Positions 1-44,855 of a DNA stretch of 44,855 bases are shown one piece after another. Numbering within the stretch: the first letter of the stretch is position 1; each line of letters begins with the position of its first letter. The stretch lies in the NCBI GenBank assembly GCA_012164735.1, contig GCA_012164735.1_4544.1; one strand, given 5' to 3'. The notes beneath the pieces were generated by a model that was not told where the DNA came from, made no database searches, and saw nothing but the letters and a program-made list of their open reading frames with translations. This stretch comes from a phage. The position numbers and the translations under genes were made by a program.

Positions 1-34
1 AAAAAAAAAGCGCCGAGGCAAAATGCGACGGCGC
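1..34 (-). terminator. Candidate intrinsic terminator (minus strand): GC stem 10-15/29-34 followed on the minus strand by a T9 run (plus-strand A9 at 1-9); may be truncated by the window edge
   Basis: gcgccg...cggcgc inverted repeat with 13-nt loop, then 9 consecutive T on minus strand. Confidence 0.35.
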
Positions 35-87
35 TAACCAATAAGAGACAATGAGACGGGAATTATTATTACACGCGTGCGCGCCCG

Positions 88-135
88 TTTCAATATTCCA
101 GAGGAGTTGACACCCTGCGGTTTTAGGTGTAGTTT
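88..135. promoter_or_regulatory. Divergent promoter-like region: plus strand TTGACA (107-112) - 17 nt - TAGTTT (130-135); minus strand TTGAAA (rc of 88-93) - 17 nt - AATAAT (rc of 65-70)
   Basis: Hexamer matches to sigma70 consensus read by eye; 8-bp palindrome CACGCGTG at 72-79 lies between them. Confidence 0.35.
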
Positions 136-166
136 CATTGGTCATTAACCAACTGGGGGCAGAACA

Positions 167-496
167 ATGAATGTAAACGACGCAATCGAAATGTTAACGA
201 AGACTGTTTGCAGTGAGACTAGCCGGTCCTGGGCGTATACCGATGCCGTGGGTGCGGTGCTATTTGAAATCGAACGTCTGCGACTTACCGAAAAAGAATT
301 GCGCGCGAAGCTGGAATTACTCAACGGTACGGCAGCCAGCAAGCTGCAAAAACACAATGAAGAAATGGAAGAATACAAAAAACAGGTTATCCGTCTACGT
401 GAGGAAGGTAAATCCTGGGCGATGATTGCCGAGTTGACCGGAATTAATCAGAGCACAGTGCGCTCCTGGGTACGCAATAATAAAACTTCTAAGTAA
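167..496 (+). CDS. Small DNA-binding protein with C-terminal helix-turn-helix (possible transcriptional regulator)
   Basis: 109-aa ORF; C-terminal segment KSWAMIAELTGINQSTVRSWVR resembles an HTH; first gene downstream of promoter-like region. Confidence 0.55.
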   Translation: MNVNDAIEMLTKTVCSETSRSWAYTDAVGAVLFEIERLRLTEKELRAKLELLNGTAASKLQKHNEEMEEYKKQVIRLREEGKSWAMIAELTGINQSTVRSWVRNNKTSK

Positions 497-506
497 GGCC
501 ACGGCA

Positions 507-2771
507 ATGAGCTTAATTAAATTCGCTGTAACAAGACCCGCTAAAAAAGGCGAAAAAGCCAGGGCGGAAAACTTCCAGATGACGACCGATGAATTTTTCG
601 AATTTATCAAAGATGCGAAAGAGATATCGTCGGTGCATATCAACAAGACGGAAGATAAAGCCGAGTATGCGCGCCGCAAGCGTAAGGCCGATGGCATCGT
701 AGCGTATACCAGTGACGGCTTACGCCGCAAGACCAGTGCGGTGGACCGCTCGATCCTGTTCTTCGATATTGACCGTACCGACACCCGCACCCTACGCCGC
801 TGCCGTAAGGCTTTCATCGACGCGGGGCTGGAGCACGTATTTCACACCACAACCGGCGACCGCCACCCGCTGAAAGGCGGCACGCGTTGCGCTCGTTTCC
901 TGGTGCTAACCGATAAGCCTGTACCGGCGGAAGACCTGGGCCGCGTACAGTATGCACTATTACACCAACTGGGCCTGTCAGATGTGGACTTCGATGATTG
1001 CACGAAAGACACAAACCGCCTGATGTACCTGCCACACCAGCAGTCTGTTATTAAGTGCCACTACGGCAAGCGTGCCCGCGTCCGTCGTCTGCTTCGCCTG
1101 GCGGATAAGTTGGGCGTGGATAAGGAGGAAGTACGCCGCGAGCTTACCCAGGGCGACGACGCAGTGGCAGACGGCATTCTGGACTGGTGCTTCCAGGCAG
1201 GATTCGAGGAGTTATCTTCCGGTCGCGGTTATGAAGTGCCGTGCCCGAACGAACATCTGCACAGCGGCGAAGGGTCGACGGCTATCATGGTCAAGGATGG
1301 CGAGATCCGTTTCAAGTGTATGCACACCGGCAACGAGTGTTGCTCGGAACTGAACAGACACCAGCACCTGGCGCTACGTCTTATCGGGATCCCGGACCAC
1401 CTGAACGTCGAACCACACAACATGTCACGTAAGCAAATCGCCGCCATCCTCCCCGGACTGGACGACGAGGAAGTGGAATCGTGCTATGCGCATATCGTTG
1501 ATGCGGTCGGAGACGGCGACGAGTACGGCGGATGTACTGATGCAGACCTGGACAACGAGCCGGTTGCGCTGTTCAGTAAGCACGACCCGATCATCGAGGG
1601 GTTGATTAACTTTAAATCGACCTGGTATATGGCGGGCGAGTCGAACATCGGTAAATCGTTCTACGTGCTGGGCCAAATGGGTGCGGTTGCCGCGGGGATT
1701 CCTTTCGGTGGTGCTAAGGTCGTCCAGTCTCATTGCTTCTATTTCGATGCGGAAGGTGGCGAAGCCTCCAACCAGCGTAAGGAAGCACTGCAGATCAAAT
1801 ATGAGCACGACCTGGACAAGCTGCACATTATCGACCTGCAATCTCGCGGCTGGGATATCACCAGCAAATCCGGCTTGCGTGAAGTTATCAGCTTCATCAA
1901 CCGCACCGCTAACGGCGAACCTGTTGGCCTGGTGGCGTTCGACTCTCTCAACCAGACTGTTGCGCTGCGGTCCGCCGATGCTAAACCGTTCGACGAGAAC
2001 AACGCCAGCGATATGGGCGAAGTGGTAAAAGCGCTGAAAGCCATCGCGGAAAATACCGGCGGCAGTGCTGGCGTCATCCACCACCCGGCGAAGGGTGCAA
2101 ACGGCAGCAGATCCCCCCGCGGGTCCGGCGCGCTGCATGGTGCTGTTGATTCTGCGTTCTTCCTGGAGCAACCGGACGACAACCAGCCAGGCCAATTGAA
2201 CCTGTATCACGAAAAGGCACGTAACGGCATCAAGCAAGCGCCGCGTGGCTTCGTCCTGCTCAAGTGCAAGGTGAAGGTAGATCTCCGCAAGTCAGAAGCG
2301 TTCGCGTCGCACCAGTCCACCAGCACCGGTCCGGACTTCGGAGACGTAGTTGCCGGTTGGGACGTCAAACCAATTGCGTCCACCCCGCGCGACGAGACTT
2401 TATACCTCGTACCGGTCGCCCTGGCACCGTTCGCTATAGAACAGGCGAAGGCCGCAGGAAAAGCCGCAGTTAAGGAAGAGAACACCGCCGGACCGCGCAC
2501 CGAAAAAGAAAAGGTACTTTACGCGGCGCTGGAAAAACTGATGGAAGAGAACCCGGACCATACCGGATTCAGTAAATCGGCGATTGTCCGCCAAGCGGGA
2601 CTTGCGAAAGGTGGCACATCGACGAAGGCAATCGACGATATGATCGAGCGCGGCGTACTCGGTTTTTATACAGACCCGCACACCGGGGCCATCTACGGGT
2701 CGTCGAATATCGTCATCAAAACGAATATACCCATCACGCTTTCGGCGACCGATGATGACTTAAAAGACTAA
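507..2771 (+). CDS. Replication initiator: archaeo-eukaryotic-type primase domain fused to RecA-like (Walker A/B) helicase, with C-terminal putative winged-helix DNA-binding domain
   Basis: 754 aa; FFDIDRTD and HVFHTTTGDRH motifs (AEP-like DxD / sxH); Walker A GESNIGKSF; Walker B-like LVAFDSLN; RBS aagg upstream. Confidence 0.7.
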   Translation: MSLIKFAVTRPAKKGEKARAENFQMTTDEFFEFIKDAKEISSVHINKTEDKAEYARRKRKADGIVAYTSDGLRRKTSAVDRSILFFDIDRTDTRTLRRCRKAFIDAGLEHVFHTTTGDRHPLKGGTRCARFLVLTDKPVPAEDLGRVQYALLHQLGLSDVDFDDCTKDTNRLMYLPHQQSVIKCHYGKRARVRRLLRLADKLGVDKEEVRRELTQGDDAVADGILDWCFQAGFEELSSGRGYEVPCPNEHLHSGEGSTAIMVKDGEIRFKCMHTGNECCSELNRHQHLALRLIGIPDHLNVEPHNMSRKQIAAILPGLDDEEVESCYAHIVDAVGDGDEYGGCTDADLDNEPVALFSKHDPIIEGLINFKSTWYMAGESNIGKSFYVLGQMGAVAAGIPFGGAKVVQSHCFYFDAEGGEASNQRKEALQIKYEHDLDKLHIIDLQSRGWDITSKSGLREVISFINRTANGEPVGLVAFDSLNQTVALRSADAKPFDENNASDMGEVVKALKAIAENTGGSAGVIHHPAKGANGSRSPRGSGALHGAVDSAFFLEQPDDNQPGQLNLYHEKARNGIKQAPRGFVLLKCKVKVDLRKSEAFASHQSTSTGPDFGDVVAGWDVKPIASTPRDETLYLVPVALAPFAIEQAKAAGKAAVKEENTAGPRTEKEKVLYAALEKLMEENPDHTGFSKSAIVRQAGLAKGGTSTKAIDDMIERGVLGFYTDPHTGAIYGSSNIVIKTNIPITLSATDDDLKD

Positions 2772-2843
2772 ATTCTGCGCGCATTGGTTGCCATTTTGAG
2801 TGTTTTTATCCAGTCGCATTGGTTGCCGTGTAGTGTAAATATA

Positions 2844-3049
2844 GTGAATAGTTATGCAGTTTTATTGCATAAACTAAGCGGGACAAAAAGCGGGACAAAC
2901 AAGGGGCGGGACAAAGCGGGACAGCACCCCAGTCCCGCCCCGGATGGCGCGGCTTCCGGAGGAGCGGGACAGCGGGACAGCACCCCAGTCTTTCAGACTA
3001 GACGGGGGTCAGCGGCCCCCCTCGTCTGAGACTGAATAAAATCCGGAGA
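2844..3049. repeat. Copy 1 of a ~206-bp duplicated non-coding element: GCGGGACA iterons (direct at 2878, 2890, 2906, 2916, 2964, 2972; inverted at 2932) plus a 67-bp imperfect palindrome (2983-3049)
   Basis: Direct comparison with 20071-20276; immediately downstream of the primase-helicase gene. Confidence 0.8.
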
Positions 3050-3251
3050 TTGCAAAATACACGGCAGCATGATGCGAAGTGCGGTCATGGATGAACTAGG
3101 CAACCAATGCGGGTTGTATTATGCTGAGTGAAAAATGCGGTTTGCAGTTGCAGCAGATAGCGATCAACTTTTTCATACGCATGATTAATATTGGTTGCAT
3201 TCAGCCTAGCACCCTGCTAGATTGGTTGCACACCAACATGAGGACTGAACA

Positions 3252-3557
3252 ATGAGAGCATTAATCTGGAAATACTCACGGGCCATAGCGAAGCTGGACG
3301 AAGCGAAAAACACAAACGGCAACGTAGACTATGCGCGCCAGTTTGCGGCACGGGCACACCAACACATCATGAGTGCGCTCGACGATATGGACGCCAGCAT
3401 GGATGACCTGGGTCCGCTGCGTAAGGCTATCCATGAATACGCGCTGGCATTCTCCCGTGAGCGCCTGGCCTATCGCTTCGGTATTGGCGATAAGGCAGTG
3501 ACAAACGTCGCCCGGATTAAAGCACAGCGCGAACTATTCGCCCAGCTTGCGAAATAA
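3252..3557 (+). CDS. Hypothetical protein
   Basis: 101-aa ORF with RBS gagga 8 nt upstream. Confidence 0.5.
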   Translation: MRALIWKYSRAIAKLDEAKNTNGNVDYARQFAARAHQHIMSALDDMDASMDDLGPLRKAIHEYALAFSRERLAYRFGIGDKAVTNVARIKAQRELFAQLAK

Positions 3558-3566
3558 GGGGCCAAA

Positions 3567-3836
3567 ATGGGCCGTAGACGAGCTAATCAGCTTTCTTGGC
3601 ATATTCCCCTGCATTGCATACGAATATGGGCTAAGAACGCGATTGAGGGCGATTCCGTGTACTGGTGCTATCGCGACGATGTGAAGCCACTTACGCAGAC
3701 TCGCTACTTGCACCAGTTCGCAGCACAACATGGTTTCTATGTGCGGACTTCCTTGCAACCAATGGGAATACGTATTACATTACGCCGGAAGCCCGCCGTT
3801 GAGCGGGTAGGCAAACACTGGAGACTGAGCAAATGA
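3567..3836 (+). CDS. Hypothetical protein, probable diverged member of a tandem paralog family (C-terminus ERVGKHWRLSK)
   Basis: 89-aa ORF; RBS aagggg; 3' junction ctggagactgagcaaATGa duplicated at the next gene boundary. Confidence 0.4.
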   Translation: MGRRRANQLSWHIPLHCIRIWAKNAIEGDSVYWCYRDDVKPLTQTRYLHQFAAQHGFYVRTSLQPMGIRITLRRKPAVERVGKHWRLSK

Positions 3837-4177
3837 TTCGAGTAACCGCACGCCGCGAACAATCGGGGGCCACTTACGATGTAATCGACGTTCGCGGCGC
3901 GTTCGTCATCTTCGGACGGGGTGACGACCGGCTGGCGCTGCCGATCGGTATGCTGAGCACATACGACTATTTCAAGCATAACGTCCGGTGTGGCGATGTG
4001 CTGCGCGATAAGCGCACCGGTGAGCTATGGACGGTGGCGAGTATTTGGGTGAAAGATAAACGGCAGCACACGTTATTGCTCGCCCGCCCGGATTGCAAAC
4101 AGCAAACTATTAACACTATTGGCCTGGTGGACTACACCCGCGTAGGCCGTAACGCTACCTGGAGACTGAGAAAATGA
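3833..4177 (+). CDS. Hypothetical protein, tandem paralog family (GDVLRD ... LWTV ... VDYTRVGR motifs)
   Basis: 114-aa ORF; ATGA start/stop overlap with upstream gene; shares motifs with 4174-4746. Confidence 0.55.
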   Translation: MIRVTARREQSGATYDVIDVRGAFVIFGRGDDRLALPIGMLSTYDYFKHNVRCGDVLRDKRTGELWTVASIWVKDKRQHTLLLARPDCKQQTINTIGLVDYTRVGRNATWRLRK

Positions 4178-4746
4178 AATTACTATTCCGCCGTAAATCA
4201 GATGGCTATATCCTGAAGCCGATCCAGACCTTATCGAACTGGGTACGCCTCCACCACGTTGCAAGCGATAAAGTCTGGTGGGCGACTAAGGCAAAGCTGC
4301 CGGAGTACTACGAAATCCTCACACACGATATCGAGCACGGCGATGTGCTGCGTGATATTCGCGACGGGCAGTTGTGGGTCGTGGAATACACCTACCGGCA
4401 CGGCCTGCGTATGACGTCCCGCAAGGATGGCGTAGCGGGCAACATGGTCAAGGGCATGACGTACTTCGGGCTAATCAACTACGAACGAGTGGGCCGCAAG
4501 TACAGCAAGCGTGACCACCAGCCACATGAGCGCGTTGATTTCCGCAAGTCCCAGCCGGAATATGCGACCTACGACGCAAGCAAAGCGCAGGGTGCTATTC
4601 GCCAGGCCGCACATGAAATCGTCAATCGCTTTGATGCCGTGGCGAACGCCCAGCGCATGGCCCGTGACTACGGCGTGGCTTTCATCCGCGTGGAATACGA
4701 CGGCAGCATTACCGCAGTTCACCCGCAGAAGATTATCCAGAAATGA
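4174..4746 (+). CDS. Hypothetical protein, tandem paralog family (GDVLRD ... LWVV ... INYERVGR motifs) with C-terminal extension
   Basis: 190-aa ORF; ATGA overlap with upstream gene. Confidence 0.55.
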   Translation: MKLLFRRKSDGYILKPIQTLSNWVRLHHVASDKVWWATKAKLPEYYEILTHDIEHGDVLRDIRDGQLWVVEYTYRHGLRMTSRKDGVAGNMVKGMTYFGLINYERVGRKYSKRDHQPHERVDFRKSQPEYATYDASKAQGAIRQAAHEIVNRFDAVANAQRMARDYGVAFIRVEYDGSITAVHPQKIIQK

Positions 4747-4883
4747 GTGCGACTATCCGGGATATGCTCATGCATAACCGCTTTGAGATAGGCGGGCGAG
4801 TGTTCTGCAATTACTTCGTGGCGCGTGCTTTGGCGCGCCATATCGGAAAACCAGAAGGGGAAATACGATGCTACACGATTTGA
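4743..4883 (+). CDS. Small hypothetical protein (46 aa), translationally coupled
   Basis: ATGA overlap with upstream stop; not in ORF track because under 60 aa; hand-translated. Confidence 0.3.
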   Translation: MSATIRDMLMHNRFEIGGRVFCNYFVARALARHIGKPEGEIRCYTI

Positions 4884-5155
4884 TATATTGGTTTGGTTTG
4901 GCCTGCGGACTATGCCTGATTACGGCGGTGCTGGGCGCAATATGGGTATTCCTGGTATGGCCTGCGATGGAAGCTGCCAGCATTACCCGGATGACGTTCC
5001 AGATATACAAGCGCCGAGGCATAACGGAACACCCGACCAGGTTGCGCATGTGGTGGCTATGGTATCTGGATATGATTGGGGGCCGAAGGTTTGAGGCCGT
5101 CCGGTCATCCGGGTGGGAATGGAAAGGCGTAGGCAAGTGGTCCATTTTCGATTAA
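4868..5155 (+). CDS. Small membrane protein (hydrophobic N-terminus)
   Basis: 95-aa ORF, RBS aagggg, predicted TM segment LIYWFGLACGLCLITAVLGAIWVFLVW. Confidence 0.4.
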   Translation: MLHDLIYWFGLACGLCLITAVLGAIWVFLVWPAMEAASITRMTFQIYKRRGITEHPTRLRMWWLWYLDMIGGRRFEAVRSSGWEWKGVGKWSIFD

Positions 5156-5172
5156 ATATGCAAGCGTGATAT

Positions 5173-5207
5173 AGTCCCAGTGAGCTAAAACTTACTGGGA
5201 CTTTTTT
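5173..5207 (+). terminator. Rho-independent terminator
   Basis: Stem agtcccagt/actgggact with 12-nt loop followed by T5-6. Confidence 0.55.
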
Positions 5208-5498
5208 ATGGATAAGCTAAACGAGTGGTTATTCGCCCTCGCGTGTCTTGCAGGTGGCTTCGTTGGCGCTCGCATTCACGGGGAGGCAACGAAAGGGCCG
5301 CTAAACTTTGTGTTGTTTATCGTGGTCGGCTTCTTGTGTGCCGTGTTCGGTGCACCGGCTATTGCTGAGTGGTTTAATCTAACCGGACCGAGAACGGTTG
5401 CCGGTCTTGGCTTCGTTACTGCCATCTTCTGGATGCCGGTAGCTGCCAGAATCCGAGAAGCAATTTCCTCGTTCCGTCTGCCGGGGGGTGCAAAATGA
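5208..5498 (+). CDS. Holin candidate (multi-TM small membrane protein)
   Basis: 96 aa, several hydrophobic segments; directly upstream of second membrane protein and the endolysin. Confidence 0.45.
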   Translation: MDKLNEWLFALACLAGGFVGARIHGEATKGPLNFVLFIVVGFLCAVFGAPAIAEWFNLTGPRTVAGLGFVTAIFWMPVAARIREAISSFRLPGGAK

Positions 5499-5737
5499 TT
5501 ATCGCCATCCTGTTATTAGTGATCGGGGCTTCGTCGCTGTATAACGTATACGCGCCATCCGTCCAGGATGGCATTTGCGGACGGGTGCTCTACTTGCTTA
5601 CAGCAATGACCTGTATTATTGGCCTGATGCAAACGGGGGACGTATCGAATACAGTCTGGTCCGTGCTAATCTGGCTATTCGCATTGCGCACGCTGCGTAA
5701 TGCGGTTTTAAATGGGGTAAAACATGCGATTCAGTGA
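5495..5737 (+). CDS. Holin/antiholin candidate (small membrane protein)
   Basis: 80 aa, two hydrophobic segments, overlaps neighbours by 4 and 14 nt. Confidence 0.45.
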   Translation: MIIAILLLVIGASSLYNVYAPSVQDGICGRVLYLLTAMTCIIGLMQTGDVSNTVWSVLIWLFALRTLRNAVLNGVKHAIQ

Positions 5738-6215
5738 CAACGGTCTAAGATTTACGGCAGCCTGGGAGTCATTCAGCCCGGTGCCGTATTTCGCGACTAA
5801 GAAAGAGCAGGCCCGCGGCCTGTATACCTGGGGCTATGGTCATACTGGCACTAATCCGCCGCGGAGCATTACCCGCGCGGAAGCGCTGGATCTACTCAAG
5901 CGTGATGTGGCGTATGCTGAGAACTGGGTGAACAAGTACGCGCATTCGAGTATCAATCAGGCGCAATTCGACGCGCTGGTGGACCTGGTAATCAATGCCG
6001 GTCAGGGTCCAATCGTACCGGACAACATTGCCAACGACTTCGATGACGCGGTGCGCCTGGGTGACTGGGCGAAAGTCCGTGCTACACTGCCACAATTCCG
6101 CAAGCAAGGCGGTGAAGTGCTCAAGGGTCTGGTCCGTCGTGCAATCGGCAGACAGGCGCTATTCGATGGTAAGCAGTGGGACGTTGCCGAGAAAATCGGG
6201 CGTAACGCAGCATAA
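5724..6215 (+). CDS. Endolysin, lysozyme-like (GH24-type glycosidase)
   Basis: 163 aa; E ... GLYTWGYGHTG resembles T4-lysozyme-type catalytic Glu plus GYGH motif. Confidence 0.7.
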   Translation: MRFSDNGLRFTAAWESFSPVPYFATKKEQARGLYTWGYGHTGTNPPRSITRAEALDLLKRDVAYAENWVNKYAHSSINQAQFDALVDLVINAGQGPIVPDNIANDFDDAVRLGDWAKVRATLPQFRKQGGEVLKGLVRRAIGRQALFDGKQWDVAEKIGRNAA

Positions 6216-6230
6216 TACGAGGAACACAGT

Positions 6231-6398
6231 ATGTTAAAAAGCATTCTTGATCATAACGCGGACGCGCTTGCCGCACTGGCTAAAACCGAAGACCCAGGCG
6301 CACGCGCCATTATCGCGGACACAATCAGTCATGCGGGTGTCTTTGACGCGAAGCTGCCAAGCCCGCCACCGCCGGAAGAACCAGGCCCAGCGGCCTAA
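6231..6398 (+). CDS. Small hypothetical protein (55 aa, Pro-rich C-terminus)
   Basis: RBS gagga 7 nt upstream; followed by terminator; hand-translated. Confidence 0.35.
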   Translation: MLKSILDHNADALAALAKTEDPGARAIIADTISHAGVFDAKLPSPPPPEEPGPAA

Positions 6399-6404
6399 CC
6401 ACGC

Positions 6405-6430
6405 AAGCCCGGCTAATGTCGGGCTTTTTA
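6405..6430 (+). terminator. Rho-independent terminator
   Basis: Stem aagcccg/cgggctt, loop 8 nt, T-run. Confidence 0.55.
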
Positions 6431-6494
6431 TTGCTTGACTTGCAACCAACACAGAGGCCATACTGCAACCAATCAACGAGAGGAGTAACACACT

Positions 6495-6575
6495 ATGACA
6501 CGCAATGATATTTATGTACTGGCAATCTGGTCCGCCGCCGCATTCATCGGTATGGTTATTTGCGAATTGCTATAG
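6495..6575 (+). CDS. Candidate micro-ORF encoding a 26-aa hydrophobic peptide
   Basis: Strong RBS gagaggag 7 nt upstream of ATG; sequence MTRNDIYVLAIWSAAAFIGMVICELL; downstream of paired GCAACCAAT motifs. Confidence 0.3.
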   Translation: MTRNDIYVLAIWSAAAFIGMVICELL

Positions 6576-6636
6576 CCCGCCGCCATAGGGACCGTGGTAT
6601 ATTGTCCCCGGACCCATAATCAGGAAGTAAATTAAT

Positions 6637-7779
6637 ATGCACCCTCAAACTAAAATTACCGACGAGCAATTGATCGCTGAATTGCAATCTGGCACTACCT
6701 CGAAAGATATTGCGAAGAAATACGGCATTGCCCTTCGAAATGTCTATATGCGCAAAGCCCGCCTGTCGAAGAAAGGCATTGGACACGGCAACGATGCTGT
6801 AATCCGCAAGCGCGTTGCCGATGGCTTCGGCGTTAAGCGTGTATCAGCCCTGGTGCGCGGCAATGGCGAAGAGGTCATGTCCTGGGTCATCACCGAGCAG
6901 GACAAGGAGCGCCAACTTGAAGCAATGCGCGCCGTTGTCGAGGGTATGAACAGCGAAATCACACCGGCAGCACCAGTGAGCGCTCCGCCAGTCCCGATCC
7001 AGGCGCTTGACCTGCTTAACCTGTATACCGTGTCAGACTTCCACCTGGGAATGTTGGCGTGGGGCGAGGAGACTGGCGAGGACTGGGATATGGCAATCGC
7101 CGAAGACCTTTTTTACCGCTGGTTTGTCGAAGCCTTCGCCCGCGCGCCGGACGCTGGCACTGCTGTAATCAATATCCTCGGTGATATGGCCCACTTTGAC
7201 AGCCTTGACGCCGTCACGCCAGCCAGTGGTCACGTACTGGATGCCGATACCCGCTACCAGAAGTTGGTCCGCTACATGATTCGCATGGTGCGCAACGTGG
7301 TTGAACTGGCGCTGCAAAAACACCATAAGGTCAAACTGCTAATCGTCCAGGGTAATCATGATGAGTCCGGTATGATTTGGCTGGCTGAAATGTTCAATAC
7401 CCTGTACGAGAACGAGCCACGCGTCGATGTTGACACGTCACCTGACGTCTACAAAATGGTGCAGCACGGTAAGACAACGCTGTTCTTCCACCACGGACAC
7501 AAGGCACGCTTTGACGCCATCGAACCGGTCATGATTTCTAAATTCAGACAGGCTTTCGGGTCCAGTGAGTACAGCTACGCGCACGTAGGCCACTTGCACC
7601 ACCAGAAGATTGTTGAATCCCGCAACATGATTGTTGAACAGCACCGGACCCTTGCCGCGAAAGACGCATACGCAAGCCGCGGCGGTTGGATGTCCGGTCG
7701 CAGTGCAAACGTCATCACCTATAGCGCCAACTACGGCGAAGTAGCGCGCTTAACCATTAGCCCGGAAATGTTGAAATGA
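6637..7779 (+). CDS. Metallophosphoesterase (Mre11/SbcD-like motifs) with N-terminal HTH-like region
   Basis: 380 aa; motifs VSDFHLG, ILGDMAHFD, VQGNHDE, HHGHK typical of calcineurin-like phosphoesterases; RBS aggaag. Confidence 0.6.
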   Translation: MHPQTKITDEQLIAELQSGTTSKDIAKKYGIALRNVYMRKARLSKKGIGHGNDAVIRKRVADGFGVKRVSALVRGNGEEVMSWVITEQDKERQLEAMRAVVEGMNSEITPAAPVSAPPVPIQALDLLNLYTVSDFHLGMLAWGEETGEDWDMAIAEDLFYRWFVEAFARAPDAGTAVINILGDMAHFDSLDAVTPASGHVLDADTRYQKLVRYMIRMVRNVVELALQKHHKVKLLIVQGNHDESGMIWLAEMFNTLYENEPRVDVDTSPDVYKMVQHGKTTLFFHHGHKARFDAIEPVMISKFRQAFGSSEYSYAHVGHLHHQKIVESRNMIVEQHRTLAAKDAYASRGGWMSGRSANVITYSANYGEVARLTISPEMLK

Positions 7780-7988
7780 TTAGACAAGTATTCATGAGCA
7801 CGCAGGCCACCCGCCTGAAAGAGCTTCGCAAACAGCTTGAAGGCTTGCGCCGATTCGAACGAACGGCAGCGGCAATAGGCATGTCTATCAGTGAGCGGAT
7901 CGAGATACTATCGCAAATACGCTACACAGAAGGCGCTATAAGCGAAGTTGAAAGCATGTTGACCAGATACTACGGTCGCGCCGTTTAA
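7776..7988 (+). CDS. Hypothetical protein
   Basis: 70-aa ORF overlapping upstream stop (ATGA). Confidence 0.4.
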   Translation: MIRQVFMSTQATRLKELRKQLEGLRRFERTAAAIGMSISERIEILSQIRYTEGAISEVESMLTRYYGRAV

Positions 7989-7995
7989 CCCTCCC

Positions 7996-8021
7996 AGCCC
8001 GCCGATTTGGTGGGCTTTTTT
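7996..8021 (+). terminator. Rho-independent terminator
   Basis: Stem agcccgcc/ggtgggct (one G-U), T6. Confidence 0.5.
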
Positions 8022-8026
8022 GTGCC

Positions 8027-8035
8027 TGTTATAAT
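8027..8035 (+). promoter_or_regulatory. Extended -10 promoter candidate (TGtTATAAT) upstream of terminase genes
   Basis: TG at 8027-8028, TATAAT at 8030-8035. Confidence 0.4.
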
Positions 8036-8105
8036 CCCCCTTAGATGGCTGGGCCGTCTCCTATGTTGCCGATGGTCGGCGCATATGCATAAAAGGGCTT
8101 ATATC

Positions 8106-8657
8106 ATGGCAGAAATCAAAGTTAAGGGCCGTCGTGCCAAACTGGACGGTCGAGTAGCAGTTACCCCGCGCCGTAAACCAGGCGAGCAAACAGAACACAC
8201 CAATCTTGGACCCGAGATCGAATACGGCAAGCGTCGTAAAGGCGGCAAATGTGGACGCCCGACCGACTACCGCACCGTGTATTGTGATCAGCTTCGTCGC
8301 TATTTCGCCGATGCCGTAGCCTGGCAGATCAACTACTCTGACAAGGGTGCTGCGCAAGTCATCCCTCACAACAAGATGCCGACTCTCGGTCGCTTTGCTG
8401 CGGATATTGGCGTTGGCATCGCTTGCCTGTACCGCTGGGCGCGTGCACATGAGGAGTTCGCCGAGGCGATGGCTGACGCAATGGAGTTGCAGAAAACTTT
8501 CTTGATGGAAGCTGGCGGTGTGACCATCGCGGCGGGCTTCGCTACGTTCCTGCTTAAAGCCAACCACGGCATTCGTGACGATGCGCCGCTGGATGACGAC
8601 GAAGGTGATAACGGCGACGTCGTTGTGGAACCTACCGGCAAAGGCCAGGGCGAATAA
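8106..8657 (+). CDS. Terminase small subunit (putative; start at ATG 8106 preferred over ORF-track start 8007)
   Basis: Immediately upstream of, and overlapping, the large terminase; RBS aaaggg; synteny. Confidence 0.5.
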   Translation: MAEIKVKGRRAKLDGRVAVTPRRKPGEQTEHTNLGPEIEYGKRRKGGKCGRPTDYRTVYCDQLRRYFADAVAWQINYSDKGAAQVIPHNKMPTLGRFAADIGVGIACLYRWARAHEEFAEAMADAMELQKTFLMEAGGVTIAAGFATFLLKANHGIRDDAPLDDDEGDNGDVVVEPTGKGQGE

Positions 8658-10042
8658 TGCGTAACTATGCGGCAGAACACCGCGCACTTGAACGCGCGAT
8701 CGCAAAGCGCAACCGACCGCCACGCCCTACGCGCGTTGCGCAGGCCGTCCGCCTGTATCAGCCTGATTGCCTACCGCACCAGGTGGAACTGCTGCGCGAC
8801 ACGAAGACTAAAATCCTCGGATTGTGTTCCGGCTTCGGTGGCGGAAAGTCGTGGGTCGCGGCGCGTAAGGTCATCCAGCTTCTCACACTTAACCCTGGTC
8901 ATGATGGCATCGTGACAGAACCGACTATTCCACTCCTGGTTAAAATCATGTACCCGGAGCTTGAGAAGGCTTTCGACGAGGCCGGATTCCGGTGGAAGTT
9001 CAACAAGCAAGATAAAATCTATAGCGTGCTGGTGAAAGGCAAATGGACCCGCGTTATTTGTGAGTCAATGGAGAACTACACCCGCCTGATCGGGGTTAAC
9101 GCCGCGTGGATTGTTGCCGATGAGTTCGACACCACGAAGCAAGACGTCGCTATGGCGGCTTACCACAAACTGCTTGGTCGTCTGCGTGCGGGCCTGGTAC
9201 GCCAGTTCGTCATCGTATCCACGCCTGAAGGCTTCCGGGCGATGTACCAGATTTTCGAAGTGGAGAAGGATAGCCAGAAACGTTTGATCAGGGCGAAGAC
9301 TACCGATAATCACCACTTACCGGCAGACTTTATCGACACGCTGCGCAGCCAATACCCGGCTAACCTGATTGATGCGTACTTGAACGGCCTGTTTGTCAAC
9401 CTTACGTCGGGCGCGGTGTACAAGATGTTCAACCGGGAGGAGAACGCCAGCACCGAAGAAGTGCAGCCGGAAGACACGCTGATTATCGGCATGGACTTTA
9501 ACGTCACGAAGATGGCGGCGGTCGTGTATGTCAGACGGCAGCGCATCACCGAAAACAAGGAGTTCCGCGACGAGATTCACGCAGTGGATGAATTTGTGGA
9601 CCTGTTTGATACCCCGGCTATGATTGAGGCGATCGAGGAGCGATACCCCGAACATTGTGCCGCCGGTAGGGTCGTCGTTTACCCGGATAGCAGTGGCAAG
9701 TCTCGTAAGACTGTTAACGCATCGTCGTCCGATATTGCGCAACTGGAAGACGCGGGCTTCGAGGTGGAATACGACAGCGTTAACCCACCTGTGAAAGACC
9801 GATTGATCGCGATGAATACGATGATGTGCAACTCGAAGGGTGTGCGCCAGTATTTTGTCAACCTGGATAAATGCCCTACACTAGCGAAATGTCTGGAACA
9901 GCAGGTTTACGACCTGAAGAAAGGCGAGCCGGATAAAACCGCCGGTGTGGACCACATGAACGATGCCGCGGGCTATCCAATTGCGCACCTGTTCCCAGTG
10001 ATTCGCCCAATCGCCGTTGTTCCAACTGTAGACTTCTACTAA
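8657..10042 (+). CDS. Terminase large subunit
   Basis: 461 aa; Walker A-like GFGGGKSW; position before portal. Confidence 0.85.
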   Translation: MRNYAAEHRALERAIAKRNRPPRPTRVAQAVRLYQPDCLPHQVELLRDTKTKILGLCSGFGGGKSWVAARKVIQLLTLNPGHDGIVTEPTIPLLVKIMYPELEKAFDEAGFRWKFNKQDKIYSVLVKGKWTRVICESMENYTRLIGVNAAWIVADEFDTTKQDVAMAAYHKLLGRLRAGLVRQFVIVSTPEGFRAMYQIFEVEKDSQKRLIRAKTTDNHHLPADFIDTLRSQYPANLIDAYLNGLFVNLTSGAVYKMFNREENASTEEVQPEDTLIIGMDFNVTKMAAVVYVRRQRITENKEFRDEIHAVDEFVDLFDTPAMIEAIEERYPEHCAAGRVVVYPDSSGKSRKTVNASSSDIAQLEDAGFEVEYDSVNPPVKDRLIAMNTMMCNSKGVRQYFVNLDKCPTLAKCLEQQVYDLKKGEPDKTAGVDHMNDAAGYPIAHLFPVIRPIAVVPTVDFY

Positions 10043-10052
10043 GGAAACGACT

Positions 10053-11573
10053 ATGACCGTTAACGTTGACAACCAGCACCCGCTCTATGCGCGCATCGCG
10101 CCTGAGTGGAAAATGATCCGTGATTGCGTGGCAGGTGAGCGCGCCGTGAAGGCGTGCGGCCCCTTATACCTTCCACACCCAGCCAGTGGCGACAACACTG
10201 ACCCGAAAGCACGGGCGCGATACAAGGCGTATAAGCAACGCGCTGTATTCCTGAACGCCACCGCCCGCACACTTAACGCGCTGTTAGGCGTTGCCTTTGC
10301 TAAACCGGTAAGTCTGGACCTTTCCGGGGCGATGGCTGACCTGATTGACGACGTAGACGGCAGCGGGATGCCACTGCCACAACTCCTGCGCGGTGCTATG
10401 TCTGAAGTGCTGCAATCGGGACGTGCGGGCTTTATGGTCGACTACGACCGCCAGGCGCATTTTGATGAACTGGGTAACGTAGTGCCGCAGACCGCCGCCG
10501 AGATGGCGTCACACCGCCCGCTTATCCGCCTGTACACGGCAGAACAGATCATCAACTGGCGGCAGACCCACGGCGTCGATACGCTAATTGTGCTGAAGGA
10601 AACTGACGAAATCAGCACCGAAGACCCCGACGACTTCGCAAACCACGAAGTCACAATCTGGACTGAATTGCGCATGATTGACGGCAAGGCACACGCCCGC
10701 CGCTGGTTTTATAATGCGGACACGTCAGAAGTGCAAATGGACTTGCCGCGGGGATTCACCCGTACCGACCTTGTGCCACTGGTGGATGCTGCCGGTAACG
10801 CGCTTACGCAACTGCCTTTCTGTTGGTGTGGTGCGGTGGACAACAACGCAACGCCTGACGCCGCTCCGCTGGCGGATATCGCATCCATCAACATTAAGCA
10901 CTACAACGCCGAAGCGGACGTCGCCGAGATTGCGCACATCGTGGGCCAACCTACACTCATTGCGACTGGTCTGACCCAATCATGGGCGGACAAGAACCTG
11001 AAAGGAGGCATCGCGCTCGGGGCAACTAAGGGCGTTATCCTGGGCCAGAACATGGACGCCAAACTGCTTCAGGCGGAGGAGCGCAACTTGTCTGTTGCAC
11101 TGTGTGAGCGCCGCGAATTGCAAATGGCTAAACTGGGCGCGGCCCTTGTCGAGAAAGGGACCGCACCTAAGACGGCAACAGAGGCGGCTTATGATGCGCA
11201 GACTGATAACAGTATCCTGTCTCTGATTGCCGGTAACGTTGAGAAGGCTTTCAACCGTGCGCTGCAAATCGTCAAGCTGTTCACTGGCGACACCGCAGAT
11301 CAACGCGTAACGCTGAATAAGTTCTACACCGAAATCACGGTTGACGCACAGCTTATGACCGCAATGATGGCGGGTGTGCAGACCGGTACTGTCCGTCTGG
11401 CGGACTTTATCAAGTGGATGATGGCCCAGGGCGTTATTGATGACTCGCAAACCGTCGAGCAGGTGGAAGACGAACTGCGAAATCAGAATCCATTGCCTCA
11501 AATGTCCCCTGATGCGGTAGAATCTACCGAAGAAGACCCGGACAAGGTAGCGGACGATGGCGAGAACAATTAA
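10053..11573 (+). CDS. Portal protein
   Basis: 506 aa, strong RBS aagga, follows terminase; synteny. Confidence 0.7.
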   Translation: MTVNVDNQHPLYARIAPEWKMIRDCVAGERAVKACGPLYLPHPASGDNTDPKARARYKAYKQRAVFLNATARTLNALLGVAFAKPVSLDLSGAMADLIDDVDGSGMPLPQLLRGAMSEVLQSGRAGFMVDYDRQAHFDELGNVVPQTAAEMASHRPLIRLYTAEQIINWRQTHGVDTLIVLKETDEISTEDPDDFANHEVTIWTELRMIDGKAHARRWFYNADTSEVQMDLPRGFTRTDLVPLVDAAGNALTQLPFCWCGAVDNNATPDAAPLADIASINIKHYNAEADVAEIAHIVGQPTLIATGLTQSWADKNLKGGIALGATKGVILGQNMDAKLLQAEERNLSVALCERRELQMAKLGAALVEKGTAPKTATEAAYDAQTDNSILSLIAGNVEKAFNRALQIVKLFTGDTADQRVTLNKFYTEITVDAQLMTAMMAGVQTGTVRLADFIKWMMAQGVIDDSQTVEQVEDELRNQNPLPQMSPDAVESTEEDPDKVADDGENN

Positions 11574-12660
11574 TCAATATATGGCGGACCGCATGATCCG
11601 CCGACACATCTTCACCCAGCGCCTGAGTAATGACCAGGCGCGAAGGGTGCTGTCCATGTGGGAGAAGTTCCGGCCTACATTACTGGGAAAGCTGACCGAG
11701 TTGCTTGATGGCAAATCGTCAATGAACAACAAGGCACTTTCCACCCTGCTAACGCAAATCGACAAGACCGTAAAAACGGAACTGCGCACCGAGTTTAAGG
11801 CGTTGGCTGAAAGCCTTCAGGAGTTTGCAGACACGGAGGCTGATTATCTCGCCGACACATTAACGGCAGCGATCCAGCCGGTGGTCGCCGTACCTGCGGT
11901 CGAGGTGGTTGGTGTAGTGACCGGTGCGCAGATCGCAGCGACGGCTATGAAAAACCCGTTCCAGGGTAATACTATGATGCAATGGCCTGACTCACTTTCA
12001 GAGTGGACAAGGACGCAGATCGGTAACCAGGTGCGAGCGGGATTCATCCAGGGCAAGCCAACGATGGAAATTATTGCGGACGTGAGGCGCGCGCTAGGCG
12101 GTCGTAGTGCGCAAGCGATCTCAAGCGTCGTTAAGTCCGCGGTCAACCACTATGCGGCGACCGCCCGCGAATTAATGGTAAAAGCTAATGACGATATTCT
12201 CGAAGGCCGCCAATGGTTGGCTACATTGGACACGCATACTTCTCCCATGTGCCAGCTACGCGATCGCCTGTTTTATCCGGTTGATGTTACTCCCGACACC
12301 AAAGGAAAGCGCGGCGGGAAAGTGGTGGCTGGATCACAATATGGCGCTGGTCCGGGCAAGTTGCATTATTGCTGCCGTTCGACGGAGACGTGGAAAGTCA
12401 AAGGTATGGAAGATTGGCCCAGTGGTAAGCGTCCGGCACTGAAGGCTGACGCGGGTCGATTGCTTAGTGAGCAGGTCGACGCGCAGACTGATTTCTTCTC
12501 CTGGGTGCAGCGCCAGCCTCGCCATATTCTGGAGGAATTATATGGGGTGCAGCGCGCTGACCAGATTATGCGCGGCGTGAAAGTGCCGAAGATGTTTACC
12601 GATTCTGGCGAACTGATGACTATCGCACAGCTTAAAAACCGGGGGTTATGGCGTGATTAA
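11557..12660 (+). CDS. Head morphogenesis protein (Mu F / SPP1 gp7-like)
   Basis: 367 aa following portal; synteny. Confidence 0.6.
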   Translation: MARTINQYMADRMIRRHIFTQRLSNDQARRVLSMWEKFRPTLLGKLTELLDGKSSMNNKALSTLLTQIDKTVKTELRTEFKALAESLQEFADTEADYLADTLTAAIQPVVAVPAVEVVGVVTGAQIAATAMKNPFQGNTMMQWPDSLSEWTRTQIGNQVRAGFIQGKPTMEIIADVRRALGGRSAQAISSVVKSAVNHYAATARELMVKANDDILEGRQWLATLDTHTSPMCQLRDRLFYPVDVTPDTKGKRGGKVVAGSQYGAGPGKLHYCCRSTETWKVKGMEDWPSGKRPALKADAGRLLSEQVDAQTDFFSWVQRQPRHILEELYGVQRADQIMRGVKVPKMFTDSGELMTIAQLKNRGLWRD

Positions 12661-12982
12661 ATATGCAGCGATTGGGCTGGTTATCGGTCTGGCGGTAGGA
12701 TTCTGGCTAGGTGACTCCTATCGCGCTGGCGTAGTGGCGGAGGCGGCGCAAGAAGCGCAAGCCGAAGCCCAACGGCAGCAAACTAAAGTTGTTGAGCGCT
12801 CCGTGCAGGCAGAACAGGCCCGCGACGTAGAATACCGGACTATCACGAAAGAGGTTGTTAAATATGTTACGCGCCCTAACCGCCCTGATTGTAGTTTTGA
12901 TTCTGAGCGCGTGCGGATCAAGCAACGTGCCGTTGATGCCGCTAACGGAGTCGGCACTGCGACCGCCGTGCAAGTTCGATAG
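12653..12982 (+). CDS. i-spanin (Rz-like): N-terminal TM anchor plus coiled-coil periplasmic domain; GTG start
   Basis: MIKYAAIGLVIGLAVGFWLG TM segment then Ala/Gln/Glu-rich helix; embedded lipoprotein gene in +1 frame. Confidence 0.55.
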   Translation: MIKYAAIGLVIGLAVGFWLGDSYRAGVVAEAAQEAQAEAQRQQTKVVERSVQAEQARDVEYRTITKEVVKYVTRPNRPDCSFDSERVRIKQRAVDAANGVGTATAVQVR

Positions 12983-13094
12983 CCCGTCCGCAGACCCCGA
13001 CGAGGATTTGATGATTGACGTGAAAAATATGGAATGCGGGGCGAAGCTAAGGGCGCAGGTGCTGGAGTTGCAGCAAATAATTAAGGGGCCGTAA
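12864..13094 (+). CDS. o-spanin (Rz1-like outer-membrane lipoprotein), overlapped with and extending beyond the i-spanin gene
   Basis: MLRALTALIVVLILSAC lipobox (LSAC), Pro-rich mature part; RBS agagg; ATG 12864 in frame with ORF-track TTG start at 12855. Confidence 0.55.
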   Translation: MLRALTALIVVLILSACGSSNVPLMPLTESALRPPCKFDSPSADPDEDLMIDVKNMECGAKLRAQVLELQQIIKGP

Positions 13095-13107
13095 TGGCCC
13101 CTTTTTC
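13084..13107. terminator. Bidirectional rho-independent terminator between convergent genes
   Basis: Stem aggggcc/ggcccct, loop gtaat, T5 on plus; A/T flank on minus. Confidence 0.6.
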
Positions 13108-13108
13108 G

Positions 13109-13873
13109 TTATCGCGGAATACCGCAAATCTCGTTGAGAGTTTTCACATCCAGCGCCACCGCCGTGGATTTTGGCTTGTCCGGGTATGGGATGAATTGCT
13201 CAACTTCAGGCCATGCCTTAATCAGCTTTTTGTCAGTATTGTGCAGATCCAGCACACCGGTAACGGTGAGTTTGAACGCATCATACTTCGCGCGCAACTC
13301 GCGACGGGCCTTGTCGTTACGGTCCAGGCGCTTACAGAAGTCGTGGTCTGCCGGGTAGTCCGCGCGACAGCGCGGCTTATAGATCGGCAGCGCTTTCCCG
13401 TCCTCGTCCACTTCGCACACAGAAGCCAGCATTACTTCTTCGTACCCTGGTACAATATCGCCGAGATCGGGAGATAGCTTATTCATGTATTTATATTCCC
13501 AGTATCCGCGATGTACTCGGTATTGTCGTCCGTCGCCGCTCAATGACAGTGTGCGCACATTTCCGCCTGCGTTGATTTCGAAAGTGGCGTCGTAAACGCT
13601 GCCGATGCCTTTTGGGCGGTCAGCGTTATAACTATACGTCGCCTTGTTGGTGTATACGCTTACTCCGTACATCTGCGACGGGTTATCGCCGATTGCTTTA
13701 ATGCGCGCGAGTAGCTCGGCGAAAGTGCGAATGCCTTCCGGCATACAGTCCAGCGTAATGGCGTACGCCAGGTCGCGCGAGTCCATCATGATGGATTTGG
13801 CTTCGGTCGCGATTTCATGGTCGCGCAGGATGTTAGCCAGAATCCGGTTTTTAATGTCTTTCGTCAGTCTCAT
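13109..13873 (-). CDS. Hypothetical protein (254 aa) encoded opposite to the structural operon
   Basis: ATG with RBS gagga; no recognisable domain by inspection. Confidence 0.6.
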   Translation of the reverse strand: MRLTKDIKNRILANILRDHEIATEAKSIMMDSRDLAYAITLDCMPEGIRTFAELLARIKAIGDNPSQMYGVSVYTNKATYSYNADRPKGIGSVYDATFEINAGGNVRTLSLSGDGRQYRVHRGYWEYKYMNKLSPDLGDIVPGYEEVMLASVCEVDEDGKALPIYKPRCRADYPADHDFCKRLDRNDKARRELRAKYDAFKLTVTGVLDLHNTDKKLIKAWPEVEQFIPYPDKPKSTAVALDVKTLNEICGIPR

Positions 13874-13916
13874 TATTGTGTCCTCATTGTTGGGGCTTTC
13901 GCCCCTGTTGGTTTAG

Positions 13917-14324
13917 TTAAAGTGCTTCGAGAATCTCGTAAAACTTATTCGCCAGCGCCTGGCGTCGTTCGAATTTTTCAGTGATAACCAATTCCGGGCG
14001 GTTAAATAGCTTTGCGTGGGTGTTCCAATTGAGGATTTCCGTTTCCATTATTTTCTTCCTGTTGTAATCGGTGTTTTTGATGCTGAATTCCTTGATAGCG
14101 TTATTAAGAAAATCAGTCATACACTCAACGTCTGTTCTCTTAACTTCGAACGTACGGGCCTCGATTGGGCTATTTGTGCGAAGTACGACGACTCCGCCGT
14201 GGTAGGTGTCGACTACCATATACTTATAAGTCACCCCATCCCACTCCGGGTCGAAAGGGCGCCCAAATACGTCGTCGGCTTTCCATACTTTCTGGTACGG
14301 TGTTTCTTTGATTAATGTTGGCAT
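13917..14324 (-). CDS. Hypothetical protein (136 aa), start moved to internal ATG 14324 with RBS aaggaa
   Basis: N-terminal 151 codons of the ORF-track call are low-complexity antisense of the scaffold gene; RBS precedes MPTLIKE. Confidence 0.5.
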   Translation of the reverse strand: MPTLIKETPYQKVWKADDVFGRPFDPEWDGVTYKYMVVDTYHGGVVVLRTNSPIEARTFEVKRTDVECMTDFLNNAIKEFSIKNTDYNRKKIMETEILNWNTHAKLFNRPELVITEKFERRQALANKFYEILEAL

Positions 14325-14352
14325 CTTGTTTTCCTTCATATCTCTGTTGGTG

Positions 14353-14375
14353 TGCAACCAATATATGCAACCAAT
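14353..14375 (+). promoter_or_regulatory. Paired TGCAACCAAT motifs (14353-14362, 14366-14375) in a divergent intergenic region
   Basis: Two perfect 10-mers 13 bp apart. Confidence 0.5.
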
Positions 14376-14414
14376 ACGAGGATTGCAAGCGAATTTTGCG
14401 ATTATTTTTATCGC

Positions 14415-14423
14415 TGATAATAT
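14415..14423 (+). promoter_or_regulatory. Extended -10 promoter candidate (TGaTAATAT) preceded by TCGCTGATA, upstream of scaffold and capsid genes
   Basis: Same TCGCTGATA-extended -10 arrangement recurs at 20281-20293. Confidence 0.35.
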
Positions 14424-14478
14424 TAGAAGCGTGAAGTCGAGCGGGTGGCCTGCTCTGCCACAATCCCAGGGGGATAGC

Positions 14479-15180
14479 ATGAAACTTACTAAAGCAGAAT
14501 ATGACGCGTTGCCGGAAGGTATGAAGGCGCTTTTTGTTGCCGATGGCGACGGGTATAAATCAACTTTCATGACCGCAGAAGAAGTACAGGCGGAAATCAA
14601 GGGTCTGAAAGACAACAACGCGAAGCTGGTGAGCGAGAAGAAAGCAGAAGCTGAACGCCGCGCCGAAGCCGAGCGACTTGCGAAAGAGAAAGAGGAAGCC
14701 GCTGCGCGCAAAAATGGCGACCTCGAAGCGATCGACAAGTCCTGGAAAGATAAGTTTGCGAAACACGAAGCAGACACATCGGGAAAAATCGAAGCCTACC
14801 GCAAGCAGATCCACGATCTCACCATCGGCAGCGCCGCCAAAGACCTGGCGTCGAAGCTGTTCGGTAAGAATGCGGGCATCATGCAACGTCACGTTATGGA
14901 CCGCCTGACGCTGGAAGACGGCGAAGACGGCAGCTTGAAAGTGCGTGTCTTGCAGGATGGCAAACCGTCCGCGCTGACTATGGAAGAGCTTGAAAAAGAG
15001 TTCCGTAATAACGCCGATTTTGCATCCGTCCTGGCTGGCACGCCAGCCGGTGGCGCGCCTAGCAAACCGACGCAGGTTGTCGAAGATGTGAAGTCTAAAA
15101 TTACGATGGGCCATAGCTTCGGTATCACCGATCTCACCAAACAGGCCGGGGATATCATCGCTAAAATGGGCGACGAGTAA
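14479..15180 (+). CDS. Scaffolding protein (putative), start at ATG 14479
   Basis: 233 aa, charged coiled-coil-like sequence; RBS aggggga; immediately upstream of major capsid gene. Confidence 0.5.
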   Translation: MKLTKAEYDALPEGMKALFVADGDGYKSTFMTAEEVQAEIKGLKDNNAKLVSEKKAEAERRAEAERLAKEKEEAAARKNGDLEAIDKSWKDKFAKHEADTSGKIEAYRKQIHDLTIGSAAKDLASKLFGKNAGIMQRHVMDRLTLEDGEDGSLKVRVLQDGKPSALTMEELEKEFRNNADFASVLAGTPAGGAPSKPTQVVEDVKSKITMGHSFGITDLTKQAGDIIAKMGDE

Positions 15181-15185
15181 GCAGA

Positions 15186-15209
15186 TTGCCCGCGAAAGCG
15201 GGCAATTTT
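15186..15209 (+). terminator. Rho-independent terminator
   Basis: Stem ttgcccgc/gcgggcaa, GAAA loop, T4. Confidence 0.5.
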
Positions 15210-15277
15210 GCGAGCGCGTAAAACTAAGGTAACATTAATGCCACTGGGCGAATGCTCACAACTCAAAGGATTTCGAT

Positions 15278-16378
15278 ATGTCTTTAACAGTGTTCCAGCG
15301 TAAACTCGTTACCGCGGTTACGCAAATGATCCCCGACAACCTGAACGTTTTCAACGCCGCCGCCAATGGCGCTATTGTTCTCGGTACTGGTGAAGTGCTG
15401 AAGGATGTTGTTGAGAAAATGTCCGTAGGCTTGATCGCCAACCTTGTTACCGACCGTAACGCCTACGCCCCTGTCGGTACTCCGGCAACCGCTAAAGTGC
15501 TGGCGCGTATGTTGACCAACTCGGTTAACCTTTCCGCTAAAGTGGGTCCGGTAGCAATCACGAAGGCCATGATGGCTAAAATCGAAACCAACGTTAATAG
15601 CGTTGCGGCTGAGATTGCGGCACAGGCTACTCAAGCGATTATGCTGCACTACCTAAAAGCGGGTATCGGTGCGGGTAAAGCGGCGATCGAAAGCAACGCA
15701 GCGGCAAAATACACCCAACCGGCGCGCGTTGACGGCGTTGGCGGTCGTACCTTCCCGACCCTGGCAGACTTCCCGCTGGCGGCTTCTAAGTTCGGCGATC
15801 AGGCGTCTTTGATTAAGTCCTGGTTTATGGACGGCGTTACCTGGGCAAACTTCATTGCGTACCAGGCACTCCCTTCCGCTGAACAGGTATTCGCAATTGG
15901 CGATCTACAGGTAATGGGTGATGGCCTGGGCCGTCGCTTCATTATCTCCGATGCCGCTGCCGATGCTATGGGCGCTGGTAACATGCTGGGTCTGGTCCCC
16001 GGCGCGGTTGCAGTTACCACCAACGGCCTCGATATGCTGGCGCAGGAGAAAGGCGGTAACGAGAACATCGAACGCTGGTGGCAGGGCGAGTTCGACTTCA
16101 ACGTGGCCGTTAAAGGCTACCGTCTGAAGGCGTCCGCTCGTACCCCGATCGAAGGTGTGCGCTCGTTCAAACTGGACGATATTACCACTTCCGCTAACTG
16201 GGAACTGGACCAGGGCCAGGTAGACAACGCACCGGCAACCGTGCAGGACGTTGGCGCTGTGGGTGATGGTGATACTAAAGGTCGTCGTAAGACCCAGGCC
16301 GCACAGGCAGTGCCTACCCGTCACATCAAGGAAACCGCTGGCGTACTGGTTACGCTGACTGCGACTACCGCGTCTTAA
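15278..16378 (+). CDS. Major capsid protein
   Basis: 366 aa, RBS aagga, followed by strong terminator; synteny. Confidence 0.75.
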   Translation: MSLTVFQRKLVTAVTQMIPDNLNVFNAAANGAIVLGTGEVLKDVVEKMSVGLIANLVTDRNAYAPVGTPATAKVLARMLTNSVNLSAKVGPVAITKAMMAKIETNVNSVAAEIAAQATQAIMLHYLKAGIGAGKAAIESNAAAKYTQPARVDGVGGRTFPTLADFPLAASKFGDQASLIKSWFMDGVTWANFIAYQALPSAEQVFAIGDLQVMGDGLGRRFIISDAAADAMGAGNMLGLVPGAVAVTTNGLDMLAQEKGGNENIERWWQGEFDFNVAVKGYRLKASARTPIEGVRSFKLDDITTSANWELDQGQVDNAPATVQDVGAVGDGDTKGRRKTQAAQAVPTRHIKETAGVLVTLTATTAS

Positions 16379-16396
16379 CGGGCGCACATCCCAAAG

Positions 16397-16421
16397 GGGC
16401 GGGCTTATGCCCGCCTTTTTT
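16397..16421 (+). terminator. Rho-independent terminator after capsid gene
   Basis: Stem gggcgggc/gcccgcc, loop ttat, T6. Confidence 0.65.
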
Positions 16422-16436
16422 ATAGGAGTGAATACA

Positions 16437-16937
16437 ATGTATGGCGACCCGCAAACCTTTGTCGATTATGCCGCTGCGCGAGGCGTTGAAATTACGCTAG
16501 GCGATGCAACGCGACACCTTACCATCGTTAACGACTTTCTTAACGGCATCAACTGGATCGGCGAACCGGCGGACCAGACAGGAATAGACGCATGGCCCCG
16601 CATCAATTACCCATCGGACGGGAAGCCGGTGCGCGACACGCTAACCGAAGTCGTGGCGGTAGTGCCTGTCGGGCAAATCGTAGACTTTGCATCAATCCCC
16701 GTTGCCGTTGAGCAAGCTGTTTACCGGCTGGCGCTGTTGGTGGCGGACGAGATCGATATTTCTCCGGTCGGCGATGGTAAAGAGACTATCCGCGAAACGG
16801 TCGGCCCGATCACGATGGAATATGACCCGGCGTCGATTGGTAGCGGGGTGTCGTTCCCGTGGTGGGATGGCTTGTTAGGGCACTGGGTTGATTCAGGCGG
16901 CAACGCCGCAGGCAATTTCGACGTATTCAGGGGGTGA
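16437..16937 (+). CDS. Hypothetical structural protein (possible head-tail connector), start at ATG 16437
   Basis: RBS aggag; ORF-track start 16407 lies inside the terminator. Confidence 0.45.
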   Translation: MYGDPQTFVDYAAARGVEITLGDATRHLTIVNDFLNGINWIGEPADQTGIDAWPRINYPSDGKPVRDTLTEVVAVVPVGQIVDFASIPVAVEQAVYRLALLVADEIDISPVGDGKETIRETVGPITMEYDPASIGSGVSFPWWDGLLGHWVDSGGNAAGNFDVFRG

Positions 16938-17041
16938 TATGAATCCTGCATTACTCGCGGCGATTATCGCCGCCAACGCTAAACGGCAACCAGAACAACC
17001 GGAGCCAGAACCAGTACCACCGGCACAGGAGAGTGAAGAAG

Positions 17042-17395
17042 ATGGCGGGCTTTAATTACGCAGGATTAAAGCGGAAAGTTAATCCGCTGATTAAAAAATT
17101 CGGCATGACCGTTACGGTTACGCGTCCGGGATCGGTTGACCGCGTAGACGGCGAAGAAGTGGTCATCCCGCCGACCTCGTTTGACGTCATCGGTCTTCGC
17201 GAGGAGTACAAGCCTAGCGAGATCGACGGGACGCGTATCGTTGCCGGTGATGTGAAGTTTTTATGTCGGGCGGTTGAGCAATTGCGGGTGGGCGACCTTG
17301 TTAACCTGAACGGCACTGACTACCGGGTCGTCAACCCTAACCCACTGCAACCGGCGGGCACTACCATGCTGTTTCAACTACAGCTAAGGGGCTAA
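17042..17395 (+). CDS. Head-tail joining protein (putative)
   Basis: Position between capsid and tail genes; RBS aggag. Confidence 0.4.
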   Translation: MAGFNYAGLKRKVNPLIKKFGMTVTVTRPGSVDRVDGEEVVIPPTSFDVIGLREEYKPSEIDGTRIVAGDVKFLCRAVEQLRVGDLVNLNGTDYRVVNPNPLQPAGTTMLFQLQLRG

Positions 17396-17396
17396 C

Positions 17397-17990
17397 GTGG
17401 CTGAAGTCTACTCATTCGCCGCCACTATTGCTACGTGGGTGGATAAGACGAAGGAGAACAACGATAAGGCGGTGCGGGCGTACGGGATGCAAATACTAGG
17501 ACGCCTGATCGAGATCTCCCCAGTAGGCGACCCCCGCCGGTGGAAAATTAACAGGGCTTACGCGCTGGCCCGCCAGCACGCGAACAAGGTGAACGCCGCG
17601 CAGCGTCGCAAGAATGGTGGCAAACTGAAGCGCGGGCAGAAAAAGCACGCCAGCGTGCTGGTATCATTCAAAACTAAAAACGGCAACGTCACGTTCCGCC
17701 AGCGTGGCTGGGCTGCGAAGAATTACACCGGCGGGCGCTTCCGTGGTAACTGGCAGGTGACGTTTGATCGCCCGGCTGTCGGCGCTATTGATCGCGTTGA
17801 CAAGGCCGGAACGGCAACATTAGCCGCGGGGCGTGAAGTGCTGGCGCATTACGATTCGAGTGAATACGGGTCGATCTGGTTTACTAACAACGTGCCATAC
17901 GCGCAGCGACTTGAGTATGGCTGGAGTAAACAAGCGCCCGCGGGGATTGTTCGCGTCGTAGCGGCAGAAATTAATTCGAAGGTGAAATAA
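17397..17990 (+). CDS. Head-tail connector / tail completion protein (putative), GTG start
   Basis: 197-aa ORF, synteny. Confidence 0.4.
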   Translation: MAEVYSFAATIATWVDKTKENNDKAVRAYGMQILGRLIEISPVGDPRRWKINRAYALARQHANKVNAAQRRKNGGKLKRGQKKHASVLVSFKTKNGNVTFRQRGWAAKNYTGGRFRGNWQVTFDRPAVGAIDRVDKAGTATLAAGREVLAHYDSSEYGSIWFTNNVPYAQRLEYGWSKQAPAGIVRVVAAEINSKVK

Positions 17991-18412
17991 TGAGCAATAC
18001 CGCAATCCGCAAAGCGCTTAACAGCGTGGTTGAAGAGTTATCGGCAAGCCTGAGCACAAGCCAGCGTCCGATTATGGTTAACTGGGAGAACGTGAGCGGC
18101 GACCACGCAAACGGCAGCGGTGTCTACCTGGAGCCGTACCTGCTACCGGCCCCGACCCAGTTTGTGGGCTTACAGCAGAAGGGCCGGATCTATGCTGGCG
18201 TATATCAGGTTGCCGTGGTGTTCCCGGCGGGCACAGGCACACAGTACGCGAGCGAACTGGCGGACGCCATCGCTACATCGGATAAGTGGTCGGCGGTGAA
18301 GATTTCCGGCGCGTCATTTCAGCTTCAGGACGCGCCATACACCAGTTCAGTGATTGAAGACGTTGATCGCGCCCGCATCGTGGTTACAGTCCCCTACACC
18401 TGTTGCGCCTGA
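17990..18412 (+). CDS. Tail terminator / tail completion protein (putative)
   Basis: 140 aa, ATGA overlap, immediately upstream of major tail protein. Confidence 0.4.
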   Translation: MSNTAIRKALNSVVEELSASLSTSQRPIMVNWENVSGDHANGSGVYLEPYLLPAPTQFVGLQQKGRIYAGVYQVAVVFPAGTGTQYASELADAIATSDKWSAVKISGASFQLQDAPYTSSVIEDVDRARIVVTVPYTCCA

Positions 18413-18473
18413 TTTGGCGCAATTCTGCGCGTGCTGTATCATTAAACCGTATATCTAAACAGGAGCGTTCATT

Positions 18474-19199
18474 ATGGGTTATCAACTTCCTAACGGGTCC
18501 AGCGTGCAGATCGGGTCCGTATTGGGTGCAGGCATCGCAGTTACGGCAGCGACCAACGCCGCGGCGTCAATCTCCGATCTTACGCAAGGATGCGTTATCA
18601 CCTGCGCGGCGTCGCATGGTCTTGCTGTGGGAGACGTGGTTATGTTCACTAAAACCCCGTGGGTACGTGCGCTTAACCGCGCGTTCATCGTGGGTAAAGT
18701 GGATACTAACGACGTGACGCTGGCGCGCTTCGATACTCAAGACGTAACCAAATACCCGACCGGTGCTTTCGGAGTAGGCACACCGGGTGAGGTGGTGAAG
18801 GTGTCGAGCTTTATCGACTTCCCGTTTATCACTAACGTTGCCGTGTCGGGTGGCGACCAGCAGACCACCACCTTCCAGCCGTTGCAGGTGAATACCGCGA
18901 TCAGTCTGAACACCACGAAAAACCCGTTGGTCCAGACCTACACTTTCACCCACGACGAAGAAGACCCGATCCGCCCGATTCTGGAAGACCTGGACGACAC
19001 ACAGAAAACCACTGTGATTAAGTTCACCAACCCGGCAGCGGCAAGCGGCAAAGGTGAGATCCGCATTTACCCGGCTAAGGTGTCTTTCCAGAAGATTCCA
19101 TCTGCTGAAGTAAATAACGTGGAGACGGTGGAGTCCACCCTCACTATGCAGTCCGATATGGTTATTTACCGTAAGGACTTGGTCGAGGCGCTGTCGTAA
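18474..19199 (+). CDS. Major tail protein (tube)
   Basis: 241 aa, strong RBS, followed by terminator then the G/GT chaperone pair. Confidence 0.6.
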   Translation: MGYQLPNGSSVQIGSVLGAGIAVTAATNAAASISDLTQGCVITCAASHGLAVGDVVMFTKTPWVRALNRAFIVGKVDTNDVTLARFDTQDVTKYPTGAFGVGTPGEVVKVSSFIDFPFITNVAVSGGDQQTTTFQPLQVNTAISLNTTKNPLVQTYTFTHDEEDPIRPILEDLDDTQKTTVIKFTNPAAASGKGEIRIYPAKVSFQKIPSAEVNNVETVESTLTMQSDMVIYRKDLVEALS

Positions 19200-19229
19200 T
19201 TTGGTCGCTTAAATAGCGGGTGTTAATAT

Positions 19230-19252
19230 GGGGCCAGTACGGCCCCTTTTTT
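19230..19252 (+). terminator. Rho-independent terminator
   Basis: Stem ggggcc/ggcccc, loop agtac, T6. Confidence 0.6.
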
Positions 19253-19269
19253 ATTGGAGAATTACATAA

Positions 19270-19631
19270 TGGCTAAATCACCACTCTTCACACTTGACCC
19301 TAAACCGACATTTAAGCTGCCGATTGAGATCCCGCGCCCTGGTGAGAACGAACCGGGCAAAATGACGTTTACCGTGCGCCACCGCCCTATCGACGAATTT
19401 TCGCAGACCATGCAGGACACTGAGCGCAAATTGTCGGAGTATGACGACAATGACCCGGAAGGATTTAACGTTATGGTCGAGGCCATCATGCACGTCGCTG
19501 AAGGCTGGAATTTGCCGGACGAATTTAATGCTGCCAACGTCCGCCGCCTGGTGGTCAACTACCCGCGCGCGTTCGGCGTGTTCCATACGTCGTACTATCT
19601 CGAACTGATGGGGTTGCGTGAAAAAAACTAA
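19270..19631 (+). CDS. Tail assembly chaperone (lambda G-like), zero-frame product
   Basis: Position before tape measure; ends at a slippery site. Confidence 0.65.
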
Positions 19632-19945
19632 TTGAGGCGGCGCGACGCTTTTATGGCCCGCCGCCACCCTCCGAAGATTTAGCTGCGAGTTTATGGGGCG
19701 CGACCCCTGAAGATGTTTGCCCGCCGGTTGCGCTATGGCCTGACAACGCGAAGGTAGTCGCCGTCTTCACTGATTGCTCCACGCAATGGCGCACCGGATT
19801 CGGTGGCGCATACGGCATCGACTACGGTGTACTGGAATGGCTATTTAAGATGCACGGCATCGAAAACGCGCAACGTGCGTTTAAAGATATCAAGCTAATG
19901 GAACGCGTTGCGCTGGATGAAATGGCGCGGCAGAACCACGCATAG
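19270..19945 (+). CDS. Tail assembly chaperone GT-like fusion via programmed -1 frameshift at A_AAA_AAC (19622-19628)
   Basis: Open -1 frame from 19628 to stop TAG 19943-19945 (105 codons) directly after a canonical slippery heptamer. Confidence 0.55.
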
Positions 19946-19949
19946 CGGA

Positions 19950-20276
19950 GCGGGACAGGCGGGACGTCCCGTTTTGTCCCGCCACAATTAAACCGCATAT
20001 ATACTCACTTTCATTGCATAAACTAAAAGCGGGACAGGGGAGCTGTCCCGATCTGTCCCGCACCCAAAATGTGAATATCTATTCAGTTTTCGTGCATAAA
20101 GTAAGCGGGACAAAAAGCGGGACAGAATGAGGCGGGACAAAGCGGGACAGCACCCCTGTCCCCGTCAGTGCTGCCGCGGGTTTTAGCCGATCGGGACTGG
20201 CGGGACAAACCCCAGTCTTTCAGACTAGACGGGGGTCAATGGCCCCCCTCGTCTGAGACTGAATAAGGTTTGTTTT
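19950..20276. repeat. Copy 2 of the duplicated element and additional iterons: GCGGGACA direct at 19950, 19959, 20029, 20105, 20117, 20132, 20142, 20200; inverted at 19975, 20044, 20054; 67-bp palindrome at 20210-20276
   Basis: Counted directly; 20071-20276 aligns with 2844-3049. Confidence 0.8.
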
Positions 20277-20284
20277 AAATTCGC

Positions 20285-20293
20285 TGATACAAT
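20285..20293 (+). promoter_or_regulatory. Extended -10 promoter candidate (TGaTACAAT) preceded by TCGCTGATA, upstream of tape measure gene
   Basis: TG 20285-20286, TACAAT 20288-20293. Confidence 0.35.
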
Positions 20294-20329
20294 GACCGAC
20301 GGCAACTGCATAAAAAGGGGGACTGCATA

Positions 20330-22975
20330 ATGGCAGATCAGGCAGCGGGCATCACGCTCAAGGCGGACGTCGCGCAAATCAAAACGGCTAATACTGTGCT
20401 GGACACATTTGCGCAGAAATCCGAGAACACAGAACAGAAAGTAAAGAAGTTAAACGACACACTCGGCAAGTCGAAAAAGGTTACTGGCGACGCCGCTGGC
20501 GGAATGGAAAAGTTAGCGACTGAATCGCAGCGCGCCGCCGACGGCATGACGAAACAGGAGCGACTCGCCAGCCGATTAGGCATGTCGACCAAAAACCTGG
20601 GATTTGCATCGCGGAACGCCGCATTCCAGTTACAGGATATCGCGGTGACGCTTGAAATGGGTATGCCGGTGCATCGAGTCATGCTTCAGCAGCTACCACA
20701 GCTTACGGGGGCGTTTGGCGGGTTGGGGAATACGCTGCGTTATGTCGTCGGCACCCTCGGCCCGTTAGGGATCGGCATCGCTGCATTAACGGCAACGATG
20801 GGCGTTGGCGTGTCGATTATGTCCCGCGCGGAAAACCAAGTGGCGGCGCTTAACAAGACGCTGGCACTGTCCGGTAATATTTCTGGCCTCACCGCTAACC
20901 AGATCCTGGTGCTATCCGAGAACGCCGAGCGGATGGGCGGATCATTCCGCAAGACGCGTGACACCATTCAGTCACTGGCGGCGGCTGGTGTGAAAGCGGG
21001 TGCGGACTTCGGCGCACTGGCGAAGGTGGTGAATGACTTCTCGAAGGTGTCCAGCCAGCCGATCGAAGATGTGGTCGCGGCGGTGGCGAAGCTGTCAACC
21101 GACCCGGTAGGCGGCTTGCGCGCACTGGCGGATAAGTATCACGTTGTAAACGAAGCGCAGATCCAGCAGGTGCAGTCGTTGGTGGATATGGGGCGCGAGA
21201 CAGATGCGGTTGCGTTGGCTAACAAAACCGCCGCCGCGTCGTTCACCACTATGACCAACGATATCAAGGCGAACATGGGTACGCTTGAGCGATCTATGAA
21301 CGTCGTCACATCGGCAGCTAAATCCATGTGGGACGCCATCCTGGATGTGGGTCGCGCGCAGTCCTCCAATGAGTCAGAGATGAAAGCGCGTGAATCCTTG
21401 CAGCGCATGACCACTGCTTACTATGCCGAGATGAAAGCGGTAAACGCTGCCGGTGGGGTAATGACTGAAGCGCAGAAAGCACGTATTAACATGCTTTATA
21501 GCGAACTGGTCGCCCAGGAGAAAGTAGTGGCGTCGCTCACCATGCGTAACCGTGCGGAGCGTGACAACGCCCGTTCCGCGGACGAATCCGCAAAGGCGAA
21601 CGAGGAGGCCAACCGCACCGCCCGCGACCGCGCTGCGTTCGAGAAGGAGTACGCGACCAACGCGAAGAAGCGCGCAGACGAGATCGCCCGCCTCAATTTG
21701 CTGAATAAACGCGGCGTAATTGATGAGAAAGAACTAGCCGAGGCGGTGAAGCAGGTAAACGAGCGCTACAAAGACCCGGCCCCGAAAAAGGCCGCGGCTG
21801 TTCGCGTGGATGCCGGTATGAAAATGCTGGAGGTTGCACGGAGCGAACTGGCCCAGCTTCGAGAATCCGGCAAGCAGATCGAAGCCAACGCGTCTACGCA
21901 GACCCGCACGCAACGCGCTCAAGCGGCCTTAAACAAGCTGATCGCCGACAATGAGCAGTTAATCGTCGCGAGCAAAGAAAGGGCGCTAACGGCAGCAGAG
22001 AAGCAGCAGATGGTCGAATTCGGACGCGTGAAGGAAGTGCGCGAGCAGATCGTCGAAGAAGCCAAATTGCTGGACGCGAAAGAGAAGCAGGTTAAGGCGC
22101 ACGCGCAGATCGATGCCTTCGTTAAGAACCAGAACGCCGAGCTAAAAGCCACCGCGGCTGGCTATGCGCTTTCCACTCGAGAAGCGGCAAACCTGCGTGA
22201 AGAATTGCAGCTAATCGACCGCCTGAAGCGTGTAGGCGCTAACGATACCGATATTGACAAGGCGGTGTCTAAGCTGCGGGAAGTGCAGGAGGCGCAGACC
22301 GGCGCTAACGCCTCGCTATGGGATGGATTCAGTCGCGGGCTTAAGGATAGCGTGGATGAGATGGGTAACGGATATACGCAGATGACGTCACTCACAAAAT
22401 TCACGTTCAGCGCTATGCAGGACACGATGAACGAATTTTTCGAGACGGGCAAGCTGAGCGCGAAGGATATGGTTAAGTCCATCCTGAGCGAATTAATCAA
22501 GCTAGCTACCTCGCAGGCGTTCAAATCCGTCGTTAGCGCTTTCGGCGGTGACGGCGGCAAAAACGGATTGTTCGGCGCTATCTTCTCCGGCCTCACTAAG
22601 AACGCAGACGGCGGAGCGTACGCAGGAGGCAACCTCGCGGCCTATTCGGGGCAAGTGGTAAGCCAGCCTACCTTTTTCAGCTATGGCGTCCAGGCGTTCG
22701 CGAAGGGCGCAGGATTGATGGGTGAGGCTGGACCCGAGGCAATCATGCCACTGAAGCGCGGGCCGGATGGGAAACTGGGCGTTGCCGCTGCCGGTGTTGG
22801 TGGGGGTGGGATGATTGTAACGACCAACGTGAACATGGGGACCGGTAAAACGGACACCAGTGTGAGCGGACCGGACCCACGCACCGCGCAGGCGTTCGGC
22901 AAGCAAATCACCGAGTCGGTCAAGGCTGAGATCGTGAAAGCGACGAAACCGGGTGGAGTACTTTACAAACGATGA
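20330..22975 (+). CDS. Tail tape measure protein
   Basis: 881 aa, Ala/Gln-rich helical; follows G/GT; length implies a tail of roughly 130 nm at about 0.15 nm per residue. Confidence 0.85.
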   Translation: MADQAAGITLKADVAQIKTANTVLDTFAQKSENTEQKVKKLNDTLGKSKKVTGDAAGGMEKLATESQRAADGMTKQERLASRLGMSTKNLGFASRNAAFQLQDIAVTLEMGMPVHRVMLQQLPQLTGAFGGLGNTLRYVVGTLGPLGIGIAALTATMGVGVSIMSRAENQVAALNKTLALSGNISGLTANQILVLSENAERMGGSFRKTRDTIQSLAAAGVKAGADFGALAKVVNDFSKVSSQPIEDVVAAVAKLSTDPVGGLRALADKYHVVNEAQIQQVQSLVDMGRETDAVALANKTAAASFTTMTNDIKANMGTLERSMNVVTSAAKSMWDAILDVGRAQSSNESEMKARESLQRMTTAYYAEMKAVNAAGGVMTEAQKARINMLYSELVAQEKVVASLTMRNRAERDNARSADESAKANEEANRTARDRAAFEKEYATNAKKRADEIARLNLLNKRGVIDEKELAEAVKQVNERYKDPAPKKAAAVRVDAGMKMLEVARSELAQLRESGKQIEANASTQTRTQRAQAALNKLIADNEQLIVASKERALTAAEKQQMVEFGRVKEVREQIVEEAKLLDAKEKQVKAHAQIDAFVKNQNAELKATAAGYALSTREAANLREELQLIDRLKRVGANDTDIDKAVSKLREVQEAQTGANASLWDGFSRGLKDSVDEMGNGYTQMTSLTKFTFSAMQDTMNEFFETGKLSAKDMVKSILSELIKLATSQAFKSVVSAFGGDGGKNGLFGAIFSGLTKNADGGAYAGGNLAAYSGQVVSQPTFFSYGVQAFAKGAGLMGEAGPEAIMPLKRGPDGKLGVAAAGVGGGGMIVTTNVNMGTGKTDTSVSGPDPRTAQAFGKQITESVKAEIVKATKPGGVLYKR

Positions 22976-22982
22976 TAAAATG

Positions 22983-23011
22983 GCCCTCACATACAACGTG
23001 GGGGCTTTTTT
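22983..23011 (+). terminator. Rho-independent terminator abutting the next start codon
   Basis: Stem gccctcac/gtgggggc (one mismatch), T6 ending 1 nt before ATG 23012. Confidence 0.45.
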
Positions 23012-23611
23012 ATGGCGCAAGGTACAATCACACTAACGAACGGAAGTAAGACCGTCACGGGCGCGGGGACGGCGTTCCTGAGCGAGATCGGGAAGGTCCG
23101 CGTATTTGCCCGCATCGACGGCAACGACTACACCGGTAAAATCGCTGCATTCAACTCTGACACCGTCATCACCCTGGTGGATAACTGGGCCGGTCCGACA
23201 AAAGCCGGTGCAGCCTACGAGCTAATCGAAGCGCACGACCCGCGATCAAACGAATGGCCCTATTACTGGCACATGCAATTGCAGGGCGGCGGCGACGTGC
23301 AATTGGCTTTCCGGTCGGAGGAATTGCAATTCGGTAACGGCTATGGTCAGAACATCGCAGACGGCCCGAACGCCGAGACGAAACAGTTCCCCGTGCAATT
23401 CATCGGACTGACTACGGACAAGTGGTGTGACCCTAAACTGGTGTACAACTTCCTTCGCGGGCACTTCGTCAAGCCGTTTGTCGTCACCGCGCCGGATGGC
23501 GAAACAGGTTTATTCGTGGTCGAGCGTTCGAGCTTGTCGTACACTGACAACGGACACTACACGGCAACTGTATCAGCCACCCTTAAGACTGCTATTGGAT
23601 TCGTAAGATGA
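23012..23611 (+). CDS. Minor tail protein (lambda M-like)
   Basis: Synteny in M-L-K-I-J block. Confidence 0.65.
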   Translation: MAQGTITLTNGSKTVTGAGTAFLSEIGKVRVFARIDGNDYTGKIAAFNSDTVITLVDNWAGPTKAGAAYELIEAHDPRSNEWPYYWHMQLQGGGDVQLAFRSEELQFGNGYGQNIADGPNAETKQFPVQFIGLTTDKWCDPKLVYNFLRGHFVKPFVVTAPDGETGLFVVERSSLSYTDNGHYTATVSATLKTAIGFVR

Positions 23612-24396
23612 ATAAACTATATCGCGAGGCGACGCGCTTTGACCCATCGGGCCGCGTTCGCCTGATTCACATTGACGCGCAGGACGTGGAGCCGGGCGAC
23701 GGCGCGATCGGCGCGGGCCACCACTATTTTCATTACTGCTTTATTCCGCATACTGCCGAAGATATTGCTGCCGCTGGTGGAGACGAGGACAAGCTGAAGC
23801 CAAAATCTATCTTCTTTGGCGGGCAGGAGTTCGAATTTTGGCCCTTCGATTTGTCCGGCCTCAACTTCTCCACATCAACGGCAGCAGAACCGCAGCTAAC
23901 TATCGTCGATATTGGCGGGATTATTACCCGGCTATCGCTGAATCACGACCAGCTACTTGGCGCGAAGGTTGAAATCATAGACACGTTTGCTAAGTTCCTG
24001 GACAACGGGCCAGATCCAGACCCAACGCAAAAACGTGTACAGGAGTTTTACATCGACTCCCAGGTGGGCCGAAATCCGGGCAAACAAATCACCTTCGCAT
24101 TATCCTCGCCCGCGGATATGGAGGGGCAAGTAGTCCCGCGCCGCCAAATCATGAACATGTGCGAATGGGCGCTCAATGGGAAGTACGCCAGCGGGGACGG
24201 GTGCACGTGGAACCTTGCACAGCCAGGCATCAAGTATTATGACGAGCGCGGTAATGAAGTCATCGCGATGGATATGGACCGGTGCGGCGGCTGTTTGTCC
24301 GACTGTTATCTTCGATTTGGACAAGGGCTTGCAGATCCGAAAGCGGCGGTACTGGACTACGGCGGCTTTCCGGGGTCCAGATTAATTAAGGGGTAG
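23608..24396 (+). CDS. Minor tail protein (lambda L-like) with C-terminal Cys cluster
   Basis: 262 aa; CGGCLSDC Cys motif; synteny. Confidence 0.65.
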   Translation: MNKLYREATRFDPSGRVRLIHIDAQDVEPGDGAIGAGHHYFHYCFIPHTAEDIAAAGGDEDKLKPKSIFFGGQEFEFWPFDLSGLNFSTSTAAEPQLTIVDIGGIITRLSLNHDQLLGAKVEIIDTFAKFLDNGPDPDPTQKRVQEFYIDSQVGRNPGKQITFALSSPADMEGQVVPRRQIMNMCEWALNGKYASGDGCTWNLAQPGIKYYDERGNEVIAMDMDRCGGCLSDCYLRFGQGLADPKAAVLDYGGFPGSRLIKG

Positions 24397-24398
24397 TC

Positions 24399-25139
24399 AT
24401 GTTAACGAAAAAGGTTAAGAGCGATATCGCCGCACACGTTGCGGCATGTCTGCCTGAAGAAGCGTGCGGCCTGGTCGTCATGGTGGGCCGTAAGCAAGTA
24501 TTTATCCCGTGCCTGAACGTGTTCGAAGACCCGACCGGCGCGCGATCGCGTAAGGACGCGTTTACAATTAGTGATATGGCATGGATGGACGCCGAGGATA
24601 TTGGCGACGTCGTGCGCGTAGTCCACTCACATCCAGGTCAGCGGGAGTTAACCCCATCATTGGGCGACGTTAACGGATGCAACGGCAGCGGCATAGTGTG
24701 GACCATTACCAACGAGTACGGCGACTTTATCGAGATCGACCCTGAAGACCCACCACTGGTAGGTCGCCGATTTGTTCTCGGAATTACGGATTGCTATGGC
24801 CTCGTCATGGACTGGCACAAAAAGCAGGGCGTGAATCTGCCTGACTTCCGCGTGCCGTACAACTGGTGGGAGATGGGCGAAAGCCTGTACATGGATAACT
24901 GGTATGATGCGGGATTCAGGGAGTGCGCGGAGAATACGCCGGGGGCAATGGTCATCATGCAGATTAGCGCACCAGTGCCAAACCATGCTGGGATCTTCCT
25001 TCCGGGCAACCAACTACTACACCATATCTACGGCAGCCTGTCGAGCGTGGTCCCCTTCCGGGCAGGATTTTTCCGCGACAATGTGGTTAAATGGGTACGT
25101 CATAAAGACTTACCTGGGGAAATCACAGAATGGCAATGA
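24399..25139 (+). CDS. Tail assembly protein (lambda K-like; MPN/JAB plus NlpC/P60-like)
   Basis: VVHSHPG ... S ... D JAB-like motif; synteny. Confidence 0.75.
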   Translation: MLTKKVKSDIAAHVAACLPEEACGLVVMVGRKQVFIPCLNVFEDPTGARSRKDAFTISDMAWMDAEDIGDVVRVVHSHPGQRELTPSLGDVNGCNGSGIVWTITNEYGDFIEIDPEDPPLVGRRFVLGITDCYGLVMDWHKKQGVNLPDFRVPYNWWEMGESLYMDNWYDAGFRECAENTPGAMVIMQISAPVPNHAGIFLPGNQLLHHIYGSLSSVVPFRAGFFRDNVVKWVRHKDLPGEITEWQ

Positions 25140-25747
25140 CCACATTTAAATTGTACGGCGTCTTAGGACGTCGTTTTGGTAAAGTGCATAAGCTGGACTG
25201 CTTCACACCTGGCGAGGGTATCACCGGCCTATGCGTGAAGTTGCCAGGCTTACAGGACTTTCTAATGTCGGCCCACCTGGAAAACATGATGTTCAAGGTG
25301 CGCAAGGGTAATCACACAATGACCGGCTACGACGAGTTGGGTGAGTTCCACGGCGACCGCGTAGTTACCATCGCGCCGGTTATGACTGGTGCTAAAAGCG
25401 GACTTGGACAATTGCTGGCTGGCGTAGCTATCGTGGTGGCGTCGTTCTACACTGGCGGGCTTGCCGCTGCCGCTTTCGGGGCTTCCGCTGCGACCGCCGC
25501 CGCTATCGGAACGGCGACGTTTTCGTTCGGTATGTCGCTTGCGCTGGGCGGCGCTATGCAATTGCTGTCACCGCAACCGAAAGGATTGCAGACACGGCAG
25601 GACGTGGATAACAAGGCGTCGTATGCGTTCGGCGGGCCGGTAAACACGACCGCGCAAGGCACAGCACTTGGTGTATTATGGGGCGAGCGTGAGATCGGCG
25701 GCGCTATTATTTCAGCCGGAATTGTAACCGAGGATTTGAACGAATGA
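25130..25747 (+). CDS. Tail assembly protein (lambda I-like)
   Basis: 205 aa with Gly/Ala-rich hydrophobic C-terminal half; synteny. Confidence 0.7.
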   Translation: MAMTTFKLYGVLGRRFGKVHKLDCFTPGEGITGLCVKLPGLQDFLMSAHLENMMFKVRKGNHTMTGYDELGEFHGDRVVTIAPVMTGAKSGLGQLLAGVAIVVASFYTGGLAAAAFGASAATAAAIGTATFSFGMSLALGGAMQLLSPQPKGLQTRQDVDNKASYAFGGPVNTTAQGTALGVLWGEREIGGAIISAGIVTEDLNE

Positions 25748-28700
25748 CGATTATCTACGACGTCACGGGCCATAAAGGCGGCGGTGGCAAACAGCACACC
25801 CCACAGGAGACGCCTGATAGCCTGCATTCGCTGGCTAAAATCCGCATCTTGCTCGCACTGGGCGAGGGCGAATTTGAAGGCATCCCCGACCCTAACGAAT
25901 TACGGCAGCGTGTATACCTGGACGGCACACCGATCCAGAACGCCGACCTGTCGGATAACTTCCCCGGCGCGCGCGTGGAGTTCCGCCCCGGCACGCAGCA
26001 CCAGGATGTGATTCACGGTTTTTCAGCGGTGGAAAGCGAGCAAACAGTAGGCGTAAAACTGGAACAGGGACAGCCGTGGGTCCGCCAGATTTCGGACACC
26101 AGTCTGGACGCGGTGCGTATTCGAATCGGTATTCCGGCCCTGTACACCAACGAAGATAACGGCGACCTGGTGGGCGGGCGCATCGACTATAAAATCGTTG
26201 TGTATACAGATAACGCCGATCCGCGCGAGTTCACATTCGCTGCCGTTGGTAAAACAATGTCGCTGTACGAGCGAGATCACCGCATCGAATTACCGTCTAA
26301 CGTTAACACCGGCTGGCGCGTGGAGGTGATCCGCACAACGGCAGACTCCACATCGGCGAAAGTGGTCAACGATATCCAGGTACAATCCATTACTGAGATT
26401 ATCGACGCCCGCCTGCGATACCCGCTAACCGCGCTGTTGTTCGTGGAGTTCGATGCTAAGGCGTTCCAGAACATCCCGCGTGTGTCCATCAAGTGCAAAG
26501 GCCGCAAAGTGCTGGTCCCGAACAACTATGACCCCGTGAATCATACCTATTCTGGTAACTGGGACGGCACATTTAAACGCGCCTGGACGGATAACCCTGC
26601 GTGGCACTGGTACGATATTTGTATTACTGAGCGCTTCGGCCTCGGTCGTCGTGTCAAACCACAAATGCTAAACCGTTACGCGCTCTACCAGATTGCGCAG
26701 CGCTGCGACCAGATGGTCAGTGACGGCAACGGCGGTCAGGAAATCCGATTTAAGAATGATATGTACATTCAATCGCAGACCGACGCCTGGACCGTGCTGA
26801 AGGATTTAGCGGCTATCTTTGCCGGTATGACCTGGTGGGGCAACCAGATGCTGAATATCGTCAGTGATCAGCCGGTCGCAGCGGTATCGCATACTATCAC
26901 CAACGCCTCGGTTATTGATGGTCGATTCGACTACGCATCGGGGAGCCAGAAAACTCGGTATTCCACGTTCTCGGTAGCCTACGGCAACCCGAAAAACCAT
27001 TACGAGGACGCCATCGCAACGGGCCAGCGTGTCGAACTGGTGCGCCGCCATAAGATTAACCGCCTTGATATTACGGCGATCGGCTGTACGCGTGAATCTG
27101 AAGCGCAACGCCGCGGACACTGGGCGCTAATCTCCAACCAGCTTGATCAGCAAGTTAGCTTTAAGGTTGGCATGGAGGGGTTATTCTTTATTCCGGGGAG
27201 CGTAGTCGCGATCGCAGATACTAACATTTCTGGCGGCTTCGAGACACGCGGCGGACGTCTGTTGTCAGATCCGGGCACGCGCACCGTGCTGAACACGGAC
27301 AGCGAAATCACGTTCCGCCCTGGCGATAAATTCCTGGTGCGCACCGATAGCGGTAATGTGGAGACTCGCGAGATTGCCAGCGTCAACGGCAACCAGGTCA
27401 CGCTAAAAACCGCACTGGACGCCGACCCAATTCCTGATCAGCCGTTTTGCGTTGATGGCGATGATATCCAGTTGCAGAAGTTCCGCATCACCGACCTGGA
27501 ATATGACGACGCTACCAGCACTTTCTCGGTGCGCGGGATTGAGTACAATGACAGCAAATATGATGCCGTTGATAATGGCGCGCGTCTTGATCCGGGTATC
27601 TTCACGCAAGTGCCGGACGGTGTAATGAAGGGGCCAGAATCCGTTACCATCACCCCGTCGCAGATCTCATCACAAGGCCAGCTAATCACCAACGTGGATA
27701 TTGTTTTTCCGCCGGTGAAGGATGCCGTTGTGTACGAAATCCAGTGGCGACGTACCAGCTTGCAGAATCTGGAAATCCAGTGGGGCAACGACTGGGTTAA
27801 CATCCCCCGCACGGCGTCGAATGGTGCGCATATCCCGAACGTGTTTTCTGGTAACTACCAGGCACGCGTCCGCGCTATCGGTATGGGCGAGATTTCATCC
27901 CCGTGGGTGTCGTCCGCCATCACGCCGGTGGAGGGTCGTCTTGGTGGGCTTAACGCGCCTATCATCACCAACGCGATTTCGGGCCTTCACCAAATTTTGT
28001 GGAAGTGGAATCACAACAACGCCGCAACGGATATTTCGTATACCGAGCTTGAAGTACGCAAGCTGGGCGAAACGGAATGGAAATTCCTAACCAACGTCCC
28101 ATATCCGGGGTCGGACTATGCGCAAACGTCGCTGGAGTTCGGGGTCTACCAGCAGTTGCGCGCACGCGTAGCGGATAAAATCGGCAACCTGTCAGACTGG
28201 TCCGATCCGTTCGACGGGCAGGTGAGTGACAAAGTTGACGAGTACATGCAGGGGCTTGATGACGAGTTCTTGACTTCCGAGGACGGTAAACACTTCCAGG
28301 AAGCAATCGACACCATTCCGCAAGGCATCTATGAGTCAATGCTTACGGACGCCCAGCAGTTATTCAACGCCCGCGCCGAGTATAAAGGGATTTATGCAGA
28401 AATTACGGTGGCGTATAACGTGGCGGCGGACGCTCACGAAGCCGTAGCGCAACTGGAAACGTTAATCGGCACGCGCCTTGACGACGCCGAAGCGTCAATC
28501 CACACGTTGCAGACCGCGCAAAGCACGCATGAGCAAGCATTCGCCCAGTACCAACAAACTGTTGCCGCTAAGTTCGGGGAGCAGGAAGCTGCCATCCAGC
28601 AGGTACAAACGGCAACGGCAGACGTAGCGGGCGCGCTGGCGGAGTATAAGACCCAGGTCGCGGCACAGTTCGGTCAGCAGTCCGCAGCTATCGAGCAGAA

Positions 28701-29190
28701 GATGACGTCCTCGTTTAACCATGCTGGCGGTAGCGCCACATACAGCCTTAAGGCTGGCGTGACGTATAACGGGACTTACTATGATGCCGGTATGCAGCTT
28801 TCCGTCGTGGCGGAAGGTGGCGCGGTTAAATCACGCATCGCGTTCAAGGCGGACCAGTTCTACATCATGCACCCATCTAACGGGTCGCTCTCGTCCGCGT
28901 TTATCGTTGACGGCGGGCAGGTGTATATTGACACGGCACGCATCAAGAACGCGTCTATTAACTTCGCGCAGATCACGGACACGCTGCAATCCAATAACTG
29001 GAATCCAGGTAACAGCGGCTGGCGTATCGCGAAGGATGGCGGGGCGGAGTTCAACAACGTTACGGTACGCGGCAACTTGTTCGCAACTACGGGTAACTTT
29101 GGATTCTCCGGCGGGTCAGTGACTATCGACGCAACGGGCGTCAACGTGCCATTACCTGGAGGGGGCAGGGTGAAAGTCGGGACGTGGTAA
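25744..29190 (+). CDS. Tail tip / host specificity protein (lambda J-like central fiber)
   Basis: 1148 aa following the I-like gene. Confidence 0.85.
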   Translation: MTIIYDVTGHKGGGGKQHTPQETPDSLHSLAKIRILLALGEGEFEGIPDPNELRQRVYLDGTPIQNADLSDNFPGARVEFRPGTQHQDVIHGFSAVESEQTVGVKLEQGQPWVRQISDTSLDAVRIRIGIPALYTNEDNGDLVGGRIDYKIVVYTDNADPREFTFAAVGKTMSLYERDHRIELPSNVNTGWRVEVIRTTADSTSAKVVNDIQVQSITEIIDARLRYPLTALLFVEFDAKAFQNIPRVSIKCKGRKVLVPNNYDPVNHTYSGNWDGTFKRAWTDNPAWHWYDICITERFGLGRRVKPQMLNRYALYQIAQRCDQMVSDGNGGQEIRFKNDMYIQSQTDAWTVLKDLAAIFAGMTWWGNQMLNIVSDQPVAAVSHTITNASVIDGRFDYASGSQKTRYSTFSVAYGNPKNHYEDAIATGQRVELVRRHKINRLDITAIGCTRESEAQRRGHWALISNQLDQQVSFKVGMEGLFFIPGSVVAIADTNISGGFETRGGRLLSDPGTRTVLNTDSEITFRPGDKFLVRTDSGNVETREIASVNGNQVTLKTALDADPIPDQPFCVDGDDIQLQKFRITDLEYDDATSTFSVRGIEYNDSKYDAVDNGARLDPGIFTQVPDGVMKGPESVTITPSQISSQGQLITNVDIVFPPVKDAVVYEIQWRRTSLQNLEIQWGNDWVNIPRTASNGAHIPNVFSGNYQARVRAIGMGEISSPWVSSAITPVEGRLGGLNAPIITNAISGLHQILWKWNHNNAATDISYTELEVRKLGETEWKFLTNVPYPGSDYAQTSLEFGVYQQLRARVADKIGNLSDWSDPFDGQVSDKVDEYMQGLDDEFLTSEDGKHFQEAIDTIPQGIYESMLTDAQQLFNARAEYKGIYAEITVAYNVAADAHEAVAQLETLIGTRLDDAEASIHTLQTAQSTHEQAFAQYQQTVAAKFGEQEAAIQQVQTATADVAGALAEYKTQVAAQFGQQSAAIEQKMTSSFNHAGGSATYSLKAGVTYNGTYYDAGMQLSVVAEGGAVKSRIAFKADQFYIMHPSNGSLSSAFIVDGGQVYIDTARIKNASINFAQITDTLQSNNWNPGNSGWRIAKDGGAEFNNVTVRGNLFATTGNFGFSGGSVTIDATGVNVPLPGGGRVKVGTW

Positions 29191-29196
29191 ATGAGA

Positions 29197-29219
29197 AGGG
29201 GCCATCCGGCCCCTTTTTT
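29197..29219. terminator. Bidirectional terminator between J-like gene and the minus-strand cassette
   Basis: Stem aggggcc/ggcccct, loop atcc, T6. Confidence 0.6.
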
Positions 29220-30183
29220 AATAGATATTAGGAATGACGAGTAACGGGGTGGGTACGGCAATATTTTTGCCCGGCATTTGGAATTGCTGCCGTGAGTAGT
29301 TGCCAATAACGCGGTTTTTAGCGATGCGCACATTATTACCCGCCATTCGTATCCCGTTCATGCGCACATGGTTATAGCCGCTGTTGTTCTCAATGAGCGC
29401 ACCGGTATATGAAAGCTGGATCAGACTATTACCGATGTGCTGGTCGCCGCCACCGATATTAATCGTGCGGTCGTAGACAAACGGCTTGTTTACCGTCGAG
29501 AACGTGACCTGCCCCTGGTTGTTAGTCATGGTGATACCGGTCCCCGGTGAGGGCGGCGTATTGTTGAATATCACCAGGTCCATATCAACGGCAGCGCCTA
29601 CGTCGTCAATCCCGCCATAGGACGCATTACGGACAATGATACTTCCGCCATCGAAGCCAACCGATACGTTGCCGTCGTCCCAGCGCGCGAACGGGACACC
29701 GCCGACGGGAAGCGGCATACTTCCGTTTACATGCACGCGCTGCGCATATCGGCAGGTCATTAGCCGTGCGACGTTGGATATTGCGGTGAAGTCCGTTGCG
29801 TTAGCTACCAGTAAGCCCGCATTGCGTGACCCCACCGGCAGCACTTCCATAATCACCCCGCCCCATGTTGGAAGCCCGCTGTATGCGTTATAGGCATCCT
29901 CACCGCGCAAGGTGATTCCGCCATCCCCGTTACGTTGTATCGACGTCACATAAAACGGGTCTGGCAAGACCAGGGTCTGGTCGAATACTTCCATCACTTC
30001 TACCGGATTAGTTAGGGCAACGACCAGTTCGGACCCCGGTGTCAGCGGTGTGTTAATGGTCAGCGTCTTGTCAGACTGACAGCGCTGATTAAAGGTAGTG
30101 CAGAACGACGGAGCGCGAAGGCCCGCGGTTATCTCCATGACAGGTCTACCGTCGTTGTAGTCGATAAGTATTCCAGCACCCAT
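29218..30183 (-). CDS. Hypothetical Gly/Asn-rich beta-rich protein (321 aa; ATG 30183 preferred over GTG 30192)
   Basis: RBS gggag 9 nt upstream of the ATG; no signal peptide; repeat-like beta-strand composition. Confidence 0.55.
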   Translation of the reverse strand: MGAGILIDYNDGRPVMEITAGLRAPSFCTTFNQRCQSDKTLTINTPLTPGSELVVALTNPVEVMEVFDQTLVLPDPFYVTSIQRNGDGGITLRGEDAYNAYSGLPTWGGVIMEVLPVGSRNAGLLVANATDFTAISNVARLMTCRYAQRVHVNGSMPLPVGGVPFARWDDGNVSVGFDGGSIIVRNASYGGIDDVGAAVDMDLVIFNNTPPSPGTGITMTNNQGQVTFSTVNKPFVYDRTINIGGGDQHIGNSLIQLSYTGALIENNSGYNHVRMNGIRMAGNNVRIAKNRVIGNYSRQQFQMPGKNIAVPTPLLVIPNIY

Positions 30184-30185
30184 TA

Positions 30186-30407
30186 TTACCACTCCCGTGA
30201 TTTAACTGATACAGTACCTGAGAAATTGCCGTCGCTATCGGCAGATAGGCCAGTGAAGCGCATGTCCACGCCTCCGGCAGGGACTTTTTGCCCGTCAACA
30301 TAACGCAACATGCAGCTTCCGTAAGCCACCGTAATGCAATCACCGTTGTTGCGTTCTACGGCACAACCGGACAAAAGAACAGCACAAATCATAATTAAAG
30401 TTTTCAT
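30186..30407 (-). CDS. Small lipoprotein (73 aa), candidate superinfection-exclusion protein (Cor/Llp-like)
   Basis: MKTLIMICAVLLSGC signal peptide with lipobox LSGC; strong RBS aggag; location between tail tip and fiber genes. Confidence 0.6.
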   Translation of the reverse strand: MKTLIMICAVLLSGCAVERNNGDCITVAYGSCMLRYVDGQKVPAGGVDMRFTGLSADSDGNFSGTVSVKSREW

Positions 30408-30487
30408 GTTATCATCTCCTATATTTGGTTGAGTTTTAGTATTACACCGCTCGATCAAGAATGCAACCAATTTATGAGGATTTAGCT

Positions 30488-32242
30488 ATGGCAGCGGGTA
30501 CACTATCCGTAACGAATAACAGCACCGCGGTGACTGGAGACGGCACAACGCTTACCGCGCTGAAGGCGGGCGACTTCCTGTCGCTGGTAGTAGGGCAAGT
30601 CCCTTACACTATTGCTATTGCATCCATTGAGAGCGACACCGCGCTTACACTGGCGCTGCCGTTCGACGGCCCAACGGCAACCGGCCTCGCATGGGATAGC
30701 GTGGCGCGCGATACCATGTCCCTTGCAACGATGGGCGTAACCGTCCAGGCGCAGAAAGCACTACGCTTGATGATCGCGGATGAGAACAACTGGCGCGCAA
30801 TCTTCGGCGACGATGAAGAAATCACAGTGACGTTACCTAACGGGCAGGTTATGCAGGGCATGTCATGGGGCTATCTGTCACAGTTGATGAAACAGATCGA
30901 CCCCGTTGAGATGCGCAACCTGCAACAACAAGCCGCCGCATCTGAAGCAGCCGCGCAAGGATTTCGTAACGAGGCTGAAGGATTTCGAGACGGCGCGCAA
31001 GGATACCGCAACGAGGCGCTCCAATTCCGCACCGACTGCGAAGGGCTGAAGAACGAAACGACAAACCTTCGCAACGATGCGCTCCAATTCCGCACCGACT
31101 GCGAAGGGCTGAAGAACGAAACGACAAACCTTCGCAACGATGCTAACACAGCTAAGACTGGCGCGGAGACGGCACGCGATCAGGCGCAGAACATCGCCGA
31201 CGGTATGGACCCTGGACAGTATATGCAGAAATCTGCAAACCTGAGCGATGTAGTGGATAAGGCGCAAGGCCGCGCGAATATGGGTCTTGGCACTACAGAT
31301 GCCGTGGAGTTTGGTGGGGCCACCCTCAATGGTCCCACCCGCATCAATGGCTCGTTGCTGTTGGGGCGTAACCAGTGGGATGGGTCTAGCTGGGGGGTCT
31401 ACGGACTACAATCGTCATTCGTCATCATGTCGCCGGATGGAGACTCCGAGCCGGGATTTTACATCAGGCCGCTATCGGGTGCGCCTGGGTACGCAACGTC
31501 GTTCACCTATAATCTCGCGATTAATCTTTTCAGCACCGGTGCTCGCATCAAGGCGGTTAACTTCGCATCCAGCACTACGACTATGGGATATAACGAGATG
31601 TGGTCACGTGCATGTTTCCAGGGGCAGCCATACGAAGCCCAGGCGGGGGTTGAGAACTACCAATCGCTTGTCGCAGGTACTTGCGGTACGGTATCACACG
31701 GATTTTACGGTGGCGTTGCGTTCGGCATGATGACTGCTGGCAGGGCTGGGTGGCCTGTCGGTCAGATCTCGATCGGCACGCAGGACAGAGCCGCTGACGG
31801 CACTATCGGATTACAAATGCACTTCCGTTTCCATGCATCCGGTAACATTACGTATACGGGGCCGGCGGGGAAGGGGTCATTCCAGCGAATCCCGGCATCT
31901 GACCGCAACATTAAGCATGATATTAAAGACGATAAATCCAGCACAGCATACGATAACATTCGAGCCATTCGATTCCGTAATTTCGTATTTAATGATGACG
32001 AGCAGGAGCGTATTCGTCGCGGGGTTATCGCACAGGAGCTTGAAGAAATCGACCCGCTTTATGTTAAGCACCGCGAATACCACAACATGGAGCTTAACGG
32101 GCCGAAGATTACGCGACTGGAGCTTGACACGACGCCGCTGTTACTGGACACAATGCGAGCGTTGCAGGATACGATTAAGCAGGTGGAGGAGTTGAAGGCG
32201 GAGATCGCGGCGTTGAAGCAGGCGGAAGAGTTGAAGAAATAG
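30488..32242 (+). CDS. Tail fiber with coiled-coil repeat region and C-terminal intramolecular chaperone (self-cleaving, peptidase S74-like) domain
   Basis: Start at ATG 30488 with RBS gagga; 63-bp perfect tandem repeat 31018-31143; C-terminal SDRNIKHDIKD motif from 31898. Confidence 0.75.
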   Translation: MAAGTLSVTNNSTAVTGDGTTLTALKAGDFLSLVVGQVPYTIAIASIESDTALTLALPFDGPTATGLAWDSVARDTMSLATMGVTVQAQKALRLMIADENNWRAIFGDDEEITVTLPNGQVMQGMSWGYLSQLMKQIDPVEMRNLQQQAAASEAAAQGFRNEAEGFRDGAQGYRNEALQFRTDCEGLKNETTNLRNDALQFRTDCEGLKNETTNLRNDANTAKTGAETARDQAQNIADGMDPGQYMQKSANLSDVVDKAQGRANMGLGTTDAVEFGGATLNGPTRINGSLLLGRNQWDGSSWGVYGLQSSFVIMSPDGDSEPGFYIRPLSGAPGYATSFTYNLAINLFSTGARIKAVNFASSTTTMGYNEMWSRACFQGQPYEAQAGVENYQSLVAGTCGTVSHGFYGGVAFGMMTAGRAGWPVGQISIGTQDRAADGTIGLQMHFRFHASGNITYTGPAGKGSFQRIPASDRNIKHDIKDDKSSTAYDNIRAIRFRNFVFNDDEQERIRRGVIAQELEEIDPLYVKHREYHNMELNGPKITRLELDTTPLLLDTMRALQDTIKQVEELKAEIAALKQAEELKK

Positions 32243-32245
32243 GAG

Positions 32246-32269
32246 AGGGGCCATACGGCCCCTTTTTTT
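32246..32269. terminator. Bidirectional terminator at the convergence point of the plus and minus transcription blocks
   Basis: Stem aggggcc/ggcccct, loop atac, T7. Confidence 0.65.
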
Positions 32270-32843
32270 AGTTTGAGTTTTCCCAGTCCATTTTGCGCCG
32301 CACCAGCGGGCTTTCGTAATACTCCTTTCCCTCCACTTCCACTAAGGGCCAGTCATTAACAATCACGTATGGCTCCGCGATATCCTCGATCACGCCGTGC
32401 GCACTATGTTGTCCGAAATCTACGCCCACCAGGATAACCCCAGCAACGCGACGAGTGAGATACTCGCGAGCGCAACGAGCCTCTACCAGTCCGCGACGGA
32501 TGCCGCTGGTGGCCTTAACCTCATAGGTCCAGACGGCATCAATCATGTGTTCCCGGAAGTCGGGACCGGACTTAACCTTGCGCTTACCGACCATGATAAT
32601 ATCGCCGCGGTCGATTGTATTAGCGCTAAACAGGCCGGTACGCATTAGCAAACCTTGCGGGATACAGCTACGCCCGCCCGCCTGCCCTTCGAGGTACATG
32701 CCTGCAAACATTTCGCCCAGCACACCGACGAGCCTGCTTTGCTTGCACGCGTCGGACTTATACCGCCACTGGTCAAACTCTATGCTTGCGATCATTGCCG
32801 CCAGGTGGAATTGTTTACCTGTTATTTCATATTCGCCGTACAT
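32268..32843 (-). CDS. Putative PD-(D/E)xK-type nuclease
   Basis: 191 aa; GDIIMVG ... TYEVK arrangement; RBS gaggg. Confidence 0.45.
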   Translation of the reverse strand: MYGEYEITGKQFHLAAMIASIEFDQWRYKSDACKQSRLVGVLGEMFAGMYLEGQAGGRSCIPQGLLMRTGLFSANTIDRGDIIMVGKRKVKSGPDFREHMIDAVWTYEVKATSGIRRGLVEARCAREYLTRRVAGVILVGVDFGQHSAHGVIEDIAEPYVIVNDWPLVEVEGKEYYESPLVRRKMDWENSN

Positions 32844-32885
32844 TGTGAATCCCTCATTGATGCGGGCCGAAGCCCGCGATTAGAA

Positions 32886-33407
32886 TTATTTCAGTGCGCC
32901 AGTCACCAGTGTTTTTTCCATGTTGCGGAAGTCTTCCGGCGTCATGAGGATTTTGGAACCGTCTTCGCCAGTGAGCACGACCATAGGCTGGACTTCTTGA
33001 TCTACCACACCGAAATTAGCGGCTTTAACATTCTTACCCGCAGATGACGAAGGATGCCACGTCCCTGCGGTGGCGATGGGCCAACCTTTAAGGCTATCGT
33101 ATTGCGCTGCCGTCGTATCGACCTGAATCTCATCATGAACGGTCATGTAAGACTCGCCCAGCAAGGCCGCATACGCTACCAGGTCGACGATGTTATCTTC
33201 CTGGTGCTTACGGTGCTGGCGCACCAGCTTCAGGCAGATCAGGAATGTCCAGGCTTCTTGCTCGGTAAGATCGCGCCCGGTAAGCGCGTTAAACACGGCG
33301 GCGATCTGTTTAGCGCTGCGTTCTTCTTTCGCGTTGTCATAGCCGTTTTCTTTCCCGCGCTGTTCCATAGTGGTGGCGGCGTTTTTGCAGTATTCGTATG
33401 CTTTCAT
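32886..33407 (-). CDS. Hypothetical protein (start at ATG 33407)
   Basis: 173 aa; RBS aagga; ORF-track N-terminal extension rejected. Confidence 0.45.
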   Translation of the reverse strand: MKAYEYCKNAATTMEQRGKENGYDNAKEERSAKQIAAVFNALTGRDLTEQEAWTFLICLKLVRQHRKHQEDNIVDLVAYAALLGESYMTVHDEIQVDTTAAQYDSLKGWPIATAGTWHPSSSAGKNVKAANFGVVDQEVQPMVVLTGEDGSKILMTPEDFRNMEKTLVTGALK

Positions 33408-33459
33408 TATGTTTTCCTTTTTAGTGGGGGCGGTATTGCCCCCGACGTGATTAAGATAC

Positions 33460-33481
33460 TGCAACCAACCTATTGGTTGCA
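33460..33481. promoter_or_regulatory. Palindromic motif pair TGCAACCAA-cct-ATTGGTTGCA
   Basis: Inverted repeat of the recurring 9-mer. Confidence 0.5.
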
Positions 33482-33940
33482 AGTGAATTTTGCAACGTTT
33501 ATCGCATAAATTTTCGGGACTAGATCGCCGCACGCCCGACGAATTGCCGCGATGTTCTTCTCGCAATCTTCAATGATGACCAGTTCCGACACGTCAGCAT
33601 AGCAGACCATTTTGAACACGGCGCACGCCTTAAACTCTGGCGGCGGGGTGTCGTCCAGCATGTGGCGCATAAACAACCGGCCTGTCGGGAATACTTCCAG
33701 TTGTTCGGCGGTGGTGTCCCAACATTCTCGCTGCCGGTTTGTCAGATACGCGATCTCGAAGCCTTGCGCTTTATACATGCGCAACAGCGGCAGCATATCC
33801 ATGTTCAGATCTTCGCGTGTATGCGCTTTGTGCCACTTCGCCCAAAAGGTGGATTTAGTTTTTATGTCAGGCACCAGGTCGGCACGCGCATCGCTTGAAC
33901 CGTTAATAACGCCATCCAAATCGCAAATCAGTAATTTCAT
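33470..33940 (-). CDS. HAD-superfamily phosphatase-like protein
   Basis: N-terminal LLICDLDGVI (DxDG motif I). Confidence 0.5.
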   Translation of the reverse strand: MKLLICDLDGVINGSSDARADLVPDIKTKSTFWAKWHKAHTREDLNMDMLPLLRMYKAQGFEIAYLTNRQRECWDTTAEQLEVFPTGRLFMRHMLDDTPPPEFKACAVFKMVCYADVSELVIIEDCEKNIAAIRRACGDLVPKIYAINVAKFTCNQ

Positions 33941-34161
33941 TTTAAGCTCTCAATAAGGGTCTGTCGGGCGCTTCGCGCAGTAACGGAGTTGCATACGAAA
34001 TGGCAACGCTGAGTCATGACAAGCCAACCGGTGAGGTCAAGGCCCATGATGCGTCCTGGACAAGACGCGCGCACCACATGATTGCGCCGCGGGTCAATGC
34101 CGTAGTCTTTTTGCATTTGGTTTACGACCGCCGGGTCGCGGTCAACGATTAAGATATTCAC
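33937..34161 (-). CDS. Small hypothetical protein (GTG start with strong RBS aaggag)
   Basis: 74-aa ORF overlapping upstream gene end. Confidence 0.35.
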   Translation of the reverse strand: MNILIVDRDPAVVNQMQKDYGIDPRRNHVVRASCPGRIMGLDLTGWLVMTQRCHFVCNSVTARSARQTLIESLK

Positions 34162-34627
34162 GCAATTCTCCTTCGCTCATTATTTCAATTTGTGCGCTGC
34201 CGATGGGCGGCGCTTCGTCAAATATTATTAATTGCTGGCACTTGTTATTGCTCGGCCCGACTTCACCGGTGACTGCATGTATGAATCGGATCCGCCAGTC
34301 CAGAAGAATTATCAGATTTGCAGTCTTCCGGGCCAGCTTCGCCCACTTCGTCGACGTGTCCTGATTCAGTAGCATGACGGTCCGACGGCCATGCGCTGCG
34401 CACTCAACCCACGGCAGCGGATCGGAATATGGCGGGTTGCACCATTTCCACCCTTTCAACTCGGACCAGTCAGCATCAAGCGCGCTGTGCTCCGCAGTGA
34501 AGTAACGCGGTAGCAGGTGGTTGGTGTCGCTTGCCGCCATATCGTAACGGAATCGGTATTTCCGGCGCAGTGGTTTAAATAAAGCTGGCGGCGTGCGCCA
34601 GCTATCTTTTTGCTCACTCTTCGTCAT
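34142..34627 (-). CDS. DNA N6-adenine methyltransferase (phage Dam-like); start uncertain (34627, 34645 or 34654)
   Basis: WCNPPYSD motif IV; W ... TPP near N-terminus. Confidence 0.7.
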   Translation of the reverse strand: MTKSEQKDSWRTPPALFKPLRRKYRFRYDMAASDTNHLLPRYFTAEHSALDADWSELKGWKWCNPPYSDPLPWVECAAHGRRTVMLLNQDTSTKWAKLARKTANLIILLDWRIRFIHAVTGEVGPSNNKCQQLIIFDEAPPIGSAQIEIMSEGELREYLNR

Positions 34628-35078
34628 TCTGCGGGTCCAGTGCATATAGGGCAATCTTTTCGTATTTGCCGACTATGCGATGCACGCGCTTTGCGTCCTC
34701 TTCACTACGTGGGCGCGCATCCGTGTAGTAGCTACCAGTTTGAGTATTGTGCCACGCCATAAGCACCAAATCTTTCCGGGCGATCGAAGACTGGCGGCCC
34801 TTCGGACGCACGTACTCCTCCGCACGTTTACAGTGCTCCCGCAACGCATCGGCAGTGATGCGGTTTAGTGCAACGCTGGTGGTGTATCCGGTGCGCTGCA
34901 TAATCCCCATCAGTTCGAAAAGCAGTTCGAAGCGCTCCTCTAACTCCATGCGGCGCTTTTCTTCCGTTTCATAGCTTGACAGGTAGGTATCTGCCAGCGC
35001 GCTGACGCGTTCTGCCTGTTCGCGGGCTTCGAGGCATTGCGCGGCCCAGTAGTTTTTCTCTTCTTGTAAAATTTTCAT
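34614..35078 (-). CDS. Hypothetical protein
   Basis: 154 aa, RBS ggaga. Confidence 0.45.
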   Translation of the reverse strand: MKILQEEKNYWAAQCLEAREQAERVSALADTYLSSYETEEKRRMELEERFELLFELMGIMQRTGYTTSVALNRITADALREHCKRAEEYVRPKGRQSSIARKDLVLMAWHNTQTGSYYTDARPRSEEDAKRVHRIVGKYEKIALYALDPQNDEE

Positions 35079-35098
35079 CGTGTTGTCTCCGGGTATTA

Positions 35099-35127
35099 AA
35101 AAGGGCGTCCAAACCGGACACCCTCAA
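35099..35127 (-). terminator. Minus-strand intrinsic terminator lying between paired motifs and the next start codon
   Basis: rc: gggtgtcc ggttt ggacgccc then TTTTTA. Confidence 0.45.
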
Positions 35128-35132
35128 TATAA

Positions 35133-35159
35133 TGCAACCAATATGACTATGCAACCAAT
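35133..35159. promoter_or_regulatory. Paired TGCAACCAAT motifs (35133-35142, 35150-35159); on the minus strand they give TTGCAT - 17 nt - TATATT
   Basis: Two perfect 10-mers; hexamers read by eye. Confidence 0.45.
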
Positions 35160-35477
35160 TTACGCATAAAAGTTAGGGTCGCGTGCAACGTCTACCAAAT
35201 ACAGATTGCTCATGCGGTTGCCGTAGTGTCCTGGAGTGCGCTGGCGGCACACAACGGCGAAGCCTGGGGGGATTGTATTACCCGTCTCAATAATCCACGC
35301 CACGCGTGCGCCAGACAGCGTCTTGCCGTTGTATTCGATACGTGTTCCACCATCGGCAGTGTTGATGTTGCCAATTTTGCAGCCGGTGGACTTCAGACGA
35401 ATGACGCCGGTTTTGCTGTCGTAGGAGAATAACTGGTTAGTCATTGCAACCGAAAAATCGATGGCTTCGAATGTCAT
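35160..35477 (-). CDS. HNH-like endonuclease-fold protein with non-consensus catalytic positions
   Basis: 105 aa; NGK ... RVAWIIETGNTIPPGF ... NRMSNL aligns by eye with HNH_3-type proteins but the expected His positions are replaced. Confidence 0.4.
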   Translation of the reverse strand: MTFEAIDFSVAMTNQLFSYDSKTGVIRLKSTGCKIGNINTADGGTRIEYNGKTLSGARVAWIIETGNTIPPGFAVVCRQRTPGHYGNRMSNLYLVDVARDPNFYA

Positions 35478-36184
35478 TTTAAATTTTCCTCATTGACCGC
35501 TATTGCAAAGCCGCGCGGAGTGAGCGACCGGATTAATTTGGTGCGGGCGGATTTACCACCGAGGCGACTATACTGCTTCGAGTACCCATTTTCAACGAAT
35601 ACAGGCTTTTTCTCTGGCATACGAAAGCCGTTGCCGGTCCATAAGCAGGTCCGCTTCGGATATGAATCGCGGGCGTTGATGTATTCCGGGAAGAGCGGGT
35701 GTACGTCATCCTCCGGCAGATAGCCCCCATACTCCCACGGGTCGAACGAGTAGTCTGGCTTGCGCCACTGGGTGGAAAGCACACTGCGCGGATTCTCAAT
35801 CATATATGGCACTTCGAAGAAGTCACCCAGGTAAGCTGCGATCTTCGCGGTGCGCACCGCCTTAAGCTGGAAGGCGGGGTCTTTAGCTCGCTTGCGCGGG
35901 AAAGCTGGTGCACCGCTCACTGCCAGATCCGTGCACGGAGGAAACGCATAGATGATATCTGGCGTACCGAAATCGCCATTCATCGCGCGGTCAACGAAGT
36001 CCAGATCGATAAACTCATTGCGATAGCGGATTCCGCGACCATAAATCCGGTAGTCAAGGTATGACCCGTGATCAGCTTCGGAGTAGTTAAAACAGTAGCA
36101 CTTATGCCCCATCTCGGCAGCACGCTCAATCATCAAGCCGCTGCCGTCAAACAGTGACCAGATTGTCATTTTAGCAATAGTCAT
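35474..36184 (-). CDS. DNA cytosine-5 methyltransferase (Dcm-like, compact)
   Basis: LFDGSG (motif I), PPC (motif IV), ENP/ENV-like (motif VI); ATGA overlaps on both sides. Confidence 0.7.
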   Translation of the reverse strand: MTIAKMTIWSLFDGSGLMIERAAEMGHKCYCFNYSEADHGSYLDYRIYGRGIRYRNEFIDLDFVDRAMNGDFGTPDIIYAFPPCTDLAVSGAPAFPRKRAKDPAFQLKAVRTAKIAAYLGDFFEVPYMIENPRSVLSTQWRKPDYSFDPWEYGGYLPEDDVHPLFPEYINARDSYPKRTCLWTGNGFRMPEKKPVFVENGYSKQYSRLGGKSARTKLIRSLTPRGFAIAVNEENLK

Positions 36185-37605
36185 TTGCGCGCCTTTTTAG
36201 CTTTCATGTATTCCATCAAGTCGTCCTGAATGTCTCGCTTACTGTCGCGACGCTCGGCGACCAATTCGTCCAGTGTCCCGCGAGCCTGGATAATGTAGAC
36301 GAATACTGGTCGAGGGTGTCCGGCCTGCATCTGGCGAACCGGCCCGATACGTTCAACGATCTGCGAAAAGTGCTCAAAGTTCCAGGTATCGGAGAAGATT
36401 GCCAGGTGATGCCCGCCGTCCTGCAAGTTAAGGCCGTGTCCCGCCGATGCCGGATGTGCAAACATGATGGGGATCTCGCCTCTGTTCCACGCTTCCATAT
36501 CCTTATTGCCCTGCTTACCTTTACCCAACGCAACTCCGTGCGGAAATTTCTTCTTAAGACGTGCCAGGTCATGCTTATACTGATACGCAACGAGCAACGG
36601 CGCGCCGTTCAACTCCTCCACGATACTTTCCAGCGCGTCCAGCTTCGCGTCGTGAATCTTCACCCACTCGTCGGTCCGTTCGCCGTCTTCGTCCACCTTA
36701 TACACAGCGCCGGAAGCAAGCTGAAGGCACTTAATTGTCTTCGATGCCGCGTTCGCCGCCTCCACTGTTCCGCTTTCCAGTTCGGCAAACAGCTCGCTTT
36801 CAAACTGGTCGTAAATCTTGCGGGCTTTCTTCGGCAGGTCCACAACAACCGGCGTATAGATTGGCTTGTCGCACCCGAAGTATTCAGCCGCGTCAACGGT
36901 TAGTGATACGTCAGACAGGCGTTGTTGTATTTCTTTCTCAGAGTTCTTTAGCGGAGCGTGCTGCATCGTGAAGCTGCCAGGCTTAACAGGCTTGCTAATG
37001 AACCAGCGATCGGTAAACGCCTTATAGCTACTGCCGAGGCGTTCGCCGCCGTCGACAAACCACGTCTGACCCCATAAGTCTTTCAAGCCATTTGGCGCGG
37101 GTGTGCCGGTCAGGTTAATCCAGCGCTTGACGTGCTTATGCGCAATCGCTGCCAGTGCGCGGGCGCGCTTACTCCCCTGCTTACTCCTGTAGCCTTTCAG
37201 CTTAGTCGATTCATCGGCAACAACGACCGTAAATGGCCACGCATCGCCGTAATAATCAACCAGCCACTCAACCACATCGTAGTTAACACAAACCACGTTA
37301 GCGTCGCTCTCCAGCGCGGCTATGCGGTCTTTTTCTGATCCTGTGCCGTCTACTACCAGCAGGGATGAGAACCGCCATTTCTCCTGCTCCGGGGGCCATG
37401 TACCGGACGCAACACGCAGCGGGGCCAGCACCAGTACGCGGTCCTCATGATGGGACAGGACGCCAGTCTGGAACATTTTATTCAGCGCCCACATTGTCGC
37501 GCCGGTTTTACCGGATCCCATTGTCGCCCATATATTACATCGCTTATGCTTGAGGATGAACGCGGTTATCAACTTCTGATATTCGCGGCGTCGGAATCTT
37601 GCCAT
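36181..37605 (-). CDS. Superfamily 2 helicase (start at ATG 37605)
   Basis: Walker A MGSGKTG, DExx VVADES. Confidence 0.7.
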   Translation of the reverse strand: MARFRRREYQKLITAFILKHKRCNIWATMGSGKTGATMWALNKMFQTGVLSHHEDRVLVLAPLRVASGTWPPEQEKWRFSSLLVVDGTGSEKDRIAALESDANVVCVNYDVVEWLVDYYGDAWPFTVVVADESTKLKGYRSKQGSKRARALAAIAHKHVKRWINLTGTPAPNGLKDLWGQTWFVDGGERLGSSYKAFTDRWFISKPVKPGSFTMQHAPLKNSEKEIQQRLSDVSLTVDAAEYFGCDKPIYTPVVVDLPKKARKIYDQFESELFAELESGTVEAANAASKTIKCLQLASGAVYKVDEDGERTDEWVKIHDAKLDALESIVEELNGAPLLVAYQYKHDLARLKKKFPHGVALGKGKQGNKDMEAWNRGEIPIMFAHPASAGHGLNLQDGGHHLAIFSDTWNFEHFSQIVERIGPVRQMQAGHPRPVFVYIIQARGTLDELVAERRDSKRDIQDDLMEYMKAKKARK

Positions 37606-37609
37606 GTCT

Positions 37610-37834
37610 TTATTCCGCCTTTTTCCAGACTTCAGTTTCACTATCCCAGTTCCTCTTTGTGGCGTCGTAGTTGGTGGCGTGCCCGACGTGGACACCGGTA
37701 GCCCGGAAGCTCTTAAATTTTTGCCAACACACCGTCAACGGCAGCGGATCATTCATGCCTGCGATAAACCATACGCGATCGCCTGGTTTGCATTCGCCCA
37801 GCTTGGTGAGTCGGTAATGTTCTTTCATCGTCAT
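37610..37834 (-). CDS. Small hypothetical protein (start at ATG 37834)
   Basis: RBS gggag; ORF-track N-terminal extension rejected. Confidence 0.35.
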   Translation of the reverse strand: MTMKEHYRLTKLGECKPGDRVWFIAGMNDPLPLTVCWQKFKSFRATGVHVGHATNYDATKRNWDSETEVWKKAE

Positions 37835-37871
37835 GTCTCCCAAAAATGGCGGGACAAGCCCGCCATATTGA

Positions 37872-38045
37872 TTATTCTTGTTCTGCACGATAGCGGCGCT
37901 GCCGTTCGCGCTCTTTTTTATTGCGGCACGATTTGCACTCGGCCCGATGCCCGTCCGGGCTGCGCGCAGTCTTACCGGTGTATTTGTGGAACTGGGACAG
38001 CGGCTTGATGCAGCCGCAATTACTACAACGTTTTTCTTCAATCAT
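37872..38045 (-). CDS. Zinc-ribbon protein (57 aa; CxxC ... CxxC), start at ATG 38045
   Basis: CSNCGC ... CKSC; RBS gagga. Confidence 0.45.
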   Translation of the reverse strand: MIEEKRCSNCGCIKPLSQFHKYTGKTARSPDGHRAECKSCRNKKERERQRRYRAEQE

Positions 38046-38085
38046 TTCTAAAATCCTCGATAGTGCCAACCTGCACACTATACCG

Positions 38086-38364
38086 CTACGCGACCAATTC
38101 AGCAACCAATAAATCGCAGTCGGCTATGTTGTCGATAACACGAACGTCCGCACCGCGGCGGGCCATTCGCTCATGTTCACGTACCTGGTGCGGCTTCGGC
38201 TTTCCTCCGGGGCGCTTCACTTCGACGAACACTATTTTGCCGTTGATGATAATAATCAGGTCGGGCGCACCCGCGCGCCCCTCCCATGCCATTTTGCGGC
38301 AGAATCCGCCGACCTCTTTCACCCGTTTCATCAGGTGACTTTGAATCTTGCCTTCTGGTGTCAT
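38086..38364 (-). CDS. VRR-NUC domain nuclease
   Basis: 92 aa; GAPDLIII ... FVEVK core. Confidence 0.6.
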   Translation of the reverse strand: MTPEGKIQSHLMKRVKEVGGFCRKMAWEGRAGAPDLIIIINGKIVFVEVKRPGGKPKPHQVREHERMARRGADVRVIDNIADCDLLVAELVA

Positions 38365-38552
38365 TTGGTCTGCAATTCCACGTTACGCAGACGAAGGTCT
38401 ACCGGTATATCCGATCGACCGGTTAGTGCCAGCGCCAGGTTTTCAGGAGTGACGAGTGCCGTAATGGTCTTGCCACGTTCCAGTCTAATGACGATTCGAA
38501 TCTCGTCATTGTCTGTCGCGCCCGCGCGCATAATGCTCATTTCTGCTTTCAT
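38361..38552 (-). CDS. Small hypothetical protein (start at ATG 38552)
   Basis: RBS aggaag. Confidence 0.35.
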   Translation of the reverse strand: MKAEMSIMRAGATDNDEIRIVIRLERGKTITALVTPENLALALTGRSDIPVDLRLRNVELQTK

Positions 38553-38556
38553 AATC

Positions 38557-40848
38557 TTACTTCCTGTACCTGTACATAATGTCGCCTTCGGCGGCAAGTG
38601 GGAAGCCTTTCGCCCAAATAGGCAGGTCGCACATCAGCGCGCAAAGCTCCTCTGTCGTGTAGTCGTCGGTGTCCGGCACTTCTGTGATCAATTCATCATG
38701 CACCGATAGAACGATTTCATAGCCCGCAGCTTCAACGCCAGGCATTGACCAGGCGAGAATATCACGGCACAACGCCTGTACTATGTTCTCCGTCAGTTTG
38801 CCGCCGTAGGTATACTGGAAGCCCCACTGGCGCGTCGTCTGATTCTCGCCCTGATATTTAATGCGTGTGCTGGTGCGCTTCTTGCCGGTGTCTTCGTCAA
38901 TCTCGGTCGTGACAGACAGCGCGATGCCCGGGTAGCTCATGATGCGCCCCGACGGCAACTCAATTTTCAACCACCACCCCGCGGCGTTCGGATCGTCGCG
39001 CTCCTCGTCGAAGGTTGGGTCGTGCTTCGCCTTCGTGCGCACAATCTTGAGCGCTTTCCTACCGTCCGGGCGAACGTTCGCGCCAGCCCAGTATGCTTTG
39101 CCCGGATTGCGGATTGCACACAACACCGCGTCCTCAAGCTCGGCCCAAAAGGCGACCGTCTTCGGGTGAGCCTCGCGCCACATGCGTTTGATTGCGTCAC
39201 AAGTCAGCCATACGTTTTTCGGAAGTATGTATGTTGGGCGCTCGTCTTTCTTGCCTGGCCTCGGTGGGCGTTTCGCTTCGTTAATACGAGCGTACTCATA
39301 ACCGCGTTTAGCTGCCGCCCAAATGTGATCGGGGAATGTACCCTTCATCACGTCCGCCATAGCGTAAAGGTCGAGGCCCAGGTTTTTAGCGAACTGCAAG
39401 AACGCCGCGACGCCGCCACCATAGCCCAGTCCCAATTCACACGCCTTACCGATCTGGCGCAAGTCTTTGCGGTTGGCTTTAATGTAGTCCGGGTCCAGGC
39501 CGAACATCTTACCGGCAGTCTCACAATAGATATCGCGACCGGCCCTAAACACCATTAGCGCGGTTTTCTCGCCCGCGATCCAGGCAAGTCCACGCCCTTC
39601 CACGTTGGAGTAGTCCGCTACGACAAACTTCTTGCCCTTAGCCGGGATAATGCACCCGCGAACGGTCGAGGCTGTTAGCTTAGATATGTCATACGCCCAG
39701 TGCGCGGTCCCGCGTAACAGGGAATTGATGCCGTTGGTGAGCATGTGCGACCGGACCCAAAAAGCAACGTCGCTCTCGCCTTCGCGGCGCTTAATCTTCC
39801 CTTCGTGATCGTCGCTATACTCGCCGCGTGCCAGGTTTTGAGGCTGGAAGCCTTTGCCCGCCCAGCGCAGCGTGCGCTTTGCGCCGCCATACTGAAGACA
39901 CCCACGGCGGCGACCATCTGCGGATAAGCCGTTAACTAGCGGATTGTACTTAGTCGATGCCGTTGATGACGCGCCGAGGCGCATTTCGATAAGCGCTTTG
40001 CCTTCGTCGGGGAAGTCCGGGTCTTCAAGCAGGTCGTTAAGTGTGGATTTCTGCGCGTTGTGGATCGTGAACGCCGGGGCGATATCACGTAGGATTGGCA
40101 GGAAGTCATTGCCGGTCAGCTTACCGCCAAATCGCTCCCAGGCTTCCTCCTTCAATTCTTCCTTATGCGCCTGCACCGCTTTGATCGCGGCGTTCGCCAG
40201 GTCAACGTCGACATAGAAGCCGCGGTCGTTGATCAACTGGTCAATAAGCAGTATCTCGTCTTCCTTCGGAGTATTACCCCAGTCCGGTATGCGCCAGTAG
40301 ACCTCACGCATCGCGATAATATCCAGCGCGGCATATCGCAGAAATTTGGCCCATTCTTCAGGGTGAGTCTCGCGCGTGTAACGGCGTATTTTGTAGGTCT
40401 TAGGGGTAGGCTTACAGAATCGTTTAATCAGCGCCTTGCCTGCCTTATCCTTCGCGTGTTCTGCGTCAACACCCAACACCTGGCATTGCATATCGAGGCT
40501 ACCCGGCAGCGCGTGTCGAAAGGCCATAATCATGGTATCTTCGATCTGGCACACTGGCAGGTCAATACCCCACTTCTCGCGAATAACCAGGCGGTCAAAC
40601 AGGAGGCCGTTAGCCATCACGATTTTTGCTTTCTTGCGGGAGACACGGCGGAGCGCCTTGCGCAGTTCCCGCGGCATTGTGGGGGACTCGGTGCAATCCC
40701 ACGTCTGCACGCGGCCCTCGTCGATGGCGTAGGTGCAGATCATAATCTCGGTTGTCGGGTGCTCTGCGTAGGCGTATGCGCCAACTTTCTTCAGATCCAC
40801 CCCGCTAAATGTCTCGGTATCGAGAAACAGGCGTTCGAAGTCTTTCAT
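38557..40848 (-). CDS. DNA polymerase, family A, with N-terminal 3'-5' exonuclease domain
   Basis: DTET (exo I), DYSNVEGR (motif A), HDE (motif C). Confidence 0.9.
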   Translation of the reverse strand: MKDFERLFLDTETFSGVDLKKVGAYAYAEHPTTEIMICTYAIDEGRVQTWDCTESPTMPRELRKALRRVSRKKAKIVMANGLLFDRLVIREKWGIDLPVCQIEDTMIMAFRHALPGSLDMQCQVLGVDAEHAKDKAGKALIKRFCKPTPKTYKIRRYTRETHPEEWAKFLRYAALDIIAMREVYWRIPDWGNTPKEDEILLIDQLINDRGFYVDVDLANAAIKAVQAHKEELKEEAWERFGGKLTGNDFLPILRDIAPAFTIHNAQKSTLNDLLEDPDFPDEGKALIEMRLGASSTASTKYNPLVNGLSADGRRRGCLQYGGAKRTLRWAGKGFQPQNLARGEYSDDHEGKIKRREGESDVAFWVRSHMLTNGINSLLRGTAHWAYDISKLTASTVRGCIIPAKGKKFVVADYSNVEGRGLAWIAGEKTALMVFRAGRDIYCETAGKMFGLDPDYIKANRKDLRQIGKACELGLGYGGGVAAFLQFAKNLGLDLYAMADVMKGTFPDHIWAAAKRGYEYARINEAKRPPRPGKKDERPTYILPKNVWLTCDAIKRMWREAHPKTVAFWAELEDAVLCAIRNPGKAYWAGANVRPDGRKALKIVRTKAKHDPTFDEERDDPNAAGWWLKIELPSGRIMSYPGIALSVTTEIDEDTGKKRTSTRIKYQGENQTTRQWGFQYTYGGKLTENIVQALCRDILAWSMPGVEAAGYEIVLSVHDELITEVPDTDDYTTEELCALMCDLPIWAKGFPLAAEGDIMYRYRK

Positions 40849-41015
40849 TGCTTAATCCTCACTACGGCGTCAGCGCTGCCGATCATGGAGAAGATGCCGT
40901 CTGACAGGGCGATCTCTTCGCCGTTGTTGCGAATCTCGGCAACTGTGAAATATTCCCCCAGTAGCTTGGACCATACTTGCATTCCGACTTTTACTTCGCT
41001 GGCTTTAATACGCAT
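40845..41015 (-). CDS. Small ORF (56 aa) translationally coupled to the polymerase gene
   Basis: Stop overlaps polymerase ATG (ATGA); hand-translated. Confidence 0.3.
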   Translation of the reverse strand: MRIKASEVKVGMQVWSKLLGEYFTVAEIRNNGEEIALSDGIFSMIGSADAVVRIKQ

Positions 41016-41030
41016 TTTTCATTGTCCTAT

Positions 41031-41054
41031 TAAAAAGCCCGCATTAAGCGGGCT
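41031..41054 (-). terminator. Minus-strand intrinsic terminator downstream of the SSB-like gene
   Basis: rc: agcccgc ttaat gcgggct then TTTTTA. Confidence 0.55.
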
Positions 41055-41073
41055 TGAATAGTGGGCTTTGCCC

Positions 41074-41856
41074 TTAACGGCGGCGACGTTTACGTGGCGC
41101 TTCGTCTTCGTCGTCGTCCTCATCTTCGTCATCGCGTGGCTTACGACGTTTGCGAGGTTTTTCATCTTCCTCATCGTCGTCGTCATCGCGGCGCTTGGAT
41201 TTCTTGGACTTGCGCGGCTTGTCATCTTCATCATCGTCATCACGACGTTTTGACTTTTTGGACTTGCGCGGTGCTTCGTCTTCGTCGTCGTTGTCCAGGT
41301 CTTCATCGGAGCAAGAAGACCCGCCACCTCCGAAGGCTTCGCCGTCTTCACGGAATCGCAGACCCAGCAAGCCAGCCCCGAGACCCTTGCCGTTGGTATT
41401 GTTCCATGCCCAAATATCAAGGGACACGTTGCAATAACAACCGGAGTAGATCTCCTGGCCTTCAATCTCGTCGCCGTCGATGGTCAGACCTTGTTCAGTC
41501 TGCTTCTCGCCGAGTGACGTTTGAATGATTGGTTGTTTGAACGATTTGGCGTTGATATACAACATGCCTTCGAATTCTTCGGTTACTTCATCGCGCTCGT
41601 CGCCGTCGCGAACTGCACATTCCTTAGAATCCTGGGCGTAGTGGCGGTCCATCCACTTATCGGCATTCTTCTCGGATTTCAGCTTATCGGTGAGCACTGC
41701 GCGCGCTGCCGCTTCCACTTTATCCACCTGCGGATCTTCTTTATCCAGAAGAATCACGGCACGGTATGCCGGTTTTTGTCCATCCTGTTTAGGGGTATCA
41801 CGTTCCCAAATTTTCAGGAAGCATACGCGCACATTTTTCAGGTTGACTTTAGCCAT
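41074..41856 (-). CDS. Single-stranded DNA-binding protein-like (phage SSB-type fold) with long alternating basic/acidic repeat C-terminal tail
   Basis: MAKVNLKNVRV ... YSGCYCNVSLDIWAWNN ... FGGG core; C-terminus of PRKSKKSKRRDDDD-type repeats; RBS gagga. Confidence 0.55.
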   Translation of the reverse strand: MAKVNLKNVRVCFLKIWERDTPKQDGQKPAYRAVILLDKEDPQVDKVEAAARAVLTDKLKSEKNADKWMDRHYAQDSKECAVRDGDERDEVTEEFEGMLYINAKSFKQPIIQTSLGEKQTEQGLTIDGDEIEGQEIYSGCYCNVSLDIWAWNNTNGKGLGAGLLGLRFREDGEAFGGGGSSCSDEDLDNDDEDEAPRKSKKSKRRDDDDEDDKPRKSKKSKRRDDDDDEEDEKPRKRRKPRDDEDEDDDEDEAPRKRRRR

Positions 41857-41911
41857 TTTCCAATTCCTCATTTTCACATGTATCGGGGTTATTGTGAGCC
41901 ACCCCGTCCGG

Positions 41912-41936
41912 CTTGGTTGCTAATCTACTTGGTTGC
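41912..41936. promoter_or_regulatory. Paired CTTGGTTGC motifs (41912-41920, 41928-41936) upstream of the SSB-like gene
   Basis: Two copies 16 bp apart. Confidence 0.45.
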
Positions 41937-41946
41937 GCCTGAGCGG

Positions 41947-42189
41947 TCAAGCATTTTCATTAAAAAGATTTCTGGTAACGTAGTTGGTAGCGTTCTCGAT
42001 CCAGCTTAACGGCGGGCGGTCGCCATGTCTCGCGATCCACGCCACGGCAATGGTGCTGTATCCATCGTCCAGCCAGCGGGTCGGATGGCGAATCATCCAC
42101 GCCACCATTAACACGCCTTGCACGCAATGCAGGATAAAGCCCAGCGCTCCGAGCAAAAACATCAATAAGATTGCGAATACTTTATTCAT
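41947..42189 (-). CDS. Small membrane protein
   Basis: 80 aa; two hydrophobic segments; RBS gagga. Confidence 0.4.
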   Translation of the reverse strand: MNKVFAILLMFLLGALGFILHCVQGVLMVAWMIRHPTRWLDDGYSTIAVAWIARHGDRPPLSWIENATNYVTRNLFNENA

Positions 42190-43612
42190 TGCTTAAGTCC
42201 TCGTCAGTAGCTTCCGACCACGCAGGGCGCGGGTCGTCGATTGGTGCTAACACCGGTTTGGCAGGTGCGCGCGTGATTTTATCACACAGCTTCGCCCACA
42301 CTTTCGGTTTTTCGTCCTTCAGTACCTTCTCGGCATCCGTAGGGCTGAGCAATGTTTCTTTGTACATCACATCGCGCTTGATCCTGGCCTTCGTGAAGAT
42401 TTCAATCACTTCGCTCTCGTCCGCCCACTTGCGGATTCCTTCCTTACCGGCAACCATCTTGAGGCCCAGCGATTCGCCATCACCAGCCATTACGGCCTTG
42501 AATACCGCGGACTCGATAGCCTTGATGTGCTGGCGCATTGCGTCAAGACCTTCATATGCCTTGCGCAGTTCCGCGGCGGTCATAGCGCCGGGGGCCGCTT
42601 CTTTCTTGCCACGCTTCGCACGTCGGGCCGCCTTCCGGGCTTCGCGGGCCATATTGCGGTCGTGATTGGCGCATTCTTCCTCGGTCGCCACGCTCACGTC
42701 GTCGCCCAGGTCTTCGTCGGTTGCCGTTGGAGGTGTCATCGTGTCGATTGCGGCTTTAGCGCGGGCACTACACTGATCCGCAAATCGACACCACTGGCAC
42801 GCATCAACGCTGGGCCGGAAGTCTGCGCGGGTGAGTCCCTTCTTGCCTCGGGAATACGCCTCCAGTGCGGCAATAGCGCGCTTGGATGCAAACTTCGCGA
42901 ATATCTCCAGCGCTTCTACCGAAATATCCCACTCCGACGCCCCGCCGCAATACGGCTGGAAGATAACCAGGCGCACGGTCGTGATGTCGTACATGGATTG
43001 CAGCTTGCGCAGCAGGCCTAGCGCGTACAACATAAGCTGTTTGTTTTCTTTCGCCTCGACCTTATGCCGCCCCGTCTTCAGGTCGCCAACAATCAGCATG
43101 TACGTGCCGTCGGTCTTCTTCATGACCATGACCATATCCGCAGTCCCGAACGTCTTAACCCGGTTGCCGTCGATCTCGAAGCCCGAGTGTAGGACGCGGG
43201 TAAGATCGGCGCGCATCTCAAGCTGAACAAACTCCGCCACTTCGAGGAGCGGTCGCCAGTGGTCGATGTACGCGTCGCACTGTTTCACCATGTCGTCGTT
43301 GACCAGTACGCCGCCTTTCGGTGCTTTCGGGTGTGCCTTTACTGGCCCCTTACCTTCGTTCTCGACGTAACACCCTTTGTACGTCTTGGCGGTTATCAGC
43401 TTTTCCCCGGCAATGATGCGGTTGAGCACTACCTCTGATACGGTGTGCATACTCGTACCGTTAATAGCCGCTTGCCCGGATTCGTTCGGGATACCTTGTT
43501 CTACCACCAGGGCGGCAGGGCAACCCATCCATTTTTTAGCACCGGACGGCCCGAGTAATGAGTGTTCGGTATTGCTACCGGATTGCGTCTTACGTTTTGG
43601 TTTAATCGCCAT
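42182..43612 (-). CDS. PD-(D/E)xK exonuclease (Cas4/RecB-nuclease-like, with Cys cluster) carrying a C-terminal extension
   Basis: N-terminal HSLLGPSGAKKWMGCP; CQWCRFADQC cluster; 476 aa. Confidence 0.6.
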   Translation of the reverse strand: MAIKPKRKTQSGSNTEHSLLGPSGAKKWMGCPAALVVEQGIPNESGQAAINGTSMHTVSEVVLNRIIAGEKLITAKTYKGCYVENEGKGPVKAHPKAPKGGVLVNDDMVKQCDAYIDHWRPLLEVAEFVQLEMRADLTRVLHSGFEIDGNRVKTFGTADMVMVMKKTDGTYMLIVGDLKTGRHKVEAKENKQLMLYALGLLRKLQSMYDITTVRLVIFQPYCGGASEWDISVEALEIFAKFASKRAIAALEAYSRGKKGLTRADFRPSVDACQWCRFADQCSARAKAAIDTMTPPTATDEDLGDDVSVATEEECANHDRNMAREARKAARRAKRGKKEAAPGAMTAAELRKAYEGLDAMRQHIKAIESAVFKAVMAGDGESLGLKMVAGKEGIRKWADESEVIEIFTKARIKRDVMYKETLLSPTDAEKVLKDEKPKVWAKLCDKITRAPAKPVLAPIDDPRPAWSEATDEDLSNE

Positions 43613-43800
43613 TATTCCACCCTTGTAAACTGAGCAATGTAATAATCGTGTTCAACATTGGCCCGCTTAGCGGCATTGTTCATGGTGGCCGCCAGTCCTC
43701 GGGCTTGCATCCAGCAGCAATTCCAGTTTTGATTCATAACAATTTCCGGTTGCTCGTCGCCGGTGATACGGCAACGAAATAAAACAAAGAATATAGCCAT
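43612..43800 (-). CDS. Small hypothetical protein
   Basis: RBS gggaga. Confidence 0.35.
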   Translation of the reverse strand: MAIFFVLFRCRITGDEQPEIVMNQNWNCCWMQARGLAATMNNAAKRANVEHDYYIAQFTRVE

Positions 43801-44052
43801 TTATTTCGTCTCCCAGCGGTCAATCGTTCTTGCTTCGGATGCAACCGCAAAGCGAACATATTCCAGATTGGAGTCCGCCCAAATATAAAAGTCGGGGTTA
43901 GTAAAGGTGGTGCGCTTAATTTGCGCGGGCGTGTTACGGCGTTTATCTATTACGGCAACGCGGGATTGAAAGCTGCCGATGCGTTCGAATAGCCAATAAT
44001 AAGGGCGCTGGTCGCGGGAATCCACCGCCTCGATTAGCGTGAATCGTGCCAT
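43801..44052 (-). CDS. Hypothetical protein
   Basis: 83 aa, RBS gagga, directly after a terminator. Confidence 0.4.
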   Translation of the reverse strand: MARFTLIEAVDSRDQRPYYWLFERIGSFQSRVAVIDKRRNTPAQIKRTTFTNPDFYIWADSNLEYVRFAVASEARTIDRWETK

Positions 44053-44055
44053 TGT

Positions 44056-44082
44056 CTCGTCCTCTAAAAAGAGGCCCGCAGA
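44056..44082 (-). terminator. Minus-strand intrinsic terminator between the first and second early genes
   Basis: rc: ggcccgc taatct gcgggcc then TCTTTTT. Confidence 0.55.
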
Positions 44083-44100
44083 TTAGCGGGCCGGAATATA

Positions 44101-44619
44101 TTAATCTTCCAGTTCGAAATAGGTTTCGACGATTTCTTTTAACTCTGTGTGGAAGTCTTCGACGTCGTCATCTTCCAGCTTGGCGATTGATTTGATCTCG
44201 AACGATTCCAGCAGGTCGTCGAATTCGTCGTTCGCATCGTCGTCATCACCACCGGCGATAATCGCGGCATACTGTTTGATTTCGTCGCGCATCTCCGCCA
44301 GCGGATCGGCATCTTTCTTACCTTTGCCTTTCGCCGGTGCTTTTTTAGCCTTAGCCGGTTTTTCGTCTTCGGCTTCTTCGTCGTCGTCATCTTCTACGAC
44401 TTCTTTTTTGGCCTTACCTTTCGCCGGTGCTTTTTTAGATTTAGCCGGTTTTTCGTCTTCAGCTTCATCGTCGTCATCTTCGACAACTTCTTTTTTGGCC
44501 TTAGACGGCTTCTTGTCTTCCTGTTTACCAACGGCAGCGCCAACGGTTTCATAATGCTTTGCAATGGTTTCCAGTGCTACTACGCCGCGAGTGATCAGGT
44601 TTACGATTTGCTCAAACAT
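44101..44619 (-). CDS. Highly acidic protein with two ~34-aa tandem repeats (start at ATG 44619); first gene of the minus-strand block
   Basis: RBS ggag; KKEVVEDDDDE ... KPAK ... KKAPAKGK repeated twice; ~100-bp DNA direct repeat 44320-44520. Confidence 0.55.
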   Translation of the reverse strand: MFEQIVNLITRGVVALETIAKHYETVGAAVGKQEDKKPSKAKKEVVEDDDDEAEDEKPAKSKKAPAKGKAKKEVVEDDDDEEAEDEKPAKAKKAPAKGKGKKDADPLAEMRDEIKQYAAIIAGGDDDDANDEFDDLLESFEIKSIAKLEDDDVEDFHTELKEIVETYFELED

Positions 44620-44814
44620 GGTATATCTCCGATTGGTTAAGTTTAGGTGTCGGCAGTTAACTTCGTCGGTGGCCTTAACATATTGCCAGGTTACGCGTTC
44701 TCCCGTTCGGGTAGTGGACCTGGTTATATAATCACGGTTGGGAATCCTGACACTTCGATCCGGCCCCTGCGTTGCCCCTCTCCAGTTTGCGTCCTGCATC
44801 CTGTCGACGGAGTG

Positions 44815-44845
44815 AATGATAGATTGGTTGCAGGATAGGTGTCAA
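44815..44845 (-). promoter_or_regulatory. Candidate promoter for the minus-strand block (TTGACA - 18 nt - TATCAT), with ATTGGTTGCA motif in the spacer
   Basis: Hexamers read on the minus strand; motif at 44823-44832. Confidence 0.35.
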
Positions 44846-44855
44846 CAACTAATTT

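Follow-up and report, generated by a model that had tools for sequence, protein, structure and literature searches.

A catalytically disabled HNH-fold protein in the conserved replication and modification gene row of a Dhillonvirus genome

Introduction

Helicase, methyltransferase, and HNH-like genes stand close together at this phage locus, which raises the question of whether they form one coupled unit, what the two methyltransferases do to the phage DNA, and whether the HNH-like protein between them is a nuclease, a partner of its neighbors, or a relic. The window (the whole stretch of DNA that was analyzed, 44,855 nt) is the genome of a Dhillonvirus, an HK578-like coliphage, in which the block is the conserved row of genes for replication and modification. 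At the nucleotide level, the region is 92 to 93% identical to the Escherichia phages Zumzum, ZCEC10-12, and Oekolampad, and 150 GenBank records span at least 80% of it with the same annotation. In annotated Dhillonvirus genomes (Oekolampad Bas18, MZ501095; Zumzum, PP925847; HK578-like phages), the genes, their order, and their overlaps are identical, and the proteins are 91 to 99% identical. These records carry the labels DNA helicase, Dcm-like C5 cytosine methyltransferase, putative homing endonuclease, and Dam-like N6-adenine methyltransferase. Because more than 150 phage genomes already annotate it in this way, the block is ordinary: a helicase, a miniature Dcm, a dead HNH protein, and a Dam are already known as the standard arrangement for Dhillonvirus. 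The gene identities, the folds, the loss of motifs, and the synteny are directly supported.

Organization of the locus

The features of the locus are as follows.

36181..37605, minus strand: SNF2-family DNA helicase, with the ATG start annotated in relatives (Pfam SNF2-rel_dom, PHROG 62)
36181..36184, minus strand: ATGA overlap of helicase stop and Dcm-like start, read directly and conserved in related loci
35474..36184, minus strand: miniature Dcm-like C5-cytosine DNA methyltransferase, 236 aa (PHROG 757, fold, motifs)
35474..35477, minus strand: ATGA overlap of Dcm-like stop and HNH-like start, read directly and kept in dcm-bearing relatives
35160..35477, minus strand: 105-aa I-HmuI-like HNH-fold protein, catalytically disabled and shortened at the C terminus (PHROG 99, AF2/Foldseek, alignment)
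35079..35159, minus strand: intergenic regulatory gap of 81 nt with a TTGGTTGCA doublet and a hairpin
34614..35078, minus strand: gene for a 154-aa protein, labeled "DNA ligase" through PHROG 10530 (E 2e-85) and in some GenBank records
34142..34627, minus strand: phage Dam-family N6-adenine DNA methyltransferase, 161 aa (ATG of relatives, PF05869)

The helicase, Dcm-like, HNH-like, and Dam-family genes were all read on the minus strand from the sequence and the open reading frame list. The helicase matched Pfam SNF2-rel_dom (E 6.6e-11) and PHROG 62 "DNA helicase" (E 1e-156), its reading frame is open as far as a GTG at 37695, and its dN/dS against 17 relatives was 0.02. At both predicted junctions, helicase/Dcm-like and Dcm-like/HNH-like, the sequence reads exactly ATGA. 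Both overlaps recurred in all the related loci that were compared, even where protein identity was only 56 to 71%; at the helicase/Dcm-like junction, one relative (L017) has GTGA instead of ATGA. A second possible Dcm start (MTIWSLFDGSG) lies 15 nt downstream of the first, and in many relatives, which do not have those 15 nt, the helicase stop overlaps this start directly. The SNF2 helicase, the miniature Dcm, and the HNH-fold protein would be translated from one message through these overlaps. The ATGA overlap is not peculiar to these three genes, since it occurs at no fewer than eight further long-ORF junctions in the window (e.g., 4174, 23608, 25136, 25744, 33937, and 38361), and such packing is the style of the entire genome.

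The original prediction had drawn the coupled block through to the Dam-like gene. The two ATGA couplings bear it out as far as the HNH-like gene, and the Dam-like gene does lie downstream, but not adjacent. Because the gap and the 154-aa gene intervene, the four named genes do not form one uninterrupted coupled unit.

The two methyltransferases

The Dcm-like protein matched PHROG 757 (E 4e-84) and had no Pfam (including PF00145) or NCBIfam match. Profile-to-PDB sequence searches were not significant (M.HaeIII, E 0.94). Its motifs comprise motif I (F12-G14-G16), the catalytic P83-C84, and E130-N131-P132, and the FxGxG, Pro-Cys, and ENx motifs were invariant in an alignment of 30 sequences. The AF2 model (pLDDT 90) gave DNMT3A/3B as its best Foldseek matches (E 1.5e-7), and the top 50 matches were eukaryotic DNMTs throughout (DNMT3A/3B/3C, DNMT1, and plant MET1). 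Judged from the model and the motifs, the protein has a predicted C5-methyltransferase fold and the catalytic motifs despite the Pfam miss. The family holds 2,934 homologs, nearly all of 210 to 260 aa. In the miniature Dcm, only about 55 residues take the place of the full target-recognition domain of other C5 methylases. The 236-aa protein would be a C5-cytosine methyltransferase that stands alone and whose target-recognition segment is very small, DNMT3-like in that respect.

A characterized homolog, the Dcm of phage K42, suggests the likely target. Expressed alone, it methylates msDNA at its CCWGG site, giving 5mC, and it triggers retron Ec86/Eco1; dcm is dispensable for K42, whose escape mutants delete the gene, and of the 35 Ec86-sensitive phages, which come from three families, 34 carry this Dcm (bioRxiv 10.1101/2023.08.16.553469). 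K42 is a strain near-identical or closely related to KarlJaspers (Bas06), whose Dcm is 54% identical to the window protein over the full length (both 236 aa, 711 bp). Residues named for K42 Dcm (C82, E128, K175, and K176 in KarlJaspers) align with C84, E130, K177, and R178 of the window Dcm, so that the catalytic Cys, Glu, and Lys occupy matching positions, and the two proteins have a common DNMT3A-like predicted fold. The genomic context differs, as the KarlJaspers dcm lies among small hypothetical genes, uncoupled from a helicase and with no HNH-fold neighbor.

By analogy with K42, the window Dcm most likely writes 5mC at CCWGG, although the specificity could differ because the identity to KarlJaspers Dcm is 54%. 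The enzyme might instead act on another target or substrate or transfer another group, like some C5-MTase-like enzymes; the missing Pfam match, the modest identity to the characterized homolog, and the very small recognition segment would fit this. However, the catalytic Cys, ENx, and SAM-binding motifs are invariant, and the segment from motif VIII to the C-terminal motifs is better conserved with KarlJaspers, at about 68% identity by alignment count versus 54% for the rest. The presence of this Dcm in nearly all Ec86-sensitive phages also speaks for CCWGG, and a different activity is considered unlikely.

The gap downstream of the HNH-like gene holds TTGGTTGCA copies at 35150-35158 and 35133-35141, followed by a hairpin (GGGTGTCC-GGTTT-GGACGCCC, then TTTTT; 35123-35098) with a 10-bp stem in both the MFE and the centroid folds. 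The predicted hairpin with its five T is shaped like an intrinsic terminator; it was not among the hits of a consensus terminator scan. The doublet after the HNH-like stop is kept in most related loci, and four (L004, L005, L007, and L019) have a single exact copy there. Some annotated Dhillonvirus genomes have an extra 243-nt ORF in this gap. The 154-aa protein that follows had no Pfam or NCBIfam match, and the KxDG motif is missing from its translation. Its gene has a dN/dS of 0.22 and is absent from L005 and L019.

The mechanical ORF of the Dam gene begins at a TTG at 34654; with the start used here, the gene shares 14 nt with the end of the 154-aa gene. The protein, assigned to PHROG 111, matched Pfam PF05869 strongly (E 1.4e-36; 126 bits versus a cut-off of 28.1) and scored 87.6 bits for TIGR01712, below the NCBIfam equivalog cut-off of 97. 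NPPY and D-x-A-A motifs are present in the translation. It resembles the phage Dam family of the T1 and VT-2 type in this match, in the NPPY catalytic motif, and in being a small single-domain orphan enzyme. The Dam enzymes of T1 and VT-2 target GATC, and by analogy the window Dam probably does so as well. The window holds 149 CCWGG and 163 GATC sites, and neither is avoided. The PF05869 match and the C5-methyltransferase fold and motifs support the proposal that the phage has two methyltransferase genes of differing chemistry without a cognate nuclease.

The HNH-fold protein

The 105-aa protein matched PHROG 99 "HNH endonuclease" (E 1.4e-15) and had no Pfam match. The only PDB match of its AF2 model (pLDDT 86) was I-HmuI (1u3e), the HNH homing endonuclease of Bacillus phage SPO1, with a probability of 0.99 and a TM of 0.53 over 92 columns; a further 59 matches were viral proteins of HNH type. 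An hhalign comparison against I-HmuI alone was not significant. The N-terminal beta-sheet, the next helix, and the two nuclease-finger strands of I-HmuI match the protein, and its structural Asn and "NL" motif are retained.

The active site was compared with those of I-HmuI and three HNH_3 enzymes confirmed by Pfam, with residues mapped by MAFFT alignment and secondary-structure register and not by residue-level structural superposition. In this alignment, D74-H75 of I-HmuI correspond to V76-C77 (Thr-Leu or Arg-Cys in relatives), and the helix bearing N96 is missing, as is the entire C-terminal helical/HTH DNA-binding half. The suggestion that this HNH-like protein is without the usual catalytic His residues is therefore upheld: the fold is real, and the Asp-His general base is gone. 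The GenBank records, which name the protein HNH or homing endonuclease, do not mention the loss. The loop joining the two strands holds an invariant His (H84), so that an unconventional active site is conceivable. The protein probably descended from a homing endonuclease of the I-HmuI/HNH_3 type, of which it keeps the DNA-binding beta-sheet part at the N terminus and both nuclease-finger strands but neither the general base nor the metal-binding helix.

Purifying selection on the gene is directly supported and matches that on the methylases in strength, with a dN/dS of about 0.05 over dS 0.2 to 2 (dcm, 0.04; dam, 0.07). The gene was found in 162 of about 163 related phage records at a fixed position, versus only 155 records with Dcm at 90% identity or more. 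Where dcm has been lost (L010, L026, and Teewinot, which keeps just the final 56 codons), the HNH-like gene stays beside the helicase. Conservation of the family extends to members only 40% identical and spans two phage genera; 25 residues are invariant. The more distant member, gp31 of Edwardsiella phages eiAU and eiAU-183 (Eiauvirus), is 40% identical and shows the same active-site loss. In eiAU-183, gp31 directly follows the orthologous SNF2 helicase, whose stop codon overlaps the start of the 181-aa form of gp31 as ATGA. At 151 to 181 aa, gp31 is longer than the window protein, with an N-terminal extension weakly like the NUMOD-like domain of I-HmuI. Downstream come a C5 methylase and a Dam methylase; this C5 methylase is a canonical 330-aa PF00145 protein with no detectable similarity to the miniature Dcm, and it comes after gp31, whereas the window Dcm-like gene comes before the HNH-like gene. 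The eiAU genome is likewise enriched for TTGGTTGCA.

The proposed DNA-binding partner could be an accessory subunit that supplies DNA targeting to the miniature Dcm, like the second subunit of split M.AquI or a DNMT3L-type helper. This would explain the translational coupling of the two genes, whose ATGA is conserved in all dcm-bearing relatives with a junction that was read, and it would suit an enzyme with so reduced a recognition domain; the eiAU homolog also adjoins a C5 methylase, though of another type. However, K42 Dcm methylates CCWGG when expressed alone, KarlJaspers and more than 1,300 other phage records have the miniature Dcm without a 105-aa homolog, and the 105-aa gene is kept under selection in the three dcm-less relatives. 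A partnership with Dcm is therefore quite improbable.

The other earlier suggestion, a decayed homing endonuclease, is not supported if it means a selfish or decaying remnant without function for the phage. The protein has 105 aa versus 155 to 178 aa in active relatives and 174 aa in I-HmuI, its catalytic residues are gone, GenBank records call it a homing endonuclease, and SSL-2009a seems to have a frameshifted copy. Genes for homing endonucleases typically occur sporadically. In contrast, this gene is almost universally present, occupies a fixed position with no intron or mobile context, is held by strong purifying selection, and is conserved across two genera, which makes a functionless remnant very improbable. 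The adjoining methylase and HNH-fold genes might also recall a small restriction-modification or exclusion cassette, in which the methylase would protect against an HNH-type nuclease, as restriction enzymes of the HNH type exist, but the general base and metal-ligand helix are missing, the phage has many unprotected-type sites for other enzymes, and the nuclease-like gene persists in several phages without the methylase, which would be lethal for a true restriction-modification pair, so that this reading is extremely improbable.

Given its dN/dS, its near-universal presence, its retention without dcm, and its coupling to the helicase in eiAU, the 105-aa protein looks like a domesticated protein that is independent of Dcm.

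Implications for Dhillonvirus

It is reasonable to infer that both methylases may serve anti-restriction. Methylation of CCWGG would shield phage DNA from CCWGG-type restriction in hosts without Dcm. In the BASEL collection, however, no simple link was found between methylase genes and restriction resistance in related Drexlerviridae, and Dhillonvirus was placed among the less restriction-resistant small siphoviruses (PMC8594841). Methylation would also carry a cost, as the K42 homolog triggers retron Eco1, and the deletion of dcm in some relatives may reflect this cost.

Taken as a whole, we consider it likely that the locus is a conserved gene row with a miniature Dcm, probably specific for CCWGG, a Dam, and a domesticated non-cleaving HNH protein. 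The only part of the block that is out of the ordinary is the dead HNH protein, best read as a domesticated, non-cleaving, and putatively DNA-binding protein that has the helicase as its conserved partner in gene order.

Organization of the gene block and its relatives

All genes of the block are read from the minus strand. They are listed below in the direction of that strand.

Genes and gap of the block (positions in the window)
36181-37605, minus strand, SNF2-family helicase (start at the ATG that relatives annotate)
35474-36184, minus strand, Dcm-like protein, 236 aa
35160-35477, minus strand, HNH-like protein, 105 aa
35079-35159, minus strand, intergenic gap, 81 nt
34614-35078, minus strand, 154-aa gene
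34142-34627, minus strand, Dam-family gene

The ATGA overlaps between helicase and dcm and between dcm and the HNH-like gene were both found at exactly the positions of the original prediction, and they are kept in relatives. The genes that it named were also present in the order proposed, but the 154-aa gene and the 81-nt gap, which separate the HNH-like gene from the Dam gene, were missing from its account. At least 8 other pairs of long open reading frames (ORFs) in the window share ATGA junctions. Such junctions are therefore a genome-wide habit, and the overlaps, real and conserved as they are, do not mark a special block. Beyond the Dam gene lie a 74-aa gene and then a gene for a HAD-type phosphatase or polynucleotide-kinase-like protein.

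The gene region is 91 to 93% identical at the nucleotide level to that of the Escherichia phages Zumzum, ZCEC10-12, Gluttony, mckay, Oekolampad (BASEL collection, Bas18), and many others. The region was matched by 163 phage records, 150 of which covered at least 80% of it. These relatives are Dhillonvirus (HK578-like) siphoviruses, a genus in which 44.9 kb, the length of the window, is the size of a complete genome. The genes are annotated in the relatives as DNA helicase, Dcm-like C5 cytosine methyltransferase, putative homing or HNH endonuclease, and Dam-like N6-adenine methyltransferase; the block is thus already known from more than 150 public genomes. Near-identical Dhillonvirus genes are also deposited under the names of phages of unrelated hosts, namely, MG065648.1 ("Campylobacter phage A144," HNH-like protein 94% identical) and OQ221563.1 ("Acinetobacter phage NJ01," which scores like other Dhillonvirus records), and OR786094.1 ("Streptococcus phage MBBL140") holds a coliphage-type mini-Dcm with 57% identity. 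Host mislabeling or contamination seems likely in these records.

Several details of the neighboring genes were also recorded. Before its annotated ATG, the helicase frame has no stop over 30 codons, as far as a GTG at 37695 (37606-37695, minus strand). These codons overlap the last part of the 74-aa gene that precedes the helicase (37610-37834), and all relatives annotate the ATG equivalent to 37605. Farther upstream, a 57-aa zinc-ribbon protein (37872-38045, minus strand) has matches to PHROG 5558, "Lar-like restriction alleviation protein" (E = 3e-16), as well as to endonuclease VII/HNH-type zinc-finger families; should it be Lar-like as labeled, this could be a further antirestriction gene of the same row. 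The 154-aa gene is labeled "DNA ligase" in PHROG 10530 and in several GenBank records. This label was rejected, as the product had no match in Pfam or NCBIfam and no KxDG motif, and it looks like annotation drift. The gene evolves faster than its neighbors (dN/dS of 0.22) and is missing from two related loci (L005 and L019).

Two putative orphan methylases

The Dcm-like protein did not match PF00145 in Pfam even at an E value of 0.1, and neither NCBIfam nor PDB sequences gave a match; when its profile was compared with the PDB, the best hit was M.HaeIII at an E value of 0.94. Since the HNH-like protein likewise had no significant match in these three databases, both proteins were identified through PHROGs, structure prediction, and fold search. 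The mini-Dcm family is large, with 2,934 matches at 90% clustering, 1,975 representatives at 50%, and 1,484 phage records, and nearly all members are 210 to 260 aa long. Among the 120 homologues listed, only 3 carry a precomputed PF00145 match.

The AlphaFold (AF2) model of the Dcm-like protein (pLDDT of 90, pTM of 0.89) has the fold of a C5 methyltransferase, with 85 PDB matches at E values of ≤0.001. The best 50 of these are the eukaryotic enzymes DNMT3A/3B/3C and DNMT1 and plant MET1, headed by DNMT3A/DNMT3B at 1e-7. In an alignment of 30 homologues, F12-D-G14-S-G16 (the SAM-binding motif I, FxGxG), P83-C84 (motif IV), and E130-N131-P132 (motif VI) were invariant. Classical bacterial C5 methylases have at least 320 aa; DNMT3-type enzymes have a short target-recognition domain. 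In the 236-aa Dcm-like protein, about 55 well-conserved residues (approximately 145 to 200) occupy the target-recognition position between motifs VIII and IX.

Over its full length, the Dcm-like protein is 54% identical to the 236-aa Dcm of KarlJaspers (Bas06), a phage nearly identical to K42. As reported previously, K42 Dcm alone places 5mC on the CCWGG site of the msDNA of retron Ec86, as measured by LC-MS; this modification activates the retron, and phages that escape it delete or silence dcm (10.1101/2023.08.16.553469). The active-site residues named in that study (C82, E128, K175, and K176) align with C84, E130, K177, and R178 of the window protein, and the invariant motifs coincide with residues mutated in K42 Dcm. 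By a hand count on the alignment, the segment that stands in for the target-recognition domain is about 68% identical to KarlJaspers Dcm, compared with 54% for the rest. This better conservation favors CCWGG, which is the most likely predicted target of the Dcm-like protein.

The Dam-like protein matched PF05869 at 126.1 bits (cutoff, 28.1) and carries the catalytic (D/N)PPY motif within "WCNPPYSD." Its score against TIGR01712, 87.6 bits, lies under the equivalog cutoff of 97.05; by these profile scores, it is a member of the phage Dam family that does not reach equivalog status. Its target is presumably GATC, as for the Dam enzymes of phages T1 and VT-2. The C5 motifs and fold, together with the PF05869 match, bear out the original prediction of two orphan methylases. 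The window contains 149 CCWGG sites and 163 GATC sites, and neither is avoided.

An HNH fold without the conventional active site

The HNH-like protein had no Pfam match, and the best E value for HNH_3 (PF13392) among 12 family members was 0.11. It does match PHROG 99, "HNH endonuclease" (E = 1.4e-15). Members of its narrow family come from Dhillonvirus and close metagenomic relatives, with identities as low as 52%, and from the Edwardsiella eiAU phages, whose gp31 is 40% identical. When its AlphaFold model (pLDDT of 86) was searched against solved structures, the sole match was the homing endonuclease I-HmuI (PDB 1u3e), with a probability of 0.99 over 92 columns and a TM score of 0.53. Among predicted viral proteins, 59 of the HNH, homing-endonuclease, or AP2 type were matched at E values of ≤0.001, with TM scores of 0.6 to 0.7.

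For the active site, the confirmed chain sequence of I-HmuI, three phage enzymes that pass Pfam HNH_3, and the HNH-like family were aligned with MAFFT. The N-terminal sheet, the next helix, the two nuclease-finger strands, the structural Asn, and the "NL" motif all aligned with I-HmuI. A separate hhalign comparison between the family and I-HmuI as a lone sequence did not reach significance (E = 0.24); its N-terminal register agreed with that of the MAFFT alignment. At the general-base site, D74-H75 of I-HmuI, which is "DH" in the three HNH_3 enzymes, is replaced by V76-C77 in the window protein and by T-L or R-C in its relatives; the position is not conserved. The column of the metal ligand N96, which lies on a helix in I-HmuI, is a gap. 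The HNH-like protein ends 9 residues past the second strand (E92-96), and the AF2 model has no helix there. The metal-ligand helix and the whole C-terminal DNA-binding half are therefore missing.

The degenerate catalytic site proposed originally was thus confirmed, with Asp-His replaced and the N96 column empty. As judged from this alignment, the HNH-like protein cannot be a conventional nuclease, and the database label of HNH or homing endonuclease is wrong for the 105-aa protein. The loop that joins the two strands contains an invariant His (H84), which leaves a formal possibility of an unconventional activity.

Conservation of the HNH-like gene with and without dcm

The original prediction offered two roles for the degenerate protein, a non-cleaving DNA-binding partner or a decayed homing endonuclease. 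Partnership with the methylase was not supported, given the loci in which the HNH-like gene is kept without dcm and the activity of K42 Dcm alone. In L010 (IMGVR_UViG_2597490041_000001, 3990-4005), dcm is cleanly deleted with the stop/start geometry preserved, the helicase frame ending in TAA one base before the HNH-like ATG. In Teewinot (NC_073053.1, 25725-25892), only the last 56 codons of dcm are left. A more distant metagenomic relative, L026 (Logan SRR33991138), has the helicase, the HNH-like gene, a 156-aa gene, and Dam with no dcm, while its sister L027 has dcm. In the Edwardsiella phage eiAU-183, the HNH-like homologue, gp31, directly follows the orthologous helicase, and the start of its longer form (181 aa) and the helicase stop overlap as ATGA. 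Next come a canonical PF00145 methylase of 330 aa, unrelated to the mini-Dcm, and then Dam. Conversely, more than 1,300 other phage records have a mini-Dcm without the HNH-like protein. Retention of the HNH-like gene without dcm, together with the frequency of mini-Dcm without the HNH-like protein, indicates that its positional partner is the helicase, not the methylase.

When the mini-Dcm was compared with the C5 methylase of eiAU (330 aa), no similarity was detectable, and kinship of the two was rejected. On this comparison, the two phage genera carry unrelated putative cytosine methylases at this locus.

Decay was at odds with the selection on the gene. Against 17 relatives, the HNH-like gene had a dN/dS of 0.05 (dS of 0.17 to 2.0); for comparison, the helicase had 0.02, dcm 0.04, dam 0.07, and two small neighboring genes 0.22 to 0.30. 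It occupies the same position in 162 phage records and in all 17 IMG/VR relatives, whereas Dcm at ≥90% identity is found in only 155 phage records. The low dN/dS and the 162 records also argue against a mobile homing endonuclease gene, as its presence is not sporadic. A type II restriction-modification pair was dismissed, given the absent active site of the HNH-like protein and the occurrence of its gene without a methylase.

In SSL-2009a (NC_012223; L018, 4001-4308), the HNH-like match falls into two overlapping pieces in different frames, and past residue 70 the annotated protein diverges. Either a frameshift or a sequencing error lies behind this, the sole such case seen.

Taken together, the HNH-like protein probably arose by domestication of an I-HmuI-type endonuclease, no longer cleaves, and would have kept DNA binding.

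The downstream gap and a repeated 9-mer

The gap that follows the HNH-like gene (35079-35159) contains two copies of ATTGGTTGCAT and then a 10-bp G+C-rich hairpin that runs into TTTTT (35098-35123, minus strand). The hairpin and its five T residues are shaped like an intrinsic terminator, which, lying before the 154-aa gene, would divide the block between two transcription units. A scan for consensus promoters and terminators did not report the hairpin and found no promoter within 35079-35159. The hairpin is visible only in the fold, and the stability of the 87-nt segment as a whole is unremarkable (z = -1.0). The gap is also an indel hot spot. It is 81 nt long in the window and in about half of the relatives and about 323 nt long in the others (L001, 3574-3897; L007, L009, L012, and L016 to L018), where it holds an extra annotated hypothetical ORF of 243 nt (bas18_0034 in Oekolampad).

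With 13 occurrences in the window and 0.44 expected, the core 9-mer, TTGGTTGCA, is overrepresented approximately 30-fold. The copies start at 3191, 3222, 3754, 6441, 6464, 14353, 14366, 30462, 33460, 33473, 35133, 35150, and 44824; most are intergenic and arranged as direct doublets or a palindrome. Most of the relatives examined retain the doublet past the HNH-like stop; L004, L005, L007, and L019 have a single exact copy at that place. In eiAU-183, the 9-mer occurs 14 times against 0.41 expected, and in the 50 kb of KarlJaspers (Drexlerviridae) there are just 2 copies. This distribution makes TTGGTTGCA a candidate operator or promoter element conserved in two phage genera. A scan of IMG/VR for the doublet gave more than 120 matches among those listed, in unrelated viruses that include giant viruses.

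The eiAU lineage, where the 9-mer is also enriched, is the only other one found with the HNH-like protein. A homing endonuclease turned sequence-specific DNA-binding regulator, for example, of transcription or replication, with TTGGTTGCA as its possible target, is an attractive but, in our view, improbable reading. Plant AP2 transcription factors have been proposed to originate from HNH endonucleases; an HNH-like regulator of this kind would be a phage parallel to that proposed origin.

Implications of probable self-methylation and nuclease domestication

Protection against restriction is the standard and a reasonable reading of the purpose of phage methylation. Phenotypic data do not clearly back it: in the BASEL study, methylase genes had no simple relation to restriction resistance in related Drexlerviridae, and Dhillonvirus was less resistant than the deazaguanine-modified Queuovirinae (PMC8594841). 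Dcm is also costly, as it triggers retron Eco1 (10.1101/2023.08.16.553469). This cost fits the sporadic natural deletions of dcm, which may reflect selection by Dcm-sensing defenses such as retron Eco1.

The phage probably methylates its own DNA at CCWGG and GATC-type sites, and its Dcm would confer the sensitivity to retron Eco1 that may explain the natural deletions. Both properties would be useful for picking phages or hosts. Little of this is new for the methylases, as an enzyme closely related to KarlJaspers Dcm, itself 54% identical to the window protein, is already characterized. The only question of some interest concerns the role of the dead-HNH protein and the TTGGTTGCA motif. The HNH-like protein offers a clean example of a domesticated nuclease fold, and its gene is among the best-conserved small genes of the genus.

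Follow-up and report, generated by a model that had tools for sequence, protein, structure and literature searches.

What does the SSB (single-stranded DNA-binding protein) of a phage gain from a C-terminal tail in which acidic and basic blocks alternate? The question is raised by one gene in a contig of 44,855 nucleotides (GCA_012164735.1_4544.1; this whole stretch is called the window here). A first-pass annotation had called the product SSB-like. The product, which starts with MAKVNL in the minus-strand translation and whose ORF is preceded by an AGGA Shine-Dalgarno sequence, matched the profile PF10991 (Enc34_ssDNA-bd, formerly DUF2815) with 109.9 bits against a gathering cutoff of 26 (E 1.4e-31); the match spans residues 3-193, or profile positions 2-173 of 176. 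PHROG 112 was matched at E 1.9e-55, and the sequence also matched the Enc34 SSB and two DUF2815 structures at E ~1e-11. The AF2 model, with pLDDT values of 91-98 across residues 1-170, has the T7-type OB fold, a beta-barrel with a long capping helix. The top PDB matches found by Foldseek were 4klk (E 2.9e-12), the Enc34 SSB-ssDNA complex 5odl (E 4.5e-12), 5odj and 4jg2, and then T7 gp2.5 (1je5, E 3.9e-6), all with a probability of 1.00. In a HMMER alignment F13, K104 and W149 agree in kind with the Enc34 ssDNA contacts Tyr30, Arg112 and Trp150, while Tyr37 and Tyr156 of Enc34 fall on T21 and N155, with W17 and W151 close by.

The gene carries the same SSB annotation in relatives. In this genome, which belongs to Dhillonvirus, its neighbors are the genes for DNA polymerase A and for a DUF2800 exonuclease, and the order DUF2800 nuclease, SSB, family A polymerase is also found in SETP13, VLCpiS11a, SamW and APSE-7. 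Family, fold and gene context demonstrate that the product is the replication SSB of a Dhillonvirus, which has an OB fold of the T7 gp2.5 type and belongs to the Enc34/DUF2815 family; the label given at first is fully borne out. Dhillonvirus is a well-known group of E. coli phages, and the family is not a new one either. Table 1 shows the features of the locus. The terminator-like hairpin sits just past the SSB stop codon, at a place annotated as a terminator in CS16, PTXU06 and WFI; it was absent from the list produced by a consensus terminator scan of the window.

Table 1. Coordinates of the SSB gene, its tail and the associated features in the window.
Feature	Positions	Strand	Basis
SSB gene, 260 aa plus stop codon (41074-41076)	41074..41856	minus	ORF translation, PF10991, PHROG 112
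OB-fold core, residues 1-177	41326..41856	minus	AF2, Foldseek, identity to SECphi4
Disordered C-terminal tail, residues 178-260, GGSSC-SDEDL... and four acidic/basic modules	41077..41325	minus	pLDDT, composition
Putative docking motif, proximal acidic-hydrophobic S183-D-E-D-L187	41296..41310	minus	
Acidic block 1, residues 184-194, DEDLDNDDEDE	41275..41307	minus	
Basic block 1, residues 196-205, PRKSKKSKRR	41242..41271	minus	
Acidic block 2, residues 206-212, DDDDEDD	41221..41241	minus	
Basic block 2, residues 213-223, KPRKSKKSKRR	41188..41220	minus	
Acidic block 3, residues 224-232, DDDDDEEDE	41161..41187	minus	
Basic block 3, residues 233-241, KPRKRRKPR	41134..41160	minus	
Acidic block 4, residues 242-252, DDEDEDDDEDE	41101..41133	minus	
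Basic C-terminal tip, residues 254-260, PRKRRRR	41077..41097	minus	
54-nt tandem DNA repeat underlying modules 1-2	41166..41291		Tandem Repeats Finder: score 147, 2.3 copies, 73% matches
Intrinsic-terminator-like hairpin, AGCCCGC-loop-GCGGGCT then T run	41030..41055	minus	Read from sequence
Sigma-70-like promoter match upstream of the SSB gene, TTGACC-17-TAGATT	41922..41950	minus	Weak: 1 site against 1.4 expected
PolA, PF00476	38557..40848		Profile match
DUF2800 PD-(D/E)XK exonuclease, PF10926/PF12705	42182..43612	minus	Profile match
TDEDL at the exonuclease C-terminus (...EATDEDLSNE-stop)	42194..42208	minus	
Second, internal motif copy in the exonuclease (TATDEDLGDD)	42707..42721	minus	
Replicative helicase-primase	507..2771	plus	
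TDDDL, two residues before the helicase-primase stop (...SATDDDLKD-stop)	2748..2762	plus	

The alternation of basic and acidic repeats described at first was recovered, since translation of the minus strand reproduces the quoted DEAPRKSKKSKRRDDDDEDDKPRKSKKSKRRDDDDD within the 260-residue ORF. The span then assigned to it, 41074-41250, takes in no more than the final ~58 codons and the stop; the whole charged tail begins at residue 178 (41325) and extends to 41077. A Gly hinge is followed by the acidic S-D-E-D-L motif, by four modules consisting of 7-11 D/E residues and an x-P-led run of 7-10 K/R residues, and by the terminal PRKRRRR. The 83 residues include 28 K/R and 36 D/E, with a net charge of -8 and a fraction of charged residues of 0.77. 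Charge segregation is strong (kappa ~0.55) and lies 10 SD above that of 500 shuffles of the same composition (z = 10). The tail is predicted to be disordered, with mean pLDDT values per 10-residue block of 48-58 from residue 181 on and a short turn at 184-186 as its only secondary structure in the AF2 model. High charge fraction, strong segregation and predicted disorder make it a blocky polyampholyte. The family trait of an acidic tail with a hydrophobic or aromatic end is missing, as there are four K/R blocks and a PRKRRRR end, although the net charge is still acidic. This non-canonical end departs from the family below the level of the domain and is no ground for excluding the protein from the PF10991 family.

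The known SSBs provide a frame for this architecture. Among the closest is the ORF6 SSB of the Enterobacter/Hafnia phage Enc34 (5odj/5odk/5odl), which has the same Pfam family, fold and DUF2800 exonuclease-SSB-PolA neighborhood, and also a Gly-rich hinge followed by a disordered C-terminal segment. In Enc34, however, that segment is short and acidic (D/E at 16 of the 29 last residues), while the tail of the window SSB is 83 residues long, includes four K/R blocks and has a basic tip; in addition, the window SSB has a W149-A-W151 pair, and Tyr156 and Tyr37 of Enc34 have no position-for-position match. Enc34 ORF6 binds ssDNA preferentially, and removal of its acidic tail abolished the discrimination between ssDNA and dsDNA; all four T7-type SSBs of solved structure have acidic tails (PMC5686142). 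T7 gp2.5 (1je5), a replication SSB and annealing protein, has the T7-type OB fold at a sequence identity of about 12-14%. Its tail contains 3 basic and 22 acidic residues and finishes with an essential aromatic (...DGDF), compared with 28 and 36 and an RKRRRR end in the window SSB. The tail of gp2.5 had been described as purely acidic, which needs correction: its C-terminal region has ...SAKASKPR... between two acidic stretches, the order being acidic-hydrophobic EDDWADEVEE, small basic KASKPR and acidic stretch. E. coli SSB is alike in outline: its OB domain is followed by a disordered linker, by which cooperativity is modulated, and by a short acidic-hydrophobic peptide (DDDIPF) that many partners read. 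It differs in being tetrameric, in belonging to another OB family (Foldseek E >0.5) and in its uncharged, Gly/Pro/Gln-rich linker, and its acidic-hydrophobic peptide is the terminal tip, whereas the window SSB has that peptide in a proximal place and a basic tip. The bacterial SSB type, defined by a homotetrameric OB fold and a D-D-D-I-P-F-type tip, does not describe the window protein.

Outside the SSBs, the tail appears to resemble blocky polyampholyte IDRs, including high-kappa sequences, nucleolar proteins with K blocks and D/E tracts, and SPKK- or AT-hook-like basic motifs. Charge fraction, kappa and the Pro-initiated basic blocks (xPRK) are shared with such regions, but homology is not: a search with the tail only (77 aa) against 5.8 billion proteins gave 340 word-sharing candidates, none of them significant. 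An SPKK or AT-hook motif (S/T-P-K/R-K/R or a P-R-G-R-P core) was not found in the tail, which has A/K-P-R-K without Ser/Thr.

Comparison with homologs, proposed in the first-pass annotation, showed that the tail is conserved in Dhillonvirus with a varying number of copies and recurs in distant family members. The window and six relatives all read the tail in frame, with APRKRRRR as its end (7/7) and with 2, 3 or 4 modules, and the indels are whole modules. Phages more than 90% identical have two (EP23), three (HK578, Envy and TheodorHerzl) or four modules (the window). SECphi4 has three and SECphi18 four; among other cultured phages, Jerseyvirus has a single short module, Cornellvirus two and the Klebsiella phage VLCpiS11a three. 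A sample free of tail bias was collected by the core domain only, and in its 149 representatives, taken from the best 150 of ~1,760 family matches, 119 tails (about 80%) are short and acidic, 11 alternating and 8 have a single basic block. The tail is therefore unusual for the family, as had been claimed, but it is not an oddity of this phage. In a neighbor-joining tree of 270 cores, a noisy tree built on a sample enriched for similar tails through the word index, the tail state changed about 16 times and 17 clades were pure, a pattern that fits repeated gain as well as repeated loss; the clade of the window, with 80 proteins that include the SSBs of enterobacterial siphophages, has at least one basic block in 80/80. 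The acidic-then-Pro-basic layout is kept between proteins whose cores are only 30-50% identical, in many separate clades. Alternating tails are about three times longer than canonical ones, and their net charge (median -9, IQR -13 to -6) compares with a canonical median of -8 (IQR -10 to -6). Variants exist: a Loktanella phage homolog has E-P-R-G-R-G-R repeats, nearer to the AT-hook/RGG type, and the alternating tails of distant DUF2815 members finish with ...DDEIPF or ...DDDLPF. A description of an alternating tail was not found in the accessible parts of the literature on Enc34/DUF2815 SSBs, SSB C-terminal tails and Dhillonvirus. The alternating acidic/basic tail is conserved, variable in copy number and, as far as those sources extend, apparently undescribed.

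How could such a tail work? The explanation that we prefer, and to which we give an even chance, is that it combines a docking motif with a self-complementary, charge-compensated extension made of modules, which would tune autoinhibition, cooperativity and contacts with nucleic acid. Its mechanistic steps are based on composition, conservation and analogy with the T7, Enc34 and E. coli SSBs. The proximal S-D-E-D-L is the counterpart of the canonical SSB tail motif. The four modules, each acidic and then x-Pro-basic, and the Arg-rich tip form a strongly segregated, self-complementary polyampholyte with a net charge (-8) equal to that of ordinary acidic SSB tails. The acidic blocks may remain competitors of ssDNA for the basic OB cleft, providing autoinhibition and discrimination of ssDNA from dsDNA, and the basic blocks may find acidic partner blocks in cis or on neighboring SSBs and could touch nucleic acid. 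Together these contacts would produce a tunable, multivalent SSB-SSB cooperativity and could aid strand annealing; the formation of condensates by the tail is possible. Modules would be gained and lost through in-frame duplication or deletion of the repeat. Because the proximal motif and the negative net charge are retained, the evidence points to an elaboration of the canonical tail and not to its replacement. The different mode of interaction proposed at first, self-association or condensation, is plausible.

The same observations can be read without function in the extension. Slippage or unequal recombination could have generated a neutral low-complexity filler in a disordered tail that accepts nearly any charged sequence, importance being confined to the OB core and the proximal motif. 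The DNA under the tail is indeed a tandem repeat: direct repeats had been noticed at 41090-41290, and both Tandem Repeats Finder and a direct-repeat search confirmed them (41168-41221 with 41222-41275 at 74%, and 41090-41134 with 41264-41308 at 78%). The copy number differs among phages more than 90% identical, and a single short module suffices in Jerseyvirus. Since near-identical phages have from 2 to 4 modules, the extension may be only loosely constrained. Several observations speak against a filler, however. Between the two 18-codon units, 8 codons differ synonymously and 4 non-synonymously, three of the latter four being D/E swaps. The net charge stays at the canonical value, the terminal APRKRRRR is invariant in the seven Dhillonvirus sequences, no protein of the 80-member clade is without a basic block, and the layout persists across the separate clades with diverged cores. 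We consider neutral expansion a serious but unlikely account, and continue to favor a tail that docks and tunes.

The docking component of the preferred explanation can be followed in other proteins. The pattern [ST]D[DE]DL occurs only four times in the six frames of the window, and all four occurrences are in the SSB, the helicase-primase and the exonuclease. The C-terminal motif of the helicase-primase is identical in JohannBuxtorf_Bas84. A proximal acidic-hydrophobic motif was present in 111/118 alternating tails, 11/13 tails with one block and 119/129 canonical tails. When SETP13, VLCpiS11a and APSE-7 were compared, the pattern co-varied between phages: the versions are TEGDLE-stop, TEDDLEA-stop and VDDLED in SETP13; SDEDLNS-stop, SDEDLS-stop and NDDDLS in VLCpiS11a, where a small protein upstream of the polymerase also carries TDEDLE-stop; and DEFDDL, NDFDDV and EEFDDL in APSE-7. 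In T7 the acidic tails of gp2.5 and of the gp4 helicase-primase dock on the polymerase. By analogy, S-D-E-D-L probably serves these proteins in common as a peptide that docks on a replisome hub, which would be the polymerase or the SSB cleft.

Alternatively, the SSB itself could be the hub, its basic blocks receiving the acidic C-termini of the helicase-primase and the exonuclease, with the number of modules setting the valency of recruitment. Both partners end in acidic TD(D/E)DL peptides, and four K/R blocks are on offer. SamW and APSE-7, however, have purely acidic SSB tails and yet an exonuclease with an equivalent acidic-hydrophobic C-terminus; therefore such partner tails need no basic blocks on the SSB, and we downgraded the proposal for this reason. 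The acidic motif is also present on the SSB itself, and this agrees better with a third-party receptor common to all of them. We regard the SSB as receptor as doubtful.

An artefact or mis-annotation, whether a sequencing or assembly error in the repeat or a gene in another frame or strand, is extremely improbable and was rejected: although the tails of the database proteins P0005 (phage vB_EcoS-22664B1) and P0008 are frameshifted, and the window also has an open minus-strand frame (41019..41465) and an open antisense one (41150..41437, plus), as expected from codon runs rich in GAN, AAR and CGN, the annotated frame runs on directly from the confidently folded OB domain and is kept in all seven Dhillonvirus sequences, which come from several laboratories, and in 537 member sequences clustered under P0001. 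The gene region is matched by 155 phage records with DNA identities of 84-99%, and in 151 of them the match extends over at least 80% of the region; these records and the seven in-frame sequences exclude the sequencing or assembly error that the first-pass annotation named as able to refute its claim.

Defense studies have dealt with essentially the same protein. The SECphi4 and SECphi18 SSBs, also from Dhillonvirus, have the same type of tail, and the SECphi4 core is identical to that of the window SSB at 176/177 positions; SECphi4 differs in having three modules instead of four, and SECphi18 has four like the window. Expression of the SECphi4 SSB triggers Retron-Eco8, and the flexible tail was left out of the structural comparison (legend of Figure S2A) (bioRxiv 10.1101/2022.08.27.505566). 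The protein is reported to bind the msdDNA of the retron. Escapers from Retron-Eco8 have T56P or promoter mutations, never tail mutations; in one SECphi4 escaper the mutation is intergenic and lies upstream of the gene for the SSB. In T7, deletion of the tail had no effect on retron activation. With all escape mutations at T56P or the promoter, they are uninformative on the function of the tail and were dropped as a clue to it. A mention of tail composition was not found in the accessible parts of the publications on Retron-Eco8 and SSB.

A broader proposal is made here tentatively, as one that is possible but unlikely. The tail would be a recurrent functional "electrostatic zipper" for the cooperative assembly of gp2.5-type SSBs on ssDNA, possibly with condensates and annealing, and the acidic-Leu peptide of the SSB, the helicase-primase, the exonuclease and sometimes a small polymerase-adjacent protein would be an unrecognized common docking code of the Dhillonvirus/Guernseyvirinae-type replisome. 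SSBs of exactly this type are under study as the phage component sensed by retrons and other defense systems and as annealing proteins for recombineering, and it is routine to crop the tail from structures and figures. Three findings alter how these tails may be studied: the existence of a large clade with charge-compensated tails of variable module number, the conservation of net charge and proximal motif, and the sharing of that motif with the helicase-primase and the exonuclease. The advance is incremental and not field-changing. It provides a natural series, from 1 to 4 or more modules, in which charge patterning can be set against SSB cooperativity, DNA discrimination and possible condensation, and a testable map of how the replisomes of small siphophages may be wired.

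The first-pass annotation described the product of this gene as SSB-like, and profile, ortholog-group, structure-database and fold comparisons all agree. The protein belongs to PF10991 (Enc34_ssDNA-bd, formerly DUF2815; Pfam score 109.9 bits, cutoff 26) and to PHROG 112, 'Gp2.5-like ssDNA binding and annealing protein'. A sequence search of the PDB matched the SSB of Enc34 (ORF6) and a pair of DUF2815 structures (E ~1e-11). Using 74 homologs, AlphaFold2 gave a model with pLDDT values of 91-98 at residues 1-170 and of ~50 across the tail, and Foldseek matched it to 4klk, 5odl (the Enc34 SSB-ssDNA complex), 4jg2 and 1je5 (T7 gp2.5). The exonuclease/SSB/family A polymerase neighborhood is the usual replication module for PF10991. 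In profile score, fold and gene context the protein conforms to the family, and its DNA-contact residues appear partly conserved; the only hallmark missing is an acidic C-terminus that finishes on a hydrophobic residue. It does not belong with the E. coli-type SSBs. Translation starts at the ATG at 41856, preceded by an AGGA ribosome-binding site; the automatic ORF list places the start at an upstream GTG. The genome is that of a Dhillonvirus (HK578-like E. coli siphophage), and 155 phage records match the SSB region at 84-99% identity, the closest being vB_EcoD_Teewinot (98.8%).

The tail reads GGSSCSDEDLDNDDEDE-APRKSKKSKRR-DDDDEDD-KPRKSKKSKRR-DDDDDEEDE-KPRKRRKPR-DDEDEDDDEDE-APRKRRRR, exactly the alternating basic/acidic repeat described at first pass. 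The interval assigned to it then, 41074-41250, takes in the distal two-thirds; the tail begins further upstream (table), and the direct repeats noted in the DNA were recovered. It contains 28 K/R and 36 D/E (charged fraction 0.77, net charge -8), and its charges are strongly segregated (kappa ~0.55, 10 SD over same-composition shuffles). Both the identity of the SSB and the architecture of its tail are nearly certain. The hairpin after the stop codon is annotated as 'terminator' in some relatives and was missed by a consensus terminator scan. The 56-aa ORF that follows is identical to a SECphi18 protein, for which a supplementary table of Stokar-Avihail et al. lists the frameshift E21fs among defence-escape mutants.

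Features of the SSB region, motif copies and related loci (window coordinates unless a phage is named)
Feature	Position	Strand	Details
SSB gene	41074..41856	-	ORF, 260 aa, N-terminus MAKVNL
SSB tail, last 83 residues	41325 down to 41077	-	translation
Tandem repeat	41166-41291		54-nt period, 2.3 copies; repeat search
Direct-repeat pair	41090 / 41264		45 nt; repeat search
Hairpin + T run	41030-41055	-	strong, intrinsic terminator/attenuator-like; directly 3' of SSB stop, ahead of small ORF and polymerase
56-aa ORF	40845-41015	-	MRIKASEVKV...VVRIKQ; between SSB and PolA; PHROG 10102, function unassigned
Family A DNA polymerase	38557..40848		Pfam; SSB neighbor
DUF2800 PD-(D/E)XK exonuclease	42182..43612	-	Pfam; SSB neighbor
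Alternative tail frame	41019..41465	-	open
[ST]D[DE]DL, SSB tail	41296-41310	-	S183-D-E-D-L187
[ST]D[DE]DL, helicase-primase	2748-2762	+	...SATDDDLKD, two residues ahead of stop
[ST]D[DE]DL, exonuclease C-terminus	42194-42208	-	...EATDEDLSNE, then stop
[ST]D[DE]DL, exonuclease	42707-42721	-	internal
232-aa ORF	44101-44799	-	net charge -19
VLCpiS11a gp23	12447-12635	+	small hypothetical protein ending ...TATDEDLE, immediately upstream of polymerase
VLCpiS11a motif-related locus	5298-7598	-	
VLCpiS11a motif-related locus	9774-11138	+	
pCB2051-A SSB	380-1286		DUF2815

Within Dhillonvirus, tails differ by indels of whole modules, each an acidic block followed by an x-Pro and basic block: EP23 has two, HK578, TheodorHerzl, Envy and SECphi4 have three, and the window, rolling, SECphi18 and JohannBuxtorf have four. 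Beyond the genus, one module is found in Jerseyvirus SETP13 and E. coli phage vB_Eco_K-01 (...VDDLEDDEDETPRRERRRNR), two in Cornellvirus Shemara and three in Klebsiella phage VLCpiS11a, while Kosakonia phage Kc259 has an acidic and then a basic stretch. Phocaeicola phage BD26P2, Corynebacterium phage SamW, APSE-7 and Proteus phage Inception (Casjensviridae) have ordinary acidic tails. Loktanella phage pCB2051-A, a marine member of Casjensviridae, carries over 100 aa of RGG/AT-hook-like E-P-R-G-R-G-R (or E-P-R-G-R-G-R-G-R) / D-E repeats, which take the alternating tail to an Arg-Gly-based extreme. The first family search used the full protein, and its word index enriched similar tails; this tail-enriched sample held many ~30%-identical proteins with 4-8 D/E-x-P-K/R modules, one from the alphaproteobacterium Amorphus orientalis, and the distant ones often keep a classical tip (...DDDVA, ...DDEIPF, ...DDDLPF). 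For an unbiased sample, the core domain alone was searched against 1.84 billion cluster representatives; in the best 150 of ~1,760 matches, 119 of the 149 tails were canonical acidic, 11 alternating, 8 had one basic block and 11 were other. In a neighbor-joining tree of 270 cores, noisy and drawn from the tail-biased sample, basic-containing tails formed a clade of 80 (including the window, Guernseyvirinae phages and Kc259), a clade of 27 and ~15 smaller groups. Because of these counts and this scatter, the alternating tail is best read as a state that few family members show but that has a recurrent presence among them; found in many groups outside the genus, it is not the one-off lineage-specific expansion raised as an option at first pass.

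Net charge is conserved between alternating and canonical tails, with basic blocks paid for by added acidic residues. Alternating tails are ~3 times the length of canonical ones and carry ~20 basic residues, but their median net charge is -9 (IQR -13 to -6), against -8 (IQR -10 to -6). Neutral expansion of the modules, suggested by their copy-number polymorphism, is rather unlikely given this charge compensation, the deep conservation of the pattern, the invariant tip and the synonymous-biased divergence of the repeats. Between the two 18-codon units of the 54-nt repeat there are 8 synonymous and 4 non-synonymous codon differences, three of the latter being D/E swaps, which argues that the protein pattern is maintained while the DNA drifts.

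Just past the Gly hinge lies an acidic-hydrophobic motif, present in 111/118 alternating, 11/13 one-block and 119/129 canonical tails, a frequency summarized as >90% in every class, the one-block figure being 11 of 13. Across all six frames, the 44.9-kb window contains only 4 instances of [ST]D[DE]DL, each in a replication protein. Its form co-varies phage by phage: helicase-primase, exonuclease and SSB tail carry TEGDLE, TEDDLEA (both C-terminal) and VDDLED in SETP13; SDEDLNS (C-terminal, plus an internal copy), SDEDLS (C-terminal) and NDDDLS in VLCpiS11a; DEFDDL (internal, VirE-type), NDFDDV and EEFDDL in APSE-7; and FDTPF, EDDFASA and DSFLD (all C-terminal) in SamW. With the small protein (C-terminal TDEDLE), these loci account for all 5 copies in the VLCpiS11a genome. 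In T7, SSB and helicase-primase each have an acidic tail that docks on the polymerase. The motif common to SSB, helicase-primase and exonuclease mirrors this arrangement and suggests a shared replisome docking peptide, an idea moderately supported by the co-variation. That the basic blocks are receptors for partners' acidic tails is improbable, since the same partner tails are found in phages whose SSB tail is purely acidic. Separately, an internal insert of the exonuclease (residues ~295-345) contains both TATDEDLGDD and a highly basic segment, REARKAARRAKRGKKEAAPG, forming a miniature acidic/basic pair. The 232-aa ORF, annotated in relatives solely as 'hypothetical protein', combines a segment of mixed charge, KGKAKKEVVEDDDDEEAEDE, with an acidic C-terminal end (...ETYFELED).

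An artefact or a different gene in place of the tail, including the sequencing or assembly error considered at first pass, is effectively excluded since the tail is in frame and ends in APRKRRRR in six other Dhillonviruses from different laboratories. In two database proteins, P0005 (Escherichia phage vB_EcoS-22664B1) and P0008, the tail is translated out of frame (...AMTKMKHRARLRSPNVV...GFLIGQ), most likely through sequencing errors in the repeat; that frame is also open in the window.

We propose, with about even confidence, that an OB core, the SDEDL docking peptide and polyampholyte modules act together. The core would bind ssDNA, as reported for the Enc34 ORF6 SSB (PMC5686142), and the proximal SDEDL peptide would be the canonical partner- or cleft-binding element. 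Since tail removal reportedly abolished ssDNA/dsDNA discrimination in Enc34 (PMC5686142), the acidic blocks may still occupy the basic DNA cleft and provide autoinhibition and discrimination. The distal modules would be self-complementary: basic blocks could bind acidic blocks of the same or a neighboring molecule, and could also contact nucleic acid. By analogy, we infer a zipper-like role yielding tunable multivalent cooperativity, aid in annealing and possibly condensation, with module number changing through in-frame duplication or deletion.

The protein would work like T7 gp2.5 and Enc34 ORF6, yet with an elaborated tail. The T7 tail had been called purely acidic; it is largely so (3 K/R vs 22 D/E) but reads EDDWADEVEE...SAKASKPR...DEESWDEDDEESEEADEDGDF, a rudimentary acidic-basic-acidic layout ending in F, the same arrangement in miniature. 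Blocky polyampholyte IDRs and SPKK/AT-hook motifs resemble the window tail in composition only. No description of an alternating SSB tail was found in the titles, abstracts and passages surveyed. The SECphi4 SSB, whose core is identical to that of the window at 176 of 177 residues, is reported to trigger Retron-Eco8 when expressed (bioRxiv 10.1101/2022.08.27.505566) and to bind the retron msdDNA; the SECphi4 and SECphi18 escapers carry T56P or an upstream intergenic mutation, none in the tail. According to the legend of Fig. S2A in the bioRxiv paper, its structural comparison leaves out the flexible tail. The tail is a real and conserved feature of a protein under active study, and still a sub-domain elaboration with a putative function.
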